From Halomicronema hongdechloris C2206 (lineage in GTDB: Bacteria; Cyanobacteriota; Cyanobacteriia; Phormidesmidales; Phormidesmidaceae): a stretch of 32,000 bases of DNA. Below, piece by piece: positions 1 through 32,000 of the stretch; the first letter of the stretch is position 1; the number at the start of each line of letters is the position of its first letter. The DNA lies in NCBI RefSeq assembly GCF_002075285.3, contig NZ_CP021983.2, forward strand, positions 1,350,001 through 1,382,000, given 5' to 3'. Under the pieces are notes generated by a model, which saw nothing but the letters and a program-made list of their open reading frames with translations, was not told the origin of the DNA and searched no databases. The translations under genes were made by a program, and so were the position numbers.

Positions 1-31
1 CTGCTGGCATTTTTCTCCTGCTGCTGCATAA

Positions 32-748
32 TTATCCCAGGAGAGCCGAAAATACCCAGTAGTAAATGGATTGTAGTGAGTTTAAACAAGGAATTAGGGT
101 GCTAATTCGTCTATCTAAATCCCTGGGCAGATGTTGCTGAATTGTGTGATAATCATAGGTTTTAGACAGGAGTGCCCGAGGTTGATTTGAGATCCTCAAT
201 GGTAGCCAGAGAACGAAATAATTTGAATAGTTTTGAGTTATTAAAATATCCTCTAAATAGTTCTCGACAGCGCTCTTATCTCGCGGGGTCATTGGTTGCC
301 CATCTGCCCAGGGGGTTAAGAATCGATAGCTTTGAGCTTTTTCTGATAATTGGTCTGATTCGGCAATATAAAAGAATGATTCACAAAAATGGAAAACGCT
401 CTTTTGTCCCAAGCCAAATTTACCAATCTTGGCTGAATTTCCAGCATTAAAATCGATTCCGATCCAACCAATCGCTTTTGCATCAGAATCTCGGAATCCA
501 CCATTATTGACAAAGAATAAAGATGGTTGTTCTAGGAGAGGATGTTCGACTTCTGTTGAGGGTAATCCTGGAGTTACCCCCATATCTAAGCGAGTTGCAC
601 CCGCATCATTCGCATTTTGAAGAATCTCTTTGATAATGGGAAATCCTTCTTTATATCGTTCCTTGAGTAGCGTTTGGATTTGATTAGCGATCGCTCCTGG
701 CGGAACTTCTAATCCTGTTTTGTCAAACTCCTGCATATCGGTAACCAT
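32..748 (-). CDS. Short GHKL (Bergerat-fold) ATPase-like protein of sacsin/MORC-like type. It is the last gene of the helicase operon and may be truncated.
   Basis: ATG at 746-748 and TAA at 32-34. Motifs are EILQNANDAG (N-box, ExxxNAxDA), FVNNGGF (G1-like) and GKFGLGQKSVFH (sacsin-type GxFGLG G2 box). The start lies 17 nt downstream of the UvrD-like stop on the same strand. At 238 aa it is short for this family. Confidence 0.6.
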   Translation of the reverse strand: MVTDMQEFDKTGLEVPPGAIANQIQTLLKERYKEGFPIIKEILQNANDAGATRLDMGVTPGLPSTEVEHPLLEQPSLFFVNNGGFRDSDAKAIGWIGIDFNAGNSAKIGKFGLGQKSVFHFCESFFYIAESDQLSEKAQSYRFLTPWADGQPMTPRDKSAVENYLEDILITQNYSNYFVLWLPLRISNQPRALLSKTYDYHTIQQHLPRDLDRRISTLIPCLNSLQSIYYWVFSALLG

Positions 749-765
749 CAGTAGGCTTATAGAGC

Positions 766-2793
766 TTAGTTGAGAAATTTGCTAGGTTTTCCAACCCAGC
801 AAATGAACAGTTCATCCCTTGCCCGCGTAAGGCTTACGTACAGAAGCTGCCTCTCCCTAGCCAGTACATCCTTCTGTAGCTGAGTATCCTTAGTCCTATT
901 AACGAGATATTTCAGCGGCACCTGGTCATCCGATACATTCACTACAAACACCGCCTTAAACTCCAACCCCTTAGCCCGGTGCATCGTCCCCGCATTCACT
1001 GCCGACTCCCGTGCTCCCCCCTTCCGCAGGTTATGGCACTTGAGCCCAGCTTCCTTCAATGCACTCTCAAGCTGAGTAATCGCCTTGTTAGTACGAGCAA
1101 AAATAGCCACCTCTTCCGGGGCTAACCCCTCCTGGGTAATTGCTTGGATTTGCTTCACCAAGAACTCCTGTTGTTGCTCCTGGGTATTAAATCCCTTCAT
1201 GACGGGCTTGGGTCCACTCAAAAGACTGACCGTTCCCTTACGGCTCTCCTGTCCGCCATCCATGTCATCGCTCTGGTGACCCAGCATGGTATCGGCGAAC
1301 TGTCGAATTTGTTCCGTAGTGCGGTAGTTGATCCGGAGAATATGAGACCGTCCCCGCACATCCACCCCAAGCGCTTTGAGGCTAAACGGGGTGCTGTAAA
1401 TCCGCTGTCCTCCATCGCCTACCAGAGTGAGAGAATCATCCCCGTCTCCCGCCAATGCTGCCAGCAGCATAATCTCCTGGGGGCGCAGGTCCTGAAGTTC
1501 ATCTACGATGACGGCATCGAATGGACTTTCAACCTTCCCCGTGGTGACTAACTCCCTAGCTAAACGGCAAATGGAGGGGTAATCCATGCAACCCTTCTCA
1601 TTCAAGGTTTCATACACCCGCTGAAAAATCTGCCAGACCTGCTTTCGTCCCTTAACCGTTAGCGGAAACCCTCGACCTGTGCGGTTAGCACTGCGGTAGT
1701 CGTCCCAGGTGGTAACACCCTGGTCCTGAATGACCGTTTCCCATTCAGTCTTCAGCAGGTCGGGTTCTAGGGGACAGATACCAGGATGGTAATACTCATC
1801 GATAAGTTTCCAAATCTCGTCGTTATTGATGGGATAGAGATCTGAATTCGCTGTTTTGGCTAAAGCTAGCCCCTGGCTGTGAACCGTCGTTACCGTAATG
1901 CGCGATCGCTCCTCTGAGGTACATAGCAGCTCTAGGTTGTGCTCGATGTTTTCACACAGGGTCGATACATAGCTGGTCAAAAAGACCCGCTTACCCTGCC
2001 GCGCCAGATGTCGGGCTCGGTGCATCGCCACCACGGTTTTGCCCGTTCCGGCAGAACCGGAAACTTTGACAGGGCCAGCGAAGCTGCCTGTAGCCAGCTT
2101 TTGCTGGGAAGGATGGAGGAACGCCACCCAGGTTGCCAGGGGAGCCTCCAGCATTTTCATCAAGTCGTCGTTGTTTTCCATTACAAAGAAACGACGCCGG
2201 GTATCTTGACTAGCGGTAATGGGCTGGTTTTGGGCGATCGCAACTGGAGGCGTGACAAATTCCCCCTCTGCCAGTTTCAGCAGTCGCTCTCCTACATCTT
2301 CGGGCAGCTTAACAACGACTTTCCAGAGGTGGTCTATGTGCTGAACTTTGCGAATAGTGGGTAACCAATCAGTGGGAACGCCCAGGCTCTCCAGGTAATC
2401 ATTGTCATGGTCATCGAAGAGGCGAGGGATTTCAGGAACAAAATATTGAACCTGCTGCTCCACTACATCGGGCGACTCAACAATTTGCAGTGCTCCGGTT
2501 TTGGGGTGCCGGGCGATCTGACGAGTCTCAGCCCACTTATACGCATCGTCATGGTGGTCTGCATGGAGCACTGTCCAGATGTCACTGTCTTTGTGGACAA
2601 TGGCTCTCAATTCTTGGCTGATGCGGCCTGACCAGAGGTTTTCGTTCTTGGTTTGGGTGACCCGCTCCAAACTAAGACTAGGATGAGCTGGGTTTTCGAT
2701 AAACTTAGCCAAAAACTTCCACACTCGCTTCGCATCGTTGGAATCAAGGCGGGCGACCGCAGCTGGGAGGGATTGGTCAATGAGTACAGGCAT
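766..2793 (-). CDS. UvrD/Rep-family SF1 DNA helicase with an extra N-terminal RelE/ParE-like domain
   Basis: 675-aa ORF with ATG at 2791-2793, preceded by GGAGG 7 nt upstream. Walker A is GSAGTGKTVVAMHRA and motif II is VIVDELQDL. Later SF1 motifs are LVGDGGQRIY, INYRTT, GTMHRAKGLEF and YVSLTRARDEL. The first ~95 aa follow the RelE/ParE pattern (see findings). Confidence 0.85.
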   Translation of the reverse strand: MPVLIDQSLPAAVARLDSNDAKRVWKFLAKFIENPAHPSLSLERVTQTKNENLWSGRISQELRAIVHKDSDIWTVLHADHHDDAYKWAETRQIARHPKTGALQIVESPDVVEQQVQYFVPEIPRLFDDHDNDYLESLGVPTDWLPTIRKVQHIDHLWKVVVKLPEDVGERLLKLAEGEFVTPPVAIAQNQPITASQDTRRRFFVMENNDDLMKMLEAPLATWVAFLHPSQQKLATGSFAGPVKVSGSAGTGKTVVAMHRARHLARQGKRVFLTSYVSTLCENIEHNLELLCTSEERSRITVTTVHSQGLALAKTANSDLYPINNDEIWKLIDEYYHPGICPLEPDLLKTEWETVIQDQGVTTWDDYRSANRTGRGFPLTVKGRKQVWQIFQRVYETLNEKGCMDYPSICRLARELVTTGKVESPFDAVIVDELQDLRPQEIMLLAALAGDGDDSLTLVGDGGQRIYSTPFSLKALGVDVRGRSHILRINYRTTEQIRQFADTMLGHQSDDMDGGQESRKGTVSLLSGPKPVMKGFNTQEQQQEFLVKQIQAITQEGLAPEEVAIFARTNKAITQLESALKEAGLKCHNLRKGGARESAVNAGTMHRAKGLEFKAVFVVNVSDDQVPLKYLVNRTKDTQLQKDVLARERQLLYVSLTRARDELFICWVGKPSKFLN

Positions 2794-2804
2794 AGTGTTC
2801 CTCC

Positions 2805-5369
2805 TCAGCTATTTAGCAGATGGTGGGTAATGTCGAGACGGCCCATGCCTTGTTTGCGATCTAGCTGTAGTGCCTGGCCTTCCTTATGAATGCGAATATG
2901 CCAGTACATGCGGTCATCTTTTTCTGTCGTCCAAAAGTCGTCTAATAAAGAAGACAAATCTTGAAAGGGCACCAGGATGGTTTGTTCAGGTGAGCCACAG
3001 CCTAGAGCCACGTATCCCTGGTCGAAGTTCTCCAAAAATTCTTTTTGAGAGGGGTGAAACGCAAACCAGTAGGAGGGTGCCCCGTTATTTTCATGAGTTT
3101 TAGAAATAGTGCAAACGACAGCAGTTGAGCCATCTTCAGTCACATATGCGGTTCGTGATTTTGAAAGCAGAGGTAACCCCAACACTTGAGAAACCCGCTC
3201 AATGCATTTTGGATGAAACCCGACGGGAGGTTCTCTGTCAGAATCGTCTGGTTCACTAACCTCGGGCGTTGCAATCGAGGCAGTCAACTTTTCCTGCTCT
3301 TGCAAGGCAATCATGATGCTGGCTAACGCTGCTTCTAATTGATTACAGCCAACAAGTAAAACCTTTGCACCTGCTCTCTCTAGCGCCGCTTTAATAGCTC
3401 CTGCCGAGAGTTCTTGGCTATCTACCAGATGGAGAACTTTATCGTTCTGAGCTACCTCTGCCAGAAAAGTGCCGACGACAACTCCATTGGCTTCTACATC
3501 ACCACCAGCTTCGATGGTTACCCCTTCAAGCTTGGAAAGTGCTTGCAGGAAAGGATGCCACTGAGATGAAAAGAGGTCATAGTCTACGGAGCCAATATCT
3601 TCTCGCACAATGGTCTTACCCATCGCCTTACCAATGCGGTCTAGCAGTGCTGCTTCTCGGGCACTGAAAAAGTGTTCAAAATCGTTAGCTCTGAGGGCGT
3701 CTGGCGGAATCAGATGCTCTGCCAAAATAGCGTCCATCCTTTCCTTGGAAATTTCCGCGCTTTTCTGAAGAGTGGCGAGATATTTGCTGGGAGGGTTGTT
3801 GCTGACCCGTCGATTGGTACCCGCAGAAAGAGGCGTTTTGTTGATAACGCTGTCGTAGCGCTTAGAATCCAGGCCAGCTTTCCGACACCAATCCTGAGGA
3901 AAGATGTGGTGAATATCGATTTTCTCGTCAAAGTAAACTTGCTCATTAATAGGAATACCAGAACGGAAATCAGGGGCACCATCCTGCATGAGCAAAGCAT
4001 AGATCCCCTTATAAGCCGCACTGTTCCGGGTCTTTAAGCCAAGTAACCGACCCGGTATGAAGTTGGCTGCCGCTACTGTATCTGGCTCTGGTCCTCCATC
4101 TACCCAGGCTAATACCTCTGGCAAATCCTTAGCAAAACGGCTTTCGATCGCACTTCCGTAAAGCTCTCCAAAAACTCCACACCAGTACCAGCGGATTAGC
4201 TTTTGTCTGACTCCGTGGTTGAGGGCTTTTTCGCCCAACACCGTGAAGATGGCAGCCAGGGGAACAAGCTGGGTTTTGTAGGGAATGTCTCGGGCAGTAA
4301 ACATCTTTTGCCCATGGAGTAGCTTGGCCGCCTCTTGAAATCCTCGGGTAATGGGATCTGCCCAGGTTTGATATTCCTCTAGCGTCAACCGCAAAATATC
4401 CCGTCGCTTACAGCTGATGCCAGGAGCCTTTTCGGGGAGAGTGCCGGATGTGATCGCGGCTTTCTGCCGCTGTAACGAAGCGACCAACGTCACGGACTGC
4501 AAGAAGTCAGTACTCTCGATATATTCCAGAATCCGAAATTCTGTTAAGCGAGCCTTGCGATCGGCCCAGTCTTGGCGCAGTAAATAGTCTTCAGCGGCAA
4601 AGGTCGCCGTCAGCAATTCAAAGACAGTTAGGGAAACCCCGCCTGTGTTTACCTTCTCAAATACCTGGCAGACTGCTTCCTTAGGCGTTTCCTTCCCGAG
4701 GGAAATCACAGGTACCTGATACTGCTCAAAGCGTTTGATGATTTCCTTATTGAACTGGCTGAAAAGCTTAATTTTGTCTTTGTCGTAGTCCCAATATTCC
4801 TGGTGTCCCTCCTGCCAATTGGAACAGTCAAAGACCTGGCTGATAGGGAATAAGCCCCGTTCATATTCTTTTTCCGGAGTGGAGTAATCTTCAATCACTT
4901 CGCCCCGGAAATTCTTGACTTGCCGGGTGTCGGGCAGGCTAACAACAGCATCTTCCCGTTCCACATTGGGATTCAATACTGCTTCCATATCAAGGTAATA
5001 CCAGCGGTAAATAGGGCGTCCGCGTAAATCGCGGGTCAGCACTGGGCGTTCTGCGTTAAGTGCCTGAAACAAGGAAGTTAAACGCTGCTGGCCATCAAGA
5101 ATGAGGCGATCTGCTTCAACAGGGGAGGAGAGTTGCACTCCTTCAATAGGTCTGGCCTTAAATTTCACATCTTCATTGCCAGTTTGAAGCATCATGACTG
5201 CGCCAATTGGGTAAGACAGAGAGATGCTAGCCAGAAGGCTCCGAACGTGTTCGTCGTCCCAAACCCATCCGCGCTGAAAATCAGGGAGCTGAATGTCTCC
5301 TTTGCGAATGCTTCTAAGAAGGTCAGAAAGACCTTCTTTTGTGCTGTCAAAGGTAGTCATCGTAGTCAT
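2805..5369 (-). CDS. GmrSD-like DUF262 (ParB-like NTPase, DGQQR) plus DUF1524 (His-Me/HNH-type nuclease) protein with two additional C-terminal modules
   Basis: 854-aa ORF. N-terminal motifs are IQLPDFQRGWVWD and LDGQQRLTSL (DUF262 signatures). The central region carries KIDIHHIFPQDW ... NKTPLSAGTNRRVSNNPPSKY (DUF1524-type His-Me finger). The ATG at 5367-5369 overlaps the upstream stop (ATGA). Confidence 0.85.
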   Translation of the reverse strand: MTTMTTFDSTKEGLSDLLRSIRKGDIQLPDFQRGWVWDDEHVRSLLASISLSYPIGAVMMLQTGNEDVKFKARPIEGVQLSSPVEADRLILDGQQRLTSLFQALNAERPVLTRDLRGRPIYRWYYLDMEAVLNPNVEREDAVVSLPDTRQVKNFRGEVIEDYSTPEKEYERGLFPISQVFDCSNWQEGHQEYWDYDKDKIKLFSQFNKEIIKRFEQYQVPVISLGKETPKEAVCQVFEKVNTGGVSLTVFELLTATFAAEDYLLRQDWADRKARLTEFRILEYIESTDFLQSVTLVASLQRQKAAITSGTLPEKAPGISCKRRDILRLTLEEYQTWADPITRGFQEAAKLLHGQKMFTARDIPYKTQLVPLAAIFTVLGEKALNHGVRQKLIRWYWCGVFGELYGSAIESRFAKDLPEVLAWVDGGPEPDTVAAANFIPGRLLGLKTRNSAAYKGIYALLMQDGAPDFRSGIPINEQVYFDEKIDIHHIFPQDWCRKAGLDSKRYDSVINKTPLSAGTNRRVSNNPPSKYLATLQKSAEISKERMDAILAEHLIPPDALRANDFEHFFSAREAALLDRIGKAMGKTIVREDIGSVDYDLFSSQWHPFLQALSKLEGVTIEAGGDVEANGVVVGTFLAEVAQNDKVLHLVDSQELSAGAIKAALERAGAKVLLVGCNQLEAALASIMIALQEQEKLTASIATPEVSEPDDSDREPPVGFHPKCIERVSQVLGLPLLSKSRTAYVTEDGSTAVVCTISKTHENNGAPSYWFAFHPSQKEFLENFDQGYVALGCGSPEQTILVPFQDLSSLLDDFWTTEKDDRMYWHIRIHKEGQALQLDRKQGMGRLDITHHLLNS

Positions 5370-8300
5370 GTAGGGTCTCCCTGAAAACTCGCTTTAAGGT
5401 TCTGGATAAGTTGGGGATCTTCAGATTGGGCGGCTAAAACGGCAAAGCCCTGAGCCTTCAAGAGTTCTGCAACAGTCTCAAAGTCTGGTTGCTCAGCATC
5501 TACCAGACGCATAGAACGACCGTTAACTGAAACCTCAGCCAGATACTCACCAACCACGCGCCCTCCATCGGCCACGTCCCCACCGGCTTCTACTTGCCAG
5601 TTGTGCTCTTGAGCCAGTTGTTCCATGATGGGCCGCCATCGGGCATCGAAGAGATCAAGGTCAACATGCCCGTCACGTTTATTGTTCTCATTGCTCGTAG
5701 CAGTATCAGAAGTGACAGATCCTTCCCCAAACACACCGGGATATCTCTTGAGAATTTCTGCCCAATCTGCTCGGTAACCAAACCGAAGCACCGTGTAACC
5801 AAAGTCCTCCAGACAATCAGCCTGGTTCTGGTCCCGCTTGTGCCGGTCTGGAAAATCGTGGTGAGGGCCATCCACATAAATCACCGTGGCGTTATCTCGA
5901 TACAGAAAATCAGGCCGAGTTCCACAATCTGGAATCAACACCTGAGCCTCAGAGGGCAAGCGATATCCTCGCGCCTGGAGGTACTGCAACCACTCCCGCT
6001 CAAGACCGGAATCGGTTTTGTTGAGCAATCCATCCAAATGCTCAGTCCGCGACTTCGATGATGGGGAAGCCAGCACCTCAGCTTCCGTTAGCTGCATTAG
6101 AACATCGCGAATTCTCTGACGATCCAGCAGGGCATGGTCTCGCTGGTTGCTGTAGTTCATCAAGCAGTCGTAGCAGGCGGCTTCGCAGTTTTCCTCCGAC
6201 TGCGGTCCATGGCCCAGGTCCTCACCCGTTTCTGGATTAAAGTGGCAAACTTCCAAAGCCGCTTTAGCCACAGAAGCCAGCGCTGTTGGGTCATTCAACA
6301 GCCGCTTCAACACCCCTGCCCCACCCTCAGCAGATTCATAGAACAGAATCAGCCGCCGATCGTCGCGATTTGGCAGAGGTTCCGCAGCTAGTTCATTATC
6401 TTCAAGCTGATAAGTTACTTGGATAGCCTGTTTGAGAGCTGCCTGCAACGAGGCCATTTGCTCAGGTCTGAGGGAGCCCTTCGGCTCAAACAGCAGGCTG
6501 TTGCGGTTGTCCTGCACATAGGGAATTACTCTCGATGTTCGGGGAGATAGGGGATCAGAGACATCCTCTTCCTCAGTGGCTTGCTCGTTCTTAGCCCAGT
6601 AGCCCCGTTCAATATCGAGCACAAAGCCAAACTGATCTTTGTTCTTGCGGCGAGCCCATCCCAGGTTAATACGCCATAGCTCGGCATTTTGGGCATAGGT
6701 CAGCTTGGCCAGATCTTTGCCTTTCCGTTTCACCGTGGCAACCTGGTAAGAGGGATGCCCATCCCGCTCAGGGAAGCGAACTCCCGTACAGAGGTCGTAG
6801 CCCAGGCGCAGGCGTTCTTCTTCGTCAGAGTTAATTTTGTCGCGGCGTTTGGTGGTGACGTTCTGCAGCCGGAAGAGCGATCGCAACGACGTACTCAAAT
6901 CTGCCGCACAGCGTTCACACTTATCCAGCCCTACCCCGTCATTGACCGGATGCAGATAGCCACAGCGGGGACAGGGCTTCACTTCGCCCAGTGACAGGGT
7001 GCCCTCGTCTCCTTCCACTGGCAAAATGACTCGGTTGATCAGGTACTTCGACCCCTCGTGGTACACCACCGAACGGGGACCAAATTCGGATATTGCCAGG
7101 AACCGAGGGCGAGATAGGTACTCCTCCCGGCCCTGACGCATTCGCCGTGCCGGAATGTAGGCCGACAGGGGCAACCGAGGGAAGTTATAGCCCGGCAAGA
7201 ACCCTTCGCTGGCGAAATAGCGATAGCTGTAGAAGTCTGATTGGGCCAGGTTATCCGAAACCGTCAGCAGCTCCAGCTGGGCTTCCGCTTCTCGCCGTAG
7301 CCGTTTGGCCTGGTCCTTATCCCTGGCCGGACGAGAGGCATCCTGGATAATTCGGTTCTGAACATTGAACTGCGCCAGGGCTGCTCGATAAAGGTCTCGC
7401 CACCGCTGGCAGGTATTCTCAAATCGTTGAGCAATTTGAGTGAAGACATTGTCCAGCCAGGTATCGTTGAACAGGCTGGAGTCATCCATCTCCGCCTTCA
7501 AAGTATCCAGAATGCGATGAGCCCGTTTCTTTGCTCTCTGCTTAGCTCCAGCATCATTCAAAGCCGCCAGAACATGGTCCTGCAGTTCCAGCGTAGGGGC
7601 ATCCTCGACCAGGTCAAGCTTGAGAATTTCCTTCAGAGACGAGCCTAGATTTAGACCAGCTTCCGCTAGCCAGACCGCCTGCAGGTGGGCTCGAATTAAG
7701 TCTTCGTTGCTCAGATCCAGCCGGGGCGGGGTGACAGCTCCCGTTACCATACGGTCGGGGCGTTTGAAGAAGTACTGATCGTGGGAGCTGCCCGTTGAAC
7801 AATAGGCAAACACCAGGGCTGGTTGGCCACTGCGCCCGGCTCGGCCACTGCGCTGGGCATAGTTGGCAGGGGTAGGGGGAACATTTCTCAGGTTGACCAC
7901 GTTGAGGTCGGCAATGTCTACCCCCAACTCCATGGTGGGAGAACAGTAAAGGATAGACAGATCCCCGGTTCGGAAAGCTTGTTCTCGCTTTTCCCGTTCA
8001 TCGGAGGGCACTTGGGCGGTATGCTCACGGGCTTCCAGTCCTTGAGTCGTGGCCGCGATTTTGCGATAGAACTCGACAAAGAACTCATTGGTGCGGCTAC
8101 CACCCTCCGGCAGCTGGGGCACACGGGTAGGGTCATGAAAGGGGGTGGTTCCATCGCCCACTGTCCACTGCAGAGCGGAAGCCACCAGTTGATAGCCCGG
8201 CACCTCCCCCTCCTTTTTCGGGGCGAGTACCTCTTCAACAATACCCGCGATTTTCAGCCCTTGCAGCAGTCCCCGAATAATCTGGTCCGTATCCTCTAGC

Positions 8301-10909
8301 TTGAGCCTCTCGCCAAAGTTGTCGAACGTGCTGGTGCGCCGCAAGTATTGACCATAGCCACTCCTCGATGACAGGAAAACATTGCCCCCAAAATCTTCTC
8401 CTTGCTTAAAGGAACGGGGAAATAGGACCGTGGCGTAGTGCAGGGTCTCGTTTTCGTCCAGCGCCCAGGGGTCTTTCAACCGTTGAGAGCTGCGCTGTTG
8501 GATGCGCTCCTGGTAGCGAGCATCTAAATAATCAACCTTGATGGCCAGCTCCCGCCGCATAAAGTCGAGCAGTACTTTAGCCACCTGCACGCGGGTTTCT
8601 GGAGCAGCGCTGACTAATGCCGGATGGCAGGACTGCCAGATGTCTTCGTCCTGGCAAACATCTTCCAGAGAAAGGTATTGAATTTCTAATAGCCCACACT
8701 GCTCCAGGTTGGGCGAGGTAATGCGCCATCCCCGTCGCAGGTCGAGGTAAAGCCGGTAGCCCAGTACATCCCGAAGGGCCTGATGGGTATCTTTTAGGGC
8801 CTGGTATTTAACAGCTGGGTCACTGGCATACAGGTCCAACGGCAGATTGAGGGCATCGAACACCCGCTGGGGTAGCTCATCATGGCGGAGCCCGTCTGTA
8901 CTGGCTCGTTCGACGGCTTTGTATAGGGCTGCCCGCAGGAGCCCCACTTCAATAAAGTCGTTGAAATGTCCGGCCTGCAGCGAGGCATCTTGGCGGTTAT
9001 CGGTAAAGCTGAGGAGTTTCTTCGCAGTTTCCGTCAGGTTAGAGCCCTTGAGTTTCAGAACTGAAGAGAGAGTGAGGATTGTCGTTGCGGTACTCCGCCC
9101 TTCTGATCCTAGAGACGCTAATTTCGCAAAGTCGGAGCGCTGGCGGCTGCCGTAGGAGACACCGCAGTTCAGGCAGAACCGAAAGGGCGTGGGTAGAAAA
9201 TGGCCGAATAGGTCAGGTTCCCCAATAAACCCATCCGTCTTGAAGTGCATGGGTTCAGGCAAATGCTTCTTGCGAGACTGGCGCACCCGTGGCCCTCGAG
9301 TGGGATGTTCCTCAATCCAGTCTTCTGGCAGCAAATTCAGCATGCCTTCTGGGTCTGTGGGCCAGGGATTTCTGGTGTTGAGATAGAGGAAGCCAGATTC
9401 GCTGACGTTGTCGTTTTGGGTATCGGATAACTCACGGGGTTCTAGCTTGGCCTGATCAACCGCGAAGTCATGGGTGCGCCTGACGGCGTAATACTCTTGA
9501 CCACATTCACGGCAAAATACCAGCGGCAGCAAAATGCGGCTGCGATCGCCCGGTACAAACTGCTGGGCCTGAAGGGTAATATGGCGCTCCTCTTCAGTGC
9601 CTAGGGAGGCATAGACCGTGTCGCCTTTGCTGATGAACTGGTGCAGCCGAAAAGCAAAGGGAGCAAAGTCAGTCTCAGGATGTTTAACCTTATGCCCAAT
9701 CAGCAACCCTTCTTTGATGGCTGCAGCACACTGTTCCTTAGGGACATCGATGAGCTGACTTAACGATTCAGCCGCCGCCTGTTTCCCAAGAAGACTTTGT
9801 GGCTTAGCCCTAACGAGACGCCCGGTTTCGGGCTCAGGTTCTACCCCAAAGGTGCCCTCAATCCAAATGGAGAGAGGGTCTTGGATAAAGGTGTCATACT
9901 CACTAGAGAGGGGATTGGGTGGATTGACAATCCGAGTTCTCAACGCCTGAATAAAGGCAGGGTCTTGAAACTCTCGGTCGGGAGTAGCCCGTTTTAGGGT
10001 TTCACCGATGATGTGCTCTGGCTTGACGGTAGTACCAAAGAGCTGAGTGGCGACCTTCGCTACCTCGGCCTGCTGTTCTGAATAAGTGCCGCCACTAGCA
10101 AGGGTGGCGGAAGTGCCGACACACTGGAGGCTGTCAGCAGCCATGCGCTCTCGCACCCGCCTGACCAGCAGGGCAACGTCTGCCCCTTGCCGCCCCCGAT
10201 AGGTGTGGAGTTCATCCAGTACCAGAAACTGCAGCCCCTGAGCCGCTTCAATTAGCTTGCGCTCCTTAGGACGGGTCAGAATCAGCTCCAGCATGACGTA
10301 GTTGGTCAGTAGAATATCAGGGGGATTGTCGAGAATCTGCTGCCGTTCGTCTTCTTTTTCTTGCCCGGTGTAGCGCTCGAAGGTAACCGGAGGTGAACCT
10401 TCGGGATAGCCTTGCTGTAGGAATTTACGGAGTTCTCCGGCCTGGCTGTTGGCCAGGGCATTCATGGGGTAAACCACGATAGCTTGAATCCCTTTTCCAG
10501 AACCCCGCTTCAGCACATGGTTCACGATAGGGATGATGTAGGACAGGCTTTTCCCTGAACCGGTGCCTGTGGTTAAGACATAGTTGTGGCCTTCTGAGGC
10601 TGTCAGCACGGCATCAAACTGATGCTTGTGCAGTCTGAGGGCAGACCCACTGCTCTCTGTTTTACCTTTTTTGACTCTGAATATAGAGGAACACTCTTCG
10701 TGGAGAATGTCACGAGCAACCAGGTCATCAATCCATTCCCCCGGTTCAAAGGAAGGATTGAGTTGAATCAATGGCTCTGGCCAAAGGACCCCCGACTTGA
10801 GCTTCTCTTCGACGTGTTGCTTGATGTGCTCGTCTCGAATCTGAATGAAGCTGGTGACGTACTTGCTGTAGTCGCCAATTAATCCATCGCGGAAGTCAAA
10901 AATATTCAT
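5366..10909 (-). CDS. Giant SF2 DEAD/DEAH-type helicase with DUF1998 (MrfA-type Zn-binding) module, Vsr/DUF559-like endonuclease-fold domain and an unnamed C-terminal domain. It resembles DruE, DrmAB and Hhe.
   Basis: 1847-aa ORF. Helicase motifs are [12 protein letters not shown] (I), [12 protein letters not shown] (Ia), [11 protein letters not shown] (II), GTSATL (III), [10 protein letters not shown] (V) and QRSGRAGR (VI). CxxC pairs are CRECG and CLNCG. The DUF1998-like part has [18 protein letters not shown]...CERC and [18 protein letters not shown]. The Vsr-like part is RPDFLY...[11 protein letters not shown]...GYTVLRFGY. Confidence 0.85.
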
Positions 10910-11023
10910 TGGGGATTAGACCACTAAGCCCTTAAATTGAGACCCTTATCTACTAAGGTGCCCACTATTATTTCTAAGTCATCAAATAAAATCCTTAAAA
11001 TTACGCAGAATTTTAATCTACCT

Positions 11024-11398
11024 TCATGCTTCAATCAAAGGCTCATGTTGAATACTCTTTTCCCCGAAATCTGTTTGCAGTAACCGTCGAATTAGAGTAA
11101 GTCGCTGGACGTCTTGTTGCGTTAACCAGGATTCAATTTCATAAAAGGCTTGTCCATTTTTATACTGGGTCCGTAGCGTCAGAATCGTTTCCGGCAGGTG
11201 GTGGTTATCTCCCTTGAATTCAATATTCAGATTTCGACCCCGCTCCACAATCATGTAGAACTGCTTACCCTCAAACACTCGCTGCCCAAGAGGTTGGTCT
11301 TGACAGAACCGTTCCAGGAGAAGCACAGCAGTTCCCGCAATCTGCTCTTGGGTCTTGCGGTCAACCGGGATAGGTTCTCTAGCTTTAGGTGATTTCAC
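11024..11398 (-). CDS. Hypothetical protein, third gene of the ParM-like operon
   Basis: 124-aa ORF. Its GTG start at 11396-11398 overlaps the stop of the upstream ORF (GTGA, 11395-11398), which suggests translational coupling. No family recognised. Confidence 0.45.
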   Translation of the reverse strand: MKSPKAREPIPVDRKTQEQIAGTAVLLLERFCQDQPLGQRVFEGKQFYMIVERGRNLNIEFKGDNHHLPETILTLRTQYKNGQAFYEIESWLTQQDVQRLTLIRRLLQTDFGEKSIQHEPLIEA

Positions 11399-11898
11399 GT
11401 CAAGTCATTGATGAAGGGATTGAGCCCTGCCATGATTGCTGCGTCGTCTCCTAAGAATGCTCGCAGTTGTTCATCGGCGGGGCCATCAGCGGGTAGAGAC
11501 TGATCTGGGAAGACTGCAGTTTTGCTGGGTTCTACTATTTTCATGGAGGTAGAACCAGCGCAGCGTTCTTTGGGATCTACATGAAATGCCAATGAATCAA
11601 GGCGATGTGGTTCAGATAAAACTTCCGGGGACAGCAACTCTGGGAAGAATTGCTCTTTGATTTCTGCAATCTGAGTCGTCAACTGTCGAATCGATCGCAT
11701 CGCCTGCCGCCGGATCTCATCCTCTGAAGCTGCCATTGCTGCCATGGCAAAGGGACCATAGAAACCGTTCAAAGCAGATCGCGTTCGAGCATGCAGGTCA
11801 TGGCGCGATCGCCCGCGACAGTAATCGATGACGGCCACATCCAACTCATCCTGGCTGGAGTACTGAATTCGGGCTTTGGTTCTGAATGCGTGGGTCAT
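11395..11898 (-). CDS. Hypothetical protein; its position suggests a ParR-like centromere-binding adaptor
   Basis: 167-aa ORF with ATG at 11896-11898, 42 nt downstream of the ParM-like gene. The N-terminal segment KARIQYSSQDELDVAVIDY could be a strand-helix (RHH-like) DNA-binding element. The assignment rests on gene order only. Confidence 0.4.
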   Translation of the reverse strand: MTHAFRTKARIQYSSQDELDVAVIDYCRGRSRHDLHARTRSALNGFYGPFAMAAMAASEDEIRRQAMRSIRQLTTQIAEIKEQFFPELLSPEVLSEPHRLDSLAFHVDPKERCAGSTSMKIVEPSKTAVFPDQSLPADGPADEQLRAFLGDDAAIMAGLNPFINDLT

Positions 11899-11940
11899 GC
11901 TTCCAAGTCCTTGTCTTGGGTGAGCGGGTTGAGGCGATCT

Positions 11941-13074
11941 CTAGCGGGGTTGAGCCGGTGCAGCGCTGTACATGAACGTCTTGAACAACCCATAGACATC
12001 TGCCCAGCGAACGCTGGTAATCAAATCAGGCTCTGCTGTCCCCTCCTGTCCTCGGAGCACATCCATCATTTCCGGCCTTAACGTCTCCGCCCAGGCAATC
12101 TGCTGAGTGAGTCCCCGCTGGTCAAAAAACTGCTTTAACTCTGCACGGATGAAATAGGCGGCACCGCCACCCACAATCACGTCCACTTCGGAAGCGGGCA
12201 GCCACTCCACCAAAAATTGATTGACTCGCTCCAGGTAAAACTCGCGAGCATAGATGCTGGCTTGAGACAGATCGAGGGCTTCCTGCCGACCGGGAATCTG
12301 AAACGTTTCATGGTTCTGAAGAATGGCTTCGAGCAAAGCTGGGTCATCGGGAGCGACACCAGGCAATTCAGTTGCACATTGCTTCAGGTACTCCACAAAT
12401 CCAGGTCCTCGAGAAGTGCTGTTGGTTTCCTGGGGAGTGCTGCCCTTCTCGAAGGTAAGGATGGAGAGATTGCGGTGGCCAAACATGAGGACAACAACAG
12501 TGCGATCGCGAATACTGATACCCGATTTTGCCAACTGCAACCCCTTCGCTAGATAAAGCCCCGCTCCCTCCGGCTGCATCTCGATTCGCTCTAGCTGCCC
12601 AGAGAGGACTTTGCCACGAAAGCTGAATTCTGAAATTGCCCCTTGCATCTGGGCTTTGAGTTCTTTCCGGTCTTGCCAGTATTCCTCCAGCGGCAGCAGC
12701 AACCCTAAATGAACTCCGAACTCACAACCAGAGTTGTCAGAATCATGTCTACTCAAAGTCTTGTCGGCAATAACGCCTAATGTCGCCAGGATTTTGTAGA
12801 CGGCGCGATCGCGCTTCGGCAGAGCTAATCCAGAGTCGCCCTTTTGAGCGATCGCGAGTGCCCCAACGGCATAGGTGCCATTGCCCACCGTGATGTAAGC
12901 ACTATCTTCCGGTTCCTGACTGGTGAGTCCGCCTAACGTGAGGCGATCGAGGCGGGAGGGGTTGAGGCGAGCCACTTGCGGAGCCAGGTGCAGTAATTCA
13001 GGTTTACGATGCCAATAAAAACACTTGGTCGCGGAGCTACCCATGTCAATGTAAGTCTGGAGCTTTGCAGTCAT
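11941..13074 (-). CDS. Actin-fold (ParM/Alp-like) plasmid segregation ATPase
   Basis: 377-aa ORF. The N-terminal YIDMGSSATK fits the phosphate-1 DxGxxxxK motif of ParM-type actins. VIVGGGAAYF fits the adenosine/GGG motif. The phosphate-2 region (VVLMFGHRNLSILTF) is divergent. The gene sits next to a relaxase and upstream of two small genes, as in parMR loci. Confidence 0.55.
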   Translation of the reverse strand: MTAKLQTYIDMGSSATKCFYWHRKPELLHLAPQVARLNPSRLDRLTLGGLTSQEPEDSAYITVGNGTYAVGALAIAQKGDSGLALPKRDRAVYKILATLGVIADKTLSRHDSDNSGCEFGVHLGLLLPLEEYWQDRKELKAQMQGAISEFSFRGKVLSGQLERIEMQPEGAGLYLAKGLQLAKSGISIRDRTVVVLMFGHRNLSILTFEKGSTPQETNSTSRGPGFVEYLKQCATELPGVAPDDPALLEAILQNHETFQIPGRQEALDLSQASIYAREFYLERVNQFLVEWLPASEVDVIVGGGAAYFIRAELKQFFDQRGLTQQIAWAETLRPEMMDVLRGQEGTAEPDLITSVRWADVYGLFKTFMYSAAPAQPR

Positions 13075-13655
13075 AAATAAAAGCCAAATAACGACTTGTC
13101 ATCAACAACATGAAGGCATTTAGAGAGCCCTGTCATTGCTAAATGACACTCTCATTTTGGCGAGTCGTTTTAATTCACGACTTAATCGCGGTTGAATTGT
13201 GATTTCTAGTAAATTTCATCAATGACATGATGCAGATTACTTCGATACTGCAGTGTTGGAGCACGGCTTGATCACGACTTAACCATAAGTAAAATGGTCT
13301 GTAGGCCACAATGAAAAAGATCCATGTCATAATTAACAACTTAAAAAAGGCTCTTTCACGATTTGAAAATGACTTACCAGAATTTTTGCGCTGGTTGCAG
13401 TAGACTTGCTCATAATTGTGATTTTCAAGAACTAATTTCACAGCATTTCTGATGACTGAAAGTCGGCGTTCTACCTGAGCTAAAACTGGAGACATCAGCG
13501 CGTTTTCTCAACAGCAGATTTCTGGGAGAGAACGACAGGCAACTGAATATTGGAGGCTACGCCACTCCACTGCGTTTCGTAGCTTCGCTTCCACACACCA
13601 CGCCCAGCCCTGGGCCAGGGGGTTCTGGAAACCCCGTTCAGTAAGGGATGCAGTC
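13075..13655. promoter_or_regulatory. Divergent intergenic region, mostly AT-rich (about 13075-13500). Candidate parC-like centromere and/or oriT plus promoters.
   Basis: It lies between the ParM-like gene (minus) and the RHH/relaxase operon (plus). The 11-mer TCACGACTTAA occurs twice (13175-13185, 13272-13282) and ACGACTT once more at 13091-13097. The hexamer TGTCAT/ATGACA occurs five times (13097, 13131, 13143, 13222, 13325). One pair forms a 7-bp-arm inverted repeat at 13131-13148. An imperfect palindrome GCGAGTCGT...ACGACTTAATCGC lies at about 13160-13189. Confidence 0.35.
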
Positions 13656-14018
13656 GTGGTTGAGAATCACCGCTCATGTATTGAATTCACGGAAAAACTG
13701 ATGGGTAAAGGATTTAGCGTATCGCTGCCCCTAGAAGAGGCCGCAGCGGTGGAAAAAGAGGCCAATCGGCTGGGATTGCCAGCAGCCAGCATCATTCGGT
13801 TAATGATGCGTGAGGGTCAGCAGCGTCACGAACTGGAGCACCAGATGGATGACCTGAAGGCCCGGATCGAGCGGTTGCAGGTGCGGTTTCAAGGTCTGCA
13901 GATTTTGCTGGAGACGATCGCTCTGGAGCAAGCCAATGCCCGAGGGCCACAAGCCCTGGAAAATCGGAAGGCGCTGATTCAGGAGATTCGCAAGCGCCAA
14001 GACCAGGTGGGCGGGTAG
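13656..14018 (+). CDS. Ribbon-helix-helix (CopG/MobC-like) relaxosome accessory protein
   Basis: The ORF opens with GTG at 13656, but ATG at 13701 (MGKGFSVSLPLEEAAAVEKEANRLGLPAASIIRLMMREG) is the more likely start. It has a strand-helix-helix pattern followed by a coiled-coil tail. The stop at 14016-14018 overlaps the AGGAGG ribosome-binding site of the relaxase. Confidence 0.6.
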   Translation: MVENHRSCIEFTEKLMGKGFSVSLPLEEAAAVEKEANRLGLPAASIIRLMMREGQQRHELEHQMDDLKARIERLQVRFQGLQILLETIALEQANARGPQALENRKALIQEIRKRQDQVGG

Positions 14019-14028
14019 GAGGTGGGTC

Positions 14029-16710
14029 ATGCTGAGCCTGACGGTGATCAGCCCCAACCAGGGCGAAACCTACTACACCGCTGAAAACTACTACTCCAAT
14101 GAGGAGAACCAGGCCAACTCGACCTGGTCGGGTAAAGGGGCCAGATCGCTGGGGTTATCGGGCCAGGTGCAGGGCGAGGCCTTTAAGAACCTGCTCCACG
14201 GCAACAGTACTCAGGGCGACAAAACCCTGTCGGGGCGGAAGATCAATCCCGAAAAGCATCGGGCAGGCATTGACCTGACCTTCAGTGCGCCGAAAAGTCT
14301 CAGTCTGGCCGCGCTGGTCGGAGGCAACGAAGCCTTGGAGCAAGCTCATCGCACGGCGATGGCTCGAACGCTAGAAGTCATCGAGGAGCGGTATGCCCAG
14401 ACGCGAGTACGGACGGAGGAGGGAAGAAAAGCGATCGCTACCGGCAATCTCATCGTGGCCCAGTTTCACCACGACACCTCTCGGGAGAAAGACCCGCAGT
14501 TGCACACCCACTGTGTCGTCATCAATGCCACGCAACTGGCAGACGGACGCTGGCAGTCCCTGCACAATGACATTCTGTTCAAGCAGCAGAAACTGCTGGG
14601 GATGATTTACCAGAACGAACTGGCAGTCGAGGTGCAGCGGTTGGGCTATGCCATTGACCCTAGAGCTAATGGTCAGTTTGAACTACAGGGGTATCGACCG
14701 GCAGACCTGCAAACCTTTTCTAAACGGCGGGAGCAGATTTTGGCGACGGTGGGAGAGAATGCCACGGCCCAGGAGCGGGAGCTGGCCACCCTGATGACGC
14801 GAGCACCCAAGGGCAAGGAAATTCCCCGGGAGGAACTGCGAGCTTACTGGCAGGCGCAAGCCGAGGTTTTGCATCTGGAGCATCCCCAGCCTCGGGTCCT
14901 GGACTGGCAAAGTGATCTGAAAAAGGCGGTGCAGGCAGGGCTGAATCATTGCTCCGAGCGGGAGGCGGTGTTCCGGCGAGAGCAGGTGGAGCGCTTTGCC
15001 CTGGAGAATCATCTGGGGCAGCAATTCTTTGAGGACTTGCAGCAGACCCTCGATACCGATCCGGAGGTAATTCACACCGATGATCAGCGGTTGACGACGC
15101 AGACGGCGGTGCTGAGAGAGCTAGAAACGATTCGGACGGTACTGGAGGGCCGAGGGCAGGTGGGGGCAATTGCCAGCGAAGGTTGGGTGGCAGCGACTTT
15201 GGCAGATCAGGGGTTAACGCAAGGTCAGTATGAGGGGATTTTGCTGGCGGCGACGACTCGCGATCGCGTTATTGCCTGGCAGGGGGTGGCAGGAGCCGGG
15301 AAAAGTTTTGCCTTGAACCAGTTCCGCCGGATTGCGGAGGCTCAAGGGTACACCGTTCGAGGCTTTGCTCCCAGTGCGGAGGCGGCAAAGTCGTTGGGGG
15401 AGTCGGCCCAGATTCAGCAGACAGAGACGGTGGCAGCGTTGCTCTGTGCTCAGCCCCAGGAGACACCCTCTCAGTTTCCAGAGATCTGGGTGGTGGATGA
15501 GGCGGGACTTTTAAGCGCAAAAGATGCTCTGGCGCTGCTGACCCAGGCTCAGGAGCAGCAGGCGCGCGTGATTCTGGTGGGGGACACCCGGCAGTTGTCA
15601 GCAGTGGAAGCGGGGAATCCATTCAAGAGCTTGCAGCAGGCAGGGATGGTGACGGCTTACCTGCATCAGTCTTTGCGGCAGAAGAACCGGCAGATTAAGG
15701 CTGGGGTAGATCTGATTGCGGAAGGGAAGATTGCGGAAGGAATTCAGCAACTAAAGCCATACATTCATCAGGTGAGTAGTGAGGAGGCGAGGGCGCAGGA
15801 GATCGCCCATGACTATCTGACCCTGACGCCGGAGGAGCGACGGAAAACGCTTCTGCTGGCAGGGACAAACCGGGAGCGGTTGGCCATCACTCAAGCAATT
15901 CGAGCAGGACTAAAGTCGGAGGGGCAGTTAGGCCAGAATGTTCTGATGCAGCGGCTCAAGGCCAGGGATTTGACCTCGGTGCAGATGGCCTATGCTCACC
16001 ACTTTCAGGTCGGTGATGTGCTGATGCCCCAGGCCAGTTACAGGCGATGGGGGTTGGAGCGGGGACAGCGGTATGAGGTGCTTGCAGTGGATGTGCAGCA
16101 GAATGTGGTGACCCTGCGGGCTGAGAGGGGACCTGCTGTGCAGGTTGATCCAGCCAGGGTTGGGAAGAAGTCGGTGTACAGGATCGAGGAGATTGAGGTG
16201 GCGATCGGGGACCGTCTGAAATGGACGAAGAACCAGGCCACGCTGGGCCGCCGCAATGGGCAGGAGTTTGAGGTCTACGGCATTGAGGATGGGCAGGTTC
16301 TGATTCATTATGGCAGCGGAAAAACAGAAAGTCTGAGCTGTTCAGAGCTGGCCCATCTGGACTATGCCATGGTGAGCACGACCTACGGAGCTCAAGGCAA
16401 GTCAGCGGAGCGGGTGATTGGGGCGTTGGATCGGCATCTGGGGCGGGAGAACTTTTATGTGACGGTAAGTCGGGTGAAGCATGACCTGAGGCTTTACGCT
16501 TCCGAGGATTTGGACCGGCTGATTGCGCGGGCAGAGCAGTCCAGGGCGAAGGAGAATCCAGGGGAGGTGGTGAGAATTCAGCAGGATGGCGATCAGCAAC
16601 TAGCCTCTGTGCAGACCATAAGGCATCAGAATAGCGACCTAAGCTTCCGAAACTTGGATGAGGAGAAGCAAGGACCGCCGTTGAATAACAAGATTGAATT
16701 GGAACGCTGA
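14029..16710 (+). CDS. MOBF-family conjugative relaxase (TrwC/TraI-like) fused to an SF1 (RecD/TraA-like) helicase
   Basis: 893-aa ORF with ATG at 14029, preceded by AGGAGG at 14016-14021. The N-terminus has tyrosine pairs (GETYYTAENYY) and WSGKGARSLGLSG. The histidine triad is HHDTSREKDPQLHTHCVVINAT. Helicase motifs are GVAGAGKSF (Walker A), IWVVDEAGLLS, LVGDTRQLSAVEAGNPF, TTYGAQGKS and YVTVSRVKHDL. Confidence 0.9.
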   Translation: MLSLTVISPNQGETYYTAENYYSNEENQANSTWSGKGARSLGLSGQVQGEAFKNLLHGNSTQGDKTLSGRKINPEKHRAGIDLTFSAPKSLSLAALVGGNEALEQAHRTAMARTLEVIEERYAQTRVRTEEGRKAIATGNLIVAQFHHDTSREKDPQLHTHCVVINATQLADGRWQSLHNDILFKQQKLLGMIYQNELAVEVQRLGYAIDPRANGQFELQGYRPADLQTFSKRREQILATVGENATAQERELATLMTRAPKGKEIPREELRAYWQAQAEVLHLEHPQPRVLDWQSDLKKAVQAGLNHCSEREAVFRREQVERFALENHLGQQFFEDLQQTLDTDPEVIHTDDQRLTTQTAVLRELETIRTVLEGRGQVGAIASEGWVAATLADQGLTQGQYEGILLAATTRDRVIAWQGVAGAGKSFALNQFRRIAEAQGYTVRGFAPSAEAAKSLGESAQIQQTETVAALLCAQPQETPSQFPEIWVVDEAGLLSAKDALALLTQAQEQQARVILVGDTRQLSAVEAGNPFKSLQQAGMVTAYLHQSLRQKNRQIKAGVDLIAEGKIAEGIQQLKPYIHQVSSEEARAQEIAHDYLTLTPEERRKTLLLAGTNRERLAITQAIRAGLKSEGQLGQNVLMQRLKARDLTSVQMAYAHHFQVGDVLMPQASYRRWGLERGQRYEVLAVDVQQNVVTLRAERGPAVQVDPARVGKKSVYRIEEIEVAIGDRLKWTKNQATLGRRNGQEFEVYGIEDGQVLIHYGSGKTESLSCSELAHLDYAMVSTTYGAQGKSAERVIGALDRHLGRENFYVTVSRVKHDLRLYASEDLDRLIARAEQSRAKENPGEVVRIQQDGDQQLASVQTIRHQNSDLSFRNLDEEKQGPPLNNKIELER

Positions 16711-16762
16711 TCAGCGATTTCCAAAAAAATGAGATCGAGAAGTTGCATGGCGTTAATTTTTC

Positions 16763-16999
16763 TCAGCTGCTAGTTGTCCTTGCTTTCCTCAAATTCAGCG
16801 CGATTTCTCGAATGCCTTCAGCAATTTTTTGAAATGCTTCGTCTTGGTTGGCCCAGGTGATGACAGGCCTATGTATTTTAGGCAACATTACAAGTTGGCT
16901 AAAGGGCACACCGGCACGATCTCTTGAGTAAGATGCTGTGGCTGGCGAGTTGGGTCTGCAAAGGGGCGTCGGCAGGGATGCAGGAGAAGTAGAGGACAA
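16763..16999 (-). pseudogene. C-terminal remnant of a TIR-domain gene
   Basis: 78-aa ORF. Its last ~55 aa (VPFSQLVMLPKIHRPVITWANQDEAFQKIAEGIREIALNL) match the usual C-terminal end of bacterial TIR domains (F..L.alPk..kPvt.W.n.deAf..ia.gIr). No N-terminal TIR core is present. The ORF abuts the stop of the 1177-aa NACHT gene. Confidence 0.45.
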
Positions 17000-17009
17000 T
17001 GGTTTTTCT

Positions 17010-20000
17010 TTAGGGAATGATGCTCTGAAAGATTTCGTAGTTGTAGAACTTGCAGCGACTCTGGATAGTTGAGATCAAGCTGGGTACATACGTGAAAATA
17101 TTGTTCGAATCTGATTCTAATAAAAGTTTGCTGAGGTAGCCTATTTGATCAGGCTGAATGATTTCTTTCAATGAGGAAGCAAATTTCCAGACTTCATCAG
17201 AATTAGCTATCTTTAGAGCCTCAATTAATTCATCAAAACTATACTCATTAACCAACCTATCTATCATGATGCTGACGTTATCGCCAGTTGATTGTTCGGT
17301 AGAAAGATAATCGTGATAAATGTCATTTGAATCCCCACTGATCCTTTTAATCGCTAATCTTGCATTCTTCCGCACTTGGGAATCTTGACTACTTAACTCC
17401 GTTTTCAAAGCCGTCAGGCAGCCTCCTCCTAGCTCGCATAGTGCGCCGATAGCATCACGTGAGACTGACGAATCTTCAAATCCAATAGAGTTTCGACAAC
17501 CTAAAGCTTCAATCAAGACTGGAATACTATCAGTAGCTCCTTCCTTAGCAAGGATAAGAGCAGCGGATAATCGGATTTGAATTTTCGGATCATGAAGGGA
17601 ACGGACAAGAGCACCCCTTGATGCTTCAGTAGGTATCTTCCCCAAAGTTTCGATACAATCTTTTCGGATATCTTCGGTAGAAGACAAATCTTCTAGAATT
17701 TCAATAATAGACTGATCGAGATTCTCAACACCTAGTTTTCCTAGAGCCAAGAGAGTCTGTATATAAATTTGATTAAACTCAAACACGTTACCTGTCTCAT
17801 TAAGTTCTTTTTCAGCTCTTCTAAGATTCTCTTTAAGAAATGAAATAACGGTTGAATCGCCTATCTCACCAAGAGCCTTAATGGCAAAAGTTTTGACAGA
17901 TAAATTCTCATGTTCGTTTAGTAGAGCTTTGATCAATATTGGAATGGATTCTTTTTTGCGCTTTTGCAACAATATAGATATTGCCACTGAATGTTTAGAG
18001 CTATACTGGGTTGTTTTGGAGTCATCTTCAGTAAGAACTCTTTCAAGAACGTGCATAACCGTCAAGTCATCCACGATAATTAGGGCCGTACTAGCACTAT
18101 TGCGGACTAGGAAATCTGAGTCAAGAAATGCAACACTCAATAACGCTTCTGCTATGGTTTCAGAAATCGACTGAGTTTTTGTTACGATCTCTATCGCCCG
18201 TTTTTTGACTACAGAGTCATTACTCTTCAACGCGTTTATTAAATCATTTTCCAAAAAAACAAGCGCATCTTTCTGTAGTGAGTCACAAACAAAATTTCTA
18301 ACTTGCATGTCATCATCGAGCCAGGCTTTTGCAAGTATAGAAAGAGCTTCTTCATCACCCACATCTCTTAACGCGTGTGCAGCTGAACGTCGAGTAACGC
18401 TATCTTCGTCATGGAGTGCTATTTCTAGGAAAGGAAGAATATCTCCATACCCTTTGTTGAGTAGCAAATGAAGACTTGTTATTGCTTTACGTCTAGCTTC
18501 AAGATCTGCGTGTATGAGAGTCTCGCCTAACAGAGGTATTACCTTATCTCTATCTATGTTCTCAATGGCAAGAAGTGCTCTAAAGTGATGCTTTTCAACA
18601 CATAAAGCTTCTTGAAGTGCGGGAATAGCTGATTCATCTCCAAAACTGGCTACTTCACAAGCGGCTATCCAACGAATATCTTCGTCTGAATCTTCTAATG
18701 CCTTTTTTAGAGTATCTACAGAGCTGAGAGTATTTACTTTTCCTAAGGCTTTTATTGTTTCACTCTTTATAAAGGCTTCATCACTTTCTAGTAGTGGGCT
18801 CAAAAATGAAATAGCGGCAAAAGATTTTGTCTCTCCTAGAAGCTTGATTTTGAGTTTTAGAGGGACTGACAAATCATTGACCGAGTTTACTGCCGAAACC
18901 TGTAAGTTATGTTTTGCATTTCCAGCTAGCCTCGCTCCCAGCATTGAATCCACATCATTCATCGCCAGCTTCACTACCCGCAACGCCTGCGCTTCCTCAT
19001 CCACCAGTGCCAGCATCAGAGCAATGGGTTCAGTCCACTTCAACAGGTTGAGGTAGTCTCGCTTTAGTTCCTCATCGCTTAGGTCTGGCAATAGCCGCAG
19101 CAAATGTTCTGCCGCATAATATTCCTGGATTAGCTGGTGGCGAAACTCAATTTGGTCAGTACTGCGGTTTTGCAGCAGGTGGTACTTGAGCAGGTCATCC
19201 AAAATATCTCGAACTGGGAACTGCTCATTGGAGAAAATTCTGCTGAGTTCCTGCTCTGCCTCATCTCGGTGGATGGCTACACGAAAATCAACCGGGGTTT
19301 CTCCCTGCATCATGACTGCGGCAAGAGCTTGCAGGGCGGGTTTCCAGAGTCTGCGATCGCTCAGCGGTCTCACATCCCCTTTCAGCAGCGTCACCTCATG
19401 CTTTCGCACACTGCTGTCTTCATACATCCGGGTAAATGCCTGAAAAATCCCCGCCAGGTTAGAGGGCATTTGATGCTCAGGCGACTGCTGAAAGACCTCG
19501 CAGAGCATCCACAGCAGTAAAGGCGTTTGGCCGAACTCCCGCAAGCGATCGCTGAGTTGCCCCAGCATTGCCTCGGCCTGGTCTGACACGTAGGCGCGAA
19601 TAAACGCCTTCATTTGCTCTTCAGTCAGGGACTGCATTTCCAGTTTCTTCTCGATGCCCAGATCTCCCCCCAGGCCCAGCTCTCGGGTGGTGAAGATCAT
19701 GGGCACTTTGGAGTAGTCCTGCCGAAAGCTTGCCAGATGAGTTCTTGCCGTTTCGGATGGCAACTCATTTAACCCATCCACTAGGAGTAAAAAATGCCCC
19801 TGGCGCAGTAGCGATGTAAGAGTACTGTCATCCAGAGAAAGAGTGGGATCGTGTTTGTGGAGAAATGCCTGGATGCGATCGATGACTGAGGTTTGCCAGT
19901 AGCGCAGTTCTACCAAAATGGGAATTTGGCCTGAGCCCTGCTCCAATGCCTGAGTGGCCGTTTCCAGCAGTAGCCGAATCAACGCTGTCGATTTGCCAGA

Positions 20001-20543
20001 ACCGGGACGTCCGACTAGCAATACATGGTCATCGGCATATTTGCAAATGCCTTCCAGCACAGGTAAGCGCTCAGTTTTCTCCTGCTGCTCCTGAAGTGGG
20101 TTCGCTTCCGAAACAGCCGAATCCTTTTCTTTCGGAACAGTCTGGACCATCAAGCCAAAGTCAAAGGGGGATGGACTCTCTGACTCCGATTCCTGAATTT
20201 TGCCAGTGGCATCGGTCAGCGTGTAGTAACGCCACCACTCTTTGTAGGTATCAACCAGCGATCTCAAGTAGGACTGAAAGCCAATCTGCGCTGGCGTCTT
20301 CGAAGCTGCACTGTTCTGAATTGCCTCGACGATCGCCTGCACCGCTGCATCATTGATTTCGACGAAGGTGCGATCGCCAATCTGAATGTCTTTGCCTTCG
20401 CCGATGGTGATGTTGTACTTGCCCAATTGAAACAGCGATCGCCCTTCTTCCCCCTGTAGAGCCTGCTGCAATGCCATAATATCTGCCTTGGAGTATTCAC
20501 CTAAGGCAATGCGTTGAATGATGTCTTGCAGGCGATCGCTCAT
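17010..20543 (-). CDS. NACHT (STAND) NTPase with an N-terminal GKYN..IGEG..IGDR motif domain and a long C-terminal HEAT-repeat array
   Basis: 1177-aa ORF with ATG at 20541-20543. Walker A is GRPGSGKST (about 19986-20012) and Walker B is LLLVDGLNELP. It also has TPLLLWMLCEV and the winged-helix motif IEFRHQLIQEYYAAE. C-terminal HEAT/PBS-lyase-type repeats include DEDIRWIAACEVASFGDESAIPALQEAL, DSVTRRSAAHALRDVGDEEAL and DPKIQIRLSAALILAKEGATDSIPVLIEAL. Confidence 0.85.
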   Translation of the reverse strand: MSDRLQDIIQRIALGEYSKADIMALQQALQGEEGRSLFQLGKYNITIGEGKDIQIGDRTFVEINDAAVQAIVEAIQNSAASKTPAQIGFQSYLRSLVDTYKEWWRYYTLTDATGKIQESESESPSPFDFGLMVQTVPKEKDSAVSEANPLQEQQEKTERLPVLEGICKYADDHVLLVGRPGSGKSTALIRLLLETATQALEQGSGQIPILVELRYWQTSVIDRIQAFLHKHDPTLSLDDSTLTSLLRQGHFLLLVDGLNELPSETARTHLASFRQDYSKVPMIFTTRELGLGGDLGIEKKLEMQSLTEEQMKAFIRAYVSDQAEAMLGQLSDRLREFGQTPLLLWMLCEVFQQSPEHQMPSNLAGIFQAFTRMYEDSSVRKHEVTLLKGDVRPLSDRRLWKPALQALAAVMMQGETPVDFRVAIHRDEAEQELSRIFSNEQFPVRDILDDLLKYHLLQNRSTDQIEFRHQLIQEYYAAEHLLRLLPDLSDEELKRDYLNLLKWTEPIALMLALVDEEAQALRVVKLAMNDVDSMLGARLAGNAKHNLQVSAVNSVNDLSVPLKLKIKLLGETKSFAAISFLSPLLESDEAFIKSETIKALGKVNTLSSVDTLKKALEDSDEDIRWIAACEVASFGDESAIPALQEALCVEKHHFRALLAIENIDRDKVIPLLGETLIHADLEARRKAITSLHLLLNKGYGDILPFLEIALHDEDSVTRRSAAHALRDVGDEEALSILAKAWLDDDMQVRNFVCDSLQKDALVFLENDLINALKSNDSVVKKRAIEIVTKTQSISETIAEALLSVAFLDSDFLVRNSASTALIIVDDLTVMHVLERVLTEDDSKTTQYSSKHSVAISILLQKRKKESIPILIKALLNEHENLSVKTFAIKALGEIGDSTVISFLKENLRRAEKELNETGNVFEFNQIYIQTLLALGKLGVENLDQSIIEILEDLSSTEDIRKDCIETLGKIPTEASRGALVRSLHDPKIQIRLSAALILAKEGATDSIPVLIEALGCRNSIGFEDSSVSRDAIGALCELGGGCLTALKTELSSQDSQVRKNARLAIKRISGDSNDIYHDYLSTEQSTGDNVSIMIDRLVNEYSFDELIEALKIANSDEVWKFASSLKEIIQPDQIGYLSKLLLESDSNNIFTYVPSLISTIQSRCKFYNYEIFQSIIP
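20532..20539. repeat. HIP1 octamer GCGATCGC, one verified example of many copies
   Basis: Other copies verified by position are 20370-20377, 22979-22986 and 27737-27744. Many more are visible, for example near 1901, 2233, 19353, 19548, 23025, 23428, 27610, 27704 and 30302. HIP1 over-representation is a hallmark of many cyanobacterial genomes. Confidence 0.8.
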
Positions 20544-21084
20544 TGATAATCGGCAACGTCTAGTTTGATTACTCAGAGATGGAGAGTAGCCCTTGCTGAA
20601 CTGCTGCTCTACTTACGGCCAATCTATCTCCTCGTTTAATTTTCGAGAAATTTTGGATAGATGGTGGGAAAAATCCAGATTCTCTTTACTCAGAGCGTCA
20701 ATGACGGCACCATCCCTATCGGCAAACAGAGCAGAGGAATGAGCAAACTGGTAGTACATGCAGCAGATCAAGTAGCTCTATCCCGTCATTAACCAGAATG
20801 AGGATACAGCGAAGAAGCTACAGGAAGCAGCAGCTCTTGATACTAAAGGGTTTAACCGCTTTGGGGGCTGCGTTACGGGGGCTGTAGCGGATGCTTTTTG
20901 CCGTTCTCCCACTTCAACTTTACGAATCAATTACAACATTTGCTTGCATGGTGTATTTGTACTAAGCTAGATGCGTTTCGTTTAAGGGCTCTACACAAAA
21001 TTGGATGCATCCTTTTTTGTCCGATCGCTGATGAGCGCTCCATCAGGCATTAAACAGTGATGAACCATTGAAAGGAACTAATCC

Positions 21085-21255
21085 ATGACTCCACTTGAAC
21101 GCTTGAAAGCAGGCTTGGAAAGATCTAAAGAAAACGGATGCGAAGACACTAGTACGGCTAATCAGTCTCAGCAAGATTATGAGCAACGGGCTGATGAAGC
21201 TGATCGCCAGTTACGTGAAAAGCAAGCTCGCGAATTGAAGAAGTTCTGGAGCTAA
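21085..21255 (+). CDS. Small charged hypothetical protein (56 aa)
   Basis: ATG at 21085 follows AAAGGA, and TAA is at 21253-21255. The translation is MTPLERLKAGLERSKENGCEDTSTANQSQQDYEQRADEADRQLREKQARELKKFWS. It falls below the ORF-track cutoff and has no recognised family. Confidence 0.25.
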   Translation: MTPLERLKAGLERSKENGCEDTSTANQSQQDYEQRADEADRQLREKQARELKKFWS

Positions 21256-21392
21256 ATTGAAGCTTGGCTGAGTTTTAGCCATCTGCCTCCTTAGATTAGG
21301 AAACCTGTCTCCTCGGTAATTTGCTGTGATGTAATAGCCGAGGAGCCGGATTTCTTTATGAAAACTAAATACAGAAGCATCCTGTTTATCGT

Positions 21393-21629
21393 TTGGGCTC
21401 TAGTAGAGGGGATTGGTCTTTAATATACCTATCCTTTGGAGCCATGCCACCCGAAGAGAATTTTGAGCAGCAACTTAGAAAGCTAGTTTTTGAAGATAAC
21501 TGTGATCTGGACGATGCTTTTACTCAAGCAAAAAATGATCACCAAAACCTTGCTGGAAAAGCCGACAAGCTTTTCGAGATCAAGCAAAAAGTCGCTTTAG
21601 ATCTTAAAAATTTTAAGCGCAAGTCTTGA
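21393..21629 (+). CDS. Small charged hypothetical protein; probable start at 21444 gives 61 aa
   Basis: The internal ATG at 21444 is preceded by GGAG (MPPEENFEQQLRKLVFEDN...). The product is predicted helical and Lys/Glu-rich. No family recognised. Confidence 0.3.
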   Translation: MGSSRGDWSLIYLSFGAMPPEENFEQQLRKLVFEDNCDLDDAFTQAKNDHQNLAGKADKLFEIKQKVALDLKNFKRKS

Positions 21630-21677
21630 CGGCAGATCAATCTGGATGACATGCAAATACAATTTCCAATTCTGTCG

Positions 21678-22706
21678 CTAGTCGATGTCTATGTGTTCGT
21701 AGTCAGGCAAACGCTCAATTAGATAAGCAATGTATCCCTGTAGCTGAACAACACTATGTGAAGGCAAGTTTTCTGGAAGCAGATTCAGCCCCAGATAGTT
21801 CAATGCAAATATATAGAGTTCATCTTCAATAACTACTGGTGTAACAGGGTTTTCTAAACTATTTTTACGTCCCCAAGTCAAGCAATGACCAAGGTTTTCT
21901 AGAAATTGGTCTAGCGTAAAGTAAAACGCATCTATTTTTTCTTGAGACGCACTATTCTGAATGTCAGAATAGTGCTCTAAAGTATATTTTCCCAAAGACC
22001 TAGCTAAACCATTAGCCCGCTTCCGATCTAGCCAGCGGGCTACGACTTTGCCATCTTCTAATTCCTCGCGGAGCTGTTGGAGTAGCTTGATTTGTTCTTG
22101 AAGACACGTTTGGGAACGAGCTTCCGCGAGACTATTTTCCTGGCTGCTTTCGAGAGCTTGCAATTTTGCCGTCAGATTGTCTACCCCAGCTTGGAGGAGG
22201 ATGTCGGCCTTAGCGGCAAGGGCAGACAATTCCTGCTGCACTTCCATGAGCTGCATGACCTTTCCTTTGACTTGATTGAAATCTGCTAGGTGTTGCTGGG
22301 GAAGGTGTCCTAATTTACGGAGTTCCTCTAGAGCCGCCAGACGAGTATTGAGATGATCTGCCAGTTGAGGTTCAAAAACAAGGGTAGGTAAAGGGGGATC
22401 CTCCAGGGGTGTTTCAGCTAGCTCAGTAGCGGAAGGAACACTCTGTACCAGCAAAGTTGCCTGAACAATCGCGCGAATATCGGCGGCAGTAGGGCCATAG
22501 TAGCGATGTCCCACCTGAACATCAGTCCCCTCGCCAATGACCGTATTGAATTTCCCATCCTGGGAAACAGATTGATTGACATTGGATGGGGGTAGTGGAG
22601 TTAACTGGCCATTTCTGGCTAGAGGCTTTTCAGTCGATTCAGATGTATCACCCTGTTTATCCAGCATCTTTGTTTCTAGCGAAAAAAGCTGATGTGTCCC
22701 GAGCAT
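21678..22706 (-). CDS. P-loop-less protein with an N-terminal GKFN..IGEG..VG motif, a coiled coil and an unknown C-terminal domain. Candidate adaptor or effector of the NACHT cluster.
   Basis: 342-aa ORF; the start may instead be Met14. The motif QDGKFNTVIGEGTDVQVGHRYYGPTAADIRAIVQ lies at nt 22503-22556. A heptad-like stretch covers about aa 120-220. The gene is divergently transcribed from the 874-aa NACHT gene, 94 nt away. Confidence 0.6.
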   Translation of the reverse strand: MLGTHQLFSLETKMLDKQGDTSESTEKPLARNGQLTPLPPSNVNQSVSQDGKFNTVIGEGTDVQVGHRYYGPTAADIRAIVQATLLVQSVPSATELAETPLEDPPLPTLVFEPQLADHLNTRLAALEELRKLGHLPQQHLADFNQVKGKVMQLMEVQQELSALAAKADILLQAGVDNLTAKLQALESSQENSLAEARSQTCLQEQIKLLQQLREELEDGKVVARWLDRKRANGLARSLGKYTLEHYSDIQNSASQEKIDAFYFTLDQFLENLGHCLTWGRKNSLENPVTPVVIEDELYIFALNYLGLNLLPENLPSHSVVQLQGYIAYLIERLPDYEHIDID

Positions 22707-22800
22707 AACCCAGGAATTTGACCATAGCCAACTGTATGATCTTTAAGGGGAGTCTTTAAGCTTGCGTCGTCAACTTTTCTTAACACCCGATTAGCTTCGC

Positions 22801-25425
22801 ATGCCAATACCTGACGAGTTACTGCCGTTGATAGACCAAATCCTCAATCGCATTGAGCAAGATGGGGCAGCTTTGAAGAGTTGGCGGCAAACGGAAGATG
22901 GCCAGAAAATCATTCAGTATGTGGTGCAAATTGGTAAATACAACACCACTGTAGGCGAAGGAAAAGATATTTCAATTGGCGATCGCCTGGATCGAGCTTT
23001 GCTTGAGGAAGTGCGTAACTTGCTGCGATCGCAACTCTCGTCTCAAGTAGTAGAAATCAACTGGTCGCAAGTCAGCAGATTGCTTTTAGAACGCCAAGTT
23101 CAACGTCTGACCTCAAATCCTTTAACCCATGCCGAGGGGGTCACCTATCGCACTGAACAGGTGTATGTGCCACTGGGGTTGGTGGAGCGCAAGAAGGTGT
23201 CGCGTCACCGGGAGGATGTGCCCCCAGAGCAAGGCTCGTTGCTGTACAAGGAGACGGAGATTTCTCAGAAGTTTGAACAAGCAGTGTTTCTGGAGCAGGT
23301 GTTACGACAGGGGCAGAGCCCTCGGAGTGGGGGGCGACGGATTGTGATCATTGGGGAGCCAGGGGCGGGCAAGACGACGCTGTTGCAGCAGATGGCCTGG
23401 TGGGTGACGGAAAACATTGAAGGGGCGATCGCGATTTGGGTGTCGTTAGCGGGTTTGCAGGGGCGAGCTCTGGAGAATTATCTGCTAGAGCAGTGGTTAC
23501 CGGCAGTAGTGCAGCAGCAGGGACAGGCGGAAGCTTCGACACAAGTGAAGGATGCGCTAGTGGCGCAGTTTCGCGCGGGGCGGGTATGGCTGTGGCTTGA
23601 TGGGGTGGATGAGATGCCAGTAGCAGCGGGTAATCCGCTGAATGAGGTTGAGCGACAGGTGAGATTGGGAGGTTTGTTGGCGCAGGCGCGGATCGTGTTG
23701 ACCTGTCGGTTGAATCTGTGGGACGGAGAACGTCATGCGCTTGATACTTTCGACGTTTATCGGACGTTGGAGTTTACTTATCCGAAGCAGGTAGAGCAGG
23801 TCGTCGGGCAGTGGTTTGGGGCGTTGCCAGAAGCCCAGGTAGGGCAGGCAGAGCGGTTGTGTGAGGCATTACGGCAACCGGGAAAAGAGCGACTGCGAGA
23901 TTTAGTGAAGAATCCACTCCGGCTAACTTTGTTGTGTTTCAACTGGTATTTGGGAGAGGGAACGCTACCGGAAACGAAGGCTGGATTGTATGAGCAGTTT
24001 GTGGCGGATTTTTATGAGTGGAAGCGGGAGCGGTTTCCGACGACAGCGGAGCAACGAAGGCAGTTAAATGCGGCACTGGGTGAGTTGGCACGGGAGGCAA
24101 TCGATAAGGAGGAAACCCGGTTCCGACTGCGGCATGATTTTGTGTGCAAATTTTTGGGCGAACCGGATGAGCCTGATTCGTTGTTTCAGATGGCATTGCG
24201 GTTGGGATGGCTGAATCAAATCGGTGTGGATGCGGACAATCGGCGAAAGGCAGTGTATGCGTTTTTCCATCCCACGTTTCAGGAATATTTTGCAGCATCG
24301 ATTATAGTGAAGCAGTTTCAGGAAAATAGCATCACCTTTGAGCAATTGAAAACCGATATTCTTAGTAAATATTGGCAAGATGACTCATGGCATGAAGTTC
24401 TACTACTAGTTTGTGGATTGGTCAGCAACAAGATCTCCACTAAAATAATTGATTTTTTCATTGATCATTTTGAGTCGGGCAAGAATTTAATACGTCAAAA
24501 TGAGAACCAATCAATTTTCCAACAAGCCAGCCTTTTCGAACCCATAGAAGACTTTGAAAATAAAAATTTTGATAATGATTTTGAGAACGAGGATTTTAGT
24601 GTCCCTGAATATTTCAGTAGAAATTACAACTTTAATAGTAGTAGCCTTGCTTTTGCAATCTCCATTTCCCAAGAGATAAATAATGGCCACAATAGTAAGA
24701 TGACTCGTCAAAATTTAATTGCTCGCCTCGAAGATCATCTTGAATATCTTGAGGACTTTGTTGAAAGCCTTGGGAACTATACTTGGGATAACCTTACTGC
24801 AGACTATCTTAATCGTATATTTAGCGATATAGCTATTTTGGGACAAGGTTATAAAGAAGTTTTCAACTATCTTGCAAGTAAAGCCTGCGATGCTGAATTA
24901 CAAGAAATATGTTCAGCATCAATCAGAGCACTTGCAGAACATTGGAATAATGATGAAATGTTACTGGAATTATTAGTGAAAGCTGCTATTAAAAACCGTT
25001 TCGGCACATCAAAGTTTTCAATCAATGATCCAAATCTGGTGACTAGCCCTCGTAAGATAGCGCTAGAAGCTCTTTTTATTCGTTATCCAAATCATGCAAA
25101 AACCATACAAGCTTTAAAGGATCGCGCAATCAATGATCCAGACGAACCAGTTCGATGGTATGCAGCCCAAGCCTTGGGCCAATTAGCGAAAAGCACTCCT
25201 GAAATCATGGATTTTTTATTTTCAGTTGTTAAAAATTCTCGCTATGACAGCAAATATAATTACCGAGTTAGTCCACGCCATACAATTTTAGGCGCGATAG
25301 TTTTGCACTGTTCAAATCATTTCCAAGCTTTTGCTCTTTTATCAGATTTGGCACTTAATGATTCTAATGAAGAACTACGTCTATGGGTGAAAGAACAACT
25401 TAAAAACTGGGAATCACCAGTGTGA
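22801..25425 (+). CDS. NACHT (STAND) NTPase with an N-terminal GKYN..IGEG..IGDR motif and a C-terminal helical/HEAT-like sensor region
   Basis: 874-aa ORF. Walker A is GEPGAGKTT (23353-23376) and Walker B is WLWLDGVDEMP. It also has NPLRLTLLCF and FFHPTFQEYFAA (about 24265-24300). C-terminal HEAT-like units are DPDEPVRWYAAQALGQLAKS and NDSNEELRLWVKEQL. Confidence 0.85.
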   Translation: MPIPDELLPLIDQILNRIEQDGAALKSWRQTEDGQKIIQYVVQIGKYNTTVGEGKDISIGDRLDRALLEEVRNLLRSQLSSQVVEINWSQVSRLLLERQVQRLTSNPLTHAEGVTYRTEQVYVPLGLVERKKVSRHREDVPPEQGSLLYKETEISQKFEQAVFLEQVLRQGQSPRSGGRRIVIIGEPGAGKTTLLQQMAWWVTENIEGAIAIWVSLAGLQGRALENYLLEQWLPAVVQQQGQAEASTQVKDALVAQFRAGRVWLWLDGVDEMPVAAGNPLNEVERQVRLGGLLAQARIVLTCRLNLWDGERHALDTFDVYRTLEFTYPKQVEQVVGQWFGALPEAQVGQAERLCEALRQPGKERLRDLVKNPLRLTLLCFNWYLGEGTLPETKAGLYEQFVADFYEWKRERFPTTAEQRRQLNAALGELAREAIDKEETRFRLRHDFVCKFLGEPDEPDSLFQMALRLGWLNQIGVDADNRRKAVYAFFHPTFQEYFAASIIVKQFQENSITFEQLKTDILSKYWQDDSWHEVLLLVCGLVSNKISTKIIDFFIDHFESGKNLIRQNENQSIFQQASLFEPIEDFENKNFDNDFENEDFSVPEYFSRNYNFNSSSLAFAISISQEINNGHNSKMTRQNLIARLEDHLEYLEDFVESLGNYTWDNLTADYLNRIFSDIAILGQGYKEVFNYLASKACDAELQEICSASIRALAEHWNNDEMLLELLVKAAIKNRFGTSKFSINDPNLVTSPRKIALEALFIRYPNHAKTIQALKDRAINDPDEPVRWYAAQALGQLAKSTPEIMDFLFSVVKNSRYDSKYNYRVSPRHTILGAIVLHCSNHFQAFALLSDLALNDSNEELRLWVKEQLKNWESPV

Positions 25426-25489
25426 ATTCTGATGTTTTCTGGCTACATTCCAAATCTGCTAAGCGTTATTCGATTTTCCAATTCAAAAG

Positions 25490-27922
25490 CTAATTATTGT
25501 CAGTTTTTTTGTGGCTTCGTTTTTCAATTTCGGCGATTGGCAACAGTAATGTATCTACAATCTCTCGCTGGACTCCATAATTTACTGAAGCATTCCTATT
25601 TAGACAATCCATTAACAGCTTATTAGCTTCATAGTAATTCTGAAGTATTTGTTTTTGTTTCCAATTCGCTTGCCAGTTACTGCCTAGATCCCGATGATTA
25701 TCTAAAATCAAATGAATCTGCCGTGACCAATCATCATGATTGGCTGCCCACCAGTCATCTAGATATCCCCATCGTGAGTGTTGCTCATAAGCAGGTGAGT
25801 CTTTAGATAGATAATATTCAGATGGAGGCAATAAGCTCAGAATAACATTATTTATGTACTGGTTGGTTTCTACGTCTAAAGGGTATGTACTATAAAGGCA
25901 CAGGGGTGCAGATCTCTCAAATTCTGCTTCATCGTCGGGTCGCCAATTTCGATTCGGTAAATCAGCTTTTTGAAGATGAATATTAATTTTTTTGTCCTCA
26001 AATTTATTGATAAAGAGAAAAACTGCAAAATCGTAAGTTGAACTATTGGGACGAGAGAAAAAGCCATACAGTAAGTCATATAATGAACGATATTCAGAGT
26101 TGAGATTTTGGTCGATTTTGGCAAATAGATGATTGACAGGATCATTTTCAAGGTTTTGAACAAAAGCCAGGAAAATAGCTCTCAAGGCAGCTAATTTATA
26201 ATTTTCCTTTGTAGCCTTTGCTTTATGAGATATCCATGATAGAAACGAGTTTATTTCAAGCTCATTAGCAACTAATTTATCTATATAATTTTTCATTGAG
26301 GCTAACAAATTGTTTGCGTCAGACAGTAGCTCGATCGTAAGAAGAAACACCTCTTGCCAGTGCTTGTTAATGCACTGAATGCTCATATTTTCAAAGTCTT
26401 TTGTTGCACAAAACCATTGCGCTACTAAATATTCTTGAAAAGTTAGATGTGAAAATGTCCAAACCTTCTGGCTTCTCTCAAGCAATAACCCATGCTGAGC
26501 TTCGATTGCCCGCAATACCCCCCGACTCTCCCGCAACCCAATTCCCAAAAACTCCGCAATATACTCCTCAATCTCCGCTTGCTCAAACAACACATACTGC
26601 TCCTGCTCAAACTTCTTCACGGCCAGATAGCTTAATAGCCCCAGCTTCCGCTCCACCGACAAATCGCGATAAATCTCATCCCGCTCAATCTCCCGCGACT
26701 TATCCCACTGCTCCAGCAGTAACTCCAATCCTTCTTCGTAGAGTTTCGACCTCTTCGAATAAAACTTTCCCGACTGGTGAAACACTGCACAAGTCAAACT
26801 CAGCAAAATTGGAGTAATTGCCAATTCCCGAATCGACTTGTTCTCCTCCCGAAACAATTGTTCCAAAAATGCTGTTGTCTTAGCCTGACCTGCGGTGAGA
26901 TCCCCACAAACCGTCTGAAACCAATGCTCGGCAAACGCTCTTACCTGCGGCTCATTAAAATCCGCCACTTCTACGTAATCAAACCGCTCAAACCGCGACT
27001 CCTGGCTCTGCGTCCGGCATGTCACAATTATCTGCACCTGCGGATAAGCTCGCGCAAACCGCTTGATTTGCTTAGCGATTGCCTGCCCATCTGCCCCCGT
27101 CACCTCATCCAGCCCATCCAGCAGCACCAGGGATCGGCCTTCACCCAGCACCAGCCGCACAGCCTGATCCGACAACTGCCAGCATCGTTCCAAATACCGC
27201 TCTATTGAGTAACCAACTTCACGCCCATCCTCCACAAACTCCCGCAGCCGAATTAACACCGGAATTCGGTGCGTCTGCAAATTGCCCGCATTACACTCCG
27301 TCACTACCCGCTGCAAATACGTCGTCTTTCCCGAACCCGGCTTGCCCACCACCATCAGGTTGGTATCCCTGTCCAGCACCTTCAGTCCCGACACCCGTTG
27401 CCGTTCCTTACCCAAGCCCATGCGATCCAAACCGCGATAGCTGGGATTCTGGCTGAAGTCTTGCCACAGATCTACTAACTCCGATCGCCGATTGCTACTC
27501 ACCTCCTCCAGAATATTCACATCCACAAACAACTCGCCCAGTGGCACCCAACGATCCACCCCCCATAGCGGCATCGTGCCGTACAAGCGCTGAATGTCAT
27601 TGTGGATGCGCGATCGCACCTGCTGCACGAGCTCGTCTACTGACGTAACTTCTGCTGAATGAGACGGTTCTGACTTGTTTATCTCTTCTCGAATGGCTTG
27701 AGCGATCGCCTGGATATTCTCCTCCGTCAATTCGAGGCGATCGCCAATATGTATCTGCCCCAGGGCTTGCTGGATATTGACTGCGTACTTACCGACTTGC
27801 AGCACTGAAGGGGAGCAATCGCCTTCACCAAAAAAATCTCGCAGCGTTTGTAGATCAGCTTCAGTATGGTCGCCTTTAGCAATGCGCTCCAGGATAATTG
27901 GCAAATCCTCAAACTGAGCCAT
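25490..27922 (-). CDS. NACHT (STAND) NTPase with the N-terminal GKY...IGDR motif and a C-terminal all-helical domain of the type common in cyanobacterial NACHT proteins
   Basis: 810-aa ORF with ATG at 27920-27922. Walker A is GKPGSGKTT (27323-27346) and Walker B is LVLLDGLDEV. It also has TPILLSLTCAVF and FSHLTFQEYLVA (about 26429-26450). The C-terminal end QNYYEANKLLMDCLNRNASVNYGVQREIVDTLLLPIAEI matches a recurrent cyanobacterial NACHT C-terminal helical module, from memory. Confidence 0.85.
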   Translation of the reverse strand: MAQFEDLPIILERIAKGDHTEADLQTLRDFFGEGDCSPSVLQVGKYAVNIQQALGQIHIGDRLELTEENIQAIAQAIREEINKSEPSHSAEVTSVDELVQQVRSRIHNDIQRLYGTMPLWGVDRWVPLGELFVDVNILEEVSSNRRSELVDLWQDFSQNPSYRGLDRMGLGKERQRVSGLKVLDRDTNLMVVGKPGSGKTTYLQRVVTECNAGNLQTHRIPVLIRLREFVEDGREVGYSIERYLERCWQLSDQAVRLVLGEGRSLVLLDGLDEVTGADGQAIAKQIKRFARAYPQVQIIVTCRTQSQESRFERFDYVEVADFNEPQVRAFAEHWFQTVCGDLTAGQAKTTAFLEQLFREENKSIRELAITPILLSLTCAVFHQSGKFYSKRSKLYEEGLELLLEQWDKSREIERDEIYRDLSVERKLGLLSYLAVKKFEQEQYVLFEQAEIEEYIAEFLGIGLRESRGVLRAIEAQHGLLLERSQKVWTFSHLTFQEYLVAQWFCATKDFENMSIQCINKHWQEVFLLTIELLSDANNLLASMKNYIDKLVANELEINSFLSWISHKAKATKENYKLAALRAIFLAFVQNLENDPVNHLFAKIDQNLNSEYRSLYDLLYGFFSRPNSSTYDFAVFLFINKFEDKKINIHLQKADLPNRNWRPDDEAEFERSAPLCLYSTYPLDVETNQYINNVILSLLPPSEYYLSKDSPAYEQHSRWGYLDDWWAANHDDWSRQIHLILDNHRDLGSNWQANWKQKQILQNYYEANKLLMDCLNRNASVNYGVQREIVDTLLLPIAEIEKRSHKKTDNN

Positions 27923-28119
27923 ACGTGACGAATCCCGTCAACTTTGAAATACAACAGCGAAAGCTGCCTGAATCATAGCCTTTTGCCCGCTTTGCCGTGA
28001 CTCCGATGGTTTGTGAAGTGGCGCATTGCTTATTGGACAGAGTGCGATCGTGACATTCCATTTTAGAGCAACTATGAAGTTCGGAAAACACAGCGGACCT
28101 ACTCAGGTACAGTGCTGAG

Positions 28120-30417
28120 CTACTTTAGGGGCATGGTGGCAAAATGCTCTTGCACGAGCTTATGAATAAATCGATAGCGCCCGCCAACGCGCTGCAATAA
28201 GAGACGCTCTGTGCAGTGGTTGAGGAAGCGAGCGTAGTTCCAAGGACCATTTTCACTTCTGAAGAGCAACAACCTAAGCACGAAATGCTGAATAAGAGGC
28301 CATCCAATTGATGCAAAACTCATTAAAAATCCACAAATTGCTCCAAAAAAAACTATTTTCGGAACCTCTCTGGCAATAATATTCGAGTCTGGGCTGAGGA
28401 AAACAAATCCAAAAACAAATAGCCCAAGTAAAGCATTAAATAAAAAACATGAGGCTAGAAGTAGTTTCAGATTTTGACGAATTCCATGATTGGGATAAAT
28501 CTTGAATTCTATGGGCTTCCTTAGGCCTTTAAATACTCCAAACATAATCCCAAAAACCATCCATAATGCTGCCATCACAAAGATCCAAACAAAAAACATA
28601 CTGAATAAATCAAATAATTGTGTTCCTACGATTGATCCTCCATCGTGCTGAGGTGATTTAATGACAAAAAGTCGAGGTGAGTAAAGCCATGCAAATAAGG
28701 CAGTTACTAAGCTCACAAGACCAAAGCCGGCACCTGATAATGAGCCCAAGAGCACCCATTTTTTTAGCAGCCTTGGTTTGATTTCTCGAATAGAAAAGGC
28801 TTCAGTAAACTCAATGCTAGTTTGACTATTCTTGAATCCCAAGTAAAAACCTGCCATAGATGCTAACAAAGCCCCCCCCAAAGCCGCACGAATGAAGGTG
28901 AAATGCATAAGCTCAGCCAATGTTACCGAAATTCTTGCATTGGAAGAAGAAGAGACTCCCCAGAGAATGGTTGAGGTTTCAGGAGAAATCGAAGTTAACA
29001 AGCCAAAAAGTAGCAAGGATAAGAAATAGTGAATCGAACCAGTAAATACACTAAACAGAATGGAAGTTGTCAATATATATTTTCTGTGCTGGTTTGGTTT
29101 TAAAGTGCTTGCCTGTACTTCTTCAATTGAAAAATCATCAATAAAAGACTTGCCAAGCATTTGTGCAAGCCATACAAGCTGTAATCGAATTGTCTTAGCT
29201 GTAGGATGGCTACCTATTAAATAGTCCTTACTATTTATGACTTCATGAAGTCGTCGTTCCACATAAGCGTCCAGCAAGTACTCCATCCTGGCTTGGGTGG
29301 TTTGCTTTTGCTGCCAACGTTCTGGCTCTATACCATCATTGGCAAGTAAGGCCACACTCAACAGTAGTGGCGTGCGTACCAAAGCGAGGAGTTCTGCATC
29401 CTGGCACAGGGTTTCCCACAAGTCCTGACGGCTTAATGAGGTCAGGTAGCTTTGCAATTGCTCATCGGTCAGAGGTTCCAGGCAAATGGCTCCATTGAGT
29501 TCCAGTTTGGTATCGTACAGGTCGTATTCTTCCATGCGGCTGCACACCAGCATCCCCGTTGGCCCCTCCCCAGATCGCAACCATTCGTTGATTGCTTGCA
29601 CCACAGATTCTTGTCGCTCAGGGGGCAGTTCATCTAGACCATCGAGTAAGGGCAGCAACGTTTTCTGCGTTAGCCAGGATTTCCCCAGCTTGGGCGACAC
29701 CCCGTACTTCAGCCTGAGTTCGTTCACCAGCCAGTCTGTCAAGCTCTGCTTCGCACTTTGCCAGGACGACAGGTTTACCATCACCGGAATCGGCTGTTCT
29801 GGGTCATCATTCGCCCGCTGAATCAGCACCGCCGCCAGATCCAGCATGGTGGTGGTTTTGCCAGCGCCGGGGTTACCCAGAATCAGCAACCTGCCTCCCA
29901 CCTCCCGCCGATCAAACACCTCAGCAACGTGAGTCCCTGGGGGTAGTTGCTTGGGCTTCCGGTCAGCAGTACGAATCTGGCTATCCCAGGGACGGCTCAC
30001 CTGGGTGCGGTCTTCGGCCATATCGAGCCGCACCAGAATGGCATTGTGTAGCGACTGTCGCAAGCGATCTTCTACCTCTGTCCATACGGCAGCAATCAGC
30101 GTTTTTTCGTTGCCGTCCTTACGGGTGGGTTGCGGCTGCGTTTCTGGCAATCCATAAAAGTAGGCGCTTGAGGCTGCCAGCACCTCCTGCAATACCAGTT
30201 TTAAGGTTTCTGCATCCATCCCCTGATGAATCACCACCCGGTTGTTATCACCCAAGATGTTGTCACTTCCCGTGACAATCTTTGCGCCAGTTGCATCGCG
30301 GGCGATCGCCACCGCTCCCTGACCAGACGCACTGACCTCCGCCAGTAGCGCCTGAAGGTTTTCCTGAGGGAGCTCCTTCAGTGCCGCTTTCAGGTTTTCC
30401 AGGCTATCTGACATCAA
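28120..30417 (-). CDS. NACHT (STAND) NTPase with an N-terminal Gly/Asn-rich motif and a roughly 6-helix transmembrane block inserted before the terminal winged-helix motif
   Basis: The ORF track starts at TTG 30415-30417; ATG at 30412-30414 is the more likely start, 8 nt after the caspase stop. Walker A is GNPGAGKTT (29854-29877) and Walker B is LLPLLDGLDELP, followed by RTPLLLSVALL. Hydrophobic segments span aa ~447-718 (nt 28264-29079). The final 36 aa contain the canonical GGRYRFIHKLVQEHFA motif. Confidence 0.8.
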   Translation of the reverse strand: MMSDSLENLKAALKELPQENLQALLAEVSASGQGAVAIARDATGAKIVTGSDNILGDNNRVVIHQGMDAETLKLVLQEVLAASSAYFYGLPETQPQPTRKDGNEKTLIAAVWTEVEDRLRQSLHNAILVRLDMAEDRTQVSRPWDSQIRTADRKPKQLPPGTHVAEVFDRREVGGRLLILGNPGAGKTTTMLDLAAVLIQRANDDPEQPIPVMVNLSSWQSAKQSLTDWLVNELRLKYGVSPKLGKSWLTQKTLLPLLDGLDELPPERQESVVQAINEWLRSGEGPTGMLVCSRMEEYDLYDTKLELNGAICLEPLTDEQLQSYLTSLSRQDLWETLCQDAELLALVRTPLLLSVALLANDGIEPERWQQKQTTQARMEYLLDAYVERRLHEVINSKDYLIGSHPTAKTIRLQLVWLAQMLGKSFIDDFSIEEVQASTLKPNQHRKYILTTSILFSVFTGSIHYFLSLLLFGLLTSISPETSTILWGVSSSSNARISVTLAELMHFTFIRAALGGALLASMAGFYLGFKNSQTSIEFTEAFSIREIKPRLLKKWVLLGSLSGAGFGLVSLVTALFAWLYSPRLFVIKSPQHDGGSIVGTQLFDLFSMFFVWIFVMAALWMVFGIMFGVFKGLRKPIEFKIYPNHGIRQNLKLLLASCFLFNALLGLFVFGFVFLSPDSNIIAREVPKIVFFGAICGFLMSFASIGWPLIQHFVLRLLLFRSENGPWNYARFLNHCTERLLLQRVGGRYRFIHKLVQEHFATMPLK

Positions 30418-30422
30418 ACCAC

Positions 30423-31469
30423 TTACTCCTTGTCAGCTTGATCAGCACCAAAAGTGTCACCAATGTGCAAACCCTGGATATTGTCTCCCATGCTGATGTT
30501 GTACTTACCTTTTTGATTCACAGTCTGCACTCGGTTATTGTTGCCAACGATGTTGCCCTGTCCAGTAACAATCGTTGCCCCCTGCGCGTTCTGAACCGCA
30601 ACTGCGCCATCTCCTGAAGCTGCGATCGTGGTTTGAATCATTTGGCCGTTCAATTCACCAGGCTGTGACTCAATCCGAGGCTTGGATGCTAACTCAGGCG
30701 GCAGGCCCTTCGGCTGCAGATCGCCTCCGGCATAGTACGCCAGCACAAAGTTATCGGCCTTCTCAATGTCCAGCACAGGGTGTTGTTTATCGCTGGTCAA
30801 TGTCGGCACAATGCGGCTGGCATACATCGCTAAATCCGTCGCCCGAATGTAGCCATCTTGCTGGGTGGCTCCTTCCCCACATAATCCCTTCATCAGGGCA
30901 TAGGTAAAGGCACTGTAGGGTTCTCCGGCATAGGACAACTCATCTGGCCGTGAGGAGCCAATCATGATGCGTCCGCCTCCTTTGGCAAACATCCTTTGCG
31001 CTTCCGGCGGCAGCGGAGCTTTGGTCGCTGCAAAGGCAGAGACATCACTTAATCCGCCAGCATGGCAGCAATCCAGCATCACCAGCAGTTTCTGCGCCGG
31101 AATCTCGCGCAGGTAATCCACAAACTCACTGCCGCTAATGGCGGTCTCATCCAAAGCTTCAGTGTTGTAGCCGTAGGGCATTAAAAAATAAGACTTAAAC
31201 GGCTTTTGCAGTTGGTGGCCATGTCCTGAGAAATAAATCAGCACCGTCGAATCGTCGTCGGTTGAATTCGCTAAGGTCTCCAAAGTTTGCAAAATCTGGC
31301 TGCGGGTTGCCTTTTCCCCCGTAAGGAAATGCACCTGGCTTTCTGGATAGGCACAGCGCTCGGGGTCTTGCAGAACCTTCGCCAGACCTTTAGCATCGGT
31401 GGCGGTAGTCGGCAAATCGCCACCGACTCCAATCACGCAAGCATGCCCTTGTTCAAAAAGGTGACTCAT
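30423..31469 (-). CDS. Caspase-like peptidase C14 (orthocaspase/metacaspase-like) with a C-terminal Gly/Asn-rich motif tail
   Basis: 348-aa ORF with ATG at 31467-31469. The His-Cys dyad context is LIYFSGHGHQ and VMLDCCHAGG. The C-terminal ~70 aa are non-protease: AASGDGAVAVQNAQGATIVTGQGNIVGNNNRVQTVNQKGKYNISMGDNIQGLHIGD. Confidence 0.85.
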   Translation of the reverse strand: MSHLFEQGHACVIGVGGDLPTTATDAKGLAKVLQDPERCAYPESQVHFLTGEKATRSQILQTLETLANSTDDDSTVLIYFSGHGHQLQKPFKSYFLMPYGYNTEALDETAISGSEFVDYLREIPAQKLLVMLDCCHAGGLSDVSAFAATKAPLPPEAQRMFAKGGGRIMIGSSRPDELSYAGEPYSAFTYALMKGLCGEGATQQDGYIRATDLAMYASRIVPTLTSDKQHPVLDIEKADNFVLAYYAGGDLQPKGLPPELASKPRIESQPGELNGQMIQTTIAASGDGAVAVQNAQGATIVTGQGNIVGNNNRVQTVNQKGKYNISMGDNIQGLHIGDTFGADQADKE

Positions 31470-31652
31470 TTCTGTTTGCCCTCAACTGGAAAATCCTTCG
31501 AGTCTTCCGCCATTATGACCTCGCCGCTAAGAAGGGTTAGCGTTTTTTAGCAATAAAATTTAGTCTTACGATGACTTAGCCATGTTTTTTTGCAGGCAGG
31601 AGTCGTGAGCTGTAGTCATAACAATTGAGATCGCCCTTCAACCCATCTCCCC

Positions 31653-32000
31653 ATGAAACTCCATCCCACTCCCTGGCTGAGCCTGACACTCTCCCTGCTG
31701 GGCTGCCTCCCGGCCCAACCCAGTTTGGCCCAAACAACTGTTATCGTTACCCCTGAAGCCCTGACGGCAACCGGAATGCGCGGGGAAGCTGAACCGGCAA
31801 TCCGAACTTTGGCGATTCGAGCAACTGAGCCCGTAACCGATTTGCAAATCCACACTCTGGATTTGTACAGTCGCGATCGCGATCGAGTTTTCCCCCAAGC
31901 CCTGATTACCGTTCCCACGACCATCAGCTCAGTTGAGGTAGGTACCCTGACCACTTTGCCAGTTGCGTTTAATCTGCAGGCTGCTCCCAGTGGTGAATTT
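31653..32000 (+). CDS. Secreted or lipoprotein-like hypothetical protein, 5' part; the ORF runs off the window
   Basis: ATG at 31653 opens a frame that stays open to the window end (116 codons). The N-terminus MKLHPTPWLSLTLSLLGCLPAQPSLAQ looks like a signal peptide with a possible lipobox (LLGC). It is absent from the ORF track, presumably because no stop lies within the window. Confidence 0.5.
   Translation, partial: MKLHPTPWLSLTLSLLGCLPAQPSLAQTTVIVTPEALTATGMRGEAEPAIRTLAIRATEPVTDLQIHTLDLYSRDRDRVFPQALITVPTTISSVEVGTLTTLPVAFNLQAAPSGEF

Follow-up and report, generated by a model that had tools for sequence, protein, structure and literature searches.

In ARMADA Type I (Bell et al. 2025, bioRxiv 10.1101/2025.09.15.676423), the first gene encodes a helicase with a YprA core that also carries CxxC zinc modules and DUF1998 and, toward its C-terminus, a Vsr nuclease, and it is directly followed by the genes for a BrxHII/SNF2-like helicase and a PglX/Eco57I-like methyltransferase. 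ARMADA Type II is E. coli armABCD (z5899-z5902 / ECs_5261-5264) and has been validated (PMC12458937, PMC13463889). ArmD is a hallmark of Type II, the gene order of which is strictly A-B-C-D (Bell et al., PMC12458937); defense by Type II depends on all four genes and is non-abortive (PMC13463889). Type IV nucleases of the BrxU/GmrSD/HEC-05 kind have been found embedded in BREX, Hma, DISARM, and type I restriction-modification (R-M) systems (Picton 2021; Payne et al. 2024, bioRxiv 10.1101/2024.01.29.577857). For ARMADA, no embedded GmrSD gene has been reported in the literature.

The window, i.e., the whole 32-kb stretch of DNA analyzed here, is part of the 5.58-Mb chromosome of Halomicronema hongdechloris C2206. 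A first-pass annotation had described an operon in it as a candidate composite anti-phage defense system that lacks a methyltransferase and is not recognizable as a named system. Our analysis indicated that the operon is the front half of a named system, ARMADA Type I, with an inserted GmrSD-type nuclease gene and a broken fourth gene; it represents a minor variation on a system already known rather than a methylase-free system of a new kind. As a whole, the region 32-10909 is quite likely best explained as the 5' part of an ARMADA Type I variant from cyanobacteria.

Four tightly packed ORFs (g1 to g4) are carried by the minus strand (Table 1), at the coordinates given previously. The junctions were also reproduced: g1 and g2 share an ATGA stop/start overlap (5366-5369), g2 and g3 are separated by an 11-nt spacer, GGAGGAACACT (2794-2804), and g3 and g4 by a 17-nt spacer (749-765). 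For ORFs as long as 675-1847 aa that have thousands of homologues, chance is no explanation. DNA homology with the relatives stops at 10909-10933, which marks the 5' boundary of the conserved block, and the promoter-like match of the sigma-70-like site upstream of g1 was not above chance. Small ORFs, a ParM-like gene, and TrwC are the upstream neighbors of the operon. The operon had been placed on a mobilizable replicon; although a relaxase and the ParM-like gene are nearby, the replicon is the chromosome. A megablast search against PLSDB gave no match.

Table 1 Features of the operon and its upstream region (positions in the window).
Feature	Position	Strand	Remarks
Intergenic region upstream of g1	10910-11038	-	one sigma-70-like site, 11038-11010
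g1	5366-10909	-	1847 aa
Vsr/DUF559-type nuclease domain of g1	5690-6022	-	aa ~1630-1740; predicted active
C-terminal ~90-aa module of g1	5393-5671	-	aa ~1747-1839; shared with g2
g2	2805-5369	-	854 aa
Putative DUF1524/His-Me nuclease motif of g2	3759-3929	-	aa ~481-537; IDIHHIFPQ...NKTPLS..N
Copy of the shared module within g2	3315-3593	-	aa ~593-685
C-terminal domain (CTD) of g2	2808-3242	-	aa ~710-854; candidate DNA-reader domain
g3	766-2793	-	675 aa
RelE/YoeB-fold domain of g3	2509-2793	-	aa 1-~95; AF2 pLDDT 88.8
g4	32-748	-	238 aa

The product of g1 (ASC70365.1 / XM38_013030) is an ArmC-like YprA-family SF2 helicase-nuclease. Table S1 of Bell et al. 2025 (PMC12458937) lists ASC70365.1 of H. 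hongdechloris C2206 as 'ARMADA Type I helicase', and the placement of g1 in the Type I clade is that of this published phylogeny and listing. Pfam searches located DEAD (96-271), Helicase_C (950-1028), MZB (DUF1998, 1488-1583), and the Vsr-like DUF559 in g1, and no EEP domain. The nuclease domain matched DUF559 with E=7.7e-6 and MTES_1575 with E=0.007; its core RPDF...YVDG..H is kept across the relatives, in which the Walker A/B, CxxC, and Vsr motifs of g1 are conserved. From these residues, the Vsr-type nuclease in the C-terminal region is predicted to be active. The first-pass annotation had likened this arrangement to Hhe. HheA is also a helicase fused to a Vsr-family nuclease, but it is a single-gene SF1 protein (DUF4011/AAA_11/AAA_12), whereas g1 is an SF2 protein (DEAD/Helicase_C) in a multi-gene operon, and no HheA model was among the best 25 PADLOC matches of g1; the comparison had to be abandoned.

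The kinship of the helicase with Druantia DruE was borne out, the best PADLOC models for g1 being DruE3, DruE1, and DruE2 (9e-103 for DruE3 to 1e-81). By BLASTP, g1 was about equally similar to E. coli DruE and to ArmC, and the closest solved structures (1.8e-45) were those of ~2000-aa helicases, presumed to be DruE solely from their size and date. These matches would agree with a Druantia subtype in which a DruE helicase has new partners replacing DruH or DruA-D, but we regard such a subtype as scarcely credible. PADLOC-DB 2.0.0 is older than ARMADA, so that DruE is simply the nearest available model for g1. The helicase-nuclease of Druantia type III (DruH-DruE) is likewise a large YprA-family DExH protein with DUF1998, but its C-terminus consists of PLD domains, whereas g1 ends in a Vsr-type nuclease and a novel module. 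Furthermore, no PADLOC model for DruH, DruA-D, or DruM/F/G matched any neighbor of g1 in the window, which confirmed the absence of DruA-D/H partners noted previously, and the partners found in the relatives are ArmA- and ArmB-like. Finally, the published phylogeny puts g1 in ARMADA Type I.

The third gene, g3 (ASC70363.1), encodes a RelE-fold N-terminal domain and a UvrD/GajB-like SF1 helicase, the core of which contains UvrD Pfam domains and matched GajB in PADLOC (1.5e-33). The top Foldseek matches of the N-terminus were the toxins RelE, YoeB, and YafQ (E=6e-4, TM ~0.7, rmsd 2.8), and E43, R44, R57, R63, H81, and Y85 are invariant in this domain of g3. Using the ARMADA II proteins of E. coli Sakai (NC_002695) as the reference, g3 showed 34% identity to the validated ArmD (ECs_5264) over its full length including the RelE-like domain (aa 3-674, E=1.7e-117). 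With g1 catalogued as an ARMADA helicase and g3 homologous to ArmD, the proposal of an anti-phage defense operon was upheld, and the view that the combination is no named system was not. The domain order proposed for the four genes (SF2 helicase, DUF1998, and Vsr-like; DUF262/DUF1524; RelE fold and UvrD; GHKL) was likewise supported by the Pfam/NCBIfam matches, of which that to DUF1524 was weak, and, for the RelE fold, by Foldseek.

Subsequently, the operon was compared with related loci. In the relatives with at least 90% identity, it runs on into genes for an ArmA-like SNF2 helicase and an ArmB-like methyltransferase. The order in L093 and L094 (91-94% DNA identity to the window) is g1-g2-g3-781aa-SNF2-TA-MTase, and the same backbone was observed in L002, L089, L090, and L092. 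An SNF2 gene is located downstream in all of these loci and in every canonical Type I locus, and an Eco57I/PglX-type methyltransferase gene is present in L002 and L093/L094; among the close relatives, all with enough sequence have the SNF2 gene, and those reaching further have the methyltransferase gene. The SNF2 protein of the relatives showed 28% identity to ArmA (1e-47), and the methyltransferase matched ArmB at 7e-19 to 4e-27. The same two proteins also matched DrmD (2e-84) and DrmMI (7e-68) of DISARM class 1 (DrmA/B/C/D/MI), in which a DUF1998 helicase is central as well; however, a single protein here combines the helicase with DUF1998, no PLD protein DrmC is present, and the clade of the g1 helicase is nearer to Druantia than to DrmA. 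Hma was rejected as a candidate, since the SNF2 protein matched HmaA (3e-60) but the DpdE and DrmD models far better, and the helicase is classified as ARMADA.

No ORF of the 32-kb window contains a methyltransferase domain, and the SNF2 (armA) gene is also not in the window, the edge of which the operon runs off. The absence of a methyltransferase reported for the operon is therefore correct for the window but is probably not a property of the system, as the relatives carry the gene downstream. Because relatives with such high identity continue into both genes, the methylase-less appearance is, as far as the sequences tell, most likely an effect of the window edge or of a rearrangement, and the C2206 copy may have lost armA and armB in the rearrangement that truncated g4. 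A self-contained, methyltransferase-free system, in which g1 to g4 act together as a novel composite, would explain both the lack of this domain in the window and the tight coupling of the four ORFs. We nevertheless consider it very improbable: besides the downstream genes of the relatives and the existing classification of g1, g2 is dispensable, being missing in L090 and L091, and g4 is a 238-aa stump that occurs in only one of the related loci. These absences, together with ~20 Type I loci without g2 and g3, show that the presumed co-occurrence of the four genes is not conserved, and the locus essentially resolves into already defined systems.

The N-terminus of g4 is a sacsin-type HATPase (Pfam SACS 1e-16, NCBIfam 6.6e-20), and the family assigned to the short fourth gene was correct to this extent. 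However, it is not an intact short gene; as judged from its alignments, g4 is the 5' remnant of a ~819-aa sacsin/TmtA-like HATPase gene. It is 95% identical to aa 1-230 of an 819-aa protein (P0276) and then diverges, the other members of its 90% cluster are all 819 aa long, and it is 71% identical to the 823-aa SACS protein of L092. Whereas full-length Tiamat (TmtA)/sacsin-like ATPases have ~800-1600 aa, g4 keeps only aa 1-234 of 819, and its TmtA matches in PADLOC cover the N-terminus only. The homology breaks after 234 codons at nt ~46/47, ~46 nt from the window edge, and is followed by unrelated sequence; the DNA homology of this region to L092 ends at nt 56, and the window ends 31 nt beyond g4. 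No repeat of nt 1-70 was found in the window or in any locus.

This break would also be expected if the locus were a decayed remnant, in which the rearrangement at nt ~46/47 took away armA and armB along with the remainder of the sacsin-like gene, leaving ARMADA non-functional and g2 working alone as a type IV restriction enzyme. ARMADA II needs all four of its genes, and the family of the g2 core is found functioning as solitary genes in other genomes. In addition, orthologous loci are otherwise disrupted by IS elements and by an ORF inserted in the g1 orthologues of L001, L093, and L094, indicating that some copies are decaying. On the other hand, g1, g2, and g3 are uninterrupted over their full length and have kept every catalytic motif, which argues for ongoing selection, and an IS insertion would look alike, with armA and armB a few kilobases further on, as in L092. 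Taken together, we regard decay of the locus as possible but rather unlikely.

The second gene, g2 (ASC70364.1 / XM38_013020), encodes a long-form GmrSD-like (DUF262 + putative His-Me) type IV nuclease. Its N-terminus matched GmrSD_N/DUF262 at 3.5e-35, the DGQQR NTPase motif was found in the sequence as LILDGQQRLTSL, and PADLOC gave PDC-M55C and HEC-05 (2e-24 for HEC-05). The match of a sub-fragment to GmrSD_C (DUF1524) was weak and below the Pfam cut-off (E=0.0056), and the HH...N motif of the putative nuclease was read from the sequence. No solved structure matched g2 in sequence at E<=0.01, the protein being too diverged from the BrxU or SspE structures. PDC-M55 as a system was rejected, as its C component alone matched g2 and PDC-M55 was absent from the best PADLOC matches of g1 and g3. 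The core of g2 is 60-67% identical to abundant stand-alone proteins of ~610 aa, and the gene is precisely absent from L090 and L091; from these two observations, g2 appears to be a cassette inserted between g1 and g3. [quoted passage not shown] It differs from BrxU, GmrSD, and HEC-05 by a C-terminal extension of 260 aa, composed of a module shared with g1 and the CTD, which, among the 120 clusters (90% identity) listed from 5.8 billion proteins, only 7 possess. The CTD has the invariant residues C, S, W, H, GCG, and P, and is also fused to PD-(D/E)xK-like N-termini in ~395-aa proteins. Its AF2 model was confident, yet structural search gave no significant match.

Close homologues of the g2 core, and likewise of g3, occur as solitary genes amid housekeeping genes (L005, L006, L040), and distant relatives of g3 serve type III R-M operons. 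The operon might accordingly consist of three or four independent single-gene defenses standing side by side in a defense island and functionally uncoupled. This is improbable, because every locus of the clade, at identities between 96% and ~60%, keeps g1 paired with g3 and because ARMADA II cannot do without ArmD. In addition, g2 is tied to g1 by the overlap of stop and start codons, by the 11-nt spacer, and by the module that both contain.

Returning to the ARMADA Type I variant, the relatives resemble Type I in that the helicase comes first and the SNF2-like helicase and PglX/Eco57I-like methyltransferase are downstream. In Type I these genes follow the helicase directly, and ~20 metagenomic loci have this canonical YprA-SNF2-MTase order with neither g2 nor g3, whereas in the clade of g1 two to three extra genes, i.e., the GmrSD-long gene, the ArmD-like RelE-UvrD helicase gene, and a variable ATPase gene, stand between helicase and SNF2; g1 also has the extra ~90-aa C-terminal domain. 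All four protein families of Type II occur in this operon family, but the order is C-(GmrSD)-D-...-A-...-B instead of A-B-C-D, and the Type II helicase has extra EEP and second-Vsr domains that g1 does not have. With a Type I helicase and this gene order, the locus fits neither published type exactly. In this cyanobacterial clade, the Type I backbone is extended by an ArmD-like gene, which a GmrSD-long gene usually accompanies; this may be new, and the architecture documented here mixes Type I and Type II features, combining a Type I helicase with an ArmD-like one.

The gene order in the closest relatives is armC-like (g1), GmrSD-long (g2), armD-like (g3), the variable ATPase slot, armA-like SNF2, small inserts, and armB-like methyltransferase; in C2206, the ATPase slot is occupied by the sacsin-like gene broken after 234 codons. 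By analogy with ARMADA II genetics and with work on DISARM and Druantia, ArmB would methylate host DNA, and ArmC would load on unmethylated or single-stranded DNA-containing invader DNA, translocate, and cut via its Vsr domain. The ATPase activities of ArmA and ArmD would both be required, and defense would be direct and non-abortive. The GmrSD-long protein would probably complement this by modification-dependent restriction of phages whose DNA is hypermodified, like BrxU in BREX.

The ~90-aa module was recognized when g1 was compared with g2 by BLASTP (39% identity over 79 aa, E=9e-14). The copy in g2 was modeled by AF2 with a pLDDT >90. At the helicase C-terminus, the module occurs only in the clade of g1; it is missing in the ~20 canonical Type I loci and could not be detected in ArmC or DruE of E. 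coli. It had no match in Pfam, and a 32-sequence profile found none among the PDB sequences (best E=0.06). Foldseek searches against PDB and BFVD gave non-significant matches only (PvuRts1I at 5.5e-3, Bax1, RecU, VRR-NUC, and DUF2726), and hhalign aligned the module weakly with the Vsr domain (probability 25%, P=7.6e-4), which is no more than a hint of a degenerate Vsr-like fold. The module may physically link the helicase and g2; more speculatively, it may tether or co-regulate both nucleases. A stronger version, in which g2 is not an independent passenger but is wired into ARMADA via the module as a common adaptor for docking or regulation, perhaps with the ArmD-like UvrD helicase as its partner, seems doubtful to us. 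If it held, one motor complex could direct the Vsr nuclease against unmodified DNA and the His-Me nuclease against modified DNA, the module would define a new family of adaptor domains in bacterial immunity directed at DNA, and such an interaction adaptor would help to explain how embedded defenses are coupled to their host systems. Beyond this operon, the module was also found on SF1-helicase + MTES_1575 proteins of the general Hhe kind, and at the C-terminus of UvrD helicases, McrC, NERD, PD-(D/E)xK nucleases, and Hhe-like helicases. The comparison thus exposed an uncharacterized ~90-aa domain common to two neighboring nucleases and many other immune nucleases and helicases.

The four minus-strand open reading frames proposed in the first-pass annotation (g1, g2, g3, and g4) were all found at the positions claimed for them. 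Their tight packing was seen directly in the sequence: g1 and g2 share an ATGA overlap, an 11-nt spacer (GGAGGAACACT) lies ahead of g3, and 17 nt separate g3 from g4. Profile searches supported the proposed domain order. DEAD, Helicase_C, MZB (DUF1998), and DUF559/Vsr were detected in g1, with Walker A/B, both CxxC motifs, and the Vsr core all intact; g2 contained GmrSD_N/DUF262 (3.5e-35) with the DGQQR motif and a C-terminal GmrSD_C/His-Me region that was matched only weakly (E=0.0056); g3 contained a UvrD core, and g4 a sacsin-type HATPase. When the AlphaFold2 model of g3 residues 1-230 (pLDDT 88.8) was searched against the PDB, the RelE, YoeB, and YafQ toxins ranked at the top (E=6e-4, TM ~0.7, rmsd 2.8 Å across ~85 residues), so that the RelE fold suggested for g3 is borne out by the predicted structure. 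Since the invariant E, R, H, and Y residues are kept, this RelE-like domain is probably functional.

Features of the window and their coordinates
Feature	Coordinates	Strand	Description
g1 (helicase)	5366-10909	-	1847 aa; ASC70365.1
g2 (GmrSD-like nuclease)	2805-5369	-	854 aa; ASC70364.1, XM38_013020 (100% identity)
g1/g2 overlap	5366-5369		ATGA
g3 (RelE-UvrD)	766-2793	-	675 aa; ASC70363.1
g4 (sacsin-like)	32-748	-	238 aa; ASC70362.1
Chromosomal context	11941-16710		ParM-like actin (ALP_N) gene and TrwC relaxase-helicase (893 aa)
EAD10 genes	17010-30417		Five genes with N-terminal EAD10 effector-associated domain
Caspase/CHAT-like	30423-31469	-	348 aa; Peptidase_C14, 5e-19

ARMADA consists of a Druantia-related YprA-family helicase with an active C-terminal Vsr nuclease, a BrxHII-like SNF2 helicase, and a PglX-like methyltransferase (MTase), and the helicase is usually the first gene in Type I (Bell et al. 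2025, PMC12458937). The same study lists g1 itself as an ARMADA Type I helicase. Proteins were compared directly with the validated E. coli O157 Sakai locus ECs_5259-5264 (DruH, DruE, and ArmA-D). ArmD, a RelE-UvrD helicase, aligned with g3 over the full length (34% identity, E=1.7e-117), and g1 was matched by ArmC, the YprA-family helicase (E=5e-31), and by DruE (E=1e-28). In loci related to the window, ArmA matched the SNF2 helicase (28% identity across 640 aa, E=1e-47) and ArmB the MTase (E=7e-19 to 4e-27). The operon had been regarded as an unnamed system; however, g1 is catalogued and g3 is homologous to a validated ArmD. In PADLOC, g1 scored best with DruE models, and the SNF2 and MTase proteins of the relatives with DpdE, DrmD, and DrmMI, because PADLOC-DB 2.0.0 is older than ARMADA. 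The description as methylase-less was likewise not confirmed: the window probably contains only the 5' part of the operon, and an MTase lies downstream in the relatives L002 and L093/L094. The locus is best read as the 5' portion of an ARMADA Type I variant in which a GmrSD-type nuclease is embedded and the fourth gene is broken.

Gene order in loci related to the window
Locus	Identity to window	Gene order
L093/L094	91-94% (DNA)	g1, g2, g3, 781-aa nSTAND3-like, SNF2 (975 aa), small TA pair, Eco57I-type MTase (>1679 aa)
L089	g3 96%	g2, g3, SNF2 (overlaps g3 stop codon)
L092	g3 85%	g1, g2, g3, sacsin-like 823 aa, IS, 367 aa, sacsin-like 1512 aa, SNF2
L090/L091	g3 85%	g1, then g3 directly without g2; SNF2 7 kb on, preceded by opposite-strand cassette
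L002	~61-66%	g1, g2, g3, SNF2, transglutaminase, MTase; adjoins CBASS
L003	g2 55%, g3 60%	divergent DUF1998 helicase, g2, g3
L040	g3 74%	g3 by itself

These gene orders argue that g1 and g3 form the conserved pair, that g2 is an optional cassette, and that g4 is not conserved; the proposed four-gene system was thus not confirmed. When L090/L091 are aligned to the window, the alignment skips from 5377 to 2851, indicating that g2 is a precise indel between g1 and g3. The cassette in L090 (12283-18747, between the ArmD-like and ArmA-like genes) encodes Trypco1, Trypsin-iSTAND, MoxR-like AAA, VWA, FGE-sulfatase, and DUF7847 proteins, and is another conflict system embedded in ARMADA. The SNF2-MTase slot is also variable, holding a transglutaminase-core protein (468 aa) in L002 (17501-18907) and a UPF0175/DUF3368 toxin-antitoxin pair in L093 (17561-18237). 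Furthermore, in three relatives, each with at least 90% identity (L001 7151-8497, L093 4118-5462, and L094 4115-5461), an opposite-strand ORF (448 aa or 347 + 124 aa) interrupts the g1 orthologue at ~aa 1220-1373. It matched nothing in Pfam and may represent an intron-like insert or an insertion element that lacks annotation.

With g1 as anchor, 60 loci were retrieved in a metagenome scan, ~20 of which include downstream sequence. In all of the latter, the helicase is followed directly by SNF2 and MTase, and the GmrSD gene, the ArmD-like gene, and the C-terminal module described below were found in none; the helicases are 58-63% identical to g1 across aa 1-~1730. Compared with this canonical Type I, the helicase of the window's cyanobacterial clade has an extra ~90-aa C-terminal domain, the ArmD-like gene comes after the helicase, and in most members a long-form GmrSD lies between the two. 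These three differences are linked, and the clade has the backbone of Type I together with a hallmark of Type II. The text of Bell et al. 2025 (PMC12458937) mentions neither this architecture nor an association of GmrSD, sacsin, or transglutaminase with ARMADA, and the Type I ArmC entry in its domain table has no additional domain at the C-terminus. What may be new is confined to the architecture specific to this clade and to the uncharacterised module that g1 and g2 share.

The module occurs in both g1 and g2: g2 residues ~593-685 are 39% identical to g1 residues 1747-1825 (E=9e-14). In an exhaustive HMMER search covering 1.84 billion representative proteins, the module was found in 83, almost always at the C-terminus and either stand-alone (100-170 aa) or fused to SF1 helicase + MTES_1575/Vsr, MZB + DUF559, PDDEXK_1, McrC, NERD + UvrD, UvrD alone, or NERD + kinase. 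It has no Pfam model and no PDB relative by sequence, and was not detectable in E. coli ArmC. The AlphaFold2 model of g2 585-854 was confident (pLDDT 87.5) with two domains; no significant structural match was obtained in PDB or BFVD, the best non-significant ones having a nuclease-fold flavour, and the module aligned only weakly with the Vsr core in hhalign (P=7.6e-4). There are thus only hints of a nuclease- or Vsr-like fold, and it is speculative that the module physically couples g2 to g1 or g3. The last ~145 residues of g2 (aa ~710-854) recur in an unannotated family of ~395-aa proteins (P0281-P0296) after a PD-(D/E)xK-like N-terminal domain with a GFDG...EVKT motif; these are probably uncharacterised restriction-like enzymes. 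Reader domains of type IV enzymes recur in this way, which makes the g2 C-terminus a candidate reader domain.

The g2 core (aa 1-590) falls in a very large family whose ~610-aa members share 60-67% identity with g2 and are found alone among housekeeping genes, whereas the ~260-aa C-terminal extension was present in 7 of 120 among the clusters listed. GmrSD-like genes (HEC-05 = BrxU, and HEC-06) frequently lie within Hma, BREX, DISARM, and type I R-M systems as embedded same-strand genes, with a proposed role in covering phages with modified DNA (Payne et al. 2024, bioRxiv 10.1101/2024.01.29.577857). g2, matched by HEC-05 in PADLOC (2e-24), fits this pattern. In L004 (624-10615), a homologue of g2 in its long form, which has 69% identity and includes both the module and the C-terminal domain, lies after the genes for a DUF1156 methyltransferase, a PIN protein, and an SNF2 helicase of 1075 aa, and no YprA helicase is on the contig; long-form GmrSD is therefore embeddable in at least one other helicase/methylase system.

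ARMADA II protects without killing the cell, and this protection depends on each of its four genes, on the Walker motifs in ArmA, ArmC, and ArmD, and on the methyltransferase motif of ArmB (PMC13463889). For the window locus, we infer that self DNA would be marked by an ArmB-like enzyme, and that unmarked invader DNA would be engaged by the ArmC-like helicase and cut by its Vsr domain with assistance from the ArmD-like and ArmA-like ATPases; long-form GmrSD would add modification-dependent restriction. The state of g4 bears on this scheme. g4 shares 95% identity with an 819-aa sacsin-like protein over residues 1-230 of the latter and departs from it right after "WVFS"; every other protein in the 90%-identity cluster of g4 has 819 aa, and DNA homology to L092 ends at nt 56. 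This argues that g4 is what remains of the 5' end of such a gene after a break at window nt ~46/47. It lies in a variable slot, which holds an nSTAND3-like gene in L093 and is empty in L089. If the break is a deletion that took armA and armB, ARMADA would be dead in Halomicronema hongdechloris C2206 and only g2 would act; the 46 nt past the break had no match in the window or the loci, and are compatible with either insertion or deletion.

g3 is a member of a large family of proteins of ~690 aa. In loci L009-L088, RelE-like + UvrD proteins align with g3 along their whole length at 35-38% identity. In 65 of 81 loci, most of them alphaproteobacterial, the g3-like gene comes third in a type III R-M-like operon, after Res (~1015 aa) and Mod (~934 aa) (e.g. 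L011 4134-12082), indicating that ArmD-like helicases accompany type III R-M too. A short same-strand GmrSD gene, ~45% identical to the g2 core, is added in ~13 loci. L066 (2-12160), with a type IIG/DrmMI-like MTase, a 2124-aa DruE-like helicase bearing a C-terminal HNH (ZorE-like) domain, and a g3-like RelE-UvrD helicase, is a different YprA-helicase system that also recruited an ArmD-like gene.

The replicon, which had been taken as mobilisable, is the chromosome (5,577,845 bp) and not a plasmid. Upstream of g1 are the ParM-like and TrwC relaxase genes, followed by the EAD10-NACHT STAND NTPase cluster. Because DNA homology to related loci begins only at the g1 start codon, these upstream genes lie outside the system. 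The ParM-TrwC region suggests an integrated conjugative/mobilisable element or a captured plasmid segment, and g1-g4 may be inside an integrated element; no tRNA was found in the window. Four of the five EAD10 genes encode EAD10-NACHT STAND NTPases (1177, 874, 810, and 765 aa) with or without HEAT or NCH2 repeats, and the fifth is EAD10-only (342 aa); GC content in this region ranges from 0.38 to 0.59. The genes look like a paralogous NLR-like immune cluster. The caspase/CHAT-like gene is directly 3' of an EAD10-NACHT gene, and its product may be the effector protease of the cluster.

Follow-up and report, generated by a model that had tools for sequence, protein, structure and literature searches.

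A small acidic domain shared by two adjacent proteins of an ARMADA-type operon in Halomicronema hongdechloris is closely associated with armD

ARMADA systems are defense systems made up of the proteins ArmA to ArmD (Bell et al. 2025, PMC12458937; see also EHEC OI-172, doi 10.1101/2025.09.22.677730). In Type II systems, ArmC often carries “additional inactivated nuclease domains” after its Vsr domain (Bell et al., PMC12458937); in PMC12458937 and doi 10.1101/2025.09.22.677730, the extra domain is neither tied to ArmD nor reported on other proteins. Here we describe an operon of H. hongdechloris C2206 that is an ARMADA-type defense system, comprising ArmC, an inserted GmrSD-like nuclease and ArmD, in which ArmC and the inserted nuclease share a domain. 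We refer to the whole 32-kb stretch of DNA that we analyzed as the window, and all positions are counted within it:

5366-10909, minus strand: ArmC-like YprA-family helicase-nuclease, 1847 aa, with the order DEAD, Helicase_C, MZB/DUF1998, Vsr/DUF559, shared domain
5726-6019, minus strand: Vsr/DUF559-type nuclease domain of ArmC (aa 1631-1728), directly ahead of the linker that leads to the shared domain
5378-5668, minus strand: shared domain, ArmC copy (aa 1750-1846), C-terminal; profile match 2.7e-33, BLASTP to the other copy E=1e-15
5366-5369, minus strand: ATGA overlap of the ArmC stop (TGA) and the GmrSD-like start (ATG), read directly from the sequence
2805-5369, minus strand: GmrSD-like protein, 854 aa, with DUF262/GmrSD_N, then a His-Me-like region and the shared domain, followed by an acidic linker and a C-terminal module
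3294-3590, minus strand: shared domain, GmrSD-like copy (aa 594-692), internal; profile match 9.4e-33
2808-3254, minus strand: C-terminal module of the GmrSD-like protein (aa about 706-854), distinct from the shared domain and unrelated to it
766-2793, minus strand: ArmD-like helicase, 675 aa, with an ArmD-specific N-terminal region and a GajB-like UvrD core
2089-2793, minus strand: ArmD N-terminal region (aa 1-235), of which the first ~95 aa are basic; putative partner surface for the shared domain

Several features place this operon with ARMADA. As in the described systems, it encodes a YprA-family helicase with MZB/DUF1998 and a C-terminal Vsr nuclease (Pfam: DEAD 2e-26, Helicase_C 1e-14, MZB 7.8e-10 and DUF559 9e-5, the last at aa 1667-1710), and the region alignment of the Vsr-type domain (A4) keeps the motif RPDF...YVDGPHH. 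Downstream lies a GajB-like UvrD helicase with the ArmD-specific N-terminal region (Pfam UvrD-helicase and UvrD_C; PADLOC GajB 1.5e-33), preceded by a GGAGG Shine-Dalgarno sequence at 2800-2804. The ArmD N-terminal profile (A5), which counts the window’s ArmD among its members, matches ArmD of E. coli EDL933 at 5e-56. The first ~95 aa of E. coli ArmD are reported to be RelE-like (PMC12458937, Table S2); Pfam found no RelE-like fold in the ArmD N-terminal region. Neither ArmA (a BrxHII/SNF2-like helicase) nor ArmB (a PglX/Eco57I-like methyltransferase) is encoded within the 32-kb window; the operon extends past its left edge. Close relatives of the window do have such components: a SNF2 helicase follows armD in the near-identical loci L173/L174 and in the ortholog L081, and L173/L174 include an Eco57I/PglX-like methylase. 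Searches of plasmid and E. coli collections with the operon DNA found nothing.

The operon differs from described ARMADA systems in three respects. Its order appears to be ArmC-(GmrSD-like)-ArmD-...-ArmA-ArmB rather than strictly A-B-C-D; a GmrSD-like nuclease is inserted; and the extra ArmC domain belongs to a distinct sequence family, not recognizably related to the terminal domain of E. coli ArmC. E. coli ARMADA II has ArmD, yet the C-terminus of its ArmC is not recognized by our domain profile (hhalign probability 0.2% for the terminal 103 aa). We also considered Druantia, since the 1847-aa helicase belongs to the same YprA family as DruE and its best PADLOC match is DruE3 (9e-103). We rejected this assignment: the C-terminus here is Vsr-type, not PLD-type, PADLOC found no DruH or DruA-D partners among the eight neighboring ORFs scanned, and the neighbors are ARMADA-type.

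The inserted protein, identical to ASC70364.1, shares its DUF262/GmrSD_N N-terminus with GmrSD type IV restriction enzymes (GmrSD_N, PF03235, 3.5e-35, aa 14-257). A His-Me-like motif, DIHHIFPQ...NKTPL...N, can be read by eye at aa ~484-520, and Pfam gave no match to the DUF1524 His-Me finger in this protein at E<=0.01. Its C-terminal module is also found in stand-alone proteins of ~390 aa, with 71 homologs matching this part only; the module is modeled by AF2 at pLDDT 86 with no fold match in the PDB. These ~390-aa proteins are not related to the shared domain (hhalign probability 0.4%).

A preliminary description, made from the sequence alone, had noted a common module in the helicase C-terminus and the middle of the GmrSD-like protein. 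Formal comparison bears this out: when the C-terminal 100 aa of the ArmC-like protein are compared by BLASTP with the whole 854-aa protein, one ungapped alignment to aa 595-671 results, with 30/77 residues identical (39%), 60% positives and E=1e-15, and a profile drawn largely from other members of the family matches both window copies at E of about 1e-33. The profile boundaries agree with the earlier coordinates of both copies to within about 12 nt, and the homologous unit measures ~100 aa, rather than 77-90 aa, when the final helix is counted in (an 11-residue stretch in ArmC; LEAALASIMIALQ in the GmrSD-like protein). The translational coupling of the two genes that had been proposed is likewise confirmed by the ATGA overlap.

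The shared segment forms a domain family of its own, and a rare one. Our exhaustive profile search returned 164 matches among 1.84 billion representative proteins, with the GmrSD-like copy of the window as its top match (P0193, aa 594-692, 7.5e-28). These members came from the exhaustive search, whereas a word-indexed homology search with the isolated domain recovered a near-identical fragment only. As the preliminary description had surmised, the family carries no name: Pfam, NCBIfam and PDB sequence searches with the domain gave no match. Its members are uniformly acidic, with a negative net charge in 181/181 copies examined (-16 to -1, median -7; median pI 4.5), so the earlier suggestion that the domain senses nucleic acid is unlikely. 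Conserved positions include D3, F7, W11, acidic 27, acidic 31 (100% D/E) and D57 (83% D), and the alignment has no run of 7-10 conserved columns. The linker before the domain is 11-63 aa long and rich in A/P/S/T; the ArmC copy of the window is joined via a 22-aa low-complexity linker.

Surveys from both sides revealed a near-exclusive genomic association of the domain with armD in ArmC loci. In the forward survey, we examined 80 genomic ArmC loci found via alignment of the ArmC C-terminus, in which 18 ArmC genes end with the domain. An ArmD-like gene lies directly next after all domain-bearing ArmC genes with enough downstream sequence (15/15), and after none of those without the domain (0/62), where a SNF2 gene is directly next instead. 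The reverse survey started from the ArmD N-terminal region and took in 80 metagenomic loci. Among the 68 evaluable loci, the domain occurs within 200 nt upstream of armD in 57 and further upstream in two more (L129 and L091, the latter an ortholog of the window); in the remaining nine, no domain was detected upstream. The usual layout has the domain at the extreme C-terminus of ArmC and the armD start within a few nt. Where another gene intervenes, it may bring its own copy: in L106, the protein encoded between armC and armD is NERD+UvrD-like and has the domain at its C-terminal end. The domain thus recurs on two unrelated inserted proteins, the other being the GmrSD-like nuclease. The gene inserted at this place in L129 encodes an IS605 TnpB transposase without the domain. 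This almost perfect co-occurrence of domain and armD is absent from the preliminary description.

Part of the correlation between ArmC and ArmD could be due to shared descent. Distances in the domain correlate more closely with those of the ArmC core (r=0.82) than with those of the ArmD N-terminal region (r=0.69), and the Mantel (mirror-tree) residual between domain and ArmD N-terminal region is small (partial r 0.12, p=0.003). Star-like as it is, the crude neighbor-joining tree does not demonstrate independent gains of the domain together with ArmD. Apparent ArmC-ArmD fusions (L028, L078 and P0336), which might have served as Rosetta-stone evidence, were discarded as artifacts, either long stop-to-stop ORFs in a different frame or a gene call riddled with frameshifts.

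Beyond ArmC, the domain behaves as a mobile module and occurs in at least eight fusion architectures, which include many defense helicases and nucleases. Most carriers also have a PD-(D/E)xK-type domain (Vsr, MTES_1575, PDDEXK_1, NOV_C or NERD). In some non-ArmC contexts, an armD-like gene is again close by: it starts 1 nt downstream of an AddA-like helicase-nuclease (L088), opens the operon of an SF1+DEAD giant protein (L084), and is divergent from a NERD-kinase-helicase (L086/L087). The ArmD N-terminal region is kept in every ArmD-like gene found beside a domain carrier. In 4/8 non-ArmC carrier contexts examined, namely those of a Zorya ZorD (L082), a NOV_C protein (L083), a YprA-like protein (L085) and an SF1+MTES_1575 helicase (L089), no ArmD-family gene occurs within 10 kb; ArmD therefore cannot be the sole partner.

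We tentatively favor an adaptor role for the domain, in protein-protein docking or in regulation, by which effector proteins would be coupled to ArmD. We infer physical binding from the genomic association, and catalytic activity in the domain has probably been lost. Strongly acidic, carried on a flexible linker and probably of restriction-endonuclease-like fold, the domain would mark proteins working with the ArmD-type UvrD helicase of ARMADA-like anti-phage systems. ArmC would be coupled to ArmD through its C-terminal copy, and the GmrSD-like type IV restriction nuclease encoded between them would, through its own copy, be coupled likewise, as a second effector on the same helicase. The docking surface would most likely be the basic N-terminal region of ArmD (median pI 9.3 for aa 1-95). 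Set against this reading are E. coli ARMADA II, where ArmD occurs but the ArmC terminus escapes our domain profile, the nine ArmD-seeded loci in which no domain was detected upstream, and the invariant acidic 31 and conserved D57, which could reflect residual metal binding or catalysis instead of a pure adaptor role. In Gabija, the related helicase GajB forms a complex with its nuclease partner GajA, which we count, by analogy, in favor of the adaptor reading: ArmD is GajB-like, and the arrangement we propose likewise joins a UvrD-type helicase to a partner that bears a nuclease. Unlike in Gabija, the partner here would be ArmC or the GmrSD-like protein instead of an OLD-family nuclease, ArmD has an extra N-terminal region not present in GajB, and the complex is a proposal. 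A bolder version, which we regard as doubtful, casts the domain as a portable plug and the helicase as its socket, such that any effector gaining it (ArmC, GmrSD-like, NERD-UvrD, AddA-like) might become an ArmD client, possibly via an acidic, DNA-mimicking, antitoxin-like engagement of the basic RelE-like N-terminal domain. ARMADA-type systems might then be extendable with new nucleases by domain shuffling.

The preliminary description had instead read the two copies as a homotypic docking pair. On this account they bind each other, tethering the GmrSD-like nuclease to ArmC, and in single-copy loci the domain dimerizes ArmC. Consecutive, translationally coupled genes do each carry one copy in the window and its relatives, paired copies appear again in L106, and the inserted gene carries the domain in both lineages, as expected if it needs ArmC’s handle; the fold, too, resembles that of nucleases acting as dimers, and domains of the PD-(D/E)xK fold often dimerize. 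Pairing as a rule does not hold, however: in about 170 related loci, two copies per locus occur only in the window lineage (the window, L081/L091 and L173/L174) and in L106, and all other loci have a single copy. Nor are the copies within a locus each other’s closest relatives, with 39-41% identity to one another against 40-60% to copies of other loci. Self-association also leaves the 15/15 versus 0/62 link with armD unexplained, and the strong acidity of every copy would disfavor contact between two such domains unless it is bridged by a metal or a partner. We therefore do not favor homotypic docking and consider mutual binding of the copies unlikely. The earlier text had also named the outcome that would count against a pair, a common stand-alone module with no tendency to sit in adjacent genes, and our survey lands partway there: the domain is mobile across at least eight architectures and pairs are rare. 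Effector-associated domains (EADs) of NTPase-centered conflict systems are homotypic adaptor domains, characteristically paired on neighboring proteins of a locus. The shared domain resembles them in being small and common to adjacent defense proteins, and differs in being single-copy in almost all loci and in tracking a specific helicase gene. EAD10 is present in the same 32-kb window.

A second alternative, improbable in our estimation, would make the domain a second, degenerate nuclease that works in cis: as a pseudo-partner of Vsr-like or PD-(D/E)xK-like type, it would position or regulate the catalytic nuclease domain of its own polypeptide. Bell et al. describe the inactivated nuclease domains of ARMADA II ArmC in this way. 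The AF2 model of the ArmC copy is confident (pLDDT 93.9, pTM 0.84), and the model points to a restriction-endonuclease-like fold of predicted alpha-beta-alpha topology. In Foldseek, which had been suggested as a check on the family, all weak matches in PDB and BFVD are PD-(D/E)xK nucleases (Bax1, R2 restriction-like endonuclease, RecU, Hjc, VRR-NUC and DUF2726), with TM 0.45-0.65 and E>=0.006, and none reaches E<=1e-3. In ArmC the domain adjoins the true Vsr domain, at the position where a second Vsr-like domain has been reported in E. coli ArmC (PMC12458937), and the frequency of PD-(D/E)xK-type domains among carriers fits a partner in cis as well. The sequences nevertheless argue otherwise. 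Neither the ArmC Vsr region (hhalign probability 4%) nor the terminal domain of E. coli ArmC shows any relation in sequence to it, and a Pfam scan of 17 members detected no DUF559/Vsr even at E<=10. Compared with the Vsr/DUF559/PD-(D/E)xK fold, the domain has an extra beta-hairpin and no conserved Lys or His in its alignment, and the position equivalent to the Asp of the DUF559 “aDla” catalytic strand, as mapped by eye, is not conserved. The long, variable and flexible linker speaks against a fixed intramolecular pseudo-dimer, and in some carriers Pfam shows no PD-(D/E)xK domain (the GmrSD-like protein, the UvrD/Rep helicases P0249 and P0277, and the SNF2-type ZorD P0302).

Least convincing is an autonomous sensor or DNA-mimic whose target would be a phage protein or a small ligand, or which would block a DNA-binding cleft as an acidic decoy, within each carrier and without linking ArmC, the GmrSD-like protein and ArmD: promiscuous fusion to unrelated helicases and nucleases, some without ArmD nearby, and uniform acidity with conserved D3, F7, W11, acidic 31 and D57 are compatible with it, but it predicts neither the near-exclusive armD adjacency nor the extreme C-terminal placement before armD, and no ligand-binding fold was matched.

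ARMADA systems were described only in 2025, the role of ArmD in E. coli is the least clear of the four proteins, and deletion of armD there causes the mildest defect of the four genes (doi 10.1101/2025.09.22.677730). Because the domain normally occurs once, on the protein encoded just before ArmD, across about 170 loci, it looks like a plug for ArmD rather than a self-pairing module. Its presence when armD follows armC, and its absence otherwise, offers a concrete handle on ArmC-ArmD coupling, and the family, so far without a Pfam or NCBIfam model, can be defined from the alignment made in this analysis. Unrelated nucleases that sit between armC and armD come with a copy of their own, which suggests a general way for defense systems to recruit additional effectors.

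The shared domain, an unnamed segment of the ArmC-like and GmrSD-like proteins, sits in a run of three co-directional genes on the minus strand:

5366-10909, minus: ArmC-like protein, 1847 aa; DEAD, Helicase_C, MZB/DUF1998 and DUF559/Vsr domains in that order (Pfam)
5378-5668, minus: shared domain, ArmC copy; profile match about 1e-33
2805-5369, minus: GmrSD-like protein, 854 aa; GmrSD_N/DUF262, 3.5e-35 (Pfam)
3294-3590, minus: shared domain, GmrSD-like copy; profile match about 1e-33
766-2793, minus: ArmD-like protein, 675 aa; GajB-like UvrD helicase (Pfam, PADLOC)

The stop codon of the 1847-aa gene, whose product has DruE3 as its top PADLOC match (9e-103), overlaps the start of the 854-aa gene in ATGA; the 675-aa gene begins 11 nt past the end of the latter, behind a GGAGG Shine-Dalgarno sequence. 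The 854-aa protein is identical to ASC70364.1 (cyanobacterium Halomicronema hongdechloris C2206) and has a visible His-Me-like motif, DIHHIFPQ. Its C-terminal module of ~150 aa (aa about 706-854; 2808-3254, minus) is separate from the shared domain and is 40-55% identical to about 70 stand-alone ~390-aa proteins. In the N-terminal halves of these, which have no Pfam match, a D...EVK motif can be read by eye and hints at a PD-(D/E)xK nuclease. The C-terminal module itself has a good AF2 model (pLDDT 86) but no PDB fold match, which makes it another unnamed family.

ARMADA was defined by Bell et al. 2025 (PMC12458937), with ArmA a SNF2/BrxHII-like helicase and ArmB a PglX-like methylase. ArmC combines a YprA-like helicase with a Vsr nuclease at its C-terminus; ArmD is GajB-like, a UvrD helicase whose N-terminus resembles RelE. 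Related genomic loci have the order ArmC, ArmD-like, SNF2, Eco57I-type methylase, and the near-identical L173 and L174 read ArmC, GmrSD-like, ArmD, a 781-aa protein, SNF2, a small toxin-antitoxin-like gene pair and Eco57I methylase. On this evidence the operon in the window is a variant of ARMADA: it extends past the left window edge, and a gene for a GmrSD-like nuclease has been inserted between its armC and armD. A profile of the ArmD N-terminal region that includes the window's ArmD matches E. coli EDL933 ArmD at 5e-56; the armC and armD genes of that strain (L172, 30460-38912) also overlap by 4 nt. In L173 (2935-10004) and L174 (633-7671) ArmC is split: its DEAD/Helicase_C and MZB/DUF559 portions lie apart, with one or two unannotated opposite-strand genes between them, presumably a mobile-element insertion. 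The ORF after armD (32-748, minus) encodes a 238-aa sacsin/TmtA-like HATPase fragment (Pfam SACS, 1e-16) at the position of the 781-aa product of L173/L174, and may be truncated or frameshifted. Upstream of armC, three small ORFs (124, 167 and 106 aa; 11024-11898 and 13175-13495, minus), two of which overlap by 4 nt, have no match in Pfam or PADLOC. A ParM/ALP-like protein (11941-13074, minus) and a TrwC relaxase that includes a helicase domain of the TraI type (14029-16710, plus) suggest that the defence genes are probably on an integrated conjugative or mobilisable element. Beside the ARMADA operon, at 17010-31469 on both strands, five proteins with EAD10 form a cluster, a conflict system of the classic paired-adaptor kind:

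17010-20543, 22801-25425, 25490-27922, 28120-30417: four EAD10 proteins with NACHT NTPase, some with HEAT repeats
21678-22706: small EAD10 protein
30423-31469: caspase/CHAT-like protein, after the EAD10 cluster

The preliminary description proposed a module common to the ArmC C-terminus and the GmrSD-like protein, and this holds up as real and statistically solid: ArmC aa 1747-1823 align without gaps to aa 595-671 of the 854-aa protein (39% identity, BLASTP E=1e-15), and a profile built mainly from other members matches both copies. The unit spans ~100 aa, terminal helix included. It has no sequence match in Pfam, NCBIfam or the PDB, and of 1.84 billion representative proteins searched exhaustively with the profile only 164 matched at E<=1e-3 (102 at E<=1e-10), with the C-terminus at most 15 residues away in 117 of 135 scored matches.

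The AF2 model is confident (pLDDT 93.9, pTM 0.84) and predicts a helix, a five-strand meander, a helix, a strand and a helix. Foldseek gave no match at E<=1e-3; the top weak matches in both the PDB and BFVD are PD-(D/E)xK nucleases (TM 0.45-0.65), including Bax1, R2 restriction-like endonuclease, AF1548, RecU, Hjc, VRR-NUC and DUF2726. Profile-profile comparison found the domain unrelated to the adjacent ArmC Vsr domain (probability 4%) and to the E. coli ArmC terminal domain (probability 0.2%). By eye, the final ~100 aa of ArmC from E. coli share the helix-strand order of the domain, with no statistical similarity. Across 177 non-redundant copies D3, F7, W11, G29, V38, A44, D57 and G74 are conserved and residue 31 is invariably acidic; neither Lys nor His is conserved at any position. 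Between the Vsr and shared domains runs an A/P/S/T-rich linker of 11-63 aa. We infer a flexibly tethered domain that would adopt a restriction-endonuclease-like fold, probably non-catalytic, and would not bind nucleic acids. A degenerate, nuclease-like addition at this point in ArmC has precedent, because in ARMADA II the active Vsr domain of ArmC is "often" followed by further EEP- and Vsr-like domains that are inactivated (PMC12458937); accessory or degenerate nuclease-fold domains in defence helicases are an already known kind.

Carriers comprise ArmC-type helicases, an SF1 helicase with an MTES_1575 nuclease, NERD-kinase-helicase, NERD+UvrD and NOV_C proteins, plain UvrD/Rep helicases, an AddA-like UvrD+PDDEXK_1 protein, giant SF1+DEAD proteins and a Zorya ZorD (SNF2). 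Given this diversity, the domain is an accessory module that moves among defence helicases and nucleases. The Zorya-like operon of a myxococcotal locus (L082, 5324-13108) consists of a ZorA-like gene, two small genes and the SNF2 ZorD-like gene; here the C-terminus of ZorD carries the domain, and no ArmD-like gene lies close by.

Linkage to armD is tight. Among 80 genomic loci surveyed from ArmC, 18 ArmC genes end with the domain, and an ArmD-like gene follows immediately 3' in all 15 with enough downstream sequence; this holds for 0 of 62 domain-less loci, which have a SNF2 gene there instead. When surveyed from ArmD, 57 of 68 evaluable loci have the domain less than 200 nt upstream of armD (typically 6-30 nt), and two more have it farther upstream. 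In L106 a NERD+UvrD-like protein inserted between armC and armD ends in its own copy. The metagenomic locus L129 has an IS605 OrfB/TnpB transposase gene (8723-9928) exactly between armC and armD, and this gene carries no copy, a useful negative control for inserted genes; L092 has a related TnpB upstream of an orphan armD-SNF2 pair. Three non-ArmC carriers (L088, L084, L086/L087) likewise neighbour ArmD-family genes, which their specific N-terminal region identifies. The correlation may be inflated by shared ancestry: the tree lacks resolution, and the mirror-tree residual between domain and ArmD was small.

The evidence best supports an adaptor or regulatory role, in which the domain would couple its carrier to the ArmD helicase. 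ArmC and the inserted nuclease would each be coupled to ArmD through their own copies; since both carry the domain, the nuclease would resemble an additional effector joined to the ArmC-ArmD module. The first 95 ArmD residues are basic (median pI 9.3) and could plausibly be the counterpart of the acidic domain. Against ArmD coupling stand E. coli ArmC, which the domain profile does not match, and four other non-ArmC carriers with no ArmD-family gene within 10 kb. A cis-acting pseudo-nuclease partner and an autonomous sensor or DNA mimic are less probable rivals. Homotypic docking of copies, suggested at first from the pair in adjacent genes, is a minority possibility: six-frame profile scans, which covered 80 ArmC loci from genomes, 80 ArmD loci from metagenomes and 10 further contexts, found two copies in L106 and the window lineage (window, L081/L091, L173/L174) alone. 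Such pairing is exceptional and not from recent local duplication, the window copies being 39% identical to each other and about 40% to many elsewhere, and the L106 copies 41% to each other and 50-60% to those of other loci. The nucleic-acid sensing also suggested is unlikely, all 181 copies being acidic (net charge -16 to -1, median pI 4.5).

Neither PMC12458937 nor the ARMADA study of EHEC OI-172 (doi 10.1101/2025.09.22.677730) defines this rare, unnamed family or describes how widely it is spread among defence proteins, how tightly it is linked to armD, or that unrelated proteins encoded by genes inserted between armC and armD carry it again. The domain is moderately interesting because it makes ArmC-ArmD coupling directly testable.

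What the first reader, a model, noticed from the sequence alone, without database searches (positions are those of the whole stretch)
17010..29280. Every NACHT gene is a compositional mosaic: GC-rich HIP1-bearing NTPase half fused in frame to an AT-rich HIP1-free sensor module
Seen: I counted sample 60-nt lines by hand. The 874-aa gene gives 37/60 G+C at 23341-23400 versus 20/60 at 24481-24540. The 1177-aa gene gives 35/60 at 19501-19560 versus 24/60 at 17701-17760. The 810-aa gene gives 35/60 at 27301-27360 versus 14/60 at 25981-26040. The 765-aa gene gives 38/60 at 29821-29880 versus 22/60 at 28381-28440. The switch lies at or just after the conserved FxH.(T/L).QEY winged-helix motif in the 874-aa gene (about 24295) and the 810-aa gene (about 26440-26470). 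In the 1177-aa gene it lies about 60 aa after that motif (about 18900-18960). Synonymous usage changes as well, with Leu CTG giving way to TTA/CTT/TTG. I found HIP1 octamers only in the GC-rich halves. Inference: sensor modules were swapped in by in-frame recombination from a lower-GC donor, consistent with diversifying sensors on a constant signalling chassis.
Basis: seen in the sequence. Interest (0 to 1): 0.7.

Follow-up and report, generated by a model that had tools for sequence, protein, structure and literature searches.

The report
Swappable AT-rich sensor cassettes in NLRs
Four neighbouring immune-receptor-like (NACHT) genes of the cyanobacterium Halomicronema each join a conserved GC-rich engine in frame to an AT-rich detector block, and relatives have replaced that block with unrelated ones at the same junction, so the composition jump marks an exchangeable cassette rather than a gift from one low-GC donor.

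Summary
All eight hand counts are exact. Each of the four EAD10-NACHT genes has one sharp GC3 switch (about 0.60 to 0.30; 0/200 codon shuffles reach it; control genes do not). Fourfold-site GC3 is 0.66 in the N-modules and 0.30 in the C-parts.

In-frame module exchange is directly shown. Nucleotide homology to relatives (80-90%) stops and restarts within 60 nt or less of the blind GC segmentation edges (18921, 24296, 26407-27, 28245, 29227). N- and C-parts also have incongruent histories.

"A lower-GC donor" does not explain the composition. The same mosaic occurs in more than 30 relatives in hosts whose GC3 ranges from 0.25 to 0.8. Cassettes lie below host GC3 even in low-GC hosts. The N-modules are not host-like either: they show a G3 excess, sit above the host in low-GC genomes and below it in Nodosilinea.

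The drop tracks cassette turnover: 0.21 where near-identical chassis carry different sensors, 0.06 where the pairing is stable (p=8e-8).

The 765-aa gene's AT-rich block is an internal multi-TM insert. The closest analogue is the Rhs and polymorphic-toxin architecture. The cause of the AT bias remains inferred.

The parts
18921..20543 (-). 1177-aa gene, conserved N-module: EAD10, NACHT NTPase, WH motif FRHQLIQEY (19145-19119) and about 63 further codons. GC3 0.60, 5 HIP1 sites.
   Evidence: Pfam EAD10 76 bits and NACHT 48.6 bits. 86-88% nt identical to L081, L083 and L085, with homology starting at 18921-18934. Changepoint at codon 538.
17070..18920 (-). 1177-aa gene, AT-rich HEAT-repeat sensor cassette (GC3 0.32, no HIP1).
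   Evidence: HEAT_2 164 bits. About 30% aa identity to the cassettes of chassis relatives that are 85-90% identical (5 genes, 5 distinct cassettes). The nearest cassette, L091 at 56%, sits on a chassis only 40-50% identical. Blind GC segment 16681-18920.
17010..17069 (-). 1177-aa gene, short conserved C-terminal tail (last ~20 codons) that, with the downstream intergenic patch 16790-16922, forms the distal conserved flank.
   Evidence: blastn patches 16938-17069 and 16790-16922 against L081, L083 and L085. Several metagenome loci match only residues about 609-637 of the cassette query at 62-73%.
21678..22706 (-). 342-aa EAD10-bearing protein, the presumed EAD10-coupled effector or adaptor. No significant GC3 switch.
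   Evidence: EAD10 34.1 bits. LR 5.4, 51/200 shuffles. An EAD10 gene is syntenic in L081, L083 and L003.
22801..24296 (+). 874-aa gene, conserved N-module: EAD10, NACHT, WH motif FFHPTFQEY (24262-24288). GC3 0.58 with G3 0.46 and C3 0.12. 3 HIP1 sites.
   Evidence: 60-85% aa identical to more than 100 cyanobacterial proteins over about residues 1-500 only. nt homology to L065, L032 and L024 ends at 24296.
24297..25425 (+). 874-aa gene, AT-rich sensor cassette (weak HEAT; GC3 0.29-0.30).
   Evidence: Shared only with L081/P0002 (77% aa, dS 0.47 against 1.81 for the N-module). Unrelated to the C-parts of all other clade-A genes.
25490..26410 (-). 810-aa gene, AT-rich sensor cassette (NCH2 helical domain at the C-terminus; GC3 0.32). 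The last ~26 codons (25490-25567) are conserved with L081.
   Evidence: NCH2 83.6 bits. Shared with the Microcoleus MAG L032 (83% nt, dS 0.49 against 1.00 for the N-module) and unrelated in L081, L086, L087, L065, L003 and L004. Together with the 874-aa gene's cassette it forms the blind AT-rich segment 24281-26470.
26411..27922 (-). 810-aa gene, conserved N-module: EAD10, NACHT, WH motif FSHLTFQEY (26455-26429). GC3 0.59 with G3 0.46 and C3 0.13. 3 HIP1 sites.
   Evidence: nt homology to L065, L024, L081, L086 and L087 starts at 26407-26427.
28120..28245 (-). 765-aa gene, conserved GC-rich C-terminal tail carrying the WH-like motif FIHKLVQEH (28170-28144).
   Evidence: GC3 0.57 for codons 721-750. 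Homology to L087 runs through 28245. 75% aa identity to L087. Motif position.
28246..29226 (-). 765-aa gene, AT-rich internal cassette: a multi-pass hydrophobic insert (candidate TM segments at aa 452-710). GC3 0.23-0.43.
   Evidence: Homology gap to L087 at 28246-29226, continuous in L086. Blind GC segment 28251-29250. Kyte-Doolittle scan. P0241-P0244 have N-modules about 92% identical but only P0241 shares the insert.
29227..30417 (-). 765-aa gene, conserved N-module (EAD10, NACHT P-loop region). GC3 0.63, 1 HIP1 site.
   Evidence: EAD10 44.4 bits and NACHT 31.2 bits. 89% nt identical to L087 from 29227 onward.
30423..31469 (-). Caspase-like peptidase (C14), first gene of the caspase / 765-aa / 810-aa gene string and the presumed effector. 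No GC switch.
   Evidence: Peptidase_C14 69.2 bits. LR 1.8. The same caspase-NACHT-NACHT order occurs in L086 and L087.

Best explanation
The locus is a cluster of NLR-like (EAD10-NACHT) receptor genes built as a conserved backbone with four replaceable cassettes.

Shown: each cassette, the part after the winged-helix motif (or in the 765-aa gene an insert before that motif), is bounded by conserved sequence. Upstream is the N-module. Downstream is a short conserved C-terminal tail, an intergenic patch or the neighbouring gene. In relatives the cassette has been replaced by unrelated sequence at the same in-frame junctions. The AT-rich, HIP1-poor composition belongs to these high-turnover cassettes wherever they occur, not to this host or to one donor.

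Inferred: replacement happens by homologous recombination in the conserved flanks after DNA transfer between cyanobacteria. The cassettes form an old, very diverse pool kept by diversifying selection from phages. Because any one cassette is rarely matched by a homologous partner and is often replaced, it is shaped mainly by the general AT-biased mutation pressure seen in flexible or mobile DNA. It does not equilibrate with host GC and does not accumulate HIP1. Stably paired sensors do both.

Function, inferred from the family: cassette binds an invader cue, the NACHT module oligomerises, and EAD10 recruits EAD10-bearing or caspase-like effectors.

Confidence by step: in-frame cassette replacement at fixed junctions about 0.95; composition tied to turnover rather than to host or a single donor about 0.8; the proposed cause of the AT bias about 0.4.
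For: The GC switches are real and synonymous. Blind GC segmentation gives edges at 18920, 24281, 26470, 28250 and 29250. Homology edges lie at 18921-34, 24296, 26407-27, 28245 and 29227.

Chassis 85-92% identical with fourfold identity 0.7-0.84 pair with cassettes at about 30% aa and saturated synonymous sites. This holds at the 1177-aa, 810-aa and 765-aa sites and in Coleofasciculus, Symploca, Symplocastrum and Tychonema.

Incongruence: for the 810-aa gene the N-part groups L032 with L065 (94% nt) while the C-part groups L032 with the window (83% nt). The 874-aa gene has dS 1.81 (N) against 0.47 (C). The 1177-aa cassette's nearest relative sits on a chassis 40-50% identical.

The mosaic is family-wide. 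Clade A (n=18) has N minus host +0.14 and C minus host -0.10. Clade B (n=12) has +0.14 and -0.09. The 1177- and 765-type relatives switch at the same relative codon in hosts with GC3 from about 0.5 to 0.8.

Turnover predicts the drop: 0.21 (n=38) against 0.06 (n=34), p=8e-8. At cluster level rho=0.64, p=0.025. Stable C-parts carry 1.2-2.3 HIP1/kb and turnover cassettes 0-0.3/kb.

Cassettes are functional: dN/dS is 0.26-0.27 against 0.06-0.16 for the N-modules. At synonymous sites that differ, the window is GC-richer in N-modules (107:61, 61:44, 63:48) but not in cassettes (27:33, 18:25, 33:28).
Against: The cause of the AT bias is not demonstrated. No polarised substitution spectrum could be obtained because no cassette has three close copies.

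If cassettes only hop between HIP1-rich cyanobacterial chromosomes, it is unclear why they stay HIP1-poor. Lower GC explains only about 2.6-4.6-fold of the deficit.

One stable cluster (L010, L012, L026) still has a drop of 0.22.

The 765-aa cassette appears to have co-diverged with its backbone (dS 0.66 against 0.39-0.46) and is still AT-rich. That fits an in-situ force as well as it fits a pool.

The tests treat related genes as independent. Host background was estimated from flanks of 6 kb or less, which may themselves be island DNA.

The G3 excess of the N-modules is unexplained. No transfer or recombination event was observed directly.
Confidence: 0.62

Rival explanations
1. Each sensor was imported by in-frame recombination from a lower-GC donor genome, such as Nostocales or Oscillatoriales. 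Its AT-richness and lack of HIP1 are simply the donor's genomic signature and have not yet drifted towards the host's.
For: The 810-aa gene's cassette is shared with a Microcoleus MAG (L032, host flank GC3 0.44) and has lower dS than the chassis (0.49 against 1.00). Cassette GC3 (0.19-0.36) is close to Nostocales background (0.25-0.35). Stably paired sensors are host-like.
Against: Cassettes lie below host GC3 even in the low-GC hosts that would be the donors (17/18 and 11/12 genes; mean -0.10). In L032 itself the shared cassette is 0.33 against a host value of 0.44. Candidate donors are HIP1-rich, yet the cassettes carry 3 HIP1 sites in 38 kb. All four divergent paralogues (about 25% identity) and more than 30 relatives show the same pattern. 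No close donor copy was found for the 1177-aa or 874-aa cassettes in genomes, metagenomes, plasmids or phages. The window's cassettes show no GC excess at differing synonymous sites.
Confidence: 0.15
2. In-situ regional forces. The two parts of each gene sit under different mutation, repair or selection regimes in the resident genome. Examples are GC-biased gene conversion acting only on the recombining conserved arms, interference from recurrent selection that weakens GC3 or codon selection in cassettes, or selection for rare codons and low expression of the sensor.
For: Composition is nearly independent of host for both modules. Cassettes show no shift towards host GC at synonymous differing sites while N-modules do. 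The 765-aa cassette co-diverged with its backbone and remains AT-rich. Cassettes have higher dN/dS and are enriched in rare codons ATA and AGA.
Against: Biased gene conversion is strand-symmetric, but the N-module excess in the 874-aa and 810-aa genes is entirely G3 (0.37-0.46), with C3 (0.12-0.13) no higher than in the cassettes. There is no GC3 gradient towards the junction. In Nodosilinea the N-modules lie below the host. HEAT sensors of the same fold with stable pairing are host-like, so no fold or expression requirement is evident.
Confidence: 0.2
3. A trivial cause. The drop comes from amino-acid composition or fold (HEAT, TM or helical repeats), from a 3'-end position effect, or from an assembly chimera.
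For: The C-parts are richer in N, I, F, K and S and poorer in Q, R, E and G. GC1 and GC2 also fall somewhat.
Against: Fourfold-site GC3 falls from 0.66 to 0.30. In the 765-aa gene the AT block is internal, and the last ~45 codons return to GC3 0.57. NACHT-HEAT genes of the same fold exist without a drop (L093, L094, L099). The 'distant' clade shows N minus C of only 0.056. The mosaic recurs in more than 30 independent assemblies, including complete genomes.
Confidence: 0.02

Closest known systems
Rhs elements and polymorphic toxin systems (Rhs, CdiA, MafB)
   Same: A conserved N-terminal 'core' is joined in frame, at a conserved peptide motif, to hypervariable C-terminal modules exchanged by recombination. 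In E. coli Rhs the core is GC-rich and the core-extension is AT-rich, historically read as foreign origin (PMC7259588; PMC3482391 abstract). The junctions are sharp and there are many unrelated C-parts on near-identical cores.
   Different: The variable parts here are sensor-type modules (HEAT, NCH2, multi-TM insert), not toxins. There is no downstream immunity gene and there are no orphan or silent cassettes in the window. The proteins are cytoplasmic STAND NTPases, not secreted toxins. Three of the four genes keep a short conserved tail after the cassette.
Bacterial NLR-related proteins (bNACHT, Avs) and EAD-coupled conflict systems of multicellular bacteria (Kaur et al. 2020, PMC7159879; Kibby et al., bioRxiv 10.1101/2022.07.19.500537)
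   Same: The architecture is adaptor or effector, then NACHT, then variable C-terminal sensor. EAD10 is present both on the NTPases and on a neighbouring stand-alone protein. A caspase-like peptidase lies next door. Several paralogues carry different sensors.
   Different: Those papers describe sensor diversity at the level of domain architecture. A text search of PMC7159879 and PMC13581612 found no mention of GC content or of nucleotide-level cassette replacement at a fixed junction. The compositional mosaic and its link to turnover appear to be undescribed in the papers searched.
DGR-diversified NLR-like sensors of multicellular bacteria (PMC10907252)
   Same: The same ecological group (filamentous cyanobacteria) and the same logic of a constant NTPase with a diversified sensor. 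One relative of the 874-aa protein (P0102) carries an FGE-sulfatase-type C-terminus.
   Different: The window has no reverse transcriptase and no template/variable repeat pair. Diversity here comes from whole-cassette replacement, not targeted hypermutation.
Low-GC hypervariable surface-polysaccharide loci (O-antigen, capsule) exchanged through conserved flanking genes (from my own knowledge, not checked here)
   Same: A central variable, low-GC segment sits between conserved arms, and alleles are swapped by recombination in the flanks. The classical 'foreign low-GC donor' reading has the same weakness.
   Different: Those loci exchange whole genes. Here the crossover points lie inside open reading frames and preserve the frame.

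Membership tests
NACHT-clade STAND NTPases / bacterial NLR-related proteins | Match to the Pfam NACHT model above its gathering score | tested here: met
   48.6, 43.5, 73.2 and 31.2 bits against a cut-off of 26.7 for the 1177-, 874-, 810- and 765-aa proteins.
NACHT-clade STAND NTPases / bacterial NLR-related proteins | P-loop Walker A motif GxxGxGK[ST] | tested here: met
   GRPGSGKS (aa 178), GEPGAGKT (185), GKPGSGKT (193), GNPGAGKT (181).
NACHT-clade STAND NTPases / bacterial NLR-related proteins | Winged-helix histidine motif following the NTPase and helical domain | tested here: met
   FxHxxxQEY at aa 467-475, 488-496 and 490-498. In the 765-aa protein a related FIHKLVQEH lies at aa 750-758, after a hydrophobic insert. 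That placement is atypical and was not checked structurally.
NACHT-clade STAND NTPases / bacterial NLR-related proteins | Tripartite layout: N-terminal effector or adaptor, central NTPase, C-terminal sensor or repeats | tested here: met
   EAD10 at the N-terminus of all four proteins. HEAT repeats, weak HEAT, NCH2 or a multi-TM insert distally.
NACHT-clade STAND NTPases / bacterial NLR-related proteins | Ligand-triggered oligomerisation and anti-phage protection | not testable with these tools
   Requires phage challenge and biochemistry.
EAD-coupled conflict systems (Kaur et al. 2020) | The same EAD on the core NTPase and on a separately encoded neighbouring protein | tested here: met
   EAD10 in the four NACHT proteins and in the 342-aa protein (34.1 bits against a cut-off of 24.1). 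The definition is taken from PMC7159879.
EAD-coupled conflict systems (Kaur et al. 2020) | The effector enzyme carries the cognate EAD | tested here: not met
   The caspase-like 348-aa protein matches Peptidase_C14 only. No EAD10 was found at E <= 0.01. The 342-aa EAD10 protein has no recognisable enzymatic domain.
Polymorphic toxin / Rhs-type cassette loci | A conserved N-terminal region and hypervariable C-terminal region separated at a conserved peptide motif | tested here: met
   Conservation runs to ...FHxTFQEY(F/L)AA, then collapses within about 5 codons in 22 and 13 genes. nt homology ends at 24296 and 26407-27.
Polymorphic toxin / Rhs-type cassette loci | Compositional discontinuity: GC-rich core and AT-rich extension | tested here: met
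Polymorphic toxin / Rhs-type cassette loci | The variable part is a toxin domain with a cognate immunity gene immediately downstream | tested here: not met
   The variable parts are HEAT, NCH2 or TM modules. The intergenic gaps are 64-300 nt and contain no ORF. The locus is therefore not a member. The resemblance is in evolutionary genetics only.
Polymorphic toxin / Rhs-type cassette loci | Orphan or silent cassettes nearby that serve as a recombination reservoir | tested here: not met
   No direct repeats of 40 nt or more and no truncated NACHT or sensor fragments in the window.
DGR-targeted sensors | A reverse transcriptase plus a template/variable repeat pair | tested here: not met
   No RT domain in any ORF of 150 aa or more. 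No direct repeat family.

The most novel reading that the evidence does not exclude
The locus is an evolved cassette-exchange platform. The conserved chassis arms are unusually dense in HIP1 (2.1/kb against 0.56/kb elsewhere in the window; up to 2.9/kb in relatives with high turnover). [quoted passage not shown] On this reading the arms act as uptake-and-homology handles that let sensor alleles be shared across the whole phylum. The cassettes are held in their own host-independent compositional regime, an AT 'floor' with no drift towards host GC, which would reflect a process distinct from ordinary gene transfer.
Probability: 0.12. Interest if true: 0.8.

Novelty: new variant of a known kind. 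Interest (0 to 1): 0.55.

Why it matters
Bacterial NLR-like receptors are known to be modular, but how new sensor specificities are acquired is mostly inferred from domain architectures. This locus shows the process at nucleotide resolution. Junctions are fixed and in frame. Conserved sequence flanks each cassette on both sides. Near-identical chassis carry unrelated sensors, and chassis alleles are exchanged as well.

The result gives a cheap signature for locating sensor boundaries and recombination junctions in unannotated NLR genes: a GC3 changepoint together with a break in HIP1 density.

It also cautions against reading low GC as a sign of a low-GC donor. The same cassettes are AT-rich in every host, and the size of the drop scales with turnover. 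The same question has stood for Rhs tips and O-antigen loci for decades. The many paralogous, differently behaving clades in cyanobacteria offer a natural experiment to address it.

Tried and rejected
- **Plasmid megablast:** window 13000-32000 against plasmids gave no match, so the source was identified through proteins instead.
- **Cassette searches:** tblastn of the 874-aa and 810-aa cassettes against plasmids gave only distant NACHT hits of 44% or less. blastn of the variable centre against phages gave nothing. No plasmid or phage reservoir was found.
- **Metagenome scan:** the 1177-aa cassette's best hit was 56%, so no donor was found.
- **Repeats:** no tandem or direct repeats, so there is no recent intragenic repeat shuffling, no silent cassette and no DGR repeat pair.
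- **HIP1 absence as independent evidence of foreignness:** rejected for the window alone, because composition predicts a 4.6-fold deficit and P(0) is 0.06-0.5.
- **Recent paralogue homogenisation or gene conversion as the source of the GC-rich halves:** rejected, because the paralogues are about 25% identical.
- **Biased gene conversion on the arms as the sole cause:** disfavoured by the G3-only excess and the lack of a gradient.
- **Polarised substitution test:** not possible, because no cassette has three close copies among the held sequences.
- **Amino-acid composition, fold and 3'-position explanations:** rejected.

Full report
**What is in the window**

The window comes from the Halomicronema hongdechloris C2206 chromosome (order Nodosilineales). 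The 874-aa protein is 100% identical to XM38_013150.

The left half carries defence and mobility genes: a SACS-like protein, a UvrD-like helicase, GmrSD, a 1847-aa DEAD/MZB/DUF559 helicase, an actin-like partition protein and a TrwC relaxase.

The right half holds four EAD10-NACHT genes: 1177 aa (17010-20543, minus strand), 874 aa (22801-25425, plus), 810 aa (25490-27922, minus) and 765 aa (28120-30417, minus). It also holds a 342-aa EAD10 protein (21678-22706, minus) and a caspase-like peptidase (30423-31469, minus). The four NACHT proteins share only about 25% identity. They are old paralogues, not recent copies.

**Checking the observation**

- **GC3 switches.** A single-changepoint model on GC3 places the switch at codon 538, 518, 488 and 383 for the 1177-, 874-, 810- and 765-aa genes. 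GC3 falls from 0.58-0.63 to 0.28-0.36. Likelihood ratios are 58-95, and none of 200 codon shuffles reaches them. Eight control genes in the window give ratios of 14.7 or less.
- **Synonymous sites.** Fourfold-site GC3 is 0.66 in the N-parts, 0.30 in the C-parts and 0.62 in the other genes. Nearly every codon family shifts. This rules out the first refutation criterion, that amino-acid composition alone explains the drop. One small error: TTG decreases rather than increases.
- **HIP1.** All 12 HIP1 sites inside these genes are in the GC-rich parts. Zero sites in 4.9 kb of AT-rich sequence is not significant once lower GC is allowed for. What stands out is enrichment in the N-modules, 12 observed against 3.3 expected, P=1.6e-4. 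The sites sit in codons for conserved peptides: (G/S)DR, AIA and RS.

**The GC switches are homology breakpoints**

A blind multi-changepoint segmentation of raw GC gives AT-rich blocks at 16681-18920, 24281-26470 and 28251-29250. blastn against relatives fetched independently gives a backbone that is 80-90% identical, interrupted at the same places.

- **1177-aa gene.** Homology to L081, L083 and L085 starts at 18921-18934.
- **874-aa gene.** Homology to L065, L032 and L024 ends at 24296, 8 nt after the HPTFQEY codons.
- **810-aa gene.** Homology starts at 26407-26427.
- **765-aa gene.** Homology to L087 has a gap at 28246-29226.

Short conserved tails follow three cassettes: the last ~20 codons of the 1177-aa gene, ~26 of the 810-aa gene and ~42 of the 765-aa gene. 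The cassettes therefore have conserved sequence on both sides.

In the 765-aa gene the AT-rich block is an internal, strongly hydrophobic insert. GC3 returns to 0.57 in the tail, which carries a WH-like FIHKLVQEH motif. This excludes a simple 3'-end effect.

**Exchange is shown directly**

*Near-identical chassis, unrelated cassettes.*
- In Coleofasciculus, Symploca, Symplocastrum and Tychonema the 874-type N-modules are 86-92% identical, with fourfold-site identity 0.80-0.84. Their C-parts are 30-35% identical with synonymous sites at saturation.
- The same holds for the 1177-aa gene against L081 and L085. Residues 1-540 are 85-90% identical with fourfold identity 0.7-0.8. From residue 541 identity is about 30% and synonymous sites are saturated.
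- It also holds for the 810-aa gene against L081 and L086, and the 765-aa gene against L087.
- Four proteins with N-modules about 92% identical to the 765-aa protein include only one that shares its insert.

*Incongruent histories.*
- The 810-aa N-part groups L032 with L065 (94% nt), while its C-part groups L032 with the window (83% nt; dS 0.49 against 1.00).
- The nearest relative of the 1177-aa cassette (L091, 56%) sits on a chassis only 40-50% identical.
- L009 and L011 carry an 1177-type continuation on an 874-type chassis.
- The chassis is not constant either. Between the window and the syntenic locus L081, the backbone has dS 0.5-0.65 and the 874-aa sensor 0.47, but the 874-aa N-module has 1.81.

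Shared cassettes have dN/dS of 0.26-0.27, against 0.06-0.16 for the N-modules. They are functional and evolve 2-4 times faster at the protein level.

**Why a lower-GC donor is not enough**

I collected 80 genome loci with relatives of the 874-aa gene. Many also contain the convergent 810-type partner, so the pair is syntenic.

| Group | n | N-part GC3 minus flank GC3 | C-part GC3 minus flank GC3 |
|---|---|---|---|
| 874-type clade | 18 | +0.14 (17/18 above) | -0.10 (17/18 below) |
| 810-type clade | 12 | +0.14 | -0.09 |

The 1177-type relatives switch at codon 520-565 and the 765-type relatives at codon 332-382, in hosts whose genes have GC3 from about 0.5 to 0.8. In Nodosilinea nodulosa both parts lie below the host: 0.65 and 0.49, or 0.68 and 0.40, against 0.72-0.85.

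So the two modules keep their own compositions almost regardless of host, and the cassettes are AT-rich even where the supposed donors live. The other half, congruent phylogenies, is not.

The GC-rich halves are not native-looking either. In the 874-aa and 810-aa genes and their relatives the GC3 excess is all G3 (0.37-0.46), with C3 at 0.12-0.13. Host genes have G3 about equal to C3.

**What the composition tracks**

I grouped 105 NACHT genes by N-module (85% identity or more) and by C-part (60% or more).

| Group | GC3 drop | HIP1 in C-parts |
|---|---|---|
| Clusters whose members carry many different C-parts | 0.20-0.31 | 0-0.3/kb |
| Clusters with one C-part | 0.03-0.05 (one exception at 0.22) | 1.2-2.3/kb |

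At gene level the drop is 0.21 (n=38) against 0.06 (n=34), Mann-Whitney p=8e-8. At cluster level Spearman rho is 0.64, p=0.025. These tests ignore shared ancestry, so the p-values are optimistic.

At synonymous sites that differ between the window and its relatives, the window is GC-richer in N-modules (107:61, 61:44, 63:48) but not in cassettes (27:33, 18:25, 33:28). The cassettes show no sign of drifting towards the host's GC.

**Most likely mechanism**

*Shown.* The locus is a conserved backbone with replaceable in-frame cassettes. The AT-rich, HIP1-poor state belongs to the high-turnover cassettes.

*Inferred.*
- Replacement happens by homologous recombination in the conserved flanks after DNA transfer.
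- The cassettes form an old, diverse pool maintained by diversifying selection.
- Their composition reflects AT-biased mutation acting on DNA that rarely meets a homologous partner and never resides long enough to equilibrate.

*Rivals.* I cannot exclude an in-situ regional force. The 765-aa cassette seems to have co-diverged with its backbone and is still AT-rich. Strand-symmetric biased gene conversion does not fit the G3-only excess, and there is no gradient towards the junction. The simple donor model remains possible for individual cassettes, notably the 810-aa cassette shared with a Microcoleus MAG, but not as the general cause.

*Function.* The functional reading comes from the described families, not from tests here. 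It is that the sensor binds an invader cue, the NACHT module assembles, and EAD10 recruits effectors such as the 342-aa protein and the caspase-like peptidase (PMC7159879). No EAD10 was detected on the caspase.

**Comparison with what is known**

The genes are members of the NACHT and EAD-coupled conflict systems described by Kaur et al. 2020. The evolutionary architecture works like Rhs and polymorphic toxins: a conserved GC-rich core, an AT-rich variable extension, a junction at a conserved peptide, and exchange by recombination. The locus fails the membership tests for that family because it has no toxin, no immunity gene and no orphan cassettes. It is not a DGR target either.

Text searches of the main papers on these systems found no mention of GC content or nucleotide-level cassette exchange. 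I therefore rate it a new variant of a known kind, of moderate interest.

A speculative extension concerns HIP1. It has been reported to enhance natural transformation and has been proposed as an uptake signal. The HIP1-dense arms could then serve as handles for cassette exchange. Against this, stably paired clades show the opposite HIP1 distribution. The idea is unproven.

Noticed in passing
window 28120-29250 (765-aa gene, aa ~390-765): This NACHT protein has a roughly 330-residue insert that is strongly hydrophobic, with 6-8 candidate TM segments at aa 452-710. The insert lies between the NTPase region and a WH-like FIHKLVQEH motif at the extreme C-terminus. That placement is unusual for a STAND NTPase. 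The insert is the exchangeable unit in relatives.
   Followed up: partly
window 22801-24296 and 26411-27922; relatives L003-L024, L032, L065, L086, L087: The N-modules of the convergent 874-aa/810-aa pair have a strong third-position G excess (G3 0.46, C3 0.12; skew 0.5-0.6). It is conserved in relatives in every host and absent from flanking genes (G3 about equal to C3). The cause is unexplained. It is weaker in the 1177- and 765-aa genes (skew 0.17-0.24).
   Followed up: partly
window N-modules; loci: HIP1 is enriched 3.7-fold in the N-modules and sits in codons for conserved (G/S)DR, AIA and RS peptides. In clades with stable chassis-sensor pairing the pattern is reversed: N-modules have 0-0.17/kb and C-parts 1.2-2.3/kb.
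   Followed up: partly
window 22801-24296 against L081 4707-6200: Between the window and the otherwise syntenic locus L081, the 874-aa gene's N-module has dS 1.81. Its sensor and the rest of the backbone have 0.47-0.65. In this comparison the chassis allele was exchanged, not the sensor.
   Followed up: yes
L087 10875-13106: A neighbouring NB-ARC-TPR gene (743 aa) in a related island shows the same kind of GC3 switch (0.53 to 0.34 at codon 407). The phenomenon may extend to other STAND families.
   Followed up: no
window 5366-5935 (last ~190 codons of the 1847-aa DEAD/MZB/DUF559 gene): A milder GC3 drop (0.60 to 0.46 at codon 1658; LR 14.7; 1/100 shuffles), roughly where the DUF559 endonuclease-like domain begins.
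   Followed up: no
window 1-16710: Upstream lies a defence and mobility island: a SACS-like protein, a UvrD-like helicase, GmrSD, a DEAD-helicase/MZB/DUF559 giant protein, an actin-like (ParM-type) protein and a TrwC relaxase. This suggests an integrated conjugative or plasmid-derived region. AT-rich blocks at 1-820 and 12991-13550 were not examined.
   Followed up: no
window 20543-21678: A 1.1-kb spacer between the 1177-aa gene and the 342-aa gene is about 80-86% nt identical to L083 and L085, where two small genes (56 and 61 aa) are called on the opposite strand. The window has matching small ORFs at 21085-21255 (+) and 21393-21629 (+). Their function is unknown.
   Followed up: no
window 20370-20434 and 22922-22986: The only long repeat in the window is a 65-nt inverted repeat (77% complementary) formed by the EAD10-coding regions (IGDR motif, each with a HIP1 site) of the divergently oriented 1177-aa and 874-aa genes.
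   Followed up: no
L090 6001-7995 (Nostoc sp.): A distant 765-type relative has flat GC3 of 0.30, equal to its host, except for the last ~50 codons at 0.68 (C3 0.53). This is an unexplained GC-rich tail.
   Followed up: no

Follow-up and report, generated by a model that had tools for sequence, protein, structure and literature searches.

An EAD10 beta-core shared by four NACHT proteins, a fifth protein and the bipartite tail of a single caspase in Halomicronema hongdechloris

Introduction

The EAD10 domain (Pfam PF19954) belongs to the NTP-dependent conflict systems described by Kaur, Burroughs, Iyer and Aravind (eLife 2020, PMC7159879; extended in eLife 2021, PMC8195603). EADs were originally recognised in VMAP/vWA-MoxR ternary systems and follow a common rule: the same small domain is carried by the core NTPase and by an effector encoded in an adjacent gene, and acts homotypically, with partners sometimes encoded elsewhere in the genome (PMC7159879). 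EAD10 was described as alpha+beta, and amyloid is not invoked by Kaur et al., the word being absent from their paper (PMC7159879).

A second group of systems uses bacterial amyloid signalling sequences (BASS), in which adjacent, collinear genes carry the same short motif at the effector C-terminus and in the N-terminal region of an NLR; on effectors the motifs can form pseudorepeats, and CHAT caspase-type domains are found among the effectors (Dyrka et al. 2020). Amyloid signalling by BASS11 was demonstrated in the E. coli antiphage system Bab/Agp (Ibarlosa et al. 2024). Fibril formation has been shown for BASS1, BASS3 and BASS11, and not for BASS6 or EAD10.

The locus described here is, on balance, best read as an EAD10-coupled, multi-sensor STAND-caspase module for cell death or defence, situated on a mobile island, rich in defence genes, of the Halomicronema hongdechloris C2206 chromosome. 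The coupling principle, the EAD10 domain and caspase-type effectors are already published, and the proteins are already labelled by Pfam and UniProt, so the locus stands as a clear case of known bacterial immune or cell-death wiring. Modestly new are the bipartite (A+B) tail of the caspase and the overlap between EAD10 and BASS.

A common beta-core in the window

An earlier note on the window (the whole 32-kb stretch of DNA analysed) had reported one motif in five proteins. The ranges it gave translate to GKYNITIGEGKDIQIGDR, GKYNTTVGEGKDISIGDR, GKYAVNIQQALGQIHIGDR, GKFNTVIGEGTDVQVGHR and GKYNISMGDNIQGLHIGD, and correspond to the 18–19 aa motif core; the 22–23 aa strings quoted with them reach 6 nt further on each side, and the coordinates given below for the five copies are those of the longer strings. 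A profile built from the five copies was searched against all six reading frames of the window (707 segments, 43.6 k residues) and matched the same five ORFs only, with E-values of 1e-12 to 9e-14 and a next-best match at E = 2.1. A regular expression recovered the same five ORFs where none was expected (200 shuffles). The motif is beyond chance.

The motif is the beta-core of EAD10, an existing Pfam family that had gone unmentioned in the earlier note. On sensors the domain consists of two helices, the Gly/Asn-rich beta-core and a C-terminal helix, and the 'similar helix' noticed previously ahead of the motif corresponds to the conserved helices at the N-terminus of the EAD10 consensus (...ILDRIANGEQTEADIAALRQLL...). 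Conservation of the core covers about 20–35 residues with an alternating beta pattern, closing in a near-invariant G-D-(R), and within the window the sensor and effector cores share only about 30–64% identity. Among the proteins that carry it N-terminally the core falls into two classes, A (N765) and B (N1177, N874, N810 and P342).

The motif family comprises 494 representative clusters in which the motif position is fixed. All 83 long representatives (83/83) are EAD10 proteins, in which STAND NTPase modules are the most frequent partner domains (NACHT in 18, NB-ARC in 14, plus nSTAND3 and nSTAND_NTPase5). Together with the agreement between caspase tails and neighbouring genes described below, this supports the proposal that the motif is a sensor-to-effector adaptor and not a generic N-terminal cap.

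In an AF2 model of N1177 aa 1–90 (pLDDT 71.8, pTM 0.56), helices at residues 2–13, 19–30 and 65–81 surround four short strands at 36–60. The sensor-side motif is accordingly predicted to lie inside a folded alpha+beta domain, between conserved helices, and not at the free N-terminus where fungal and BASS NLRs carry theirs, a position that a globular adaptor and a masked amyloid nucleus fit equally. AF2 confidence for EAD10 is only moderate, and no solved fold resembles the domain.

NACHT proteins and P342

Four NACHT proteins bear an N-terminal EAD10 (N1177, N874, N810 and N765). Their N-terminal ~77 aa match the EAD10 model, and the Pfam score exceeds the family cut-off in all four and in P342. 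Walker A was found in each; the strict Walker B pattern was found in three of the four, the corresponding segment of N765 (LLPLLDGLDE) being read by eye. The NACHT and caspase domains are intact. The NACHT modules bear a weak resemblance to Avs2 and to the antiphage NACHT models EruA and HyoA, but score far under the cut-offs (38 vs 1000 bits) and so are not members of these named families.

N1177 (17010..20543, minus strand) is a B-type EAD10-NACHT protein with HEAT repeats (Pfam EAD10 1.9e-21, NACHT 1e-12, HEAT_2 7e-49); its EAD10 spans nt 20319–20540, and its motif B (nt 20364–20429) contains the RHIM-like DIQIGD. N874 (22801..25425, plus strand; EAD10 1.1e-18, NACHT 4e-11) is likewise B-type (EAD10 at nt 22801–23031, motif B at nt 22927–22992) and has a helical/HEAT-like C-terminus. 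The third B-type protein, N810 (25490..27922, minus strand; EAD10 1e-20, NACHT 3e-20, NCH2 1e-23), ends in a helical NCH2 region, with EAD10 at nt 27692–27922 and motif B at nt 27731–27799.

N765 (28120..30417, minus strand, 765 aa), a membrane-anchored NACHT overlooked in the earlier note, has an EAD10 with a different core, of A type (Pfam EAD10 E 1.7e-11, aa 5–79), followed by NACHT (Walker A at aa 181) and a C-terminal part with about six TM-like segments, its hydrophobic stretches falling within aa 341–703. Its motif A core, VSASGQGAVAIARDATGAKIVTGSDNILGDNNRV (aa 28–61, nt 30235..30336, minus strand), scores 37.3 bits with an A profile derived from the caspase tail, and is the second-best match in the window to a profile of published BASS6 sequences (E 0.045). 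Only 5 nt separate the caspase stop from the N765 start, and the N765 Shine-Dalgarno sequence (AAGGAG) sits within the 3′ end of the caspase gene; N765 is the operonic partner of the caspase. N810 begins 197 nt downstream of N765, on the same strand.

P342 (21678..22706, minus strand) was described as lacking a P-loop, and no Walker A was found in it. This non-NTPase has only the beta-core and C-terminal helix of EAD10 (Pfam E 2.9e-8, profile positions 36–76; aa 44–83, nt 22458–22577), with the motif at nt 22497–22562, N-terminal as in the sensors. A sequence reading as coiled coil follows, then a C-terminal module without a family match; a sequence search found no PDB relative of P342. RefSeq begins the protein at Met14 (329 aa), and UniProt names it 'Effector-associated domain-containing protein'. 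Its family is small (8 clusters) and is found beside other EAD10 genes and genes for caspase-TIR or CHAT proteins, in one case directly downstream of a caspase. P342 might provide input, serve as an adaptor or be a second effector.

The caspase and its bipartite tail

The effector is a Peptidase_C14 caspase of 348 aa (30423..31469, minus strand; Pfam E 5e-19; ASC70380.1/WP_080807484.1, caspase family protein of H. hongdechloris). It comprises a catalytic domain (~aa 8–235) that retains SGHG (aa 81) and DCCH (aa 133), a Pro-rich linker (~aa 247–281) and a motif-bearing tail (aa 282–343). The AF2 model is confident for aa 1–275, while residues 276–348 have pLDDT <50 and are without secondary structure.

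Two different cores lie in tandem in the tail, A and then B, without the flanking EAD10 helices. Motif B, QKGKYNISMGDNIQGLHIGDTFG (aa 319–341, nt 30447..30515, minus strand), is the copy that the earlier note had reported and was recovered by profile and regular expression. Motif A, IAASGDGAVAVQNAQGATIVTGQGNIVGNNNRVQ (aa 282–315, nt 30525..30626, minus strand), a second tail motif that the earlier note did not report, is BASS6-like and the cognate of the N765 N-terminus, with 64% identity to the N765 core over profile columns; it is the top match in the window to the BASS6 profile (E 1.1e-3). The tail also has the compositional bias of BASS (G+N+Q+V+I 59%, K+P+L 5%). The isolated tail matches EAD10 profile positions 36–61 only, at 15.7 bits, under the 24.1-bit cut-off.

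The tail is conserved. In 34 homologues of 56–88% overall identity, conservation reaches 90% or more at Q319, K322, I336, G337 and D338. Among 118 homologous caspase tails, 70 are of AB type, 17 A-only and 17 B-only; motif A was found in 87, and 84 match EAD10 profile positions ~25–70. The EAD10 profile detected the N-terminal helices in none of the 118.

Tail class predicts neighbour class

Tail and neighbour classes were compared in 80 related genome loci and the window. Motif-bearing neighbours occur at 20/28 loci with motif-positive tails vs 4/53 others (OR 30, p = 4e-9), and the four exceptions proved to have degenerate A or B tails. The neighbouring N-termini mostly match EAD10 positions 1–78. 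The 11 single-class loci agree without exception: the A-only tails (4 loci) are accompanied by A-type neighbours only and the B-only tails (7 loci) by B-type only, with none discordant (Fisher p = 0.003; like the other p values of this comparison, calculated without phylogenetic correction, several B-only loci being related Nostocales). B-only caspases adjoin B-type neighbours in 7/7 loci, so within the family B works as a caspase-coupling element.

In 10/19 loci a matching motif is borne by the gene that comes next to the caspase downstream on its strand, and the pair of a caspase followed by an A-type NACHT gene also occurs in Leptolyngbya sp. CCNP1308 (L001). Motif identity is higher within a locus than between loci (0.53 vs 0.49; permutation p ~0.03 per class), and at one locus (L013) a private GKYSTY[IV]E variant is common to the caspase and a P342-like neighbour. 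AB-tailed caspases elsewhere frequently have neighbours of a single class within 10 kb, so that reading the double tail as an OR gate rests mainly on this window.

Proposed mechanism and alternatives

Most likely, EAD10 links the single caspase to the four NACHT proteins as sensors and to one further protein. Convergence of sensors on one caspase, as proposed in the earlier note, thus stands as the most likely arrangement, while its count of three is replaced by four sensors with two motif classes. The sensors differ C-terminally, where N1177 has HEAT repeats, N874 a helical/HEAT-like region, N810 NCH2 and N765 a multi-pass membrane region. We infer that a ligand would trigger NTP-dependent NACHT oligomerisation, clustering the EAD10 cores, and that the clustered cores would nucleate homotypic beta-stacking with the matching core of the caspase tail. 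The favoured physical form would be a beta-arch or beta-solenoid; by analogy with BASS and HET-s/NWD2, an amyloid-like template is plausible. Caspase domains concentrated in this way could then become proteolytically active, with cell death or defence as the presumed outcome, and the tandem A+B tail may act as an OR gate through which one caspase serves both sensor classes.

The same wiring could operate without templating, if a globular alpha+beta EAD10 bound the caspase tail stoichiometrically (e.g., by beta-sheet augmentation) in a peptide-in-domain contact, in the manner of CARD/Death-fold domains and with no amyloid polymer. We consider this possible, if rather doubtful. It is consistent with the compact helix-helix-four-strand-helix unit predicted for N1177, with the family-wide conservation of the EAD10 helices, and with the small homotypic domains of Kaur et al., who leave amyloid unmentioned (PMC7159879). 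EAD10 also remains immediately N-terminal to the NTPase even in proteins with a Trypsin or TIR effector fused upstream, as a structural adaptor would. However, two thirds of the 'domain' are missing on the effector side, which excludes a symmetric domain-domain contact, and tandem helix-less repeats occur both in the caspases (A+B) and in the family member P0156 (four B cores). Stacking repeats better explain the BASS-type composition and BASS6 similarity, and the globular model itself has only moderate AF2 confidence and no solved counterpart.

An improbable arrangement is that N765 alone signals to the caspase, the B-type proteins N1177, N874, N810 and P342 forming a separate EAD10 network with effectors elsewhere in the genome and tail motif B being an inherited relic without local use. 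The caspase and N765 are the sole canonical collinear pair, one that recurs in L001, while N874 is encoded on the other strand and a 1.1-kb gap separates N1177 from P342; among ancestral tail forms AB is the most frequent (70/118), often with single-class neighbours, and EAD partners may be distant in the genome (PMC7159879). Against this, the motif B residues of the tail are strongly conserved, B-only caspases consistently adjoin B-type genes, N810 follows N765 on the same strand, and profile and regular expression found no motif-B effector besides the caspase within the 32-kb window. The closing G-D-(R) and the protease nature of the effector might instead suggest a recognition or cleavage element (e.g., ...IGD|R...) in caspase substrates and the caspase's own tail. 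This is very unlikely: the core is also fused to non-protease partners (TIR, FGE-sulfatase), BASS6 sequences resemble motif A, the conserved stretch is far longer than a cleavage site needs, and class-specific A/B pairing would not be expected. That the recurrence of a short, Gly/Asn-rich motif reflects chance or its low-complexity composition, without any functional connection, has next to no credibility, and is refuted by the shuffles (5 observed, 0 expected) and profile E-values, the Pfam E-values of 1e-8 to 1e-21, the 494 clusters with fixed motif position and the strong genomic association.

Comparison with known systems

BASS are among the closest parallels. A short G/N/Q/V/I-rich beta motif is present on the caspase C-terminus and the NACHT N-terminal region, the genes are collinear with a tiny gap, and the effector has pseudorepeats behind a Pro-rich linker. 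Motif A is similar to published BASS6 sequences, for instance AGVNVIASGNRSVAIGGNVSGSTIITGD and LGERSVAIGGDVTGSVIVTGDRNTVQQGKYNIQIDQAS, the second of which runs from an A-like motif into QQGKYNIQ. In N1177 and P342, motif B shares GKY...G-[IV]-Q-[IV]-G-D with the RHIM-like BASS3, but motif B lacks the NTQxNxF second half, and the match is weak (E 0.054, first 22/30 profile positions; P342 not significant). The window also differs in that its effector is a Peptidase_C14 caspase instead of a Bell domain, and its NLR motif begins at about aa 28–42, between conserved helices, not at the extreme N-terminus.

In the fungal HET-S/NWD2 (HRAM) system, the NLR has one motif copy and the effector two pseudorepeats after a flexible linker, in a region that is unstructured before activation. 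The caspase similarly has a two-motif, unstructured tail after a linker, with one core per NLR, but its two repeats are of different classes for different sensors, not one motif twice. The G-phi-Q-phi-G tetrad of mammalian RHIM (RIPK1/RIPK3) recurs in N1177 (IQIG) and P342 (VQVG); homology to HET-S/NWD2 or RHIM is not detectable past the tetrad, and the effector here is a protease instead of a pore-former or kinase.

In the apoptosome and inflammasomes, oligomers of a STAND NTPase sensor recruit or activate a protease of the caspase family via a small homotypic adaptor (CARD/Death-fold), as would occur here, although EAD10 is not a six-helix Death fold. The bNACHT and Avs antiphage STAND proteins share the sensor logic, with weak NACHT similarity only. 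Compared with EAD10/VMAP systems, the core NTPases are simple NACHT proteins, the window containing no MoxR-vWA pair, and the effector copy is a beta-core only, Pfam sub-threshold, with two different cores in tandem. The likeness to EAD10 systems nevertheless extends to an NTPase copy and an adjacent-gene copy on an enzymatic effector, several copies per locus, the predicted alpha+beta character and a phyletic setting among filamentous or multicellular prokaryotes.

Identity of the shared motif

A Gly/Asn-rich motif (motif B) had been described in three NACHT sensors, N1177 (17010–20543, minus strand), N874 (22801–25425, plus strand) and N810 (25490–27922, minus strand), in P342, a non-NTPase protein of 342 aa (21678–22706, minus strand), and at the C-terminus of a Peptidase_C14 protein of 348 aa, the caspase (30423–31469, minus strand). 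The five intervals assigned to it gave the quoted cores on translation; each covers a core of 18–19 aa, and the quoted strings of 22–23 aa run past it by 6 nt at either end. When a profile made from the five copies was searched against all 707 stop-to-stop segments of the six reading frames (43.6 k residues in total), the motif was confined to the same five ORFs (E = 1e-12 to 9e-14; next match E = 2.1). These were also the ORFs matched by a regular expression, with 0 matches expected from 200 residue shuffles. The window, with its 1.1-kb gap at 20544–21677, yielded no further motif copies and no RNAs or tRNAs (no Rfam match).

The N-terminal ~77 residues of N1177, N874 and N810 are the EAD10 domain (Pfam PF19954, E = 1e-18 to 1e-21). 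The earlier note overlooked a fourth EAD10-NACHT protein, N765 (28120–30417, minus strand; Pfam, E = 1.7e-11). The scores for N1177 (76.3 bits), N810 (73.9), N874 (67.4), N765 (44.4) and P342 (34.1) are all above the PF19954 gathering score of 24.1 bits. The helix reported to precede the motif in the NACHT proteins does align with the conserved N-terminal helices of the family (consensus ...ILDRIANGEQTEADIAALRQLL...QLGKYNVNIGEGKDIHIGDRIY...AEAIKALL). P342 aligns to profile positions 36–76 alone, which represent the beta-core and the C-terminal helix. The isolated caspase tail scores 15.7 bits, below the gathering score, over positions 36–61 only and in two stretches, and so is not a full member of the EAD10 family.

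EADs are small non-enzymatic domains, of which one copy lies on a core, NTPase-type component and another on the effector encoded by an adjacent gene; they have been proposed to work by homotypic interaction, and EAD10 belongs to a minority of alpha+beta character (Kaur et al., eLife 2020, PMC7159879). No enzymatic family match was found for EAD10 in Pfam. The corresponding gene layout is present in the window, with a core-only copy on the caspase, 5 nt from N765, and three further NACHT copies within 13 kb, and it was found again in related loci. The AF2 model of the N1177 domain (42-sequence alignment; pLDDT 71.8, pTM 0.56) predicts helices at residues 2–13, 19–30 and 65–81 and four short strands (36–40, 43–47, 53–55 and 58–60) that span the motif, in line with the alpha+beta character described for EAD10. 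Searches for solved relatives returned none by sequence for EAD10 or P342 (best E = 0.17), and none by fold for EAD10 at E ≤ 1e-3 (TM below 0.33). The window belongs to the H. hongdechloris C2206 chromosome (ASC70372–ASC70380).

The caspase, its tail and its partners

The Peptidase_C14 domain of the caspase is intact, with SGHG and DCCH present, and was modelled confidently by AF2 (34-sequence alignment). It is followed by a Pro-rich linker and a tail bearing two distinct cores rich in Gly and Asn, motif A (aa 282–315, IAASGDGAVAVQNAQGATIVTGQGNIVGNNNRVQ) and the previously described motif B (aa 319–341). In the same monomer model, residues 276–348 have pLDDT values below 50 and are without secondary structure. 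G, N, Q, V and I together make up 59% of the tail (aa 283–343) and K, P and L 5%; the corresponding shares for the caspase domain are 24% and 22%. Conservation reaches at least 90% at residues Q319, K322, I336, G337 and D338, in homologues whose overall identity is just 56–88%.

Motif A is 64% identical to the EAD10 core of N765 (VSASGQGAVAIARDATGAKIVTGSDNILGDNNRV). The start of N765 lies 5 nt past the caspase stop on the same strand, with AAGGAG just upstream, within the 3′ end of the caspase gene. Given this identity and the 5-nt gap, the caspase and N765 read as a canonical operonic effector/NLR pair, probably coupled via motif A. About six TM-like segments in the C-terminal half of N765 (aa 341–703) suggest that it is a membrane-embedded sensor. 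N810 begins 197 nt beyond N765 on the same strand. Motif B would connect the caspase to N1177, N874, N810 and P342. The C-termini of the four NACHT proteins differ, comprising HEAT repeats, a helical/HEAT-like region, NCH2 and the membrane region.

After its EAD10 part (N-terminal beta-core and C-terminal helix), P342 continues with a stretch that looks like coiled coil and ends in a module without a family match. By eye, this module also occurs N-terminal to an EAD10 in P0237, a representative protein from outside the window. The P342 family consists of 8 clusters, and its genes adjoin other EAD10 genes as well as genes for caspase-TIR or CHAT proteins; members are found in the window (21678–22706, minus strand) and in related loci L013 (2052–3056), L081 (10001–11002) and L082 (934–1962). 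In Spirulina sp. SIO3F2, a P342 relative lies immediately 3′ of the caspase and has a private GKYSTY[IV]E variant in common with it, the variant recorded for the caspase and P342-like neighbour of L013. The RefSeq start of the P342 gene is Met14 (329 aa), and UniProt names the product 'Effector-associated domain-containing protein'.

Association of tails and neighbours in related loci

The caspase family comprises 559 matches at E ≤ 1e-5, chiefly cyanobacterial. Seventy of 118 tails carry both A and B, 17 only A, 17 only B, and 14 are of other types. Every EAD10-matching tail (84/84) covers the beta-core alone, never the N-terminal helices; the N-termini of neighbouring proteins mostly match the whole of EAD10. 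Related loci were scanned with one genome per species, giving 80 loci from cyanobacteria, Anaerolineae/Chloroflexota and Methanothrix. Motif-bearing neighbours occur at 20/28 loci with motif-positive tails versus 4/53 others (OR 30, p = 4e-9, without phylogenetic correction), and the tails of the four apparent exceptions are degenerate versions of A or B. Caspases with A-only tails (4 loci) have exclusively A-type neighbours, and those with B-only tails (7 loci) exclusively B-type ones, so that class concordance is 11/11 at single-class loci with 0 discordant (Fisher p = 0.003, without phylogenetic correction). The gene next after the caspase on the same strand bears the matching motif in 10/19 loci. 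Copies of an EAD in adjacent genes would, by the description of Kaur et al., be more alike than copies elsewhere; here, motif identity is slightly higher within a locus (0.53) than across loci (0.49; permutation p ~0.03 per class; 9 and 11 loci, without phylogenetic correction). Among the 81 loci, the window is alone in placing partners of the A type and of the B type next to a caspase with an AB tail.

A word-indexed search with the EAD10 region (100 aa) yielded just one protein and was replaced by an exhaustive profile search of representatives. This gave 494 representative clusters of 1.84 billion for the EAD10 (B) family (281 at E ≤ 1e-10), with the motif nearly always N-terminal. The size of this family, the residue shuffles and the genomic association together rule out chance or low complexity as the origin of the motif. 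It had also been considered that the motif might be a generic N-terminal cap spread over unrelated proteins; this does not hold, as 83/83 long members scanned are EAD10 and the main partners are STAND modules, namely NACHT (18), NB-ARC (14) and others, with TPR, WD40 or HEAT at the C-termini. Variant architectures include Trypsin-EAD10-NB-ARC-TPR, TIR-EAD10-NB-ARC and 2xEAD10-FGE-sulfatase. P0156, a representative protein of 212 aa, begins with a small domain rich in Gly, after which motif B is repeated four times in tandem without helices (VVQVGKYNTNIGVGNNVHIGDIG), a layout like that of an effector with pseudorepeats.

Homologues of the caspase domain at 47–58% identity are found in filamentous archaea (Methanothrix; loci L037, L062, L077 and L080) and in Anaerolineae/Chloroflexota (within L020–L079). 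Most of their tails score below the 10-bit threshold for A or B, and a Gly/Val-rich repeat tail was read only for L046 and for some other caspase homologues. The caspase scaffold thus seems to exchange its adaptor tail between phyla. At L081 (Sphaerothrix gracilis, 6497–9113), a caspase-TIR fusion is followed 4 nt on by an EAD10-GUN4 protein. The window caspase is named 'putative GUN4 domain containing protein' in GenBank and has no Pfam GUN4 match. There are hints that EAD10-GUN4 is a recurrent partner in the caspase family.

Genomic setting and gene composition

The region around the module is rich in defence genes and also contains genes of mobile elements. Upstream is a second defence-type block, all on the minus strand, with genes for a DruE-like DEAD/MZB helicase of 1847 aa (5366–10909; PADLOC DruE3, E = 9e-103), a GmrSD_N/HEC-05-like protein (2805–5369), a GajB-like UvrD helicase (766–2793) and an N-terminal fragment of a sacsin/TmtA-like protein cut by the window edge (32–748). 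Between the two blocks lie genes for a TrwC-type relaxase (14029–16710, plus strand; E = 1e-87) and an actin-like ALP_N protein of ParM type (11941–13074, minus strand; weak match). Since the relaxase and ParM-type genes lie on the chromosome, they suggest that a conjugative or mobilisable element has integrated here. A plasmid origin of the module was rejected: megablast of 17000–31500 found no similar plasmid in PLSDB, and the record is chromosomal.

Scores against known antiphage families, judged by NCBIfam or PADLOC thresholds, also led to the rejection of the NACHT proteins as members of EruA (38 and 32 bits, cut-off 1000), HyoA (23 bits, cut-off 1200) or Avs2 (22 bits), and of the caspase as the EACC1-associated type (97 bits, cut-off 140).

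Each of the four NACHT genes is chimeric in composition, with a GC3 of 0.58–0.60 over the first ~440–520 codons (EAD10, NACHT and helical parts) and of 0.29–0.38 in the C-terminal sensor part, at whose start the drop is sharp; per 100 codons, GC3 falls from about 0.55–0.70 to 0.23–0.37. The direction is the same in 23/25 long motif-bearing neighbours of related loci, and is strongest in L001. This internal drop suggests either that sensor modules were swapped in from donors of low GC content or that an AT-biased mutation process acts on the sensor part alone.

A possible signalling mechanism and its significance

To the observed domain identities, the conserved, helix-less bipartite tail and the class-specific genomic co-occurrence, a mechanism may be added in which ligand-induced oligomerisation of the NACHT proteins would cluster their EAD10 cores. 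The clustered cores could then recruit the matching core of the caspase tail via beta-stacking, and recruitment would activate the caspase by proximity, leading to cell death or abortive infection. A tail with both A and B would pool two sensor classes. From covariation, we infer homotypic interaction between EAD10 copies. The favoured template is amyloid-like or a beta-solenoid, in view of the helix-less tandem cores, their composition, precedent, and similarity to BASS6, one of the bacterial amyloid signalling sequences (BASS). The main rival is stoichiometric docking of the caspase tail onto a folded EAD10, which is compatible with the AF2 model of the domain and with its conserved helices. 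A less likely alternative is that N765 alone signals locally to the caspase.

An extension of the templating model, which we offer tentatively and consider rather unlikely, is that EAD10 is a 'caged' amyloid-signalling motif, with a BASS6-like or RHIM/BASS3-like core held between sensor helices and exposed only on NACHT oligomerisation. The helix-less tandem A+B tail of the caspase would then be a two-channel, prion-like receiver integrating two orthogonal template classes, from four sensors, into a single protease. If true, this would unite the EAD literature of Aravind with the BASS literature of Saupe and Dyrka, and would be the first bacterial example of amyloid signalling to a caspase that is multiplexed by class.

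The EAD10 adaptor, the coupling principle, short beta motifs associated with NLRs and caspase/CHAT-type partners are already published, and the window proteins are annotated accordingly in databases. As the adaptor, the coupling principle and the caspase-type partners were known, the gain is incremental and not conceptual. The searchable literature apparently does not state that a tail combines two classes in tandem and has class-concordant partners, that the effector copy is a bare beta-core, or that the EAD10 core overlaps with BASS6 and BASS3-like sequences. If the proposed wiring is true, the locus, whose 14.5 kb contain four sensors, one caspase and two classes of adaptor, would be a compact model of several NLR-type sensors sharing one caspase via short transferable cores. 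The same logic is found in apoptosomes, inflammasomes and the fungal HET-S/NWD2 system. Class-specific A/B pairing would amount to a specificity code that is directly testable.

Comparison with bacterial amyloid signalling sequences

BASS1–10 are motifs common to the C-termini of Bell effectors and the N-termini of adjacent NLRs, with pseudorepeats on the effector side and, as rarer effectors, CHAT caspase-type, TIR and hydrolase domains (Dyrka et al.). They were defined as motifs of ~25 aa present at an effector C-terminus and an NLR N-terminus within 5 kb, usually collinear and with a very short gap, and they have beta propensity, an excess of Q, N, G, V and I, and a deficit of K, P and L (Dyrka et al. 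2020). Amyloid behaviour has been demonstrated for BASS1, BASS3 and BASS11, the last in a working E. coli antiphage system. In the searchable literature, no explicit statement that EAD10 is a BASS was found; texts with both 'EAD10' and 'amyloid' do not equate them, the EAD papers do not give amyloid as a mechanism, and the amyloid-signalling review that was checked does not mention EADs.

The published BASS sequences were taken from the supplement of PMC8086366, in which label C09 is BASS6 (mapping checked via the motif legend and family sizes). They include, for BASS6, AGVNVIASGNRSVAIGGNVSGSTIITGD, which is like motif A, and LGERSVAIGGDVTGSVIVTGDRNTVQQGKYNIQIDQAS, which is A-like and runs on into QQGKYNIQ. 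A BASS6 profile ranked caspase motif A first (E = 1.1e-3) and the N765 core second (E = 0.045), in a small database of 707 segments and with a partial training set of 17. A BASS3 profile ranked N1177 first, weakly (E = 0.054, positions 3–22 of 30), with P342 at E = 7.3. The G-[IV]-Q-[IV]-G tetrad is present only in N1177 (IQIG) and P342 (VQVG), and the second half of BASS3, N-x-Q-x-N-x-F, is absent from all motif copies in the window. Motif B was rejected as a BASS3/RHIM member, since the first half alone aligns, and weakly.

The module differs from the usual BASS arrangement in two respects: its NLR-side motif begins at aa 28–42, behind two conserved helices, whereas BASS occupy a free, extreme N-terminus, and its effector is a Peptidase_C14 protein where the usual one has a Bell domain. 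It resembles BASS in the sharing of a motif between effector and NLR, motif A and the N765 core being 64% identical and encoded on the same strand with a 5-nt gap, in the composition of the caspase tail (59% versus 5% for the enriched and depleted residues), and in the four short strands predicted by AF2 on the EAD10 core. Given the overlap of the EAD10 core with BASS, two adaptor vocabularies that were introduced independently seem in part to name the same element; if shared, such an element would carry amyloid-type signalling beyond the pore-forming Bell effectors to proteases.

Follow-up and report, generated by a model that had tools for sequence, protein, structure and literature searches.

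A caspase-like protease with two tandem tail motifs, each matched in neighboring NACHT sensors, in a defense island of Halomicronema hongdechloris

The window analyzed here, 32,000 nucleotides of Halomicronema hongdechloris C2206 (NZ_CP021983.2:1350001-1382000), contains a pair of genes on the minus strand, and the genes around them form a defense island. One of the pair (30423..31469) encodes the effector, a caspase-like protease of 348 aa (orthocaspase, Peptidase C14), and the gene 3' of it (28120..30417) encodes NACHT-TM, in which an A-type EAD10 module is joined to a NACHT NTPase and a multi-pass hydrophobic C-terminal region. The caspase stop codon TAA (30423-30425) and the NACHT-TM ATG (30412-30414) are separated by 8 nt, and a Shine-Dalgarno-like AAGGAG lies within the final caspase codons, 5' of the NACHT-TM start; residues of NACHT-TM are numbered here from a TTG start. 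PADLOC matched the caspase, a HEAT model, and, marginally, Avs2 for the 1177-aa sensor described below, and it returned no sensor-model match (Avs, bNACHT families) for NACHT-TM, NACHT810, or the 874-aa sensor. A megablast search of positions 28000-31600 found no match among the PLSDB plasmids. The nearest genome locus is that of Leptolyngbya sp. CCNP1308 (L001), at ~87% DNA identity. The original prediction placed a motif at the effector C terminus and its counterpart at the NLR N terminus, with the genes adjoining. This layout was borne out in the window, and when we considered whether the similarity might fail to be conserved in orthologous pairs, we found an A-type tag on the gene directly 3' of the caspase in L001, L083/L084, L007, and L014 (gaps of 8-11 nt) and in L005 (gap of 62 nt).

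The protease domain belongs to Pfam PF00656 (E=5e-19), and its dyad, His83 (SGHGH, nt 31215-31229) and Cys135 (DCCHAGG, nt 31053-31073), is invariant in 32 homologues. AlphaFold2 (AF2) gave a confident model of the domain, which Foldseek matched to GSU0716 and, at E~1e-9, to the MALT1 paracaspase and to metacaspases. The tail, in contrast, is predicted to be disordered (pLDDT 35-47); G/N/Q/V/I make up 62% of its residues versus 23% in the domain, and P/L/K 5% versus 22%, which is the same bias as reported for BASS motifs. A search with the 79-aa tail against 1.84 billion representative proteins returned 22 matches, several of which were large Ig-like/SprB-like repeat proteins that we judged on inspection to be noise.

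Two motifs follow one another in the tail, motif A and then, five residues past ...NNRV, motif B. Motif A, AASGDGAVAVQNAQGATIVTGQGNIVGNNNRVQTV (aa 283-317; 30519..30623, minus strand), is BASS6-like and aligns to aa 29-64 of NACHT-TM, SASGQGAVAIARDATGAKIVTGSDNILGDNNRVVIH (30226..30333, minus strand), with 21 of 36 aligned columns identical when counted from both sequences. The proposal that the caspase tail and the NACHT-TM N terminus share this motif held; the identities fall at the positions originally listed, and the predicted coordinates were correct to within a few bases. The statistical pairwise alignment that had been suggested as a check gave a composition-adjusted BLASTP E value of 3e-12 (26/53 identities) and a Smith-Waterman score of 107, where shuffled sequences score 27±5 (z=16, with 0/2000 shuffles reaching the score). 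Low-complexity G/N/V composition was rejected as the cause of the match, as none of 5000 shuffles of the motif residues alone, all preserving that composition, attained the caspase/NACHT-TM score.

Motif A was also compared with a BASS6 HMM built from 42 actinobacterial and proteobacterial BASS6 sequences, without cyanobacterial ones. The HMM scored the caspase motif at 17.7 bits and the NACHT-TM motif at 11.7 bits, and its best ~22 matches among 3648 ORFs were instances of motif A in caspase tails and in the termini of their neighbors. By its sequence, motif A agrees with BASS6, which is predicted to act in amyloid signaling in bacteria. Because motif A tops this HMM, the analogy with amyloid signaling pairs, originally drawn from the layout, is founded on sequence membership and not on layout alone.

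In NACHT-TM itself, Pfam EAD10 covers aa 5-79 (44.4 bits). NACHT lies at aa 177-325, the Walker A sequence GNPGAGKT is at nt 29854-29877, and the stretch from aa 452 to 709 contains several hydrophobic segments. Two predicted helices precede motif A, which begins at aa 29, and a conserved helix follows it. The AF2 model of this A-type module has helices at 3-13 and 17-30, strands at 35-40, 43-48, and 61-63, and a helix at 68-84, all at low confidence (mean pLDDT 55.7). Its alignment was shallow, being fed by a homologue search with the NACHT-TM N terminus (4 matches) and a 16-sequence A-type profile (13 matches), and the model was used neither for fold searches nor for choosing between an amyloid and a folded adaptor.

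The remaining tagged proteins of the window carry the B type. NACHT810 (25490..27922, minus strand; EAD10 73.9 bits, NACHT, NCH2) has motif B at 27740-27799; the 874-aa NACHT-HEAT sensor (22801..25425, plus strand; EAD10 67.4 bits, NACHT, HEAT) has it at 22927-22983; and the 1177-aa NACHT-HEAT sensor (17010..20543, minus strand; EAD10 76.3 bits, NACHT, HEAT_2) has it at 20373-20429, including the sequence IQIG, with 15.4 bits against the motB HMM. A 342-aa protein (21678..22706, minus strand) contains a B-like core at 22506-22562 within an EAD10 match at aa 44-83 (34.1 bits); it has no Pfam family besides EAD10, and its C-terminal part is uncharacterized. EAD10 exceeds the gathering score (24.1) in NACHT-TM, NACHT810, and the 874-aa and 1177-aa sensors. 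Each sensor of the window holds one subtype, A or B, placed between helices at the N terminus (helix–motif–helix). Profile comparison of the A-type with the B-type modules shows them to be homologous and places motif A opposite motif B (hhalign probability 96.5%, E=9e-10). As judged from this comparison, the two motifs have diverged as subtypes of a single module and are not unrelated, a point that the original prediction had missed.

Motif B of the caspase, QKGKYNISMGDNIQGLHIGD (aa 319-338; 30456..30515, minus strand), is the GKYN...IGD motif expected five residues after motif A, and it was found there. It matches the N termini of NACHT810 and of the 874-aa and 1177-aa NACHT-HEAT sensors (z≈5, <=1/2000 shuffles) and, more weakly, the 342-aa protein (z=3.2). 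With the motB HMM, whose training set included this tail, it reaches 34 bits. Pfam EAD10 gives the caspase tail 15.9 bits, below the 24.1 cutoff and over profile positions 36-61 only, and motif B corresponds in sequence to the core of this "effector-associated domain." Other assignments were also considered. Motif B carries a RHIM-like (I/L)-x-I-G-D core, and motif B instances rank highest with a BASS3 HMM, but none exceeds 11.6 bits and the alignments are confined to HMM positions 1-20; membership in the RHIM-like BASS3 family was rejected, as the C-terminal N-x-Q-x-N-x-F half, which follows the G-(V/I)-Q-(V/I)-G-D core in that family, is missing. BASS9 is clearly different, and examples of both BASS7 and BASS8 differ from motif B.

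The original prediction had called for a search for other caspases with tandem motifs near NACHT/NB-ARC genes. Among 120 caspase homologues, iterative HMMs detected A and B together in 67, A only in 19, and B only in 18. Caspase tails had served to train these HMMs, which makes their matches to tails circular, and matches in neighboring proteins alone count as evidence. Neighbors were taken from ±10 kb around each caspase, and their tags were scored at >=10 bits within the first 130 residues of the ORF; the tagged proteins are mostly NACHT/NB-ARC proteins. A-only caspases (L005, L019) had 6 A and 0 B neighbors, B-only caspases (L012, L021, L022, L023, L028, L036) had 0 A and 14 B, and A+B caspases have A sensors, B sensors, or both as neighbors, in counts to which related loci contribute non-independently. 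Both sensor classes accompany an A+B caspase in the window (1 A, 4 B) and on the syntenic contig L083 (2 A, 2 B). The agreement between tail types and neighbor tags, together with these two loci, supports the suggestion that such a caspase would be a hub effector addressable by two sensor classes. Motif order was invariably A→B, with a spacing of 6, 8, 12-13, or 18 residues, and L004 has a (GSGNVV)x4 expansion between the motifs. Some tails (P0014, P0017, P0018, P0073) bear a third, different motif, and in Chloroflexi and Methanothrix relatives other motifs form arrays in which every motif has its match in a different neighbor. Motif A of the window caspase places its own sensor first among 18. 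Within subtypes, the similarity of cognate pairs only slightly exceeded that of non-cognate ones (Mann-Whitney p=0.03 for A, 0.045 for B), a weak signal, and we therefore do not claim fine-grained pair specificity.

Comparison of close relatives shows that the tags are exchanged. In L001, the sensor 3' of the caspase consists of aa 1-95 of the window NACHT-TM fused to the body of the window NACHT810, with the junction ...YFYGLPETQPQ|IQAIAQAIREEINK. The NACHT810 body carries an A-type tag in both L001 and L019, and NACHT-TM homologues carry an A tag in L006 and L014 and a B tag in L011 and L026. In these sequences, the tags behave as swappable units among the sensor bodies of close relatives. 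The exchange between the window and L001 suggests how mobile defense islands may re-plug sensor repertoires onto effectors.

Because each of the two tail motifs is copied at the front of neighboring sensors, one death protease is probably common to two sensor classes. Our favored reading, which we hold to be rather probable, is that the caspase acts, through a bivalent two-motif tail, as an executioner that the NLR-like (STAND/NACHT) sensors of a mobile defense island share. Its basis is the sequence matches, the homology of the modules, the type-matched co-occurrence, the tag swapping, the intact dyad, and the disordered tail. A triggered sensor would oligomerize and gather its N-terminal motifs, which would then take on an ordered beta structure; this could be a beta-solenoid of the amyloid type or some other homotypic beta assembly. 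We infer that this structure would recruit or template the matching motif in the caspase tail by physical interaction, and that the clustered caspase domains would be activated by proximity, with the resulting proteolysis killing or arresting the cell. Since the tail holds both subtypes, one protease could answer A-tagged and B-tagged sensors; the A-tagged partner would be NACHT-TM, in the same operon, and the B-tagged partners the three NACHT proteins and the 342-aa protein nearby.

Other readings of the tail were also considered. It might have no signaling role, being a low-complexity G/N/V linker or the remnant of fission of a fused caspase-NLR gene. The tail is compositionally biased, the search of 1.84 billion proteins also matched unrelated repeat proteins, and fused caspase-NTPase forms are known (L003, L065, L077, L080), but composition-preserving shuffles never attain the observed score, the motif is kept across phyla and effector types, the caspase tag type agrees with that of the neighboring sensors, and exchange transfers the tag as a precisely delimited module. 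We regard this reading as highly improbable and, given the shuffles, type matching, and tag exchange, as already largely refuted. Given the invariant A→B order and the quantized spacing, motifs A and B might also act as one unit, as two rungs of one composite fold (compare the HET-s r1/r2 pseudorepeats) in which any tagged sensor would nucleate both. Such a fold would agree with the homology of A and B, the motA HMM weakly aligning the first half of B, and with the set spacings, the L004 expansion, which suggests a periodic beta-solenoid, the presence of both motifs in more than half of the homologues (67/120), and the double or triple same-motif repeats known on effectors for BASS1 and BASS6. 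A-only and B-only caspases, however, are common (19/120 and 18/120) and have type-matched neighbors only, the third motif of four tails is a different one, and every motif of the Chloroflexi and Methanothrix arrays has its own neighbor match. We consider a composite fold quite unlikely.

The position of the sensor motif between conserved helices means that a folded adaptor fits as well as an amyloid. Under a conventional, non-amyloid scheme, the sensor EAD10 would be a small folded alpha+beta domain that binds the caspase tail stoichiometrically (e.g., by beta-strand addition), like Death-fold adaptors, with the same wiring and no templating. EAD10 matches with conserved flanking helices occur in both A-type and B-type sensors, EAD10 has been described as a mixed alpha+beta homotypic adaptor (Kaur et al., PMC7159879), and AF2 puts helices on either side of a beta hairpin. 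That model is of low confidence, however, and the caspase side lacks helices and is predicted to be disordered. In addition, motif A lies within BASS6, a family defined as amyloid signaling motifs, and the composition is biased in the way typical for beta-arch or amyloid motifs. This scheme seems to us unlikely.

The shared-executioner reading can be extended to the caspase family as a whole, although here we are more tentative and would put the extension a little short of probable. Tails of the family may constitute a combinatorial address code of tandem diverged beta-arch motifs (A, B, the third "DLRxxQGA...QQFG," and others in Chloroflexi and Methanothrix), each matching the N-terminal tag of a sensor class, with tags recombining between bodies and one protease integrating many sensors. 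If this were true, the EAD10 adaptor domain and the BASS amyloid motifs would be the same device. As described so far, an adaptor domain (EAD10) and an amyloid motif (BASS6) are two descriptions of one element that predict different biophysics. If the tail is truly bivalent, it would provide a sequence-readable rule for which bacterial NLR sensors feed which executioner, and a natural test of the specificity of short amyloid-type motifs, with two channels kept separate on one protein.

The principle of EAD- or BASS-coupled NLR–effector systems has already been published, and the two-tag caspase tail is new. BASS/NLR amyloid signaling pairs were described by Dyrka et al. 2020 (preprint 10.1101/2020.01.06.895854; datasets PMC8086366), who also noted caspase/CHAT and other non-Bell effectors, and coupling through EADs by Kaur et al. 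2020 (PMC7159879) and Kaur et al. 2021 (PMC8195603). BASS1, BASS3, and BASS11 have been tested experimentally, BASS1 and BASS3 in Podospora or yeast assays; the cited BASS and EAD papers contain no demonstration of amyloid formation or templating by BASS6 or EAD10, and we did not find the link between the A subtype of EAD10 and BASS6 stated in them. Like BASS6/NLR pairs, this locus has a short motif at the effector C terminus and at the N terminus of the adjacent STAND NTPase, and it shares with them the motif A sequence fit, the composition bias, and host lineages that are multicellular or filamentous. It differs from them in that the effector is a C14 caspase and not a Bell (pore-forming-like) domain, and in that the tail has two unlike tandem motifs and not one motif repeated. 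Unlike in classical BASS/HET-s pairs, the sensor motif is embedded between EAD10 helices and is not at the extreme N terminus.

Since both sensor N termini are EAD10, the architecture already falls under the coupling principle set out in Kaur et al. 2020 (PMC7159879). As in other EAD10 (PF19954) systems, one copy sits on a core NTPase and another on a neighboring enzymatic effector, often a caspase, and many proteins of one genome share the EAD; adjacent copies are most alike in such systems, and here the caspase motif A of the window ranks its own sensor first, with a weak effect across loci. The caspase, however, has cores of ~20-35 residues without flanking helices, below the Pfam threshold, and bears the A and B core subtypes in tandem. 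The proposed logic, in which an oligomerizing sensor would nucleate a fold templated onto a disordered effector tail, is that of HET-s/NWD2 and RHIM (RIPK1/RIPK3) signaling, and motif B has a RHIM-like core and weakly leads the BASS3 search. The effector here is a protease and not a pore-former or kinase. The locus also resembles CARD-mediated caspase recruitment in inflammasomes and apoptosomes, in that an NLR-type NTPase would be coupled to a caspase-fold protease via a matched adaptor element with induced-proximity activation as the likely outcome. In this case, however, a short beta motif within a disordered tail takes the place of the six-helix Death-fold as adaptor, and one protease bears two adaptor specificities.

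The caspase gene (30423-31469, minus strand) encodes a 348-amino-acid protein with a Pfam Peptidase_C14 match (E = 5e-19), and the NACHT-TM gene downstream of it (28120-30417, minus strand) encodes a 765-amino-acid sensor with Pfam EAD10 (effector-associated domain 10; aa 5 to 79, 44.4 bits) and NACHT matches; the sensor also has a number of strongly hydrophobic stretches within aa 452 to 709. The caspase stop codon is separated from the downstream ATG by 8 nt and AAGGAG lies within the final caspase codons, which suggests an operon with translational coupling. The original prediction described a motif shared by the caspase C terminus and the NACHT-TM N terminus, and both the description and its coordinates proved correct: caspase aa 283 to 317 (nt 30519-30623) align with NACHT-TM aa 29 to 64 (nt 30226-30333), with identity at 21 of 36 columns counted from both sequences (motif A). 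The statistical alignment that it proposed as a check gave E = 3e-12 by BLASTP with composition adjustment and a Smith-Waterman score of 107 against 27±5 in shuffles (0 of 2,000). Since none of 5,000 shuffles of the motif residues only, which keep the G/N/V bias, scored as high, chance low-complexity similarity is ruled out as the source of the match. Five residues past the NNRV end of motif A, the tail carries motif B, QKGKYNISMGDNIQGLHIGD (aa 319 to 338), and the claim that this second motif is common to other NACHT proteins held (z≈5 against the N termini of NACHT810, NACHT-HEAT874, and NACHT-HEAT1177); the match to the 342-aa EAD10 protein was weaker (z = 3.2).

EAD10 scored above the Pfam threshold in all five neighbouring proteins, including NACHT-TM, whose central motif is unlike that of the other four. 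Alignments of A-type (n = 16) and B-type (n = 18) sensor N termini show the same order of N-terminal helix, beta motif, and helix, and profile-profile comparison (hhalign probability 96.5%, E = 9e-10) superposes ATGxRAVAIGG...VIVTGD of A on QxGKYNVNIGQ...IHIGD of B. Judged by this common layout and profile match, A and B are subtypes of a single module that have diverged from each other. The caspase tail consists of the two cores only, without flanking helices, and falls below the Pfam EAD10 cutoff (15.9 versus 24.1 bits, profile positions 36 to 61).

Among the predicted bacterial amyloid signalling motif (BASS) families of Dyrka et al., BASS6 is internal cluster C09 according to the dataset README, with members such as VIASGERAVAIGGNASGNTISTGD (Nostoc), VIASGNRSVAIGGNVSGSTIITGDQNQK (Chloroflexus), and FTASGQGAVAVQHNSGIISTGSD (Streptomyces). 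When an HMM made from only 42 actinobacterial and proteobacterial BASS6 members was searched against 3,648 ORFs of the window and 80 related loci, the top ~22 matches were motif A copies in caspase tails and in the termini of their neighbours (window caspase, 17.7 bits; NACHT-TM, 11.7 bits). By this HMM evidence, motif A is a member of BASS6. Assignment of motif B to BASS9 was rejected, as the sequences differ. The RHIM-like BASS3 motif is similar to motif B over its first two-thirds (GKYxVxxxxxxGVQIGD), and B motifs rank top with a small BASS3 HMM but reach at most 11.6 bits; the N-x-Q-x-N-x-F end of BASS3 is absent from B motifs, and a kinship between the two is only a lead.

The caspase has an intact protease domain followed by a disordered tail. 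Its His83 and Cys135 residues do not vary across 32 homologues, AF2 models the caspase domain with confidence (many blocks with pLDDT >90), and Foldseek matches it to MALT1 paracaspase, GSU0716, metacaspases, and caspase-9. The tail (aa 276 to 348) has a pLDDT of 35 to 47 and is without secondary structure.

The caspase family comprises 559 proteins at E≤1e-5, and its tails are modular. In a set of the 120 best cluster representatives, 67 tails carry A then B, 19 carry A only, 18 carry B only, and 16 carry other motifs. In some (P0014, P0017, P0018, P0073, and the caspase of locus L015), A or A+B is followed by a third motif, DLRESQGAIVNPGAG.TVTQQFGNT, and some tails run on into TIR or other domains. 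The third motif resembles VDMRGAQGAVYKPAGPVEQQFG of Chloroflexi and Methanothrix caspases. These homologues (within loci L020 to L080) bear arrays of other short G/V/Q-rich motifs, for example FDQRGQTVHGPQTNIAG, VHGPVLSGTFQGPV, VDMRGAQGAVYKPAGPVEQQFG, and GGDFVGRDK, and individual motifs match the termini of different neighbours. At L065, L077, and L080, such a tail links the caspase to an NB-ARC-like NTPase in one fused protein. At L003, a caspase is fused to a B-type EAD10 protein. The A+B tandem also occurs beyond this family, for instance in a divergent caspase-like fragment (P0133), ahead of a putative CHAT-like domain (P0142), and in the Roseiflexus entry A7NJM5 of the BASS6 dataset.

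We then compared tails with sensor tags, the motif-bearing N-terminal modules, by scoring every ORF of 80 genome loci with caspase homologues against the A and B HMMs and counting a neighbour as tagged at ≥10 bits within its first 130 residues. A-only caspases (L005, L019) had six A-tagged and no B-tagged neighbours, and B-only caspases (L012, L021, L022, L023, L028, L036) had no A-tagged and 14 B-tagged neighbours. A+B caspases had A neighbours (L001, L006, L007, L014), B neighbours (L004, L011, L013), or, in the window, both. The syntenic metagenome contig L083, with a 90% identical caspase, reads caspase (A+B), NACHT-TM orthologue (A, 8-nt gap), NACHT810 orthologue (B), NB-ARC-TPR (A), and NACHT-HEAT-TIR (B). 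Tandem-tail caspases beside NACHT or NB-ARC genes, which the original prediction had asked to be sought elsewhere, are thus present, and its proposal of a hub effector for two sensor classes gains support from the type-matched neighbours and from the co-occurrence of both classes in the window and L083. Tagged neighbours are, by domain matches, mostly STAND NTPases: the A-tagged set (n = 17) has eight NACHT and three NB-ARC proteins, with EAD10 matches in 11, and the B-tagged set (n = 22) has eight and six, with EAD10 matches in 20.

A tags on the gene directly downstream of the caspase (window, L001, L083/L084, L007, L014, L005) retain a GxNN(R)V extension common to the caspase, and at L013 the caspase and its downstream B-type partner have the same unusual GKYSTY variant. 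Although the window caspase/NACHT-TM pair ranked 1 of 18, within subtypes cognate pairs were just marginally more alike than non-cognate pairs (p = 0.03 and 0.045), so specificity seems to lie mainly at the subtype level. EAD10-tagged proteins of 320 to 440 aa without an NTPase domain, often directly downstream of the caspase, were also observed (window 21678-22706, minus strand; L081 11077-12399; L013 2070-3059; L004 11850-13019; L014 11059-12021), and their C-terminal parts had no Pfam match; they may be sensors, adaptors, or second effectors.

Tags have also moved between sensor bodies. In Leptolyngbya sp. CCNP1308 (L001), the sensor downstream of the caspase (11059-13617) is a chimera of window 30130-30414 and 26409-27715; in DNA comparisons, L001 9465-11343 is 86.5% identical to window 30130-32000 and L001 11344-12650 is 81% identical to window 26409-27715. 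The protein joins the A-type EAD10 of NACHT-TM (aa 1 to 95) to the NACHT810 body at ...YFYGLPETQPQ|IQAIAQAIREEINK, the exact end point of NACHT810's own B-type EAD10, and this clean junction suggests that the tag was swapped recently by recombination. At L019, a further NACHT810-like body (69% identity) is A-tagged, and NACHT-TM homologues carry A tags at L006 and L014 and B tags at L011 and L026. P0152 and P0154 start with an A-type EAD10 module followed immediately by a B-type module, so bivalency extends beyond caspase tails; both are short and probably pieces of longer proteins.

The cluster sits, by gene content, in a mobile defence island. Read across 32-16710, the window encodes a TmtA/sacsin-like fragment (32-748), a UvrD/GajB-like helicase (766-2793), a GmrSD-like nuclease (2805-5369), a DruE-like helicase of 1,847 aa (5366-10909), a ParM-like protein (11941-13074), and a TrwC relaxase (14029-16710). 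A divergently oriented gene (~31650-32000, plus strand) with a signal-peptide-like N-terminal sequence, MKLHPTPWLSLTLSLLGCLPAQP..., runs off the end of the window, and L081 and L083 have this gene upstream of their caspases as well. In L081, a metagenome contig with an 87% identical caspase, a 440-aa B-tagged protein stands in place of the A-tagged sensor and the locus is ringed by Tn3/IS transposase genes and an integrase gene, surroundings consistent with frequent rearrangement of the island.

Beyond the matched motifs, module homology, type-matched tag co-occurrence, tag exchange, and defence-island context, we infer a pathway in which sensor oligomerisation would assemble the N-terminal motifs, these would recruit or template the matching caspase tail motif, and the caspases thus clustered would become activated. 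The contact could be amyloid-like, as in the BASS model, or a conventional, non-amyloid homotypic adaptor contact, as in the EAD model, which we regard as less likely; AF2 models the sensor module with low confidence only, and BASS6 and EAD10 are not among the experimentally tested motifs in the BASS and EAD literature found. Slightly more doubtful still is that A+B forms two rungs of one solenoid, an arrangement compatible with the fixed A-to-B order, the quantised A-B spacing in the 67 A+B tails (6, 8, 12 to 13, or 18 residues), and a (GSGNVV)x4 expansion between A and B in L004 (9986-11755). This expansion and the spacing hint at a hexapeptide-periodic beta-solenoid.

In the literature searched, we found no report of a single caspase that carries two motif subtypes as a heterotypic tandem in an island with both sensor classes, of the EAD10 core being equivalent to BASS6-type motifs, or of precise tag swaps between sensor bodies of near relatives. 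EAD coupling is known to pair effectors, caspases among them, with NTPases, with one EAD common to many proteins and several EADs per protein as well (Kaur et al. 2020, PMC7159879), and BASS/NLR pairs whose effectors are not of the Bell type, CHAT among them, have already been described (Dyrka et al. 2020, 10.1101/2020.01.06.895854). The caspase tail also has the composition bias reported for BASS motifs, with G/N/Q/V/I making up 62% of its residues and P/L/K 5%.

What the first reader, a model, noticed from the sequence alone, without database searches (positions are those of the whole stretch)
28264..29079. Six-helix transmembrane block inserted inside the NACHT winged-helix region
Seen: in the 765-aa protein the usual sequence ...LAQMLGKSFIDDFSIEEV... 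is followed by about 270 aa. These hold six long hydrophobic segments, starting YILTTSILFSVFTGSIHYFLSLLLFGLL, FIRAALGGALLASMAGFYLGF, WVLLGSLSGAGFGLVSLVTALFAWLY, LFSMFFVWIFVMAALWMVFGIMFGVF, LLLASCFLFNALLGLFVFGFVFL and IVFFGAICGFLMSFASIGWPLI. Only then comes the canonical end of the module (ERLLLQRVGGRYRFIHKLVQEHFA). The paralogues have about 30-50 aa at this position. The insert coincides with the AT-rich segment, and G+C rises again in the last ~140 nt (28/60 at 28141-28200). Inference: a membrane-embedded sensor has been spliced into the NTPase rather than appended. An even helix count would keep both flanks cytoplasmic. The protein might sense envelope perturbation and signal to the co-transcribed caspase.
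Basis: partly seen in the sequence, partly recalled or inferred. Interest (0 to 1): 0.65.

Follow-up and report, generated by a model that had tools for sequence, protein, structure and literature searches.

The report
Membrane block nested inside NLR-like ATPase
A cyanobacterial immune-type (NLR-like) ATPase has six membrane-spanning helices nested inside its winged-helix domain in place of the usual C-terminal sensor; this layout defines a family of several hundred proteins that the literature mentions only in passing, so the protein is a typical member of a little-studied class.

Summary
ORF 28120-30417(-) encodes EAD10 + NACHT. About 275 aa holding six hydrophobic helices sit between winged-helix (WH) strand beta1 and the conserved end of the WH (WNYARFL...RYRFIHKLVQEHFA). 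The paralogues have 43-45 aa there; this protein has 320.

It is not a one-off splice. All 91 assessable relatives show the same layout, and 336 loci, essentially all cyanobacterial, carry the C-terminal signature. An exhaustive search with the TM block alone found no free-standing membrane protein.

The block behaves as a swappable cassette. DNA identity to a syntenic locus is ~90% on both sides and at chance level across ~29260-28270. GC3 falls from ~0.65 to ~0.3 inside it. The predicted outer loops evolve fastest.

The gene order caspase -> TM-NACHT -> NACHT-NCH2 is conserved, and the caspase tail matches the protein's EAD10-type N-terminus.

Best reading (inferred): a membrane-embedded sensor gates the NACHT switch and recruits the caspase. 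Rivals are a plain membrane anchor or a Tmn-like membrane effector.

[quoted passage not shown] Interest is moderate.

The parts
30423..31469 (-). Caspase-like protease (Peptidase_C14, 348 aa), immediately upstream and co-directional; the presumed effector.
   Evidence: Pfam Peptidase_C14 E 5.3e-19. PADLOC caspase 1.8e-16. NCBIfam 'caspase, EACC1-associated type' 97 bits, below its cut-off. The same gene order is found in L001, L002 and L003.
30426..30617 (-). C-terminal tail of the caspase, carrying two EAD10-like halves: ASGDGAVAVQNAQGATIVTGQGNIVGNNNRV, then KGKYNISMGDNIQGLHIGD.
   Evidence: Alignment. An HMM of p765-type N-termini hits it at E 2.8e-10, and an HMM of canonical EAD10 at 5.8e-7; the best of 200 shuffles scored 0.17 or worse.
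28120..30417 (-). EAD10-NACHT protein with the TM block nested in the winged helix (765 aa from TTG 30417; probably 764 aa from ATG 30414).
   Evidence: An AAGGAG Shine-Dalgarno sequence overlaps the caspase stop codon.
30181..30405 (-). EAD10 adaptor domain (aa 5-79), a variant lacking the GKY...IGD core.
   Evidence: Pfam EAD10 44.4 bits against a cut-off of 24.1; alignment.
29443..29889 (-). NACHT P-loop domain (aa 177-325). Walker A GNPGAGKT is aa 181-188. Walker B/NACHT signature DGLDE is aa 259-263 (nt 29629-29643).
   Evidence: Pfam NACHT 31.2 bits against a cut-off of 26.7. Invariant columns G181, P183, G184, G186, K187, D259, G260 and E263.
29128..29199 (-). First part of the winged helix: helix alpha1 (aa 407-424) and strand beta1 (FIDDF, aa 425-429).
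   Evidence: AF2 helix H407-424. It aligns with LLSYLAVKKF...YVLF of paralogue p810.
28303..29097 (-). Six-helix membrane block (aa 441-705). AF2 helices are 441-477, 494-526, 548-578, 594-632, 644-673 and 680-703. Conserved cytoplasmic loop motifs are IEFTEAFSI and KPIEFKxxPNHGI.
28135..28302 (-). Remainder of the winged helix (aa 706-761): family-conserved amphipathic helix PLIQHFVLRLLLF (706-720), helix 728-737, beta-hairpin wing 741-744/747-750, and terminal helix with the invariant His752 (nt 28162-28164).
   Evidence: AF2. Invariant columns H711...H752. In register with the canonical WH His motif by hhalign.
28270..29260 (-). Exchangeable low-GC cassette (about aa 386-716). It comprises WH alpha1/beta1, the TM block and most of helix 706-720.
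   Evidence: DNA identity to L001 is ~0.9 on both sides and 0.0-0.53 inside. Protein identity to P0069-P0071 is 86-99% in the scaffold and ~20% in the insert. GC3 is 0.29-0.37 inside against 0.61-0.68 outside.
25490..27922 (-). Paralogue EAD10-NACHT-NCH2 (810 aa), the next gene downstream, with a canonical uninterrupted WH.
   Evidence: Pfam. Conserved downstream of the TM-NACHT gene in L001-L003.
22801..25425 (+). Paralogue EAD10-NACHT-HEAT (874 aa).
   Evidence: Pfam.
17010..20543 (-). Paralogue EAD10-NACHT-HEAT repeats (1177 aa).
   Evidence: Pfam.
21678..22706 (-). EAD10-bearing 342-aa protein with an unassigned C-terminal region. It is a possible second EAD10 partner for the canonical paralogues, not for p765.
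   Evidence: Pfam EAD10. The canonical EAD10 HMM gives 3.1e-11, while the p765-type HMM does not hit it (E 6.3).

Best explanation
**Shown**
- The gene encodes a member of a large, almost exclusively cyanobacterial clade of NLR-like NACHT (STAND) NTPases.
- These proteins lack a C-terminal repeat sensor. Instead they carry a polytopic membrane module nested inside the winged-helix domain (WHD). It lies after helix alpha1 and strand beta1, and before the helix-turn-helix, the wing and the conserved histidine helix.
- In this protein the module has six helices. The predicted topology is N-in/C-in, so the EAD10 adaptor, the NTPase and both halves of the WHD stay cytoplasmic.
- The module is an exchangeable, fast-evolving cassette within a conserved scaffold.

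**Inferred**
- The WHD histidine clamps ADP in resting NLRs, and the WHD is the part that swings on activation. A helix bundle threaded through the WHD is therefore well placed to convert a change in or across the membrane into release of the closed state.
- The trigger could be a ligand on the variable outer loops, a phage membrane protein, or bilayer perturbation.
- Nucleotide exchange and oligomerisation would then cluster the N-terminal EAD10 domains. These would recruit the upstream caspase-like protease through its EAD10-like tail and activate it by proximity.
- The outcome would be proteolysis and abortive infection or cell death in the filament.
For: **Architecture**
- Pfam finds EAD10 and NACHT.
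- Six helices with positive-inside charge bias.
- WH continuity across the insert is supported by hhalign (global E 1.2e-22, local E 1.2e-17, His motif in register), by AF2 of p765 and of the minimal relative P0051, and by Foldseek matches to NOD2, NLRC4 and NLRP3.

**Family**
- 91 of 91 assessable relatives have hydrophobic segments before the His motif and a tail of 16 aa or less.
- 336 loci carry the signature, and the best 80 are all cyanobacteria.
- There is no repeat sensor anywhere in these proteins.

**Sensor-like evolution**
- Cassette replacement has sharp breakpoints between scaffolds that are ~90% identical.
- The insert is under purifying selection (omega 0.26) but has 4-5 times the dN of the scaffold.
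- Outer loops are 35% identical with omega 0.60. TM helices and cytoplasmic loops are 76-80% identical with omega 0.17-0.18.

**Coupling to the protease**
- Caspase -> TM-NACHT synteny is found in L001-L003, and CHAT -> TM-NACHT in L087/L088.
- The stop-to-start gap is 5-8 nt.
- The caspase tail matches p765-type EAD10 at E 2.8e-10.

**Literature**
- Kibby et al. propose that TM-type bacterial NACHTs recognise intramembrane or periplasmic signals.
- EADs are described as homotypic adaptors linking effectors to NTPase cores (PMC8195603).
Against: - No experiment bears on sensing, and the trigger is unknown.
- Some family members have only one ~17-30-aa Gly-rich hydrophobic stretch (P0051, P0030). 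Many have low-complexity GLIFGL repeats. These look more like generic membrane association than a specific receptor.
- An outer-loop omega of 0.60 is below 1, so it fits relaxed constraint as well as diversifying selection.
- The best-characterised membrane-integrated defence NTPase, Tmn, uses its TM helices as the effector and its cytosolic arms as the sensor.
- TM2 is only marginally hydrophobic.
- The topology rests on hydropathy, charge bias and AF2, not on a dedicated predictor or on experiment.
Confidence: 0.5

Rival explanations
1. Anchor only. The hydrophobic block merely tethers the NACHT-caspase machine to the plasma or thylakoid membrane. The activating signal is perceived elsewhere: by the NACHT core, by the conserved cytoplasmic loops, or by the repeat-bearing EAD10-NACHT paralogues that share the same caspase.
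For: - Minimal members have a single short hydrophobic helix plus the conserved amphipathic helix.
- Low-complexity GLxxGL repeats of variable number are common.
- The best-conserved parts of the cassette are the cytoplasmic loops and the amphipathic helix, not the outer loops.
- Three paralogues with conventional sensors sit in the same locus, and their canonical EAD10 type also matches the caspase tail.
Against: - A pure anchor would not need six helices.
- Wholesale cassette replacement between near-identical scaffolds is hard to explain for an anchor.
- An N- or C-terminal helix would be a simpler anchor than threading through the domain that gates the switch.
- The family has no other candidate sensor domain.
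Confidence: 0.2
2. Effector. On NACHT oligomerisation the TM cassettes assemble into a pore or ion conduit that collapses membrane function, as in Tmn/YobI or PifA/KAP-type defences. The caspase would be an additional or alternative output.
For: - Precedent: Tmn's inserted TM helices form a decameric hub that exports Mg2+ (PMC13001434).
- TM2 and TM3 carry small-xxx-small zippers, and many relatives carry GxxxG-rich repeats typical of helix-helix oligomerisation.
- Most family members have only a short N-terminal region with no recognisable enzymatic effector.
- Effectors, like sensors, diversify quickly in these systems.
Against: - This protein already has a dedicated adaptor (EAD10) and an adjacent protease with a matching tail, conserved in synteny.
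- If the block were the effector, the protein would have no sensor at all.
- Divergence is concentrated in the outer loops and not in putative pore-lining helices.
Confidence: 0.2
3. One-off gene fusion. An independent membrane sensor protein was recently spliced into this particular NTPase.
For: The block has a distinct base composition (GC 0.38 against 0.555; GC3 ~0.3 against ~0.65) and sharp boundaries.
Against: - The exhaustive phmmer search with the block alone found only 3 representatives, all NACHT proteins with the block in the same position.
- The short 'TM+tail' ORFs are halves of split NACHT genes.
- The layout is universal in the clade.
- The low GC3 is shared by inserts of 59 family loci, and by the non-membrane sensor halves of the window's paralogues.
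Confidence: 0.03
4. Artefact or pseudogene: a mis-assembly, a frameshifted fusion, or decaying non-functional sequence.
For: Several relatives are split into 2-4 ORFs, so decay does happen in this family.
Against: - The ORF is intact and continuous.
- The 82%-identical orthologue P0068 has the same cassette under purifying selection (omega 0.26).
- The AF2 model is confident.
Confidence: 0.02

Closest known systems
'TM regions' class of bacterial NACHT proteins (Kibby et al., 'Bacterial NLR-related proteins protect against phage', Supplementary Discussion item 4; bioRxiv 10.1101/2022.07.19.500537)
   Same: [quoted passage not shown] It has variable N-terminal effector or adaptor domains including EADs, and is enriched in multicellular cyanobacteria.
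   Different: The paper gives only that sentence. In the papers searched here I found no description of the following: the insertion point within the wHTH; the conserved internal landmarks (IExxE, PNQGI, CIQHFxLRLxLY); the absence of any tail after the WH; cassette exchange; or the outer-loop divergence. I found no experimental test of such a protein.
Canonical tripartite NLR / EAD10-NACHT-repeat proteins (window paralogues p810, p874, p1177; NOD2, NLRC4, NLRP3)
   Same: The same NBD-HD1-WHD fold, Walker A, DGLDE Walker B and WHD histidine motif. The paralogues share the N-terminal EAD10 adaptor and the locus.
   Different: There is no HD2 and no C-terminal repeat or NCH2 sensor. The polypeptide ends 5 aa after FIHKLVQEHFA. 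About 275 aa of membrane helices interrupt the WHD.
Tmn (YobI family) and KAP membrane-associated P-loop NTPases (PMC13001434)
   Same: Defence-associated signalling NTPases with TM helices nested in the catalytic module instead of appended, which couples nucleotide state to the membrane.
   Different: - These are different NTPase families.
- In Tmn two TM helices are inserted in the P-loop domain itself. Here six helices are in the WHD, more than 160 aa after Walker B.
- Tmn's TM hub is the effector and its arms are the sensors.
- This protein has a separate adaptor and a protease partner.
- There are no Pfam or PADLOC hits to these families.
EACC1-caspase membrane-associated two-gene systems (Kaur et al. 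2020, PMC7159879)
   Same: A caspase-superfamily protease is coupled to a conserved small-residue-rich TM element proposed to act as a membrane sensor. The window's caspase is most similar to NCBIfam 'caspase, EACC1-associated type'.
   Different: There is no EACC1 domain here. Coupling runs through a NACHT NTPase switch and an EAD10 adaptor. The NCBIfam hit (97 bits) is below the family cut-off of 140.

Membership tests
NACHT clade of STAND NTPases | Walker A P-loop GxxGxGK[ST] | tested here: met
   GNPGAGKT at aa 181-188, invariant across the paralogues.
NACHT clade of STAND NTPases | Walker B with the D[GAS]hDE signature (as defined in Kibby et al.) | tested here: met
   LLDGLDEL, with D259-G-L-D-E263. 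D259, G260 and E263 are invariant.
NACHT clade of STAND NTPases | Match to the curated NACHT model above its gathering score | tested here: met
   PF05729: 31.2 bits against a cut-off of 26.7, aa 177-325.
NACHT clade of STAND NTPases | wHTH (WHD) after NBD-HD1, with the conserved histidine motif | tested here: met
   - hhalign of the insert-deleted family against the canonical family: local Prob 98.9%, E 1.2e-17, with FIHKLVQEHF in register with FSHLTFQEYL.
- AF2 places alpha1 before the block, and alpha3, the wing and the His helix after it.
- Foldseek matches NOD2, NLRC4 and NLRP3.
- Caveat: pairwise BLASTP, a plain HMM and Pfam could not reach the WH even in the canonical paralogues. The WH-only profile comparison is modest (P 6e-5 global, 3e-3 local).
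Canonical tripartite NLR/Avs architecture | C-terminal repeat or other sensor domain after the NOD module | tested here: not met
   The protein ends 5 aa after the WH motif. All 91 relatives have tails of 16 aa or less.
EAD10-coupled effector systems (Kaur et al. 2021) | EAD10 adaptor domain on the NTPase | tested here: met
   PF19954: 44.4 bits against a cut-off of 24.1, aa 5-79.
EAD10-coupled effector systems (Kaur et al. 2021) | A neighbouring effector carrying the same EAD | tested here: met
   - The caspase tail is hit by HMMs built from p765-type (E 2.8e-10) and canonical (E 5.8e-7) EAD10 N-termini. 200 shuffles scored 0.17 or worse.
- Caveat: Pfam's own EAD10 model did not report the caspase at E <= 0.01.
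EAD10-coupled effector systems (Kaur et al. 2021) | Physical homotypic EAD-EAD interaction leading to effector activation | not testable with these tools
   Needs two-hybrid, pull-down or co-structure experiments.
TM-type bacterial NACHT (Kibby et al. category 4) | Multiple TM regions, inserted into the NACHT module | tested here: met
   Six helices between WH beta1 and the WH helix-turn-helix.
TM-type bacterial NACHT (Kibby et al. category 4) | Antiphage or membrane-signal sensing function | not testable with these tools
   No experimental data were found for this clade.
YobI (Tmn) / KAP membrane P-loop NTPases | TM helices inserted within, or flanking, the P-loop domain of a YobI/KAP-type NTPase | tested here: not met
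   The insert lies in the WHD, starting about 180 aa after Walker B. The NTPase is NACHT by Pfam. There are no KAP or YobI hits in Pfam or PADLOC.

The most novel reading that the evidence does not exclude
The nested cassette could be a true trans-membrane 'antigen receptor'. In this reading its hypervariable extracytoplasmic loops detect a phage, or another external or periplasmic cue, at the cell envelope. The helix bundle then transmits this directly into the WHD latch of an NLR-type switch. That would make these proteins bacterial transmembrane NLRs that sense outside and signal inside. Specificity would be re-programmed by recombinational exchange of low-GC cassettes between conserved scaffolds.
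Probability: 0.2. Interest if true: 0.75.

Novelty: new member of a known kind. Interest (0 to 1): 0.48.

Why it matters
All mechanistically understood STAND/NLR immune receptors sense ligands in the cytosol through domains appended to the NTPase.

This clade instead threads a membrane module through the very domain that latches the nucleotide switch. That gives a simple, testable route by which a membrane or extracytoplasmic event could fire an NLR-type machine and a caspase.

The natural cassette swaps between scaffolds that are ~90% identical (p765/P0068, P0069, P0070/71) are ready-made specificity-swap experiments.

The architecture has already been noted in the literature, though, and nothing here shows what is sensed. 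The immediate value is a well-defined family description and a set of hypotheses, not a new principle.

Tried and rejected
1. **Global MAFFT alignment of the four paralogues.** It misplaced the C-terminal motif. I replaced it with local and insert-deleted alignments.
2. **Sequence-level tests of the WH.** Pairwise BLASTP and a plain family HMM against the paralogues aligned only NBD-HD1. phmmer of the insert-deleted protein against PDB found nothing. Pfam has no model that detects this WH even in the canonical paralogues. All were uninformative, and only profile-profile and structural comparison resolved the question.
3. **Conserved C-terminal tail as a DNA-level recombination anchor.** Synonymous third-base identity is 0.52 against 0.455 in the scaffold (p = 0.02), largely a codon-degeneracy effect. 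I dropped the idea.
4. **Family-wide even/odd TM parity test.** It gave 95 even against 78 odd (p = 0.22). The heuristic is off by ±1 even for the orthologue P0068, so the test is inconclusive.
5. **Short 'TM cassette + tail' ORFs as silent donor cassettes or free-standing proteins.** They are halves of split TM-NACHT genes.
6. **Stand-alone ancestor of the TM block.** None was found among 1.84 billion representatives.
7. **Curated libraries and plasmid DNA.** The megablast against plasmids gave no match. PADLOC and NCBIfam have no model for the family.
8. **Promoter and terminator scan of 27700-32000.** Nothing rose above the shuffle expectation.
Full report
**1. Observation**

The minus-strand ORF 28120..30417 encodes 765 aa. 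Pfam finds an N-terminal EAD10 domain (aa 5-79, 44.4 bits) and a NACHT P-loop domain (aa 177-325, 31.2 bits, above the gathering score). It finds nothing in the C-terminal 440 aa.

Kyte-Doolittle analysis gives six hydrophobic peaks between aa 447 and 706. AlphaFold2, run on a 41-sequence family alignment (mean pLDDT 82.9, pTM 0.73), predicts six long helices at 441-477, 494-526, 548-578, 594-632, 644-673 and 680-703.

On a stricter Hessa-type scale (values recalled from memory), TM4, TM5 and TM6 are clearly insertion-competent. TM1 and TM3 are borderline at +1.0. TM2 is marginal at 3.3 and is rich in small-xxx-small zippers. None of seven other window proteins (>6,500 aa) has a single such segment, and shuffles of the insert never reach six.

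K/R counts alternate as 3 / 1 / 5 / 2 / 5 / 2 / 4 along the loops. This is the positive-inside pattern for an N-in/C-in six-helix topology.

The compositional remarks are also exact. GC is 0.384 in 28264-29079, against 0.555 upstream and 0.50 in the last 144 nt, and the count at 28141-28200 is 28/60.

**2. Is the block really inside the winged helix?**

In the three paralogues, strand beta1 and the FxHxxxQEY motif are 43-45 aa apart. In this protein they are 320 aa apart.

Simple sequence tests were too weak to decide, because they could not reach the WH even in the canonical paralogues. These were BLASTP, a plain HMM, Pfam, and phmmer against PDB.

Profile-profile comparison settled it. I built a profile of 102 family members with the insert deleted in silico, and a profile of 55 canonical relatives of paralogue p810. 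The two align end to end. In global mode Prob is 99.6% and E is 1.2e-22. In local mode Prob is 98.9% and E is 1.2e-17, covering 1-309 against 1-323. In that alignment:
- LVWLAQ pairs with LLSYLAV;
- EFLIE pairs with YVLFE;
- RLLLQRVGGRYRFIHKLVQEHFA pairs with GLLLERSQKVWTFSHLTFQEYLVA.

The WH region alone gives P = 6e-5 (global) and 3e-3 (local). A reversed-template control gives 0.86 and 0.04.

The structure predictions agree. AF2 puts helix alpha1 (407-424) before the block. After it come a conserved amphipathic helix (706-720), a helix (728-737), a beta-hairpin (741-744 and 747-750) and a terminal helix carrying the invariant His752.

P0051 is a natural relative with a 54-aa insert. Its model has the same elements. 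It superposes on NLRP3, NOD2 and NLRC4 NACHT modules over about 450 columns, with TMq and TMt of about 0.45-0.50. The best matches are ADP-bound or closed forms.

The block therefore interrupts the wHTH after alpha1/beta1. The protein ends 5 aa after the motif, so there is no HD2 and no repeat sensor.

**3. It is a family trait, not a single splice**

- A search with the C-terminal 347 aa found 67 proteins with the same conserved flanks around variable hydrophobic blocks.
- The full-length search found 512 relatives at E <= 1e-20. Of these, 91 have both a Walker A and a recognisable His motif. All 91 have hydrophobic segments between the two and a tail of 16 aa or less.
- Two tail motifs recover 336 loci among species-representative genomes. 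The best 80 are all cyanobacteria, mostly filamentous genera, and several genomes hold more than one copy.
- Insert length ranges from about 54 to more than 300 aa, with a crude TM count mode of six. The smallest versions have one Gly-rich hydrophobic helix plus the conserved amphipathic helix.
- Conserved internal landmarks are IExxE, PNQGI and CIQHFxLRLxLY.
- An exhaustive phmmer search with the TM block alone, against 1.84 billion representatives, returned three proteins. All are NACHT proteins with the block in the same place.
- Short 'TM+tail' ORFs on long contigs are halves of split genes, in the order CHAT -> NACHT fragment -> TM fragment.

The idea that a free-standing membrane sensor was spliced in is therefore not supported.

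**4. The block is an exchangeable, fast-evolving cassette**

P0069, P0070 and P0071 are 86-99% identical to the window protein in EAD10, linker and NACHT-HD, and about 80% in the WH-C piece. They are only about 20% identical in the insert, and they carry different TM blocks.

At the DNA level, identity to the syntenic locus L001 is about 0.9 through the caspase and scaffold. It collapses to 0.0-0.53 between about 29260 and 28270. It returns to 0.74-0.93 for the last ~150 nt and the next gene. P0072 shows the opposite pattern, with a more distant scaffold (75%) and a related cassette (40%), which is a phylogenetic incongruence.

GC3 drops from 0.61-0.68 to 0.29-0.37 inside the cassette, so hydrophobic codon content alone does not explain the AT-richness. 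Across 59 family loci, insert GC3 is about 0.32 whatever the host GC, while scaffold GC3 tracks the host.

Against the 82% orthologue P0068, which has the same cassette type:
- the insert is under purifying selection (omega 0.26) but has 4-5 times the dN of the scaffold;
- the predicted outer loops are 35% identical (omega 0.60);
- the TM helices and cytoplasmic loops are 76-80% identical (omega 0.17-0.18).

**5. Link to the caspase**

The caspase gene ends 5-8 nt before the NACHT start, and an AAGGAG sequence overlaps its stop codon.

The order caspase -> TM-NACHT -> EAD10-NACHT-NCH2 recurs in L001, L002 and L003. In L087 and L088 a CHAT protease precedes the TM-NACHT gene.

The caspase tail contains two EAD10-like halves. 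One resembles this protein's unusual N-terminus (HMM E 2.8e-10). The other resembles the canonical GKY...IGD type of the other paralogues and of p342 (E 5.8e-7). The best of 200 shuffles scored 0.17 or worse.

Elsewhere in the family the N-terminal module and the upstream partner vary:
- N-terminal modules include EAD1, EAD8, CHAT and beta-roll-like repeats;
- upstream partners include pentapeptide-repeat proteins (19 of 51 loci) and PGAP1-like hydrolases.

This modularity is what Kaur et al. describe for EAD systems.

**6. Mechanism**

The architecture, the family, the cassette behaviour, the synteny and the adaptor similarity are shown. The rest is inferred.

In NLRs the WHD histidine contacts ADP in the closed state, and the WHD rotates on activation (established knowledge; the models here match closed forms best). 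A helix bundle threaded through the WHD could therefore transmit a membrane or extracytoplasmic event to the latch. That would trigger oligomerisation and EAD10-mediated recruitment and activation of the caspase.

I put this at about 0.5. Two rivals are not excluded:
- **Anchor only (about 0.2).** It is favoured by the minimal and low-complexity inserts, and by the conservation of the cytoplasmic loops and not the outer loops.
- **Tmn-like membrane effector (about 0.2).** It is favoured by the Tmn precedent and by the glycine-zipper motifs.

**7. Comparison with what is known, and novelty**

[quoted passage not shown] I found no dissection or experiment beyond that sentence. PADLOC and NCBIfam have no model for the family.

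The protein meets the defining features of NACHT and of EAD10-coupled systems. It fails the tripartite-NLR feature of a C-terminal sensor. It is not a KAP or YobI NTPase.

It is therefore a new member of a known but uncharacterised kind. The parts not found in the literature searched here are the insertion point, the internal landmarks, the cassette exchange, the outer-loop divergence and the dual EAD10-like caspase tail. Interest is moderate (0.48).

**8. Limits**

- No dedicated topology predictor was available.
- TM counts in relatives are heuristic, and the parity test was inconclusive.
- Omega values come from one pairwise Nei-Gojobori comparison.
- Which membrane is involved (plasma or thylakoid) is unknown.

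Noticed in passing
window 30426-30617 (caspase C-terminal tail): The caspase tail holds two tandem EAD10-like halves. One matches the unusual N-terminus of the TM-NACHT. The other matches the canonical GKY...IGD EAD10 of the three repeat-bearing paralogues and of p342. This suggests one protease serves several NACHT sensors.
   Followed up: partly
window 30521-30610: A local divergence hotspot lies in the caspase tail, in the first EAD10-like half. DNA identity to L001 and L003 is 0.63 there, against about 0.9 on either side.
   Followed up: no
window 25490-26500, 24300-25425, 17010-19000: The C-terminal sensor halves (NCH2, HEAT) of all three canonical paralogues show the same sharp drop in GC3 as the TM cassette: 0.23-0.36 against 0.55-0.71 in their EAD10-NACHT halves. 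The sensor parts of the whole locus therefore have a composition foreign to the scaffold.
   Followed up: partly
L006-L085 (59 family loci): Insert GC3 is nearly constant (~0.32) whatever the host GC, while scaffold GC3 tracks the host. The short conserved tail has a high GC3 (0.63) even in AT-rich hosts. The cause is unresolved; it could be a horizontally circulating cassette pool, a mutational regime, or codon preference.
   Followed up: partly
L086:3088-5669, L087:4222-6299, L088:3978-6059: Several TM-NACHT genes are split into 2-4 consecutive ORFs at different points. In L087 and L088, which are syntenic (FtsH-NIF3-CHAT-NACHT), the breaks differ. These are likely pseudogenisation or frameshifts in this family.
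   Followed up: partly
L020, L021, L023, L024, L027, L029 and others (upstream ORFs, alignment A4): In 19 of 51 loci the co-directional gene just upstream of the TM-NACHT encodes a large pentapeptide-repeat protein. This is a recurrent partner of unknown role.
   Followed up: no
window 1-16710: The NACHT cluster sits next to mobile-element and defence genes: a TrwC relaxase (14029-16710), a ParM-like ATPase (11941-13074), a 1847-aa DEAD/MZB/DUF559 helicase (5366-10909), GmrSD (2805-5369), a UvrD-like helicase (766-2793) and a sacsin-like protein (32-748). This looks like a plasmid- or ICE-borne defence island. The caspase and TM-NACHT segment (28120-31469) has no megablast match in PLSDB.
   Followed up: partly
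window 21678-22706: This 342-aa protein has an N-terminal canonical EAD10 and a C-terminal region of about 250 aa with no Pfam, PADLOC or NCBIfam match. It is a possible uncharacterised effector or adaptor for the canonical paralogues.
   Followed up: no
window 23000-24500 and 26500-27500: GC skew is very strong on the coding strand of the p874 and p810 NACHT scaffolds (|skew| 0.24-0.42). It is much weaker in the TM-NACHT scaffold (~0.13).
   Followed up: no
window 30412-30417: The listed TTG start at 30417 is followed at once by an ATG at 30414. The orthologue spacing in L003 (8 nt after the caspase stop) favours the ATG, which would give 764 aa.
   Followed up: partly
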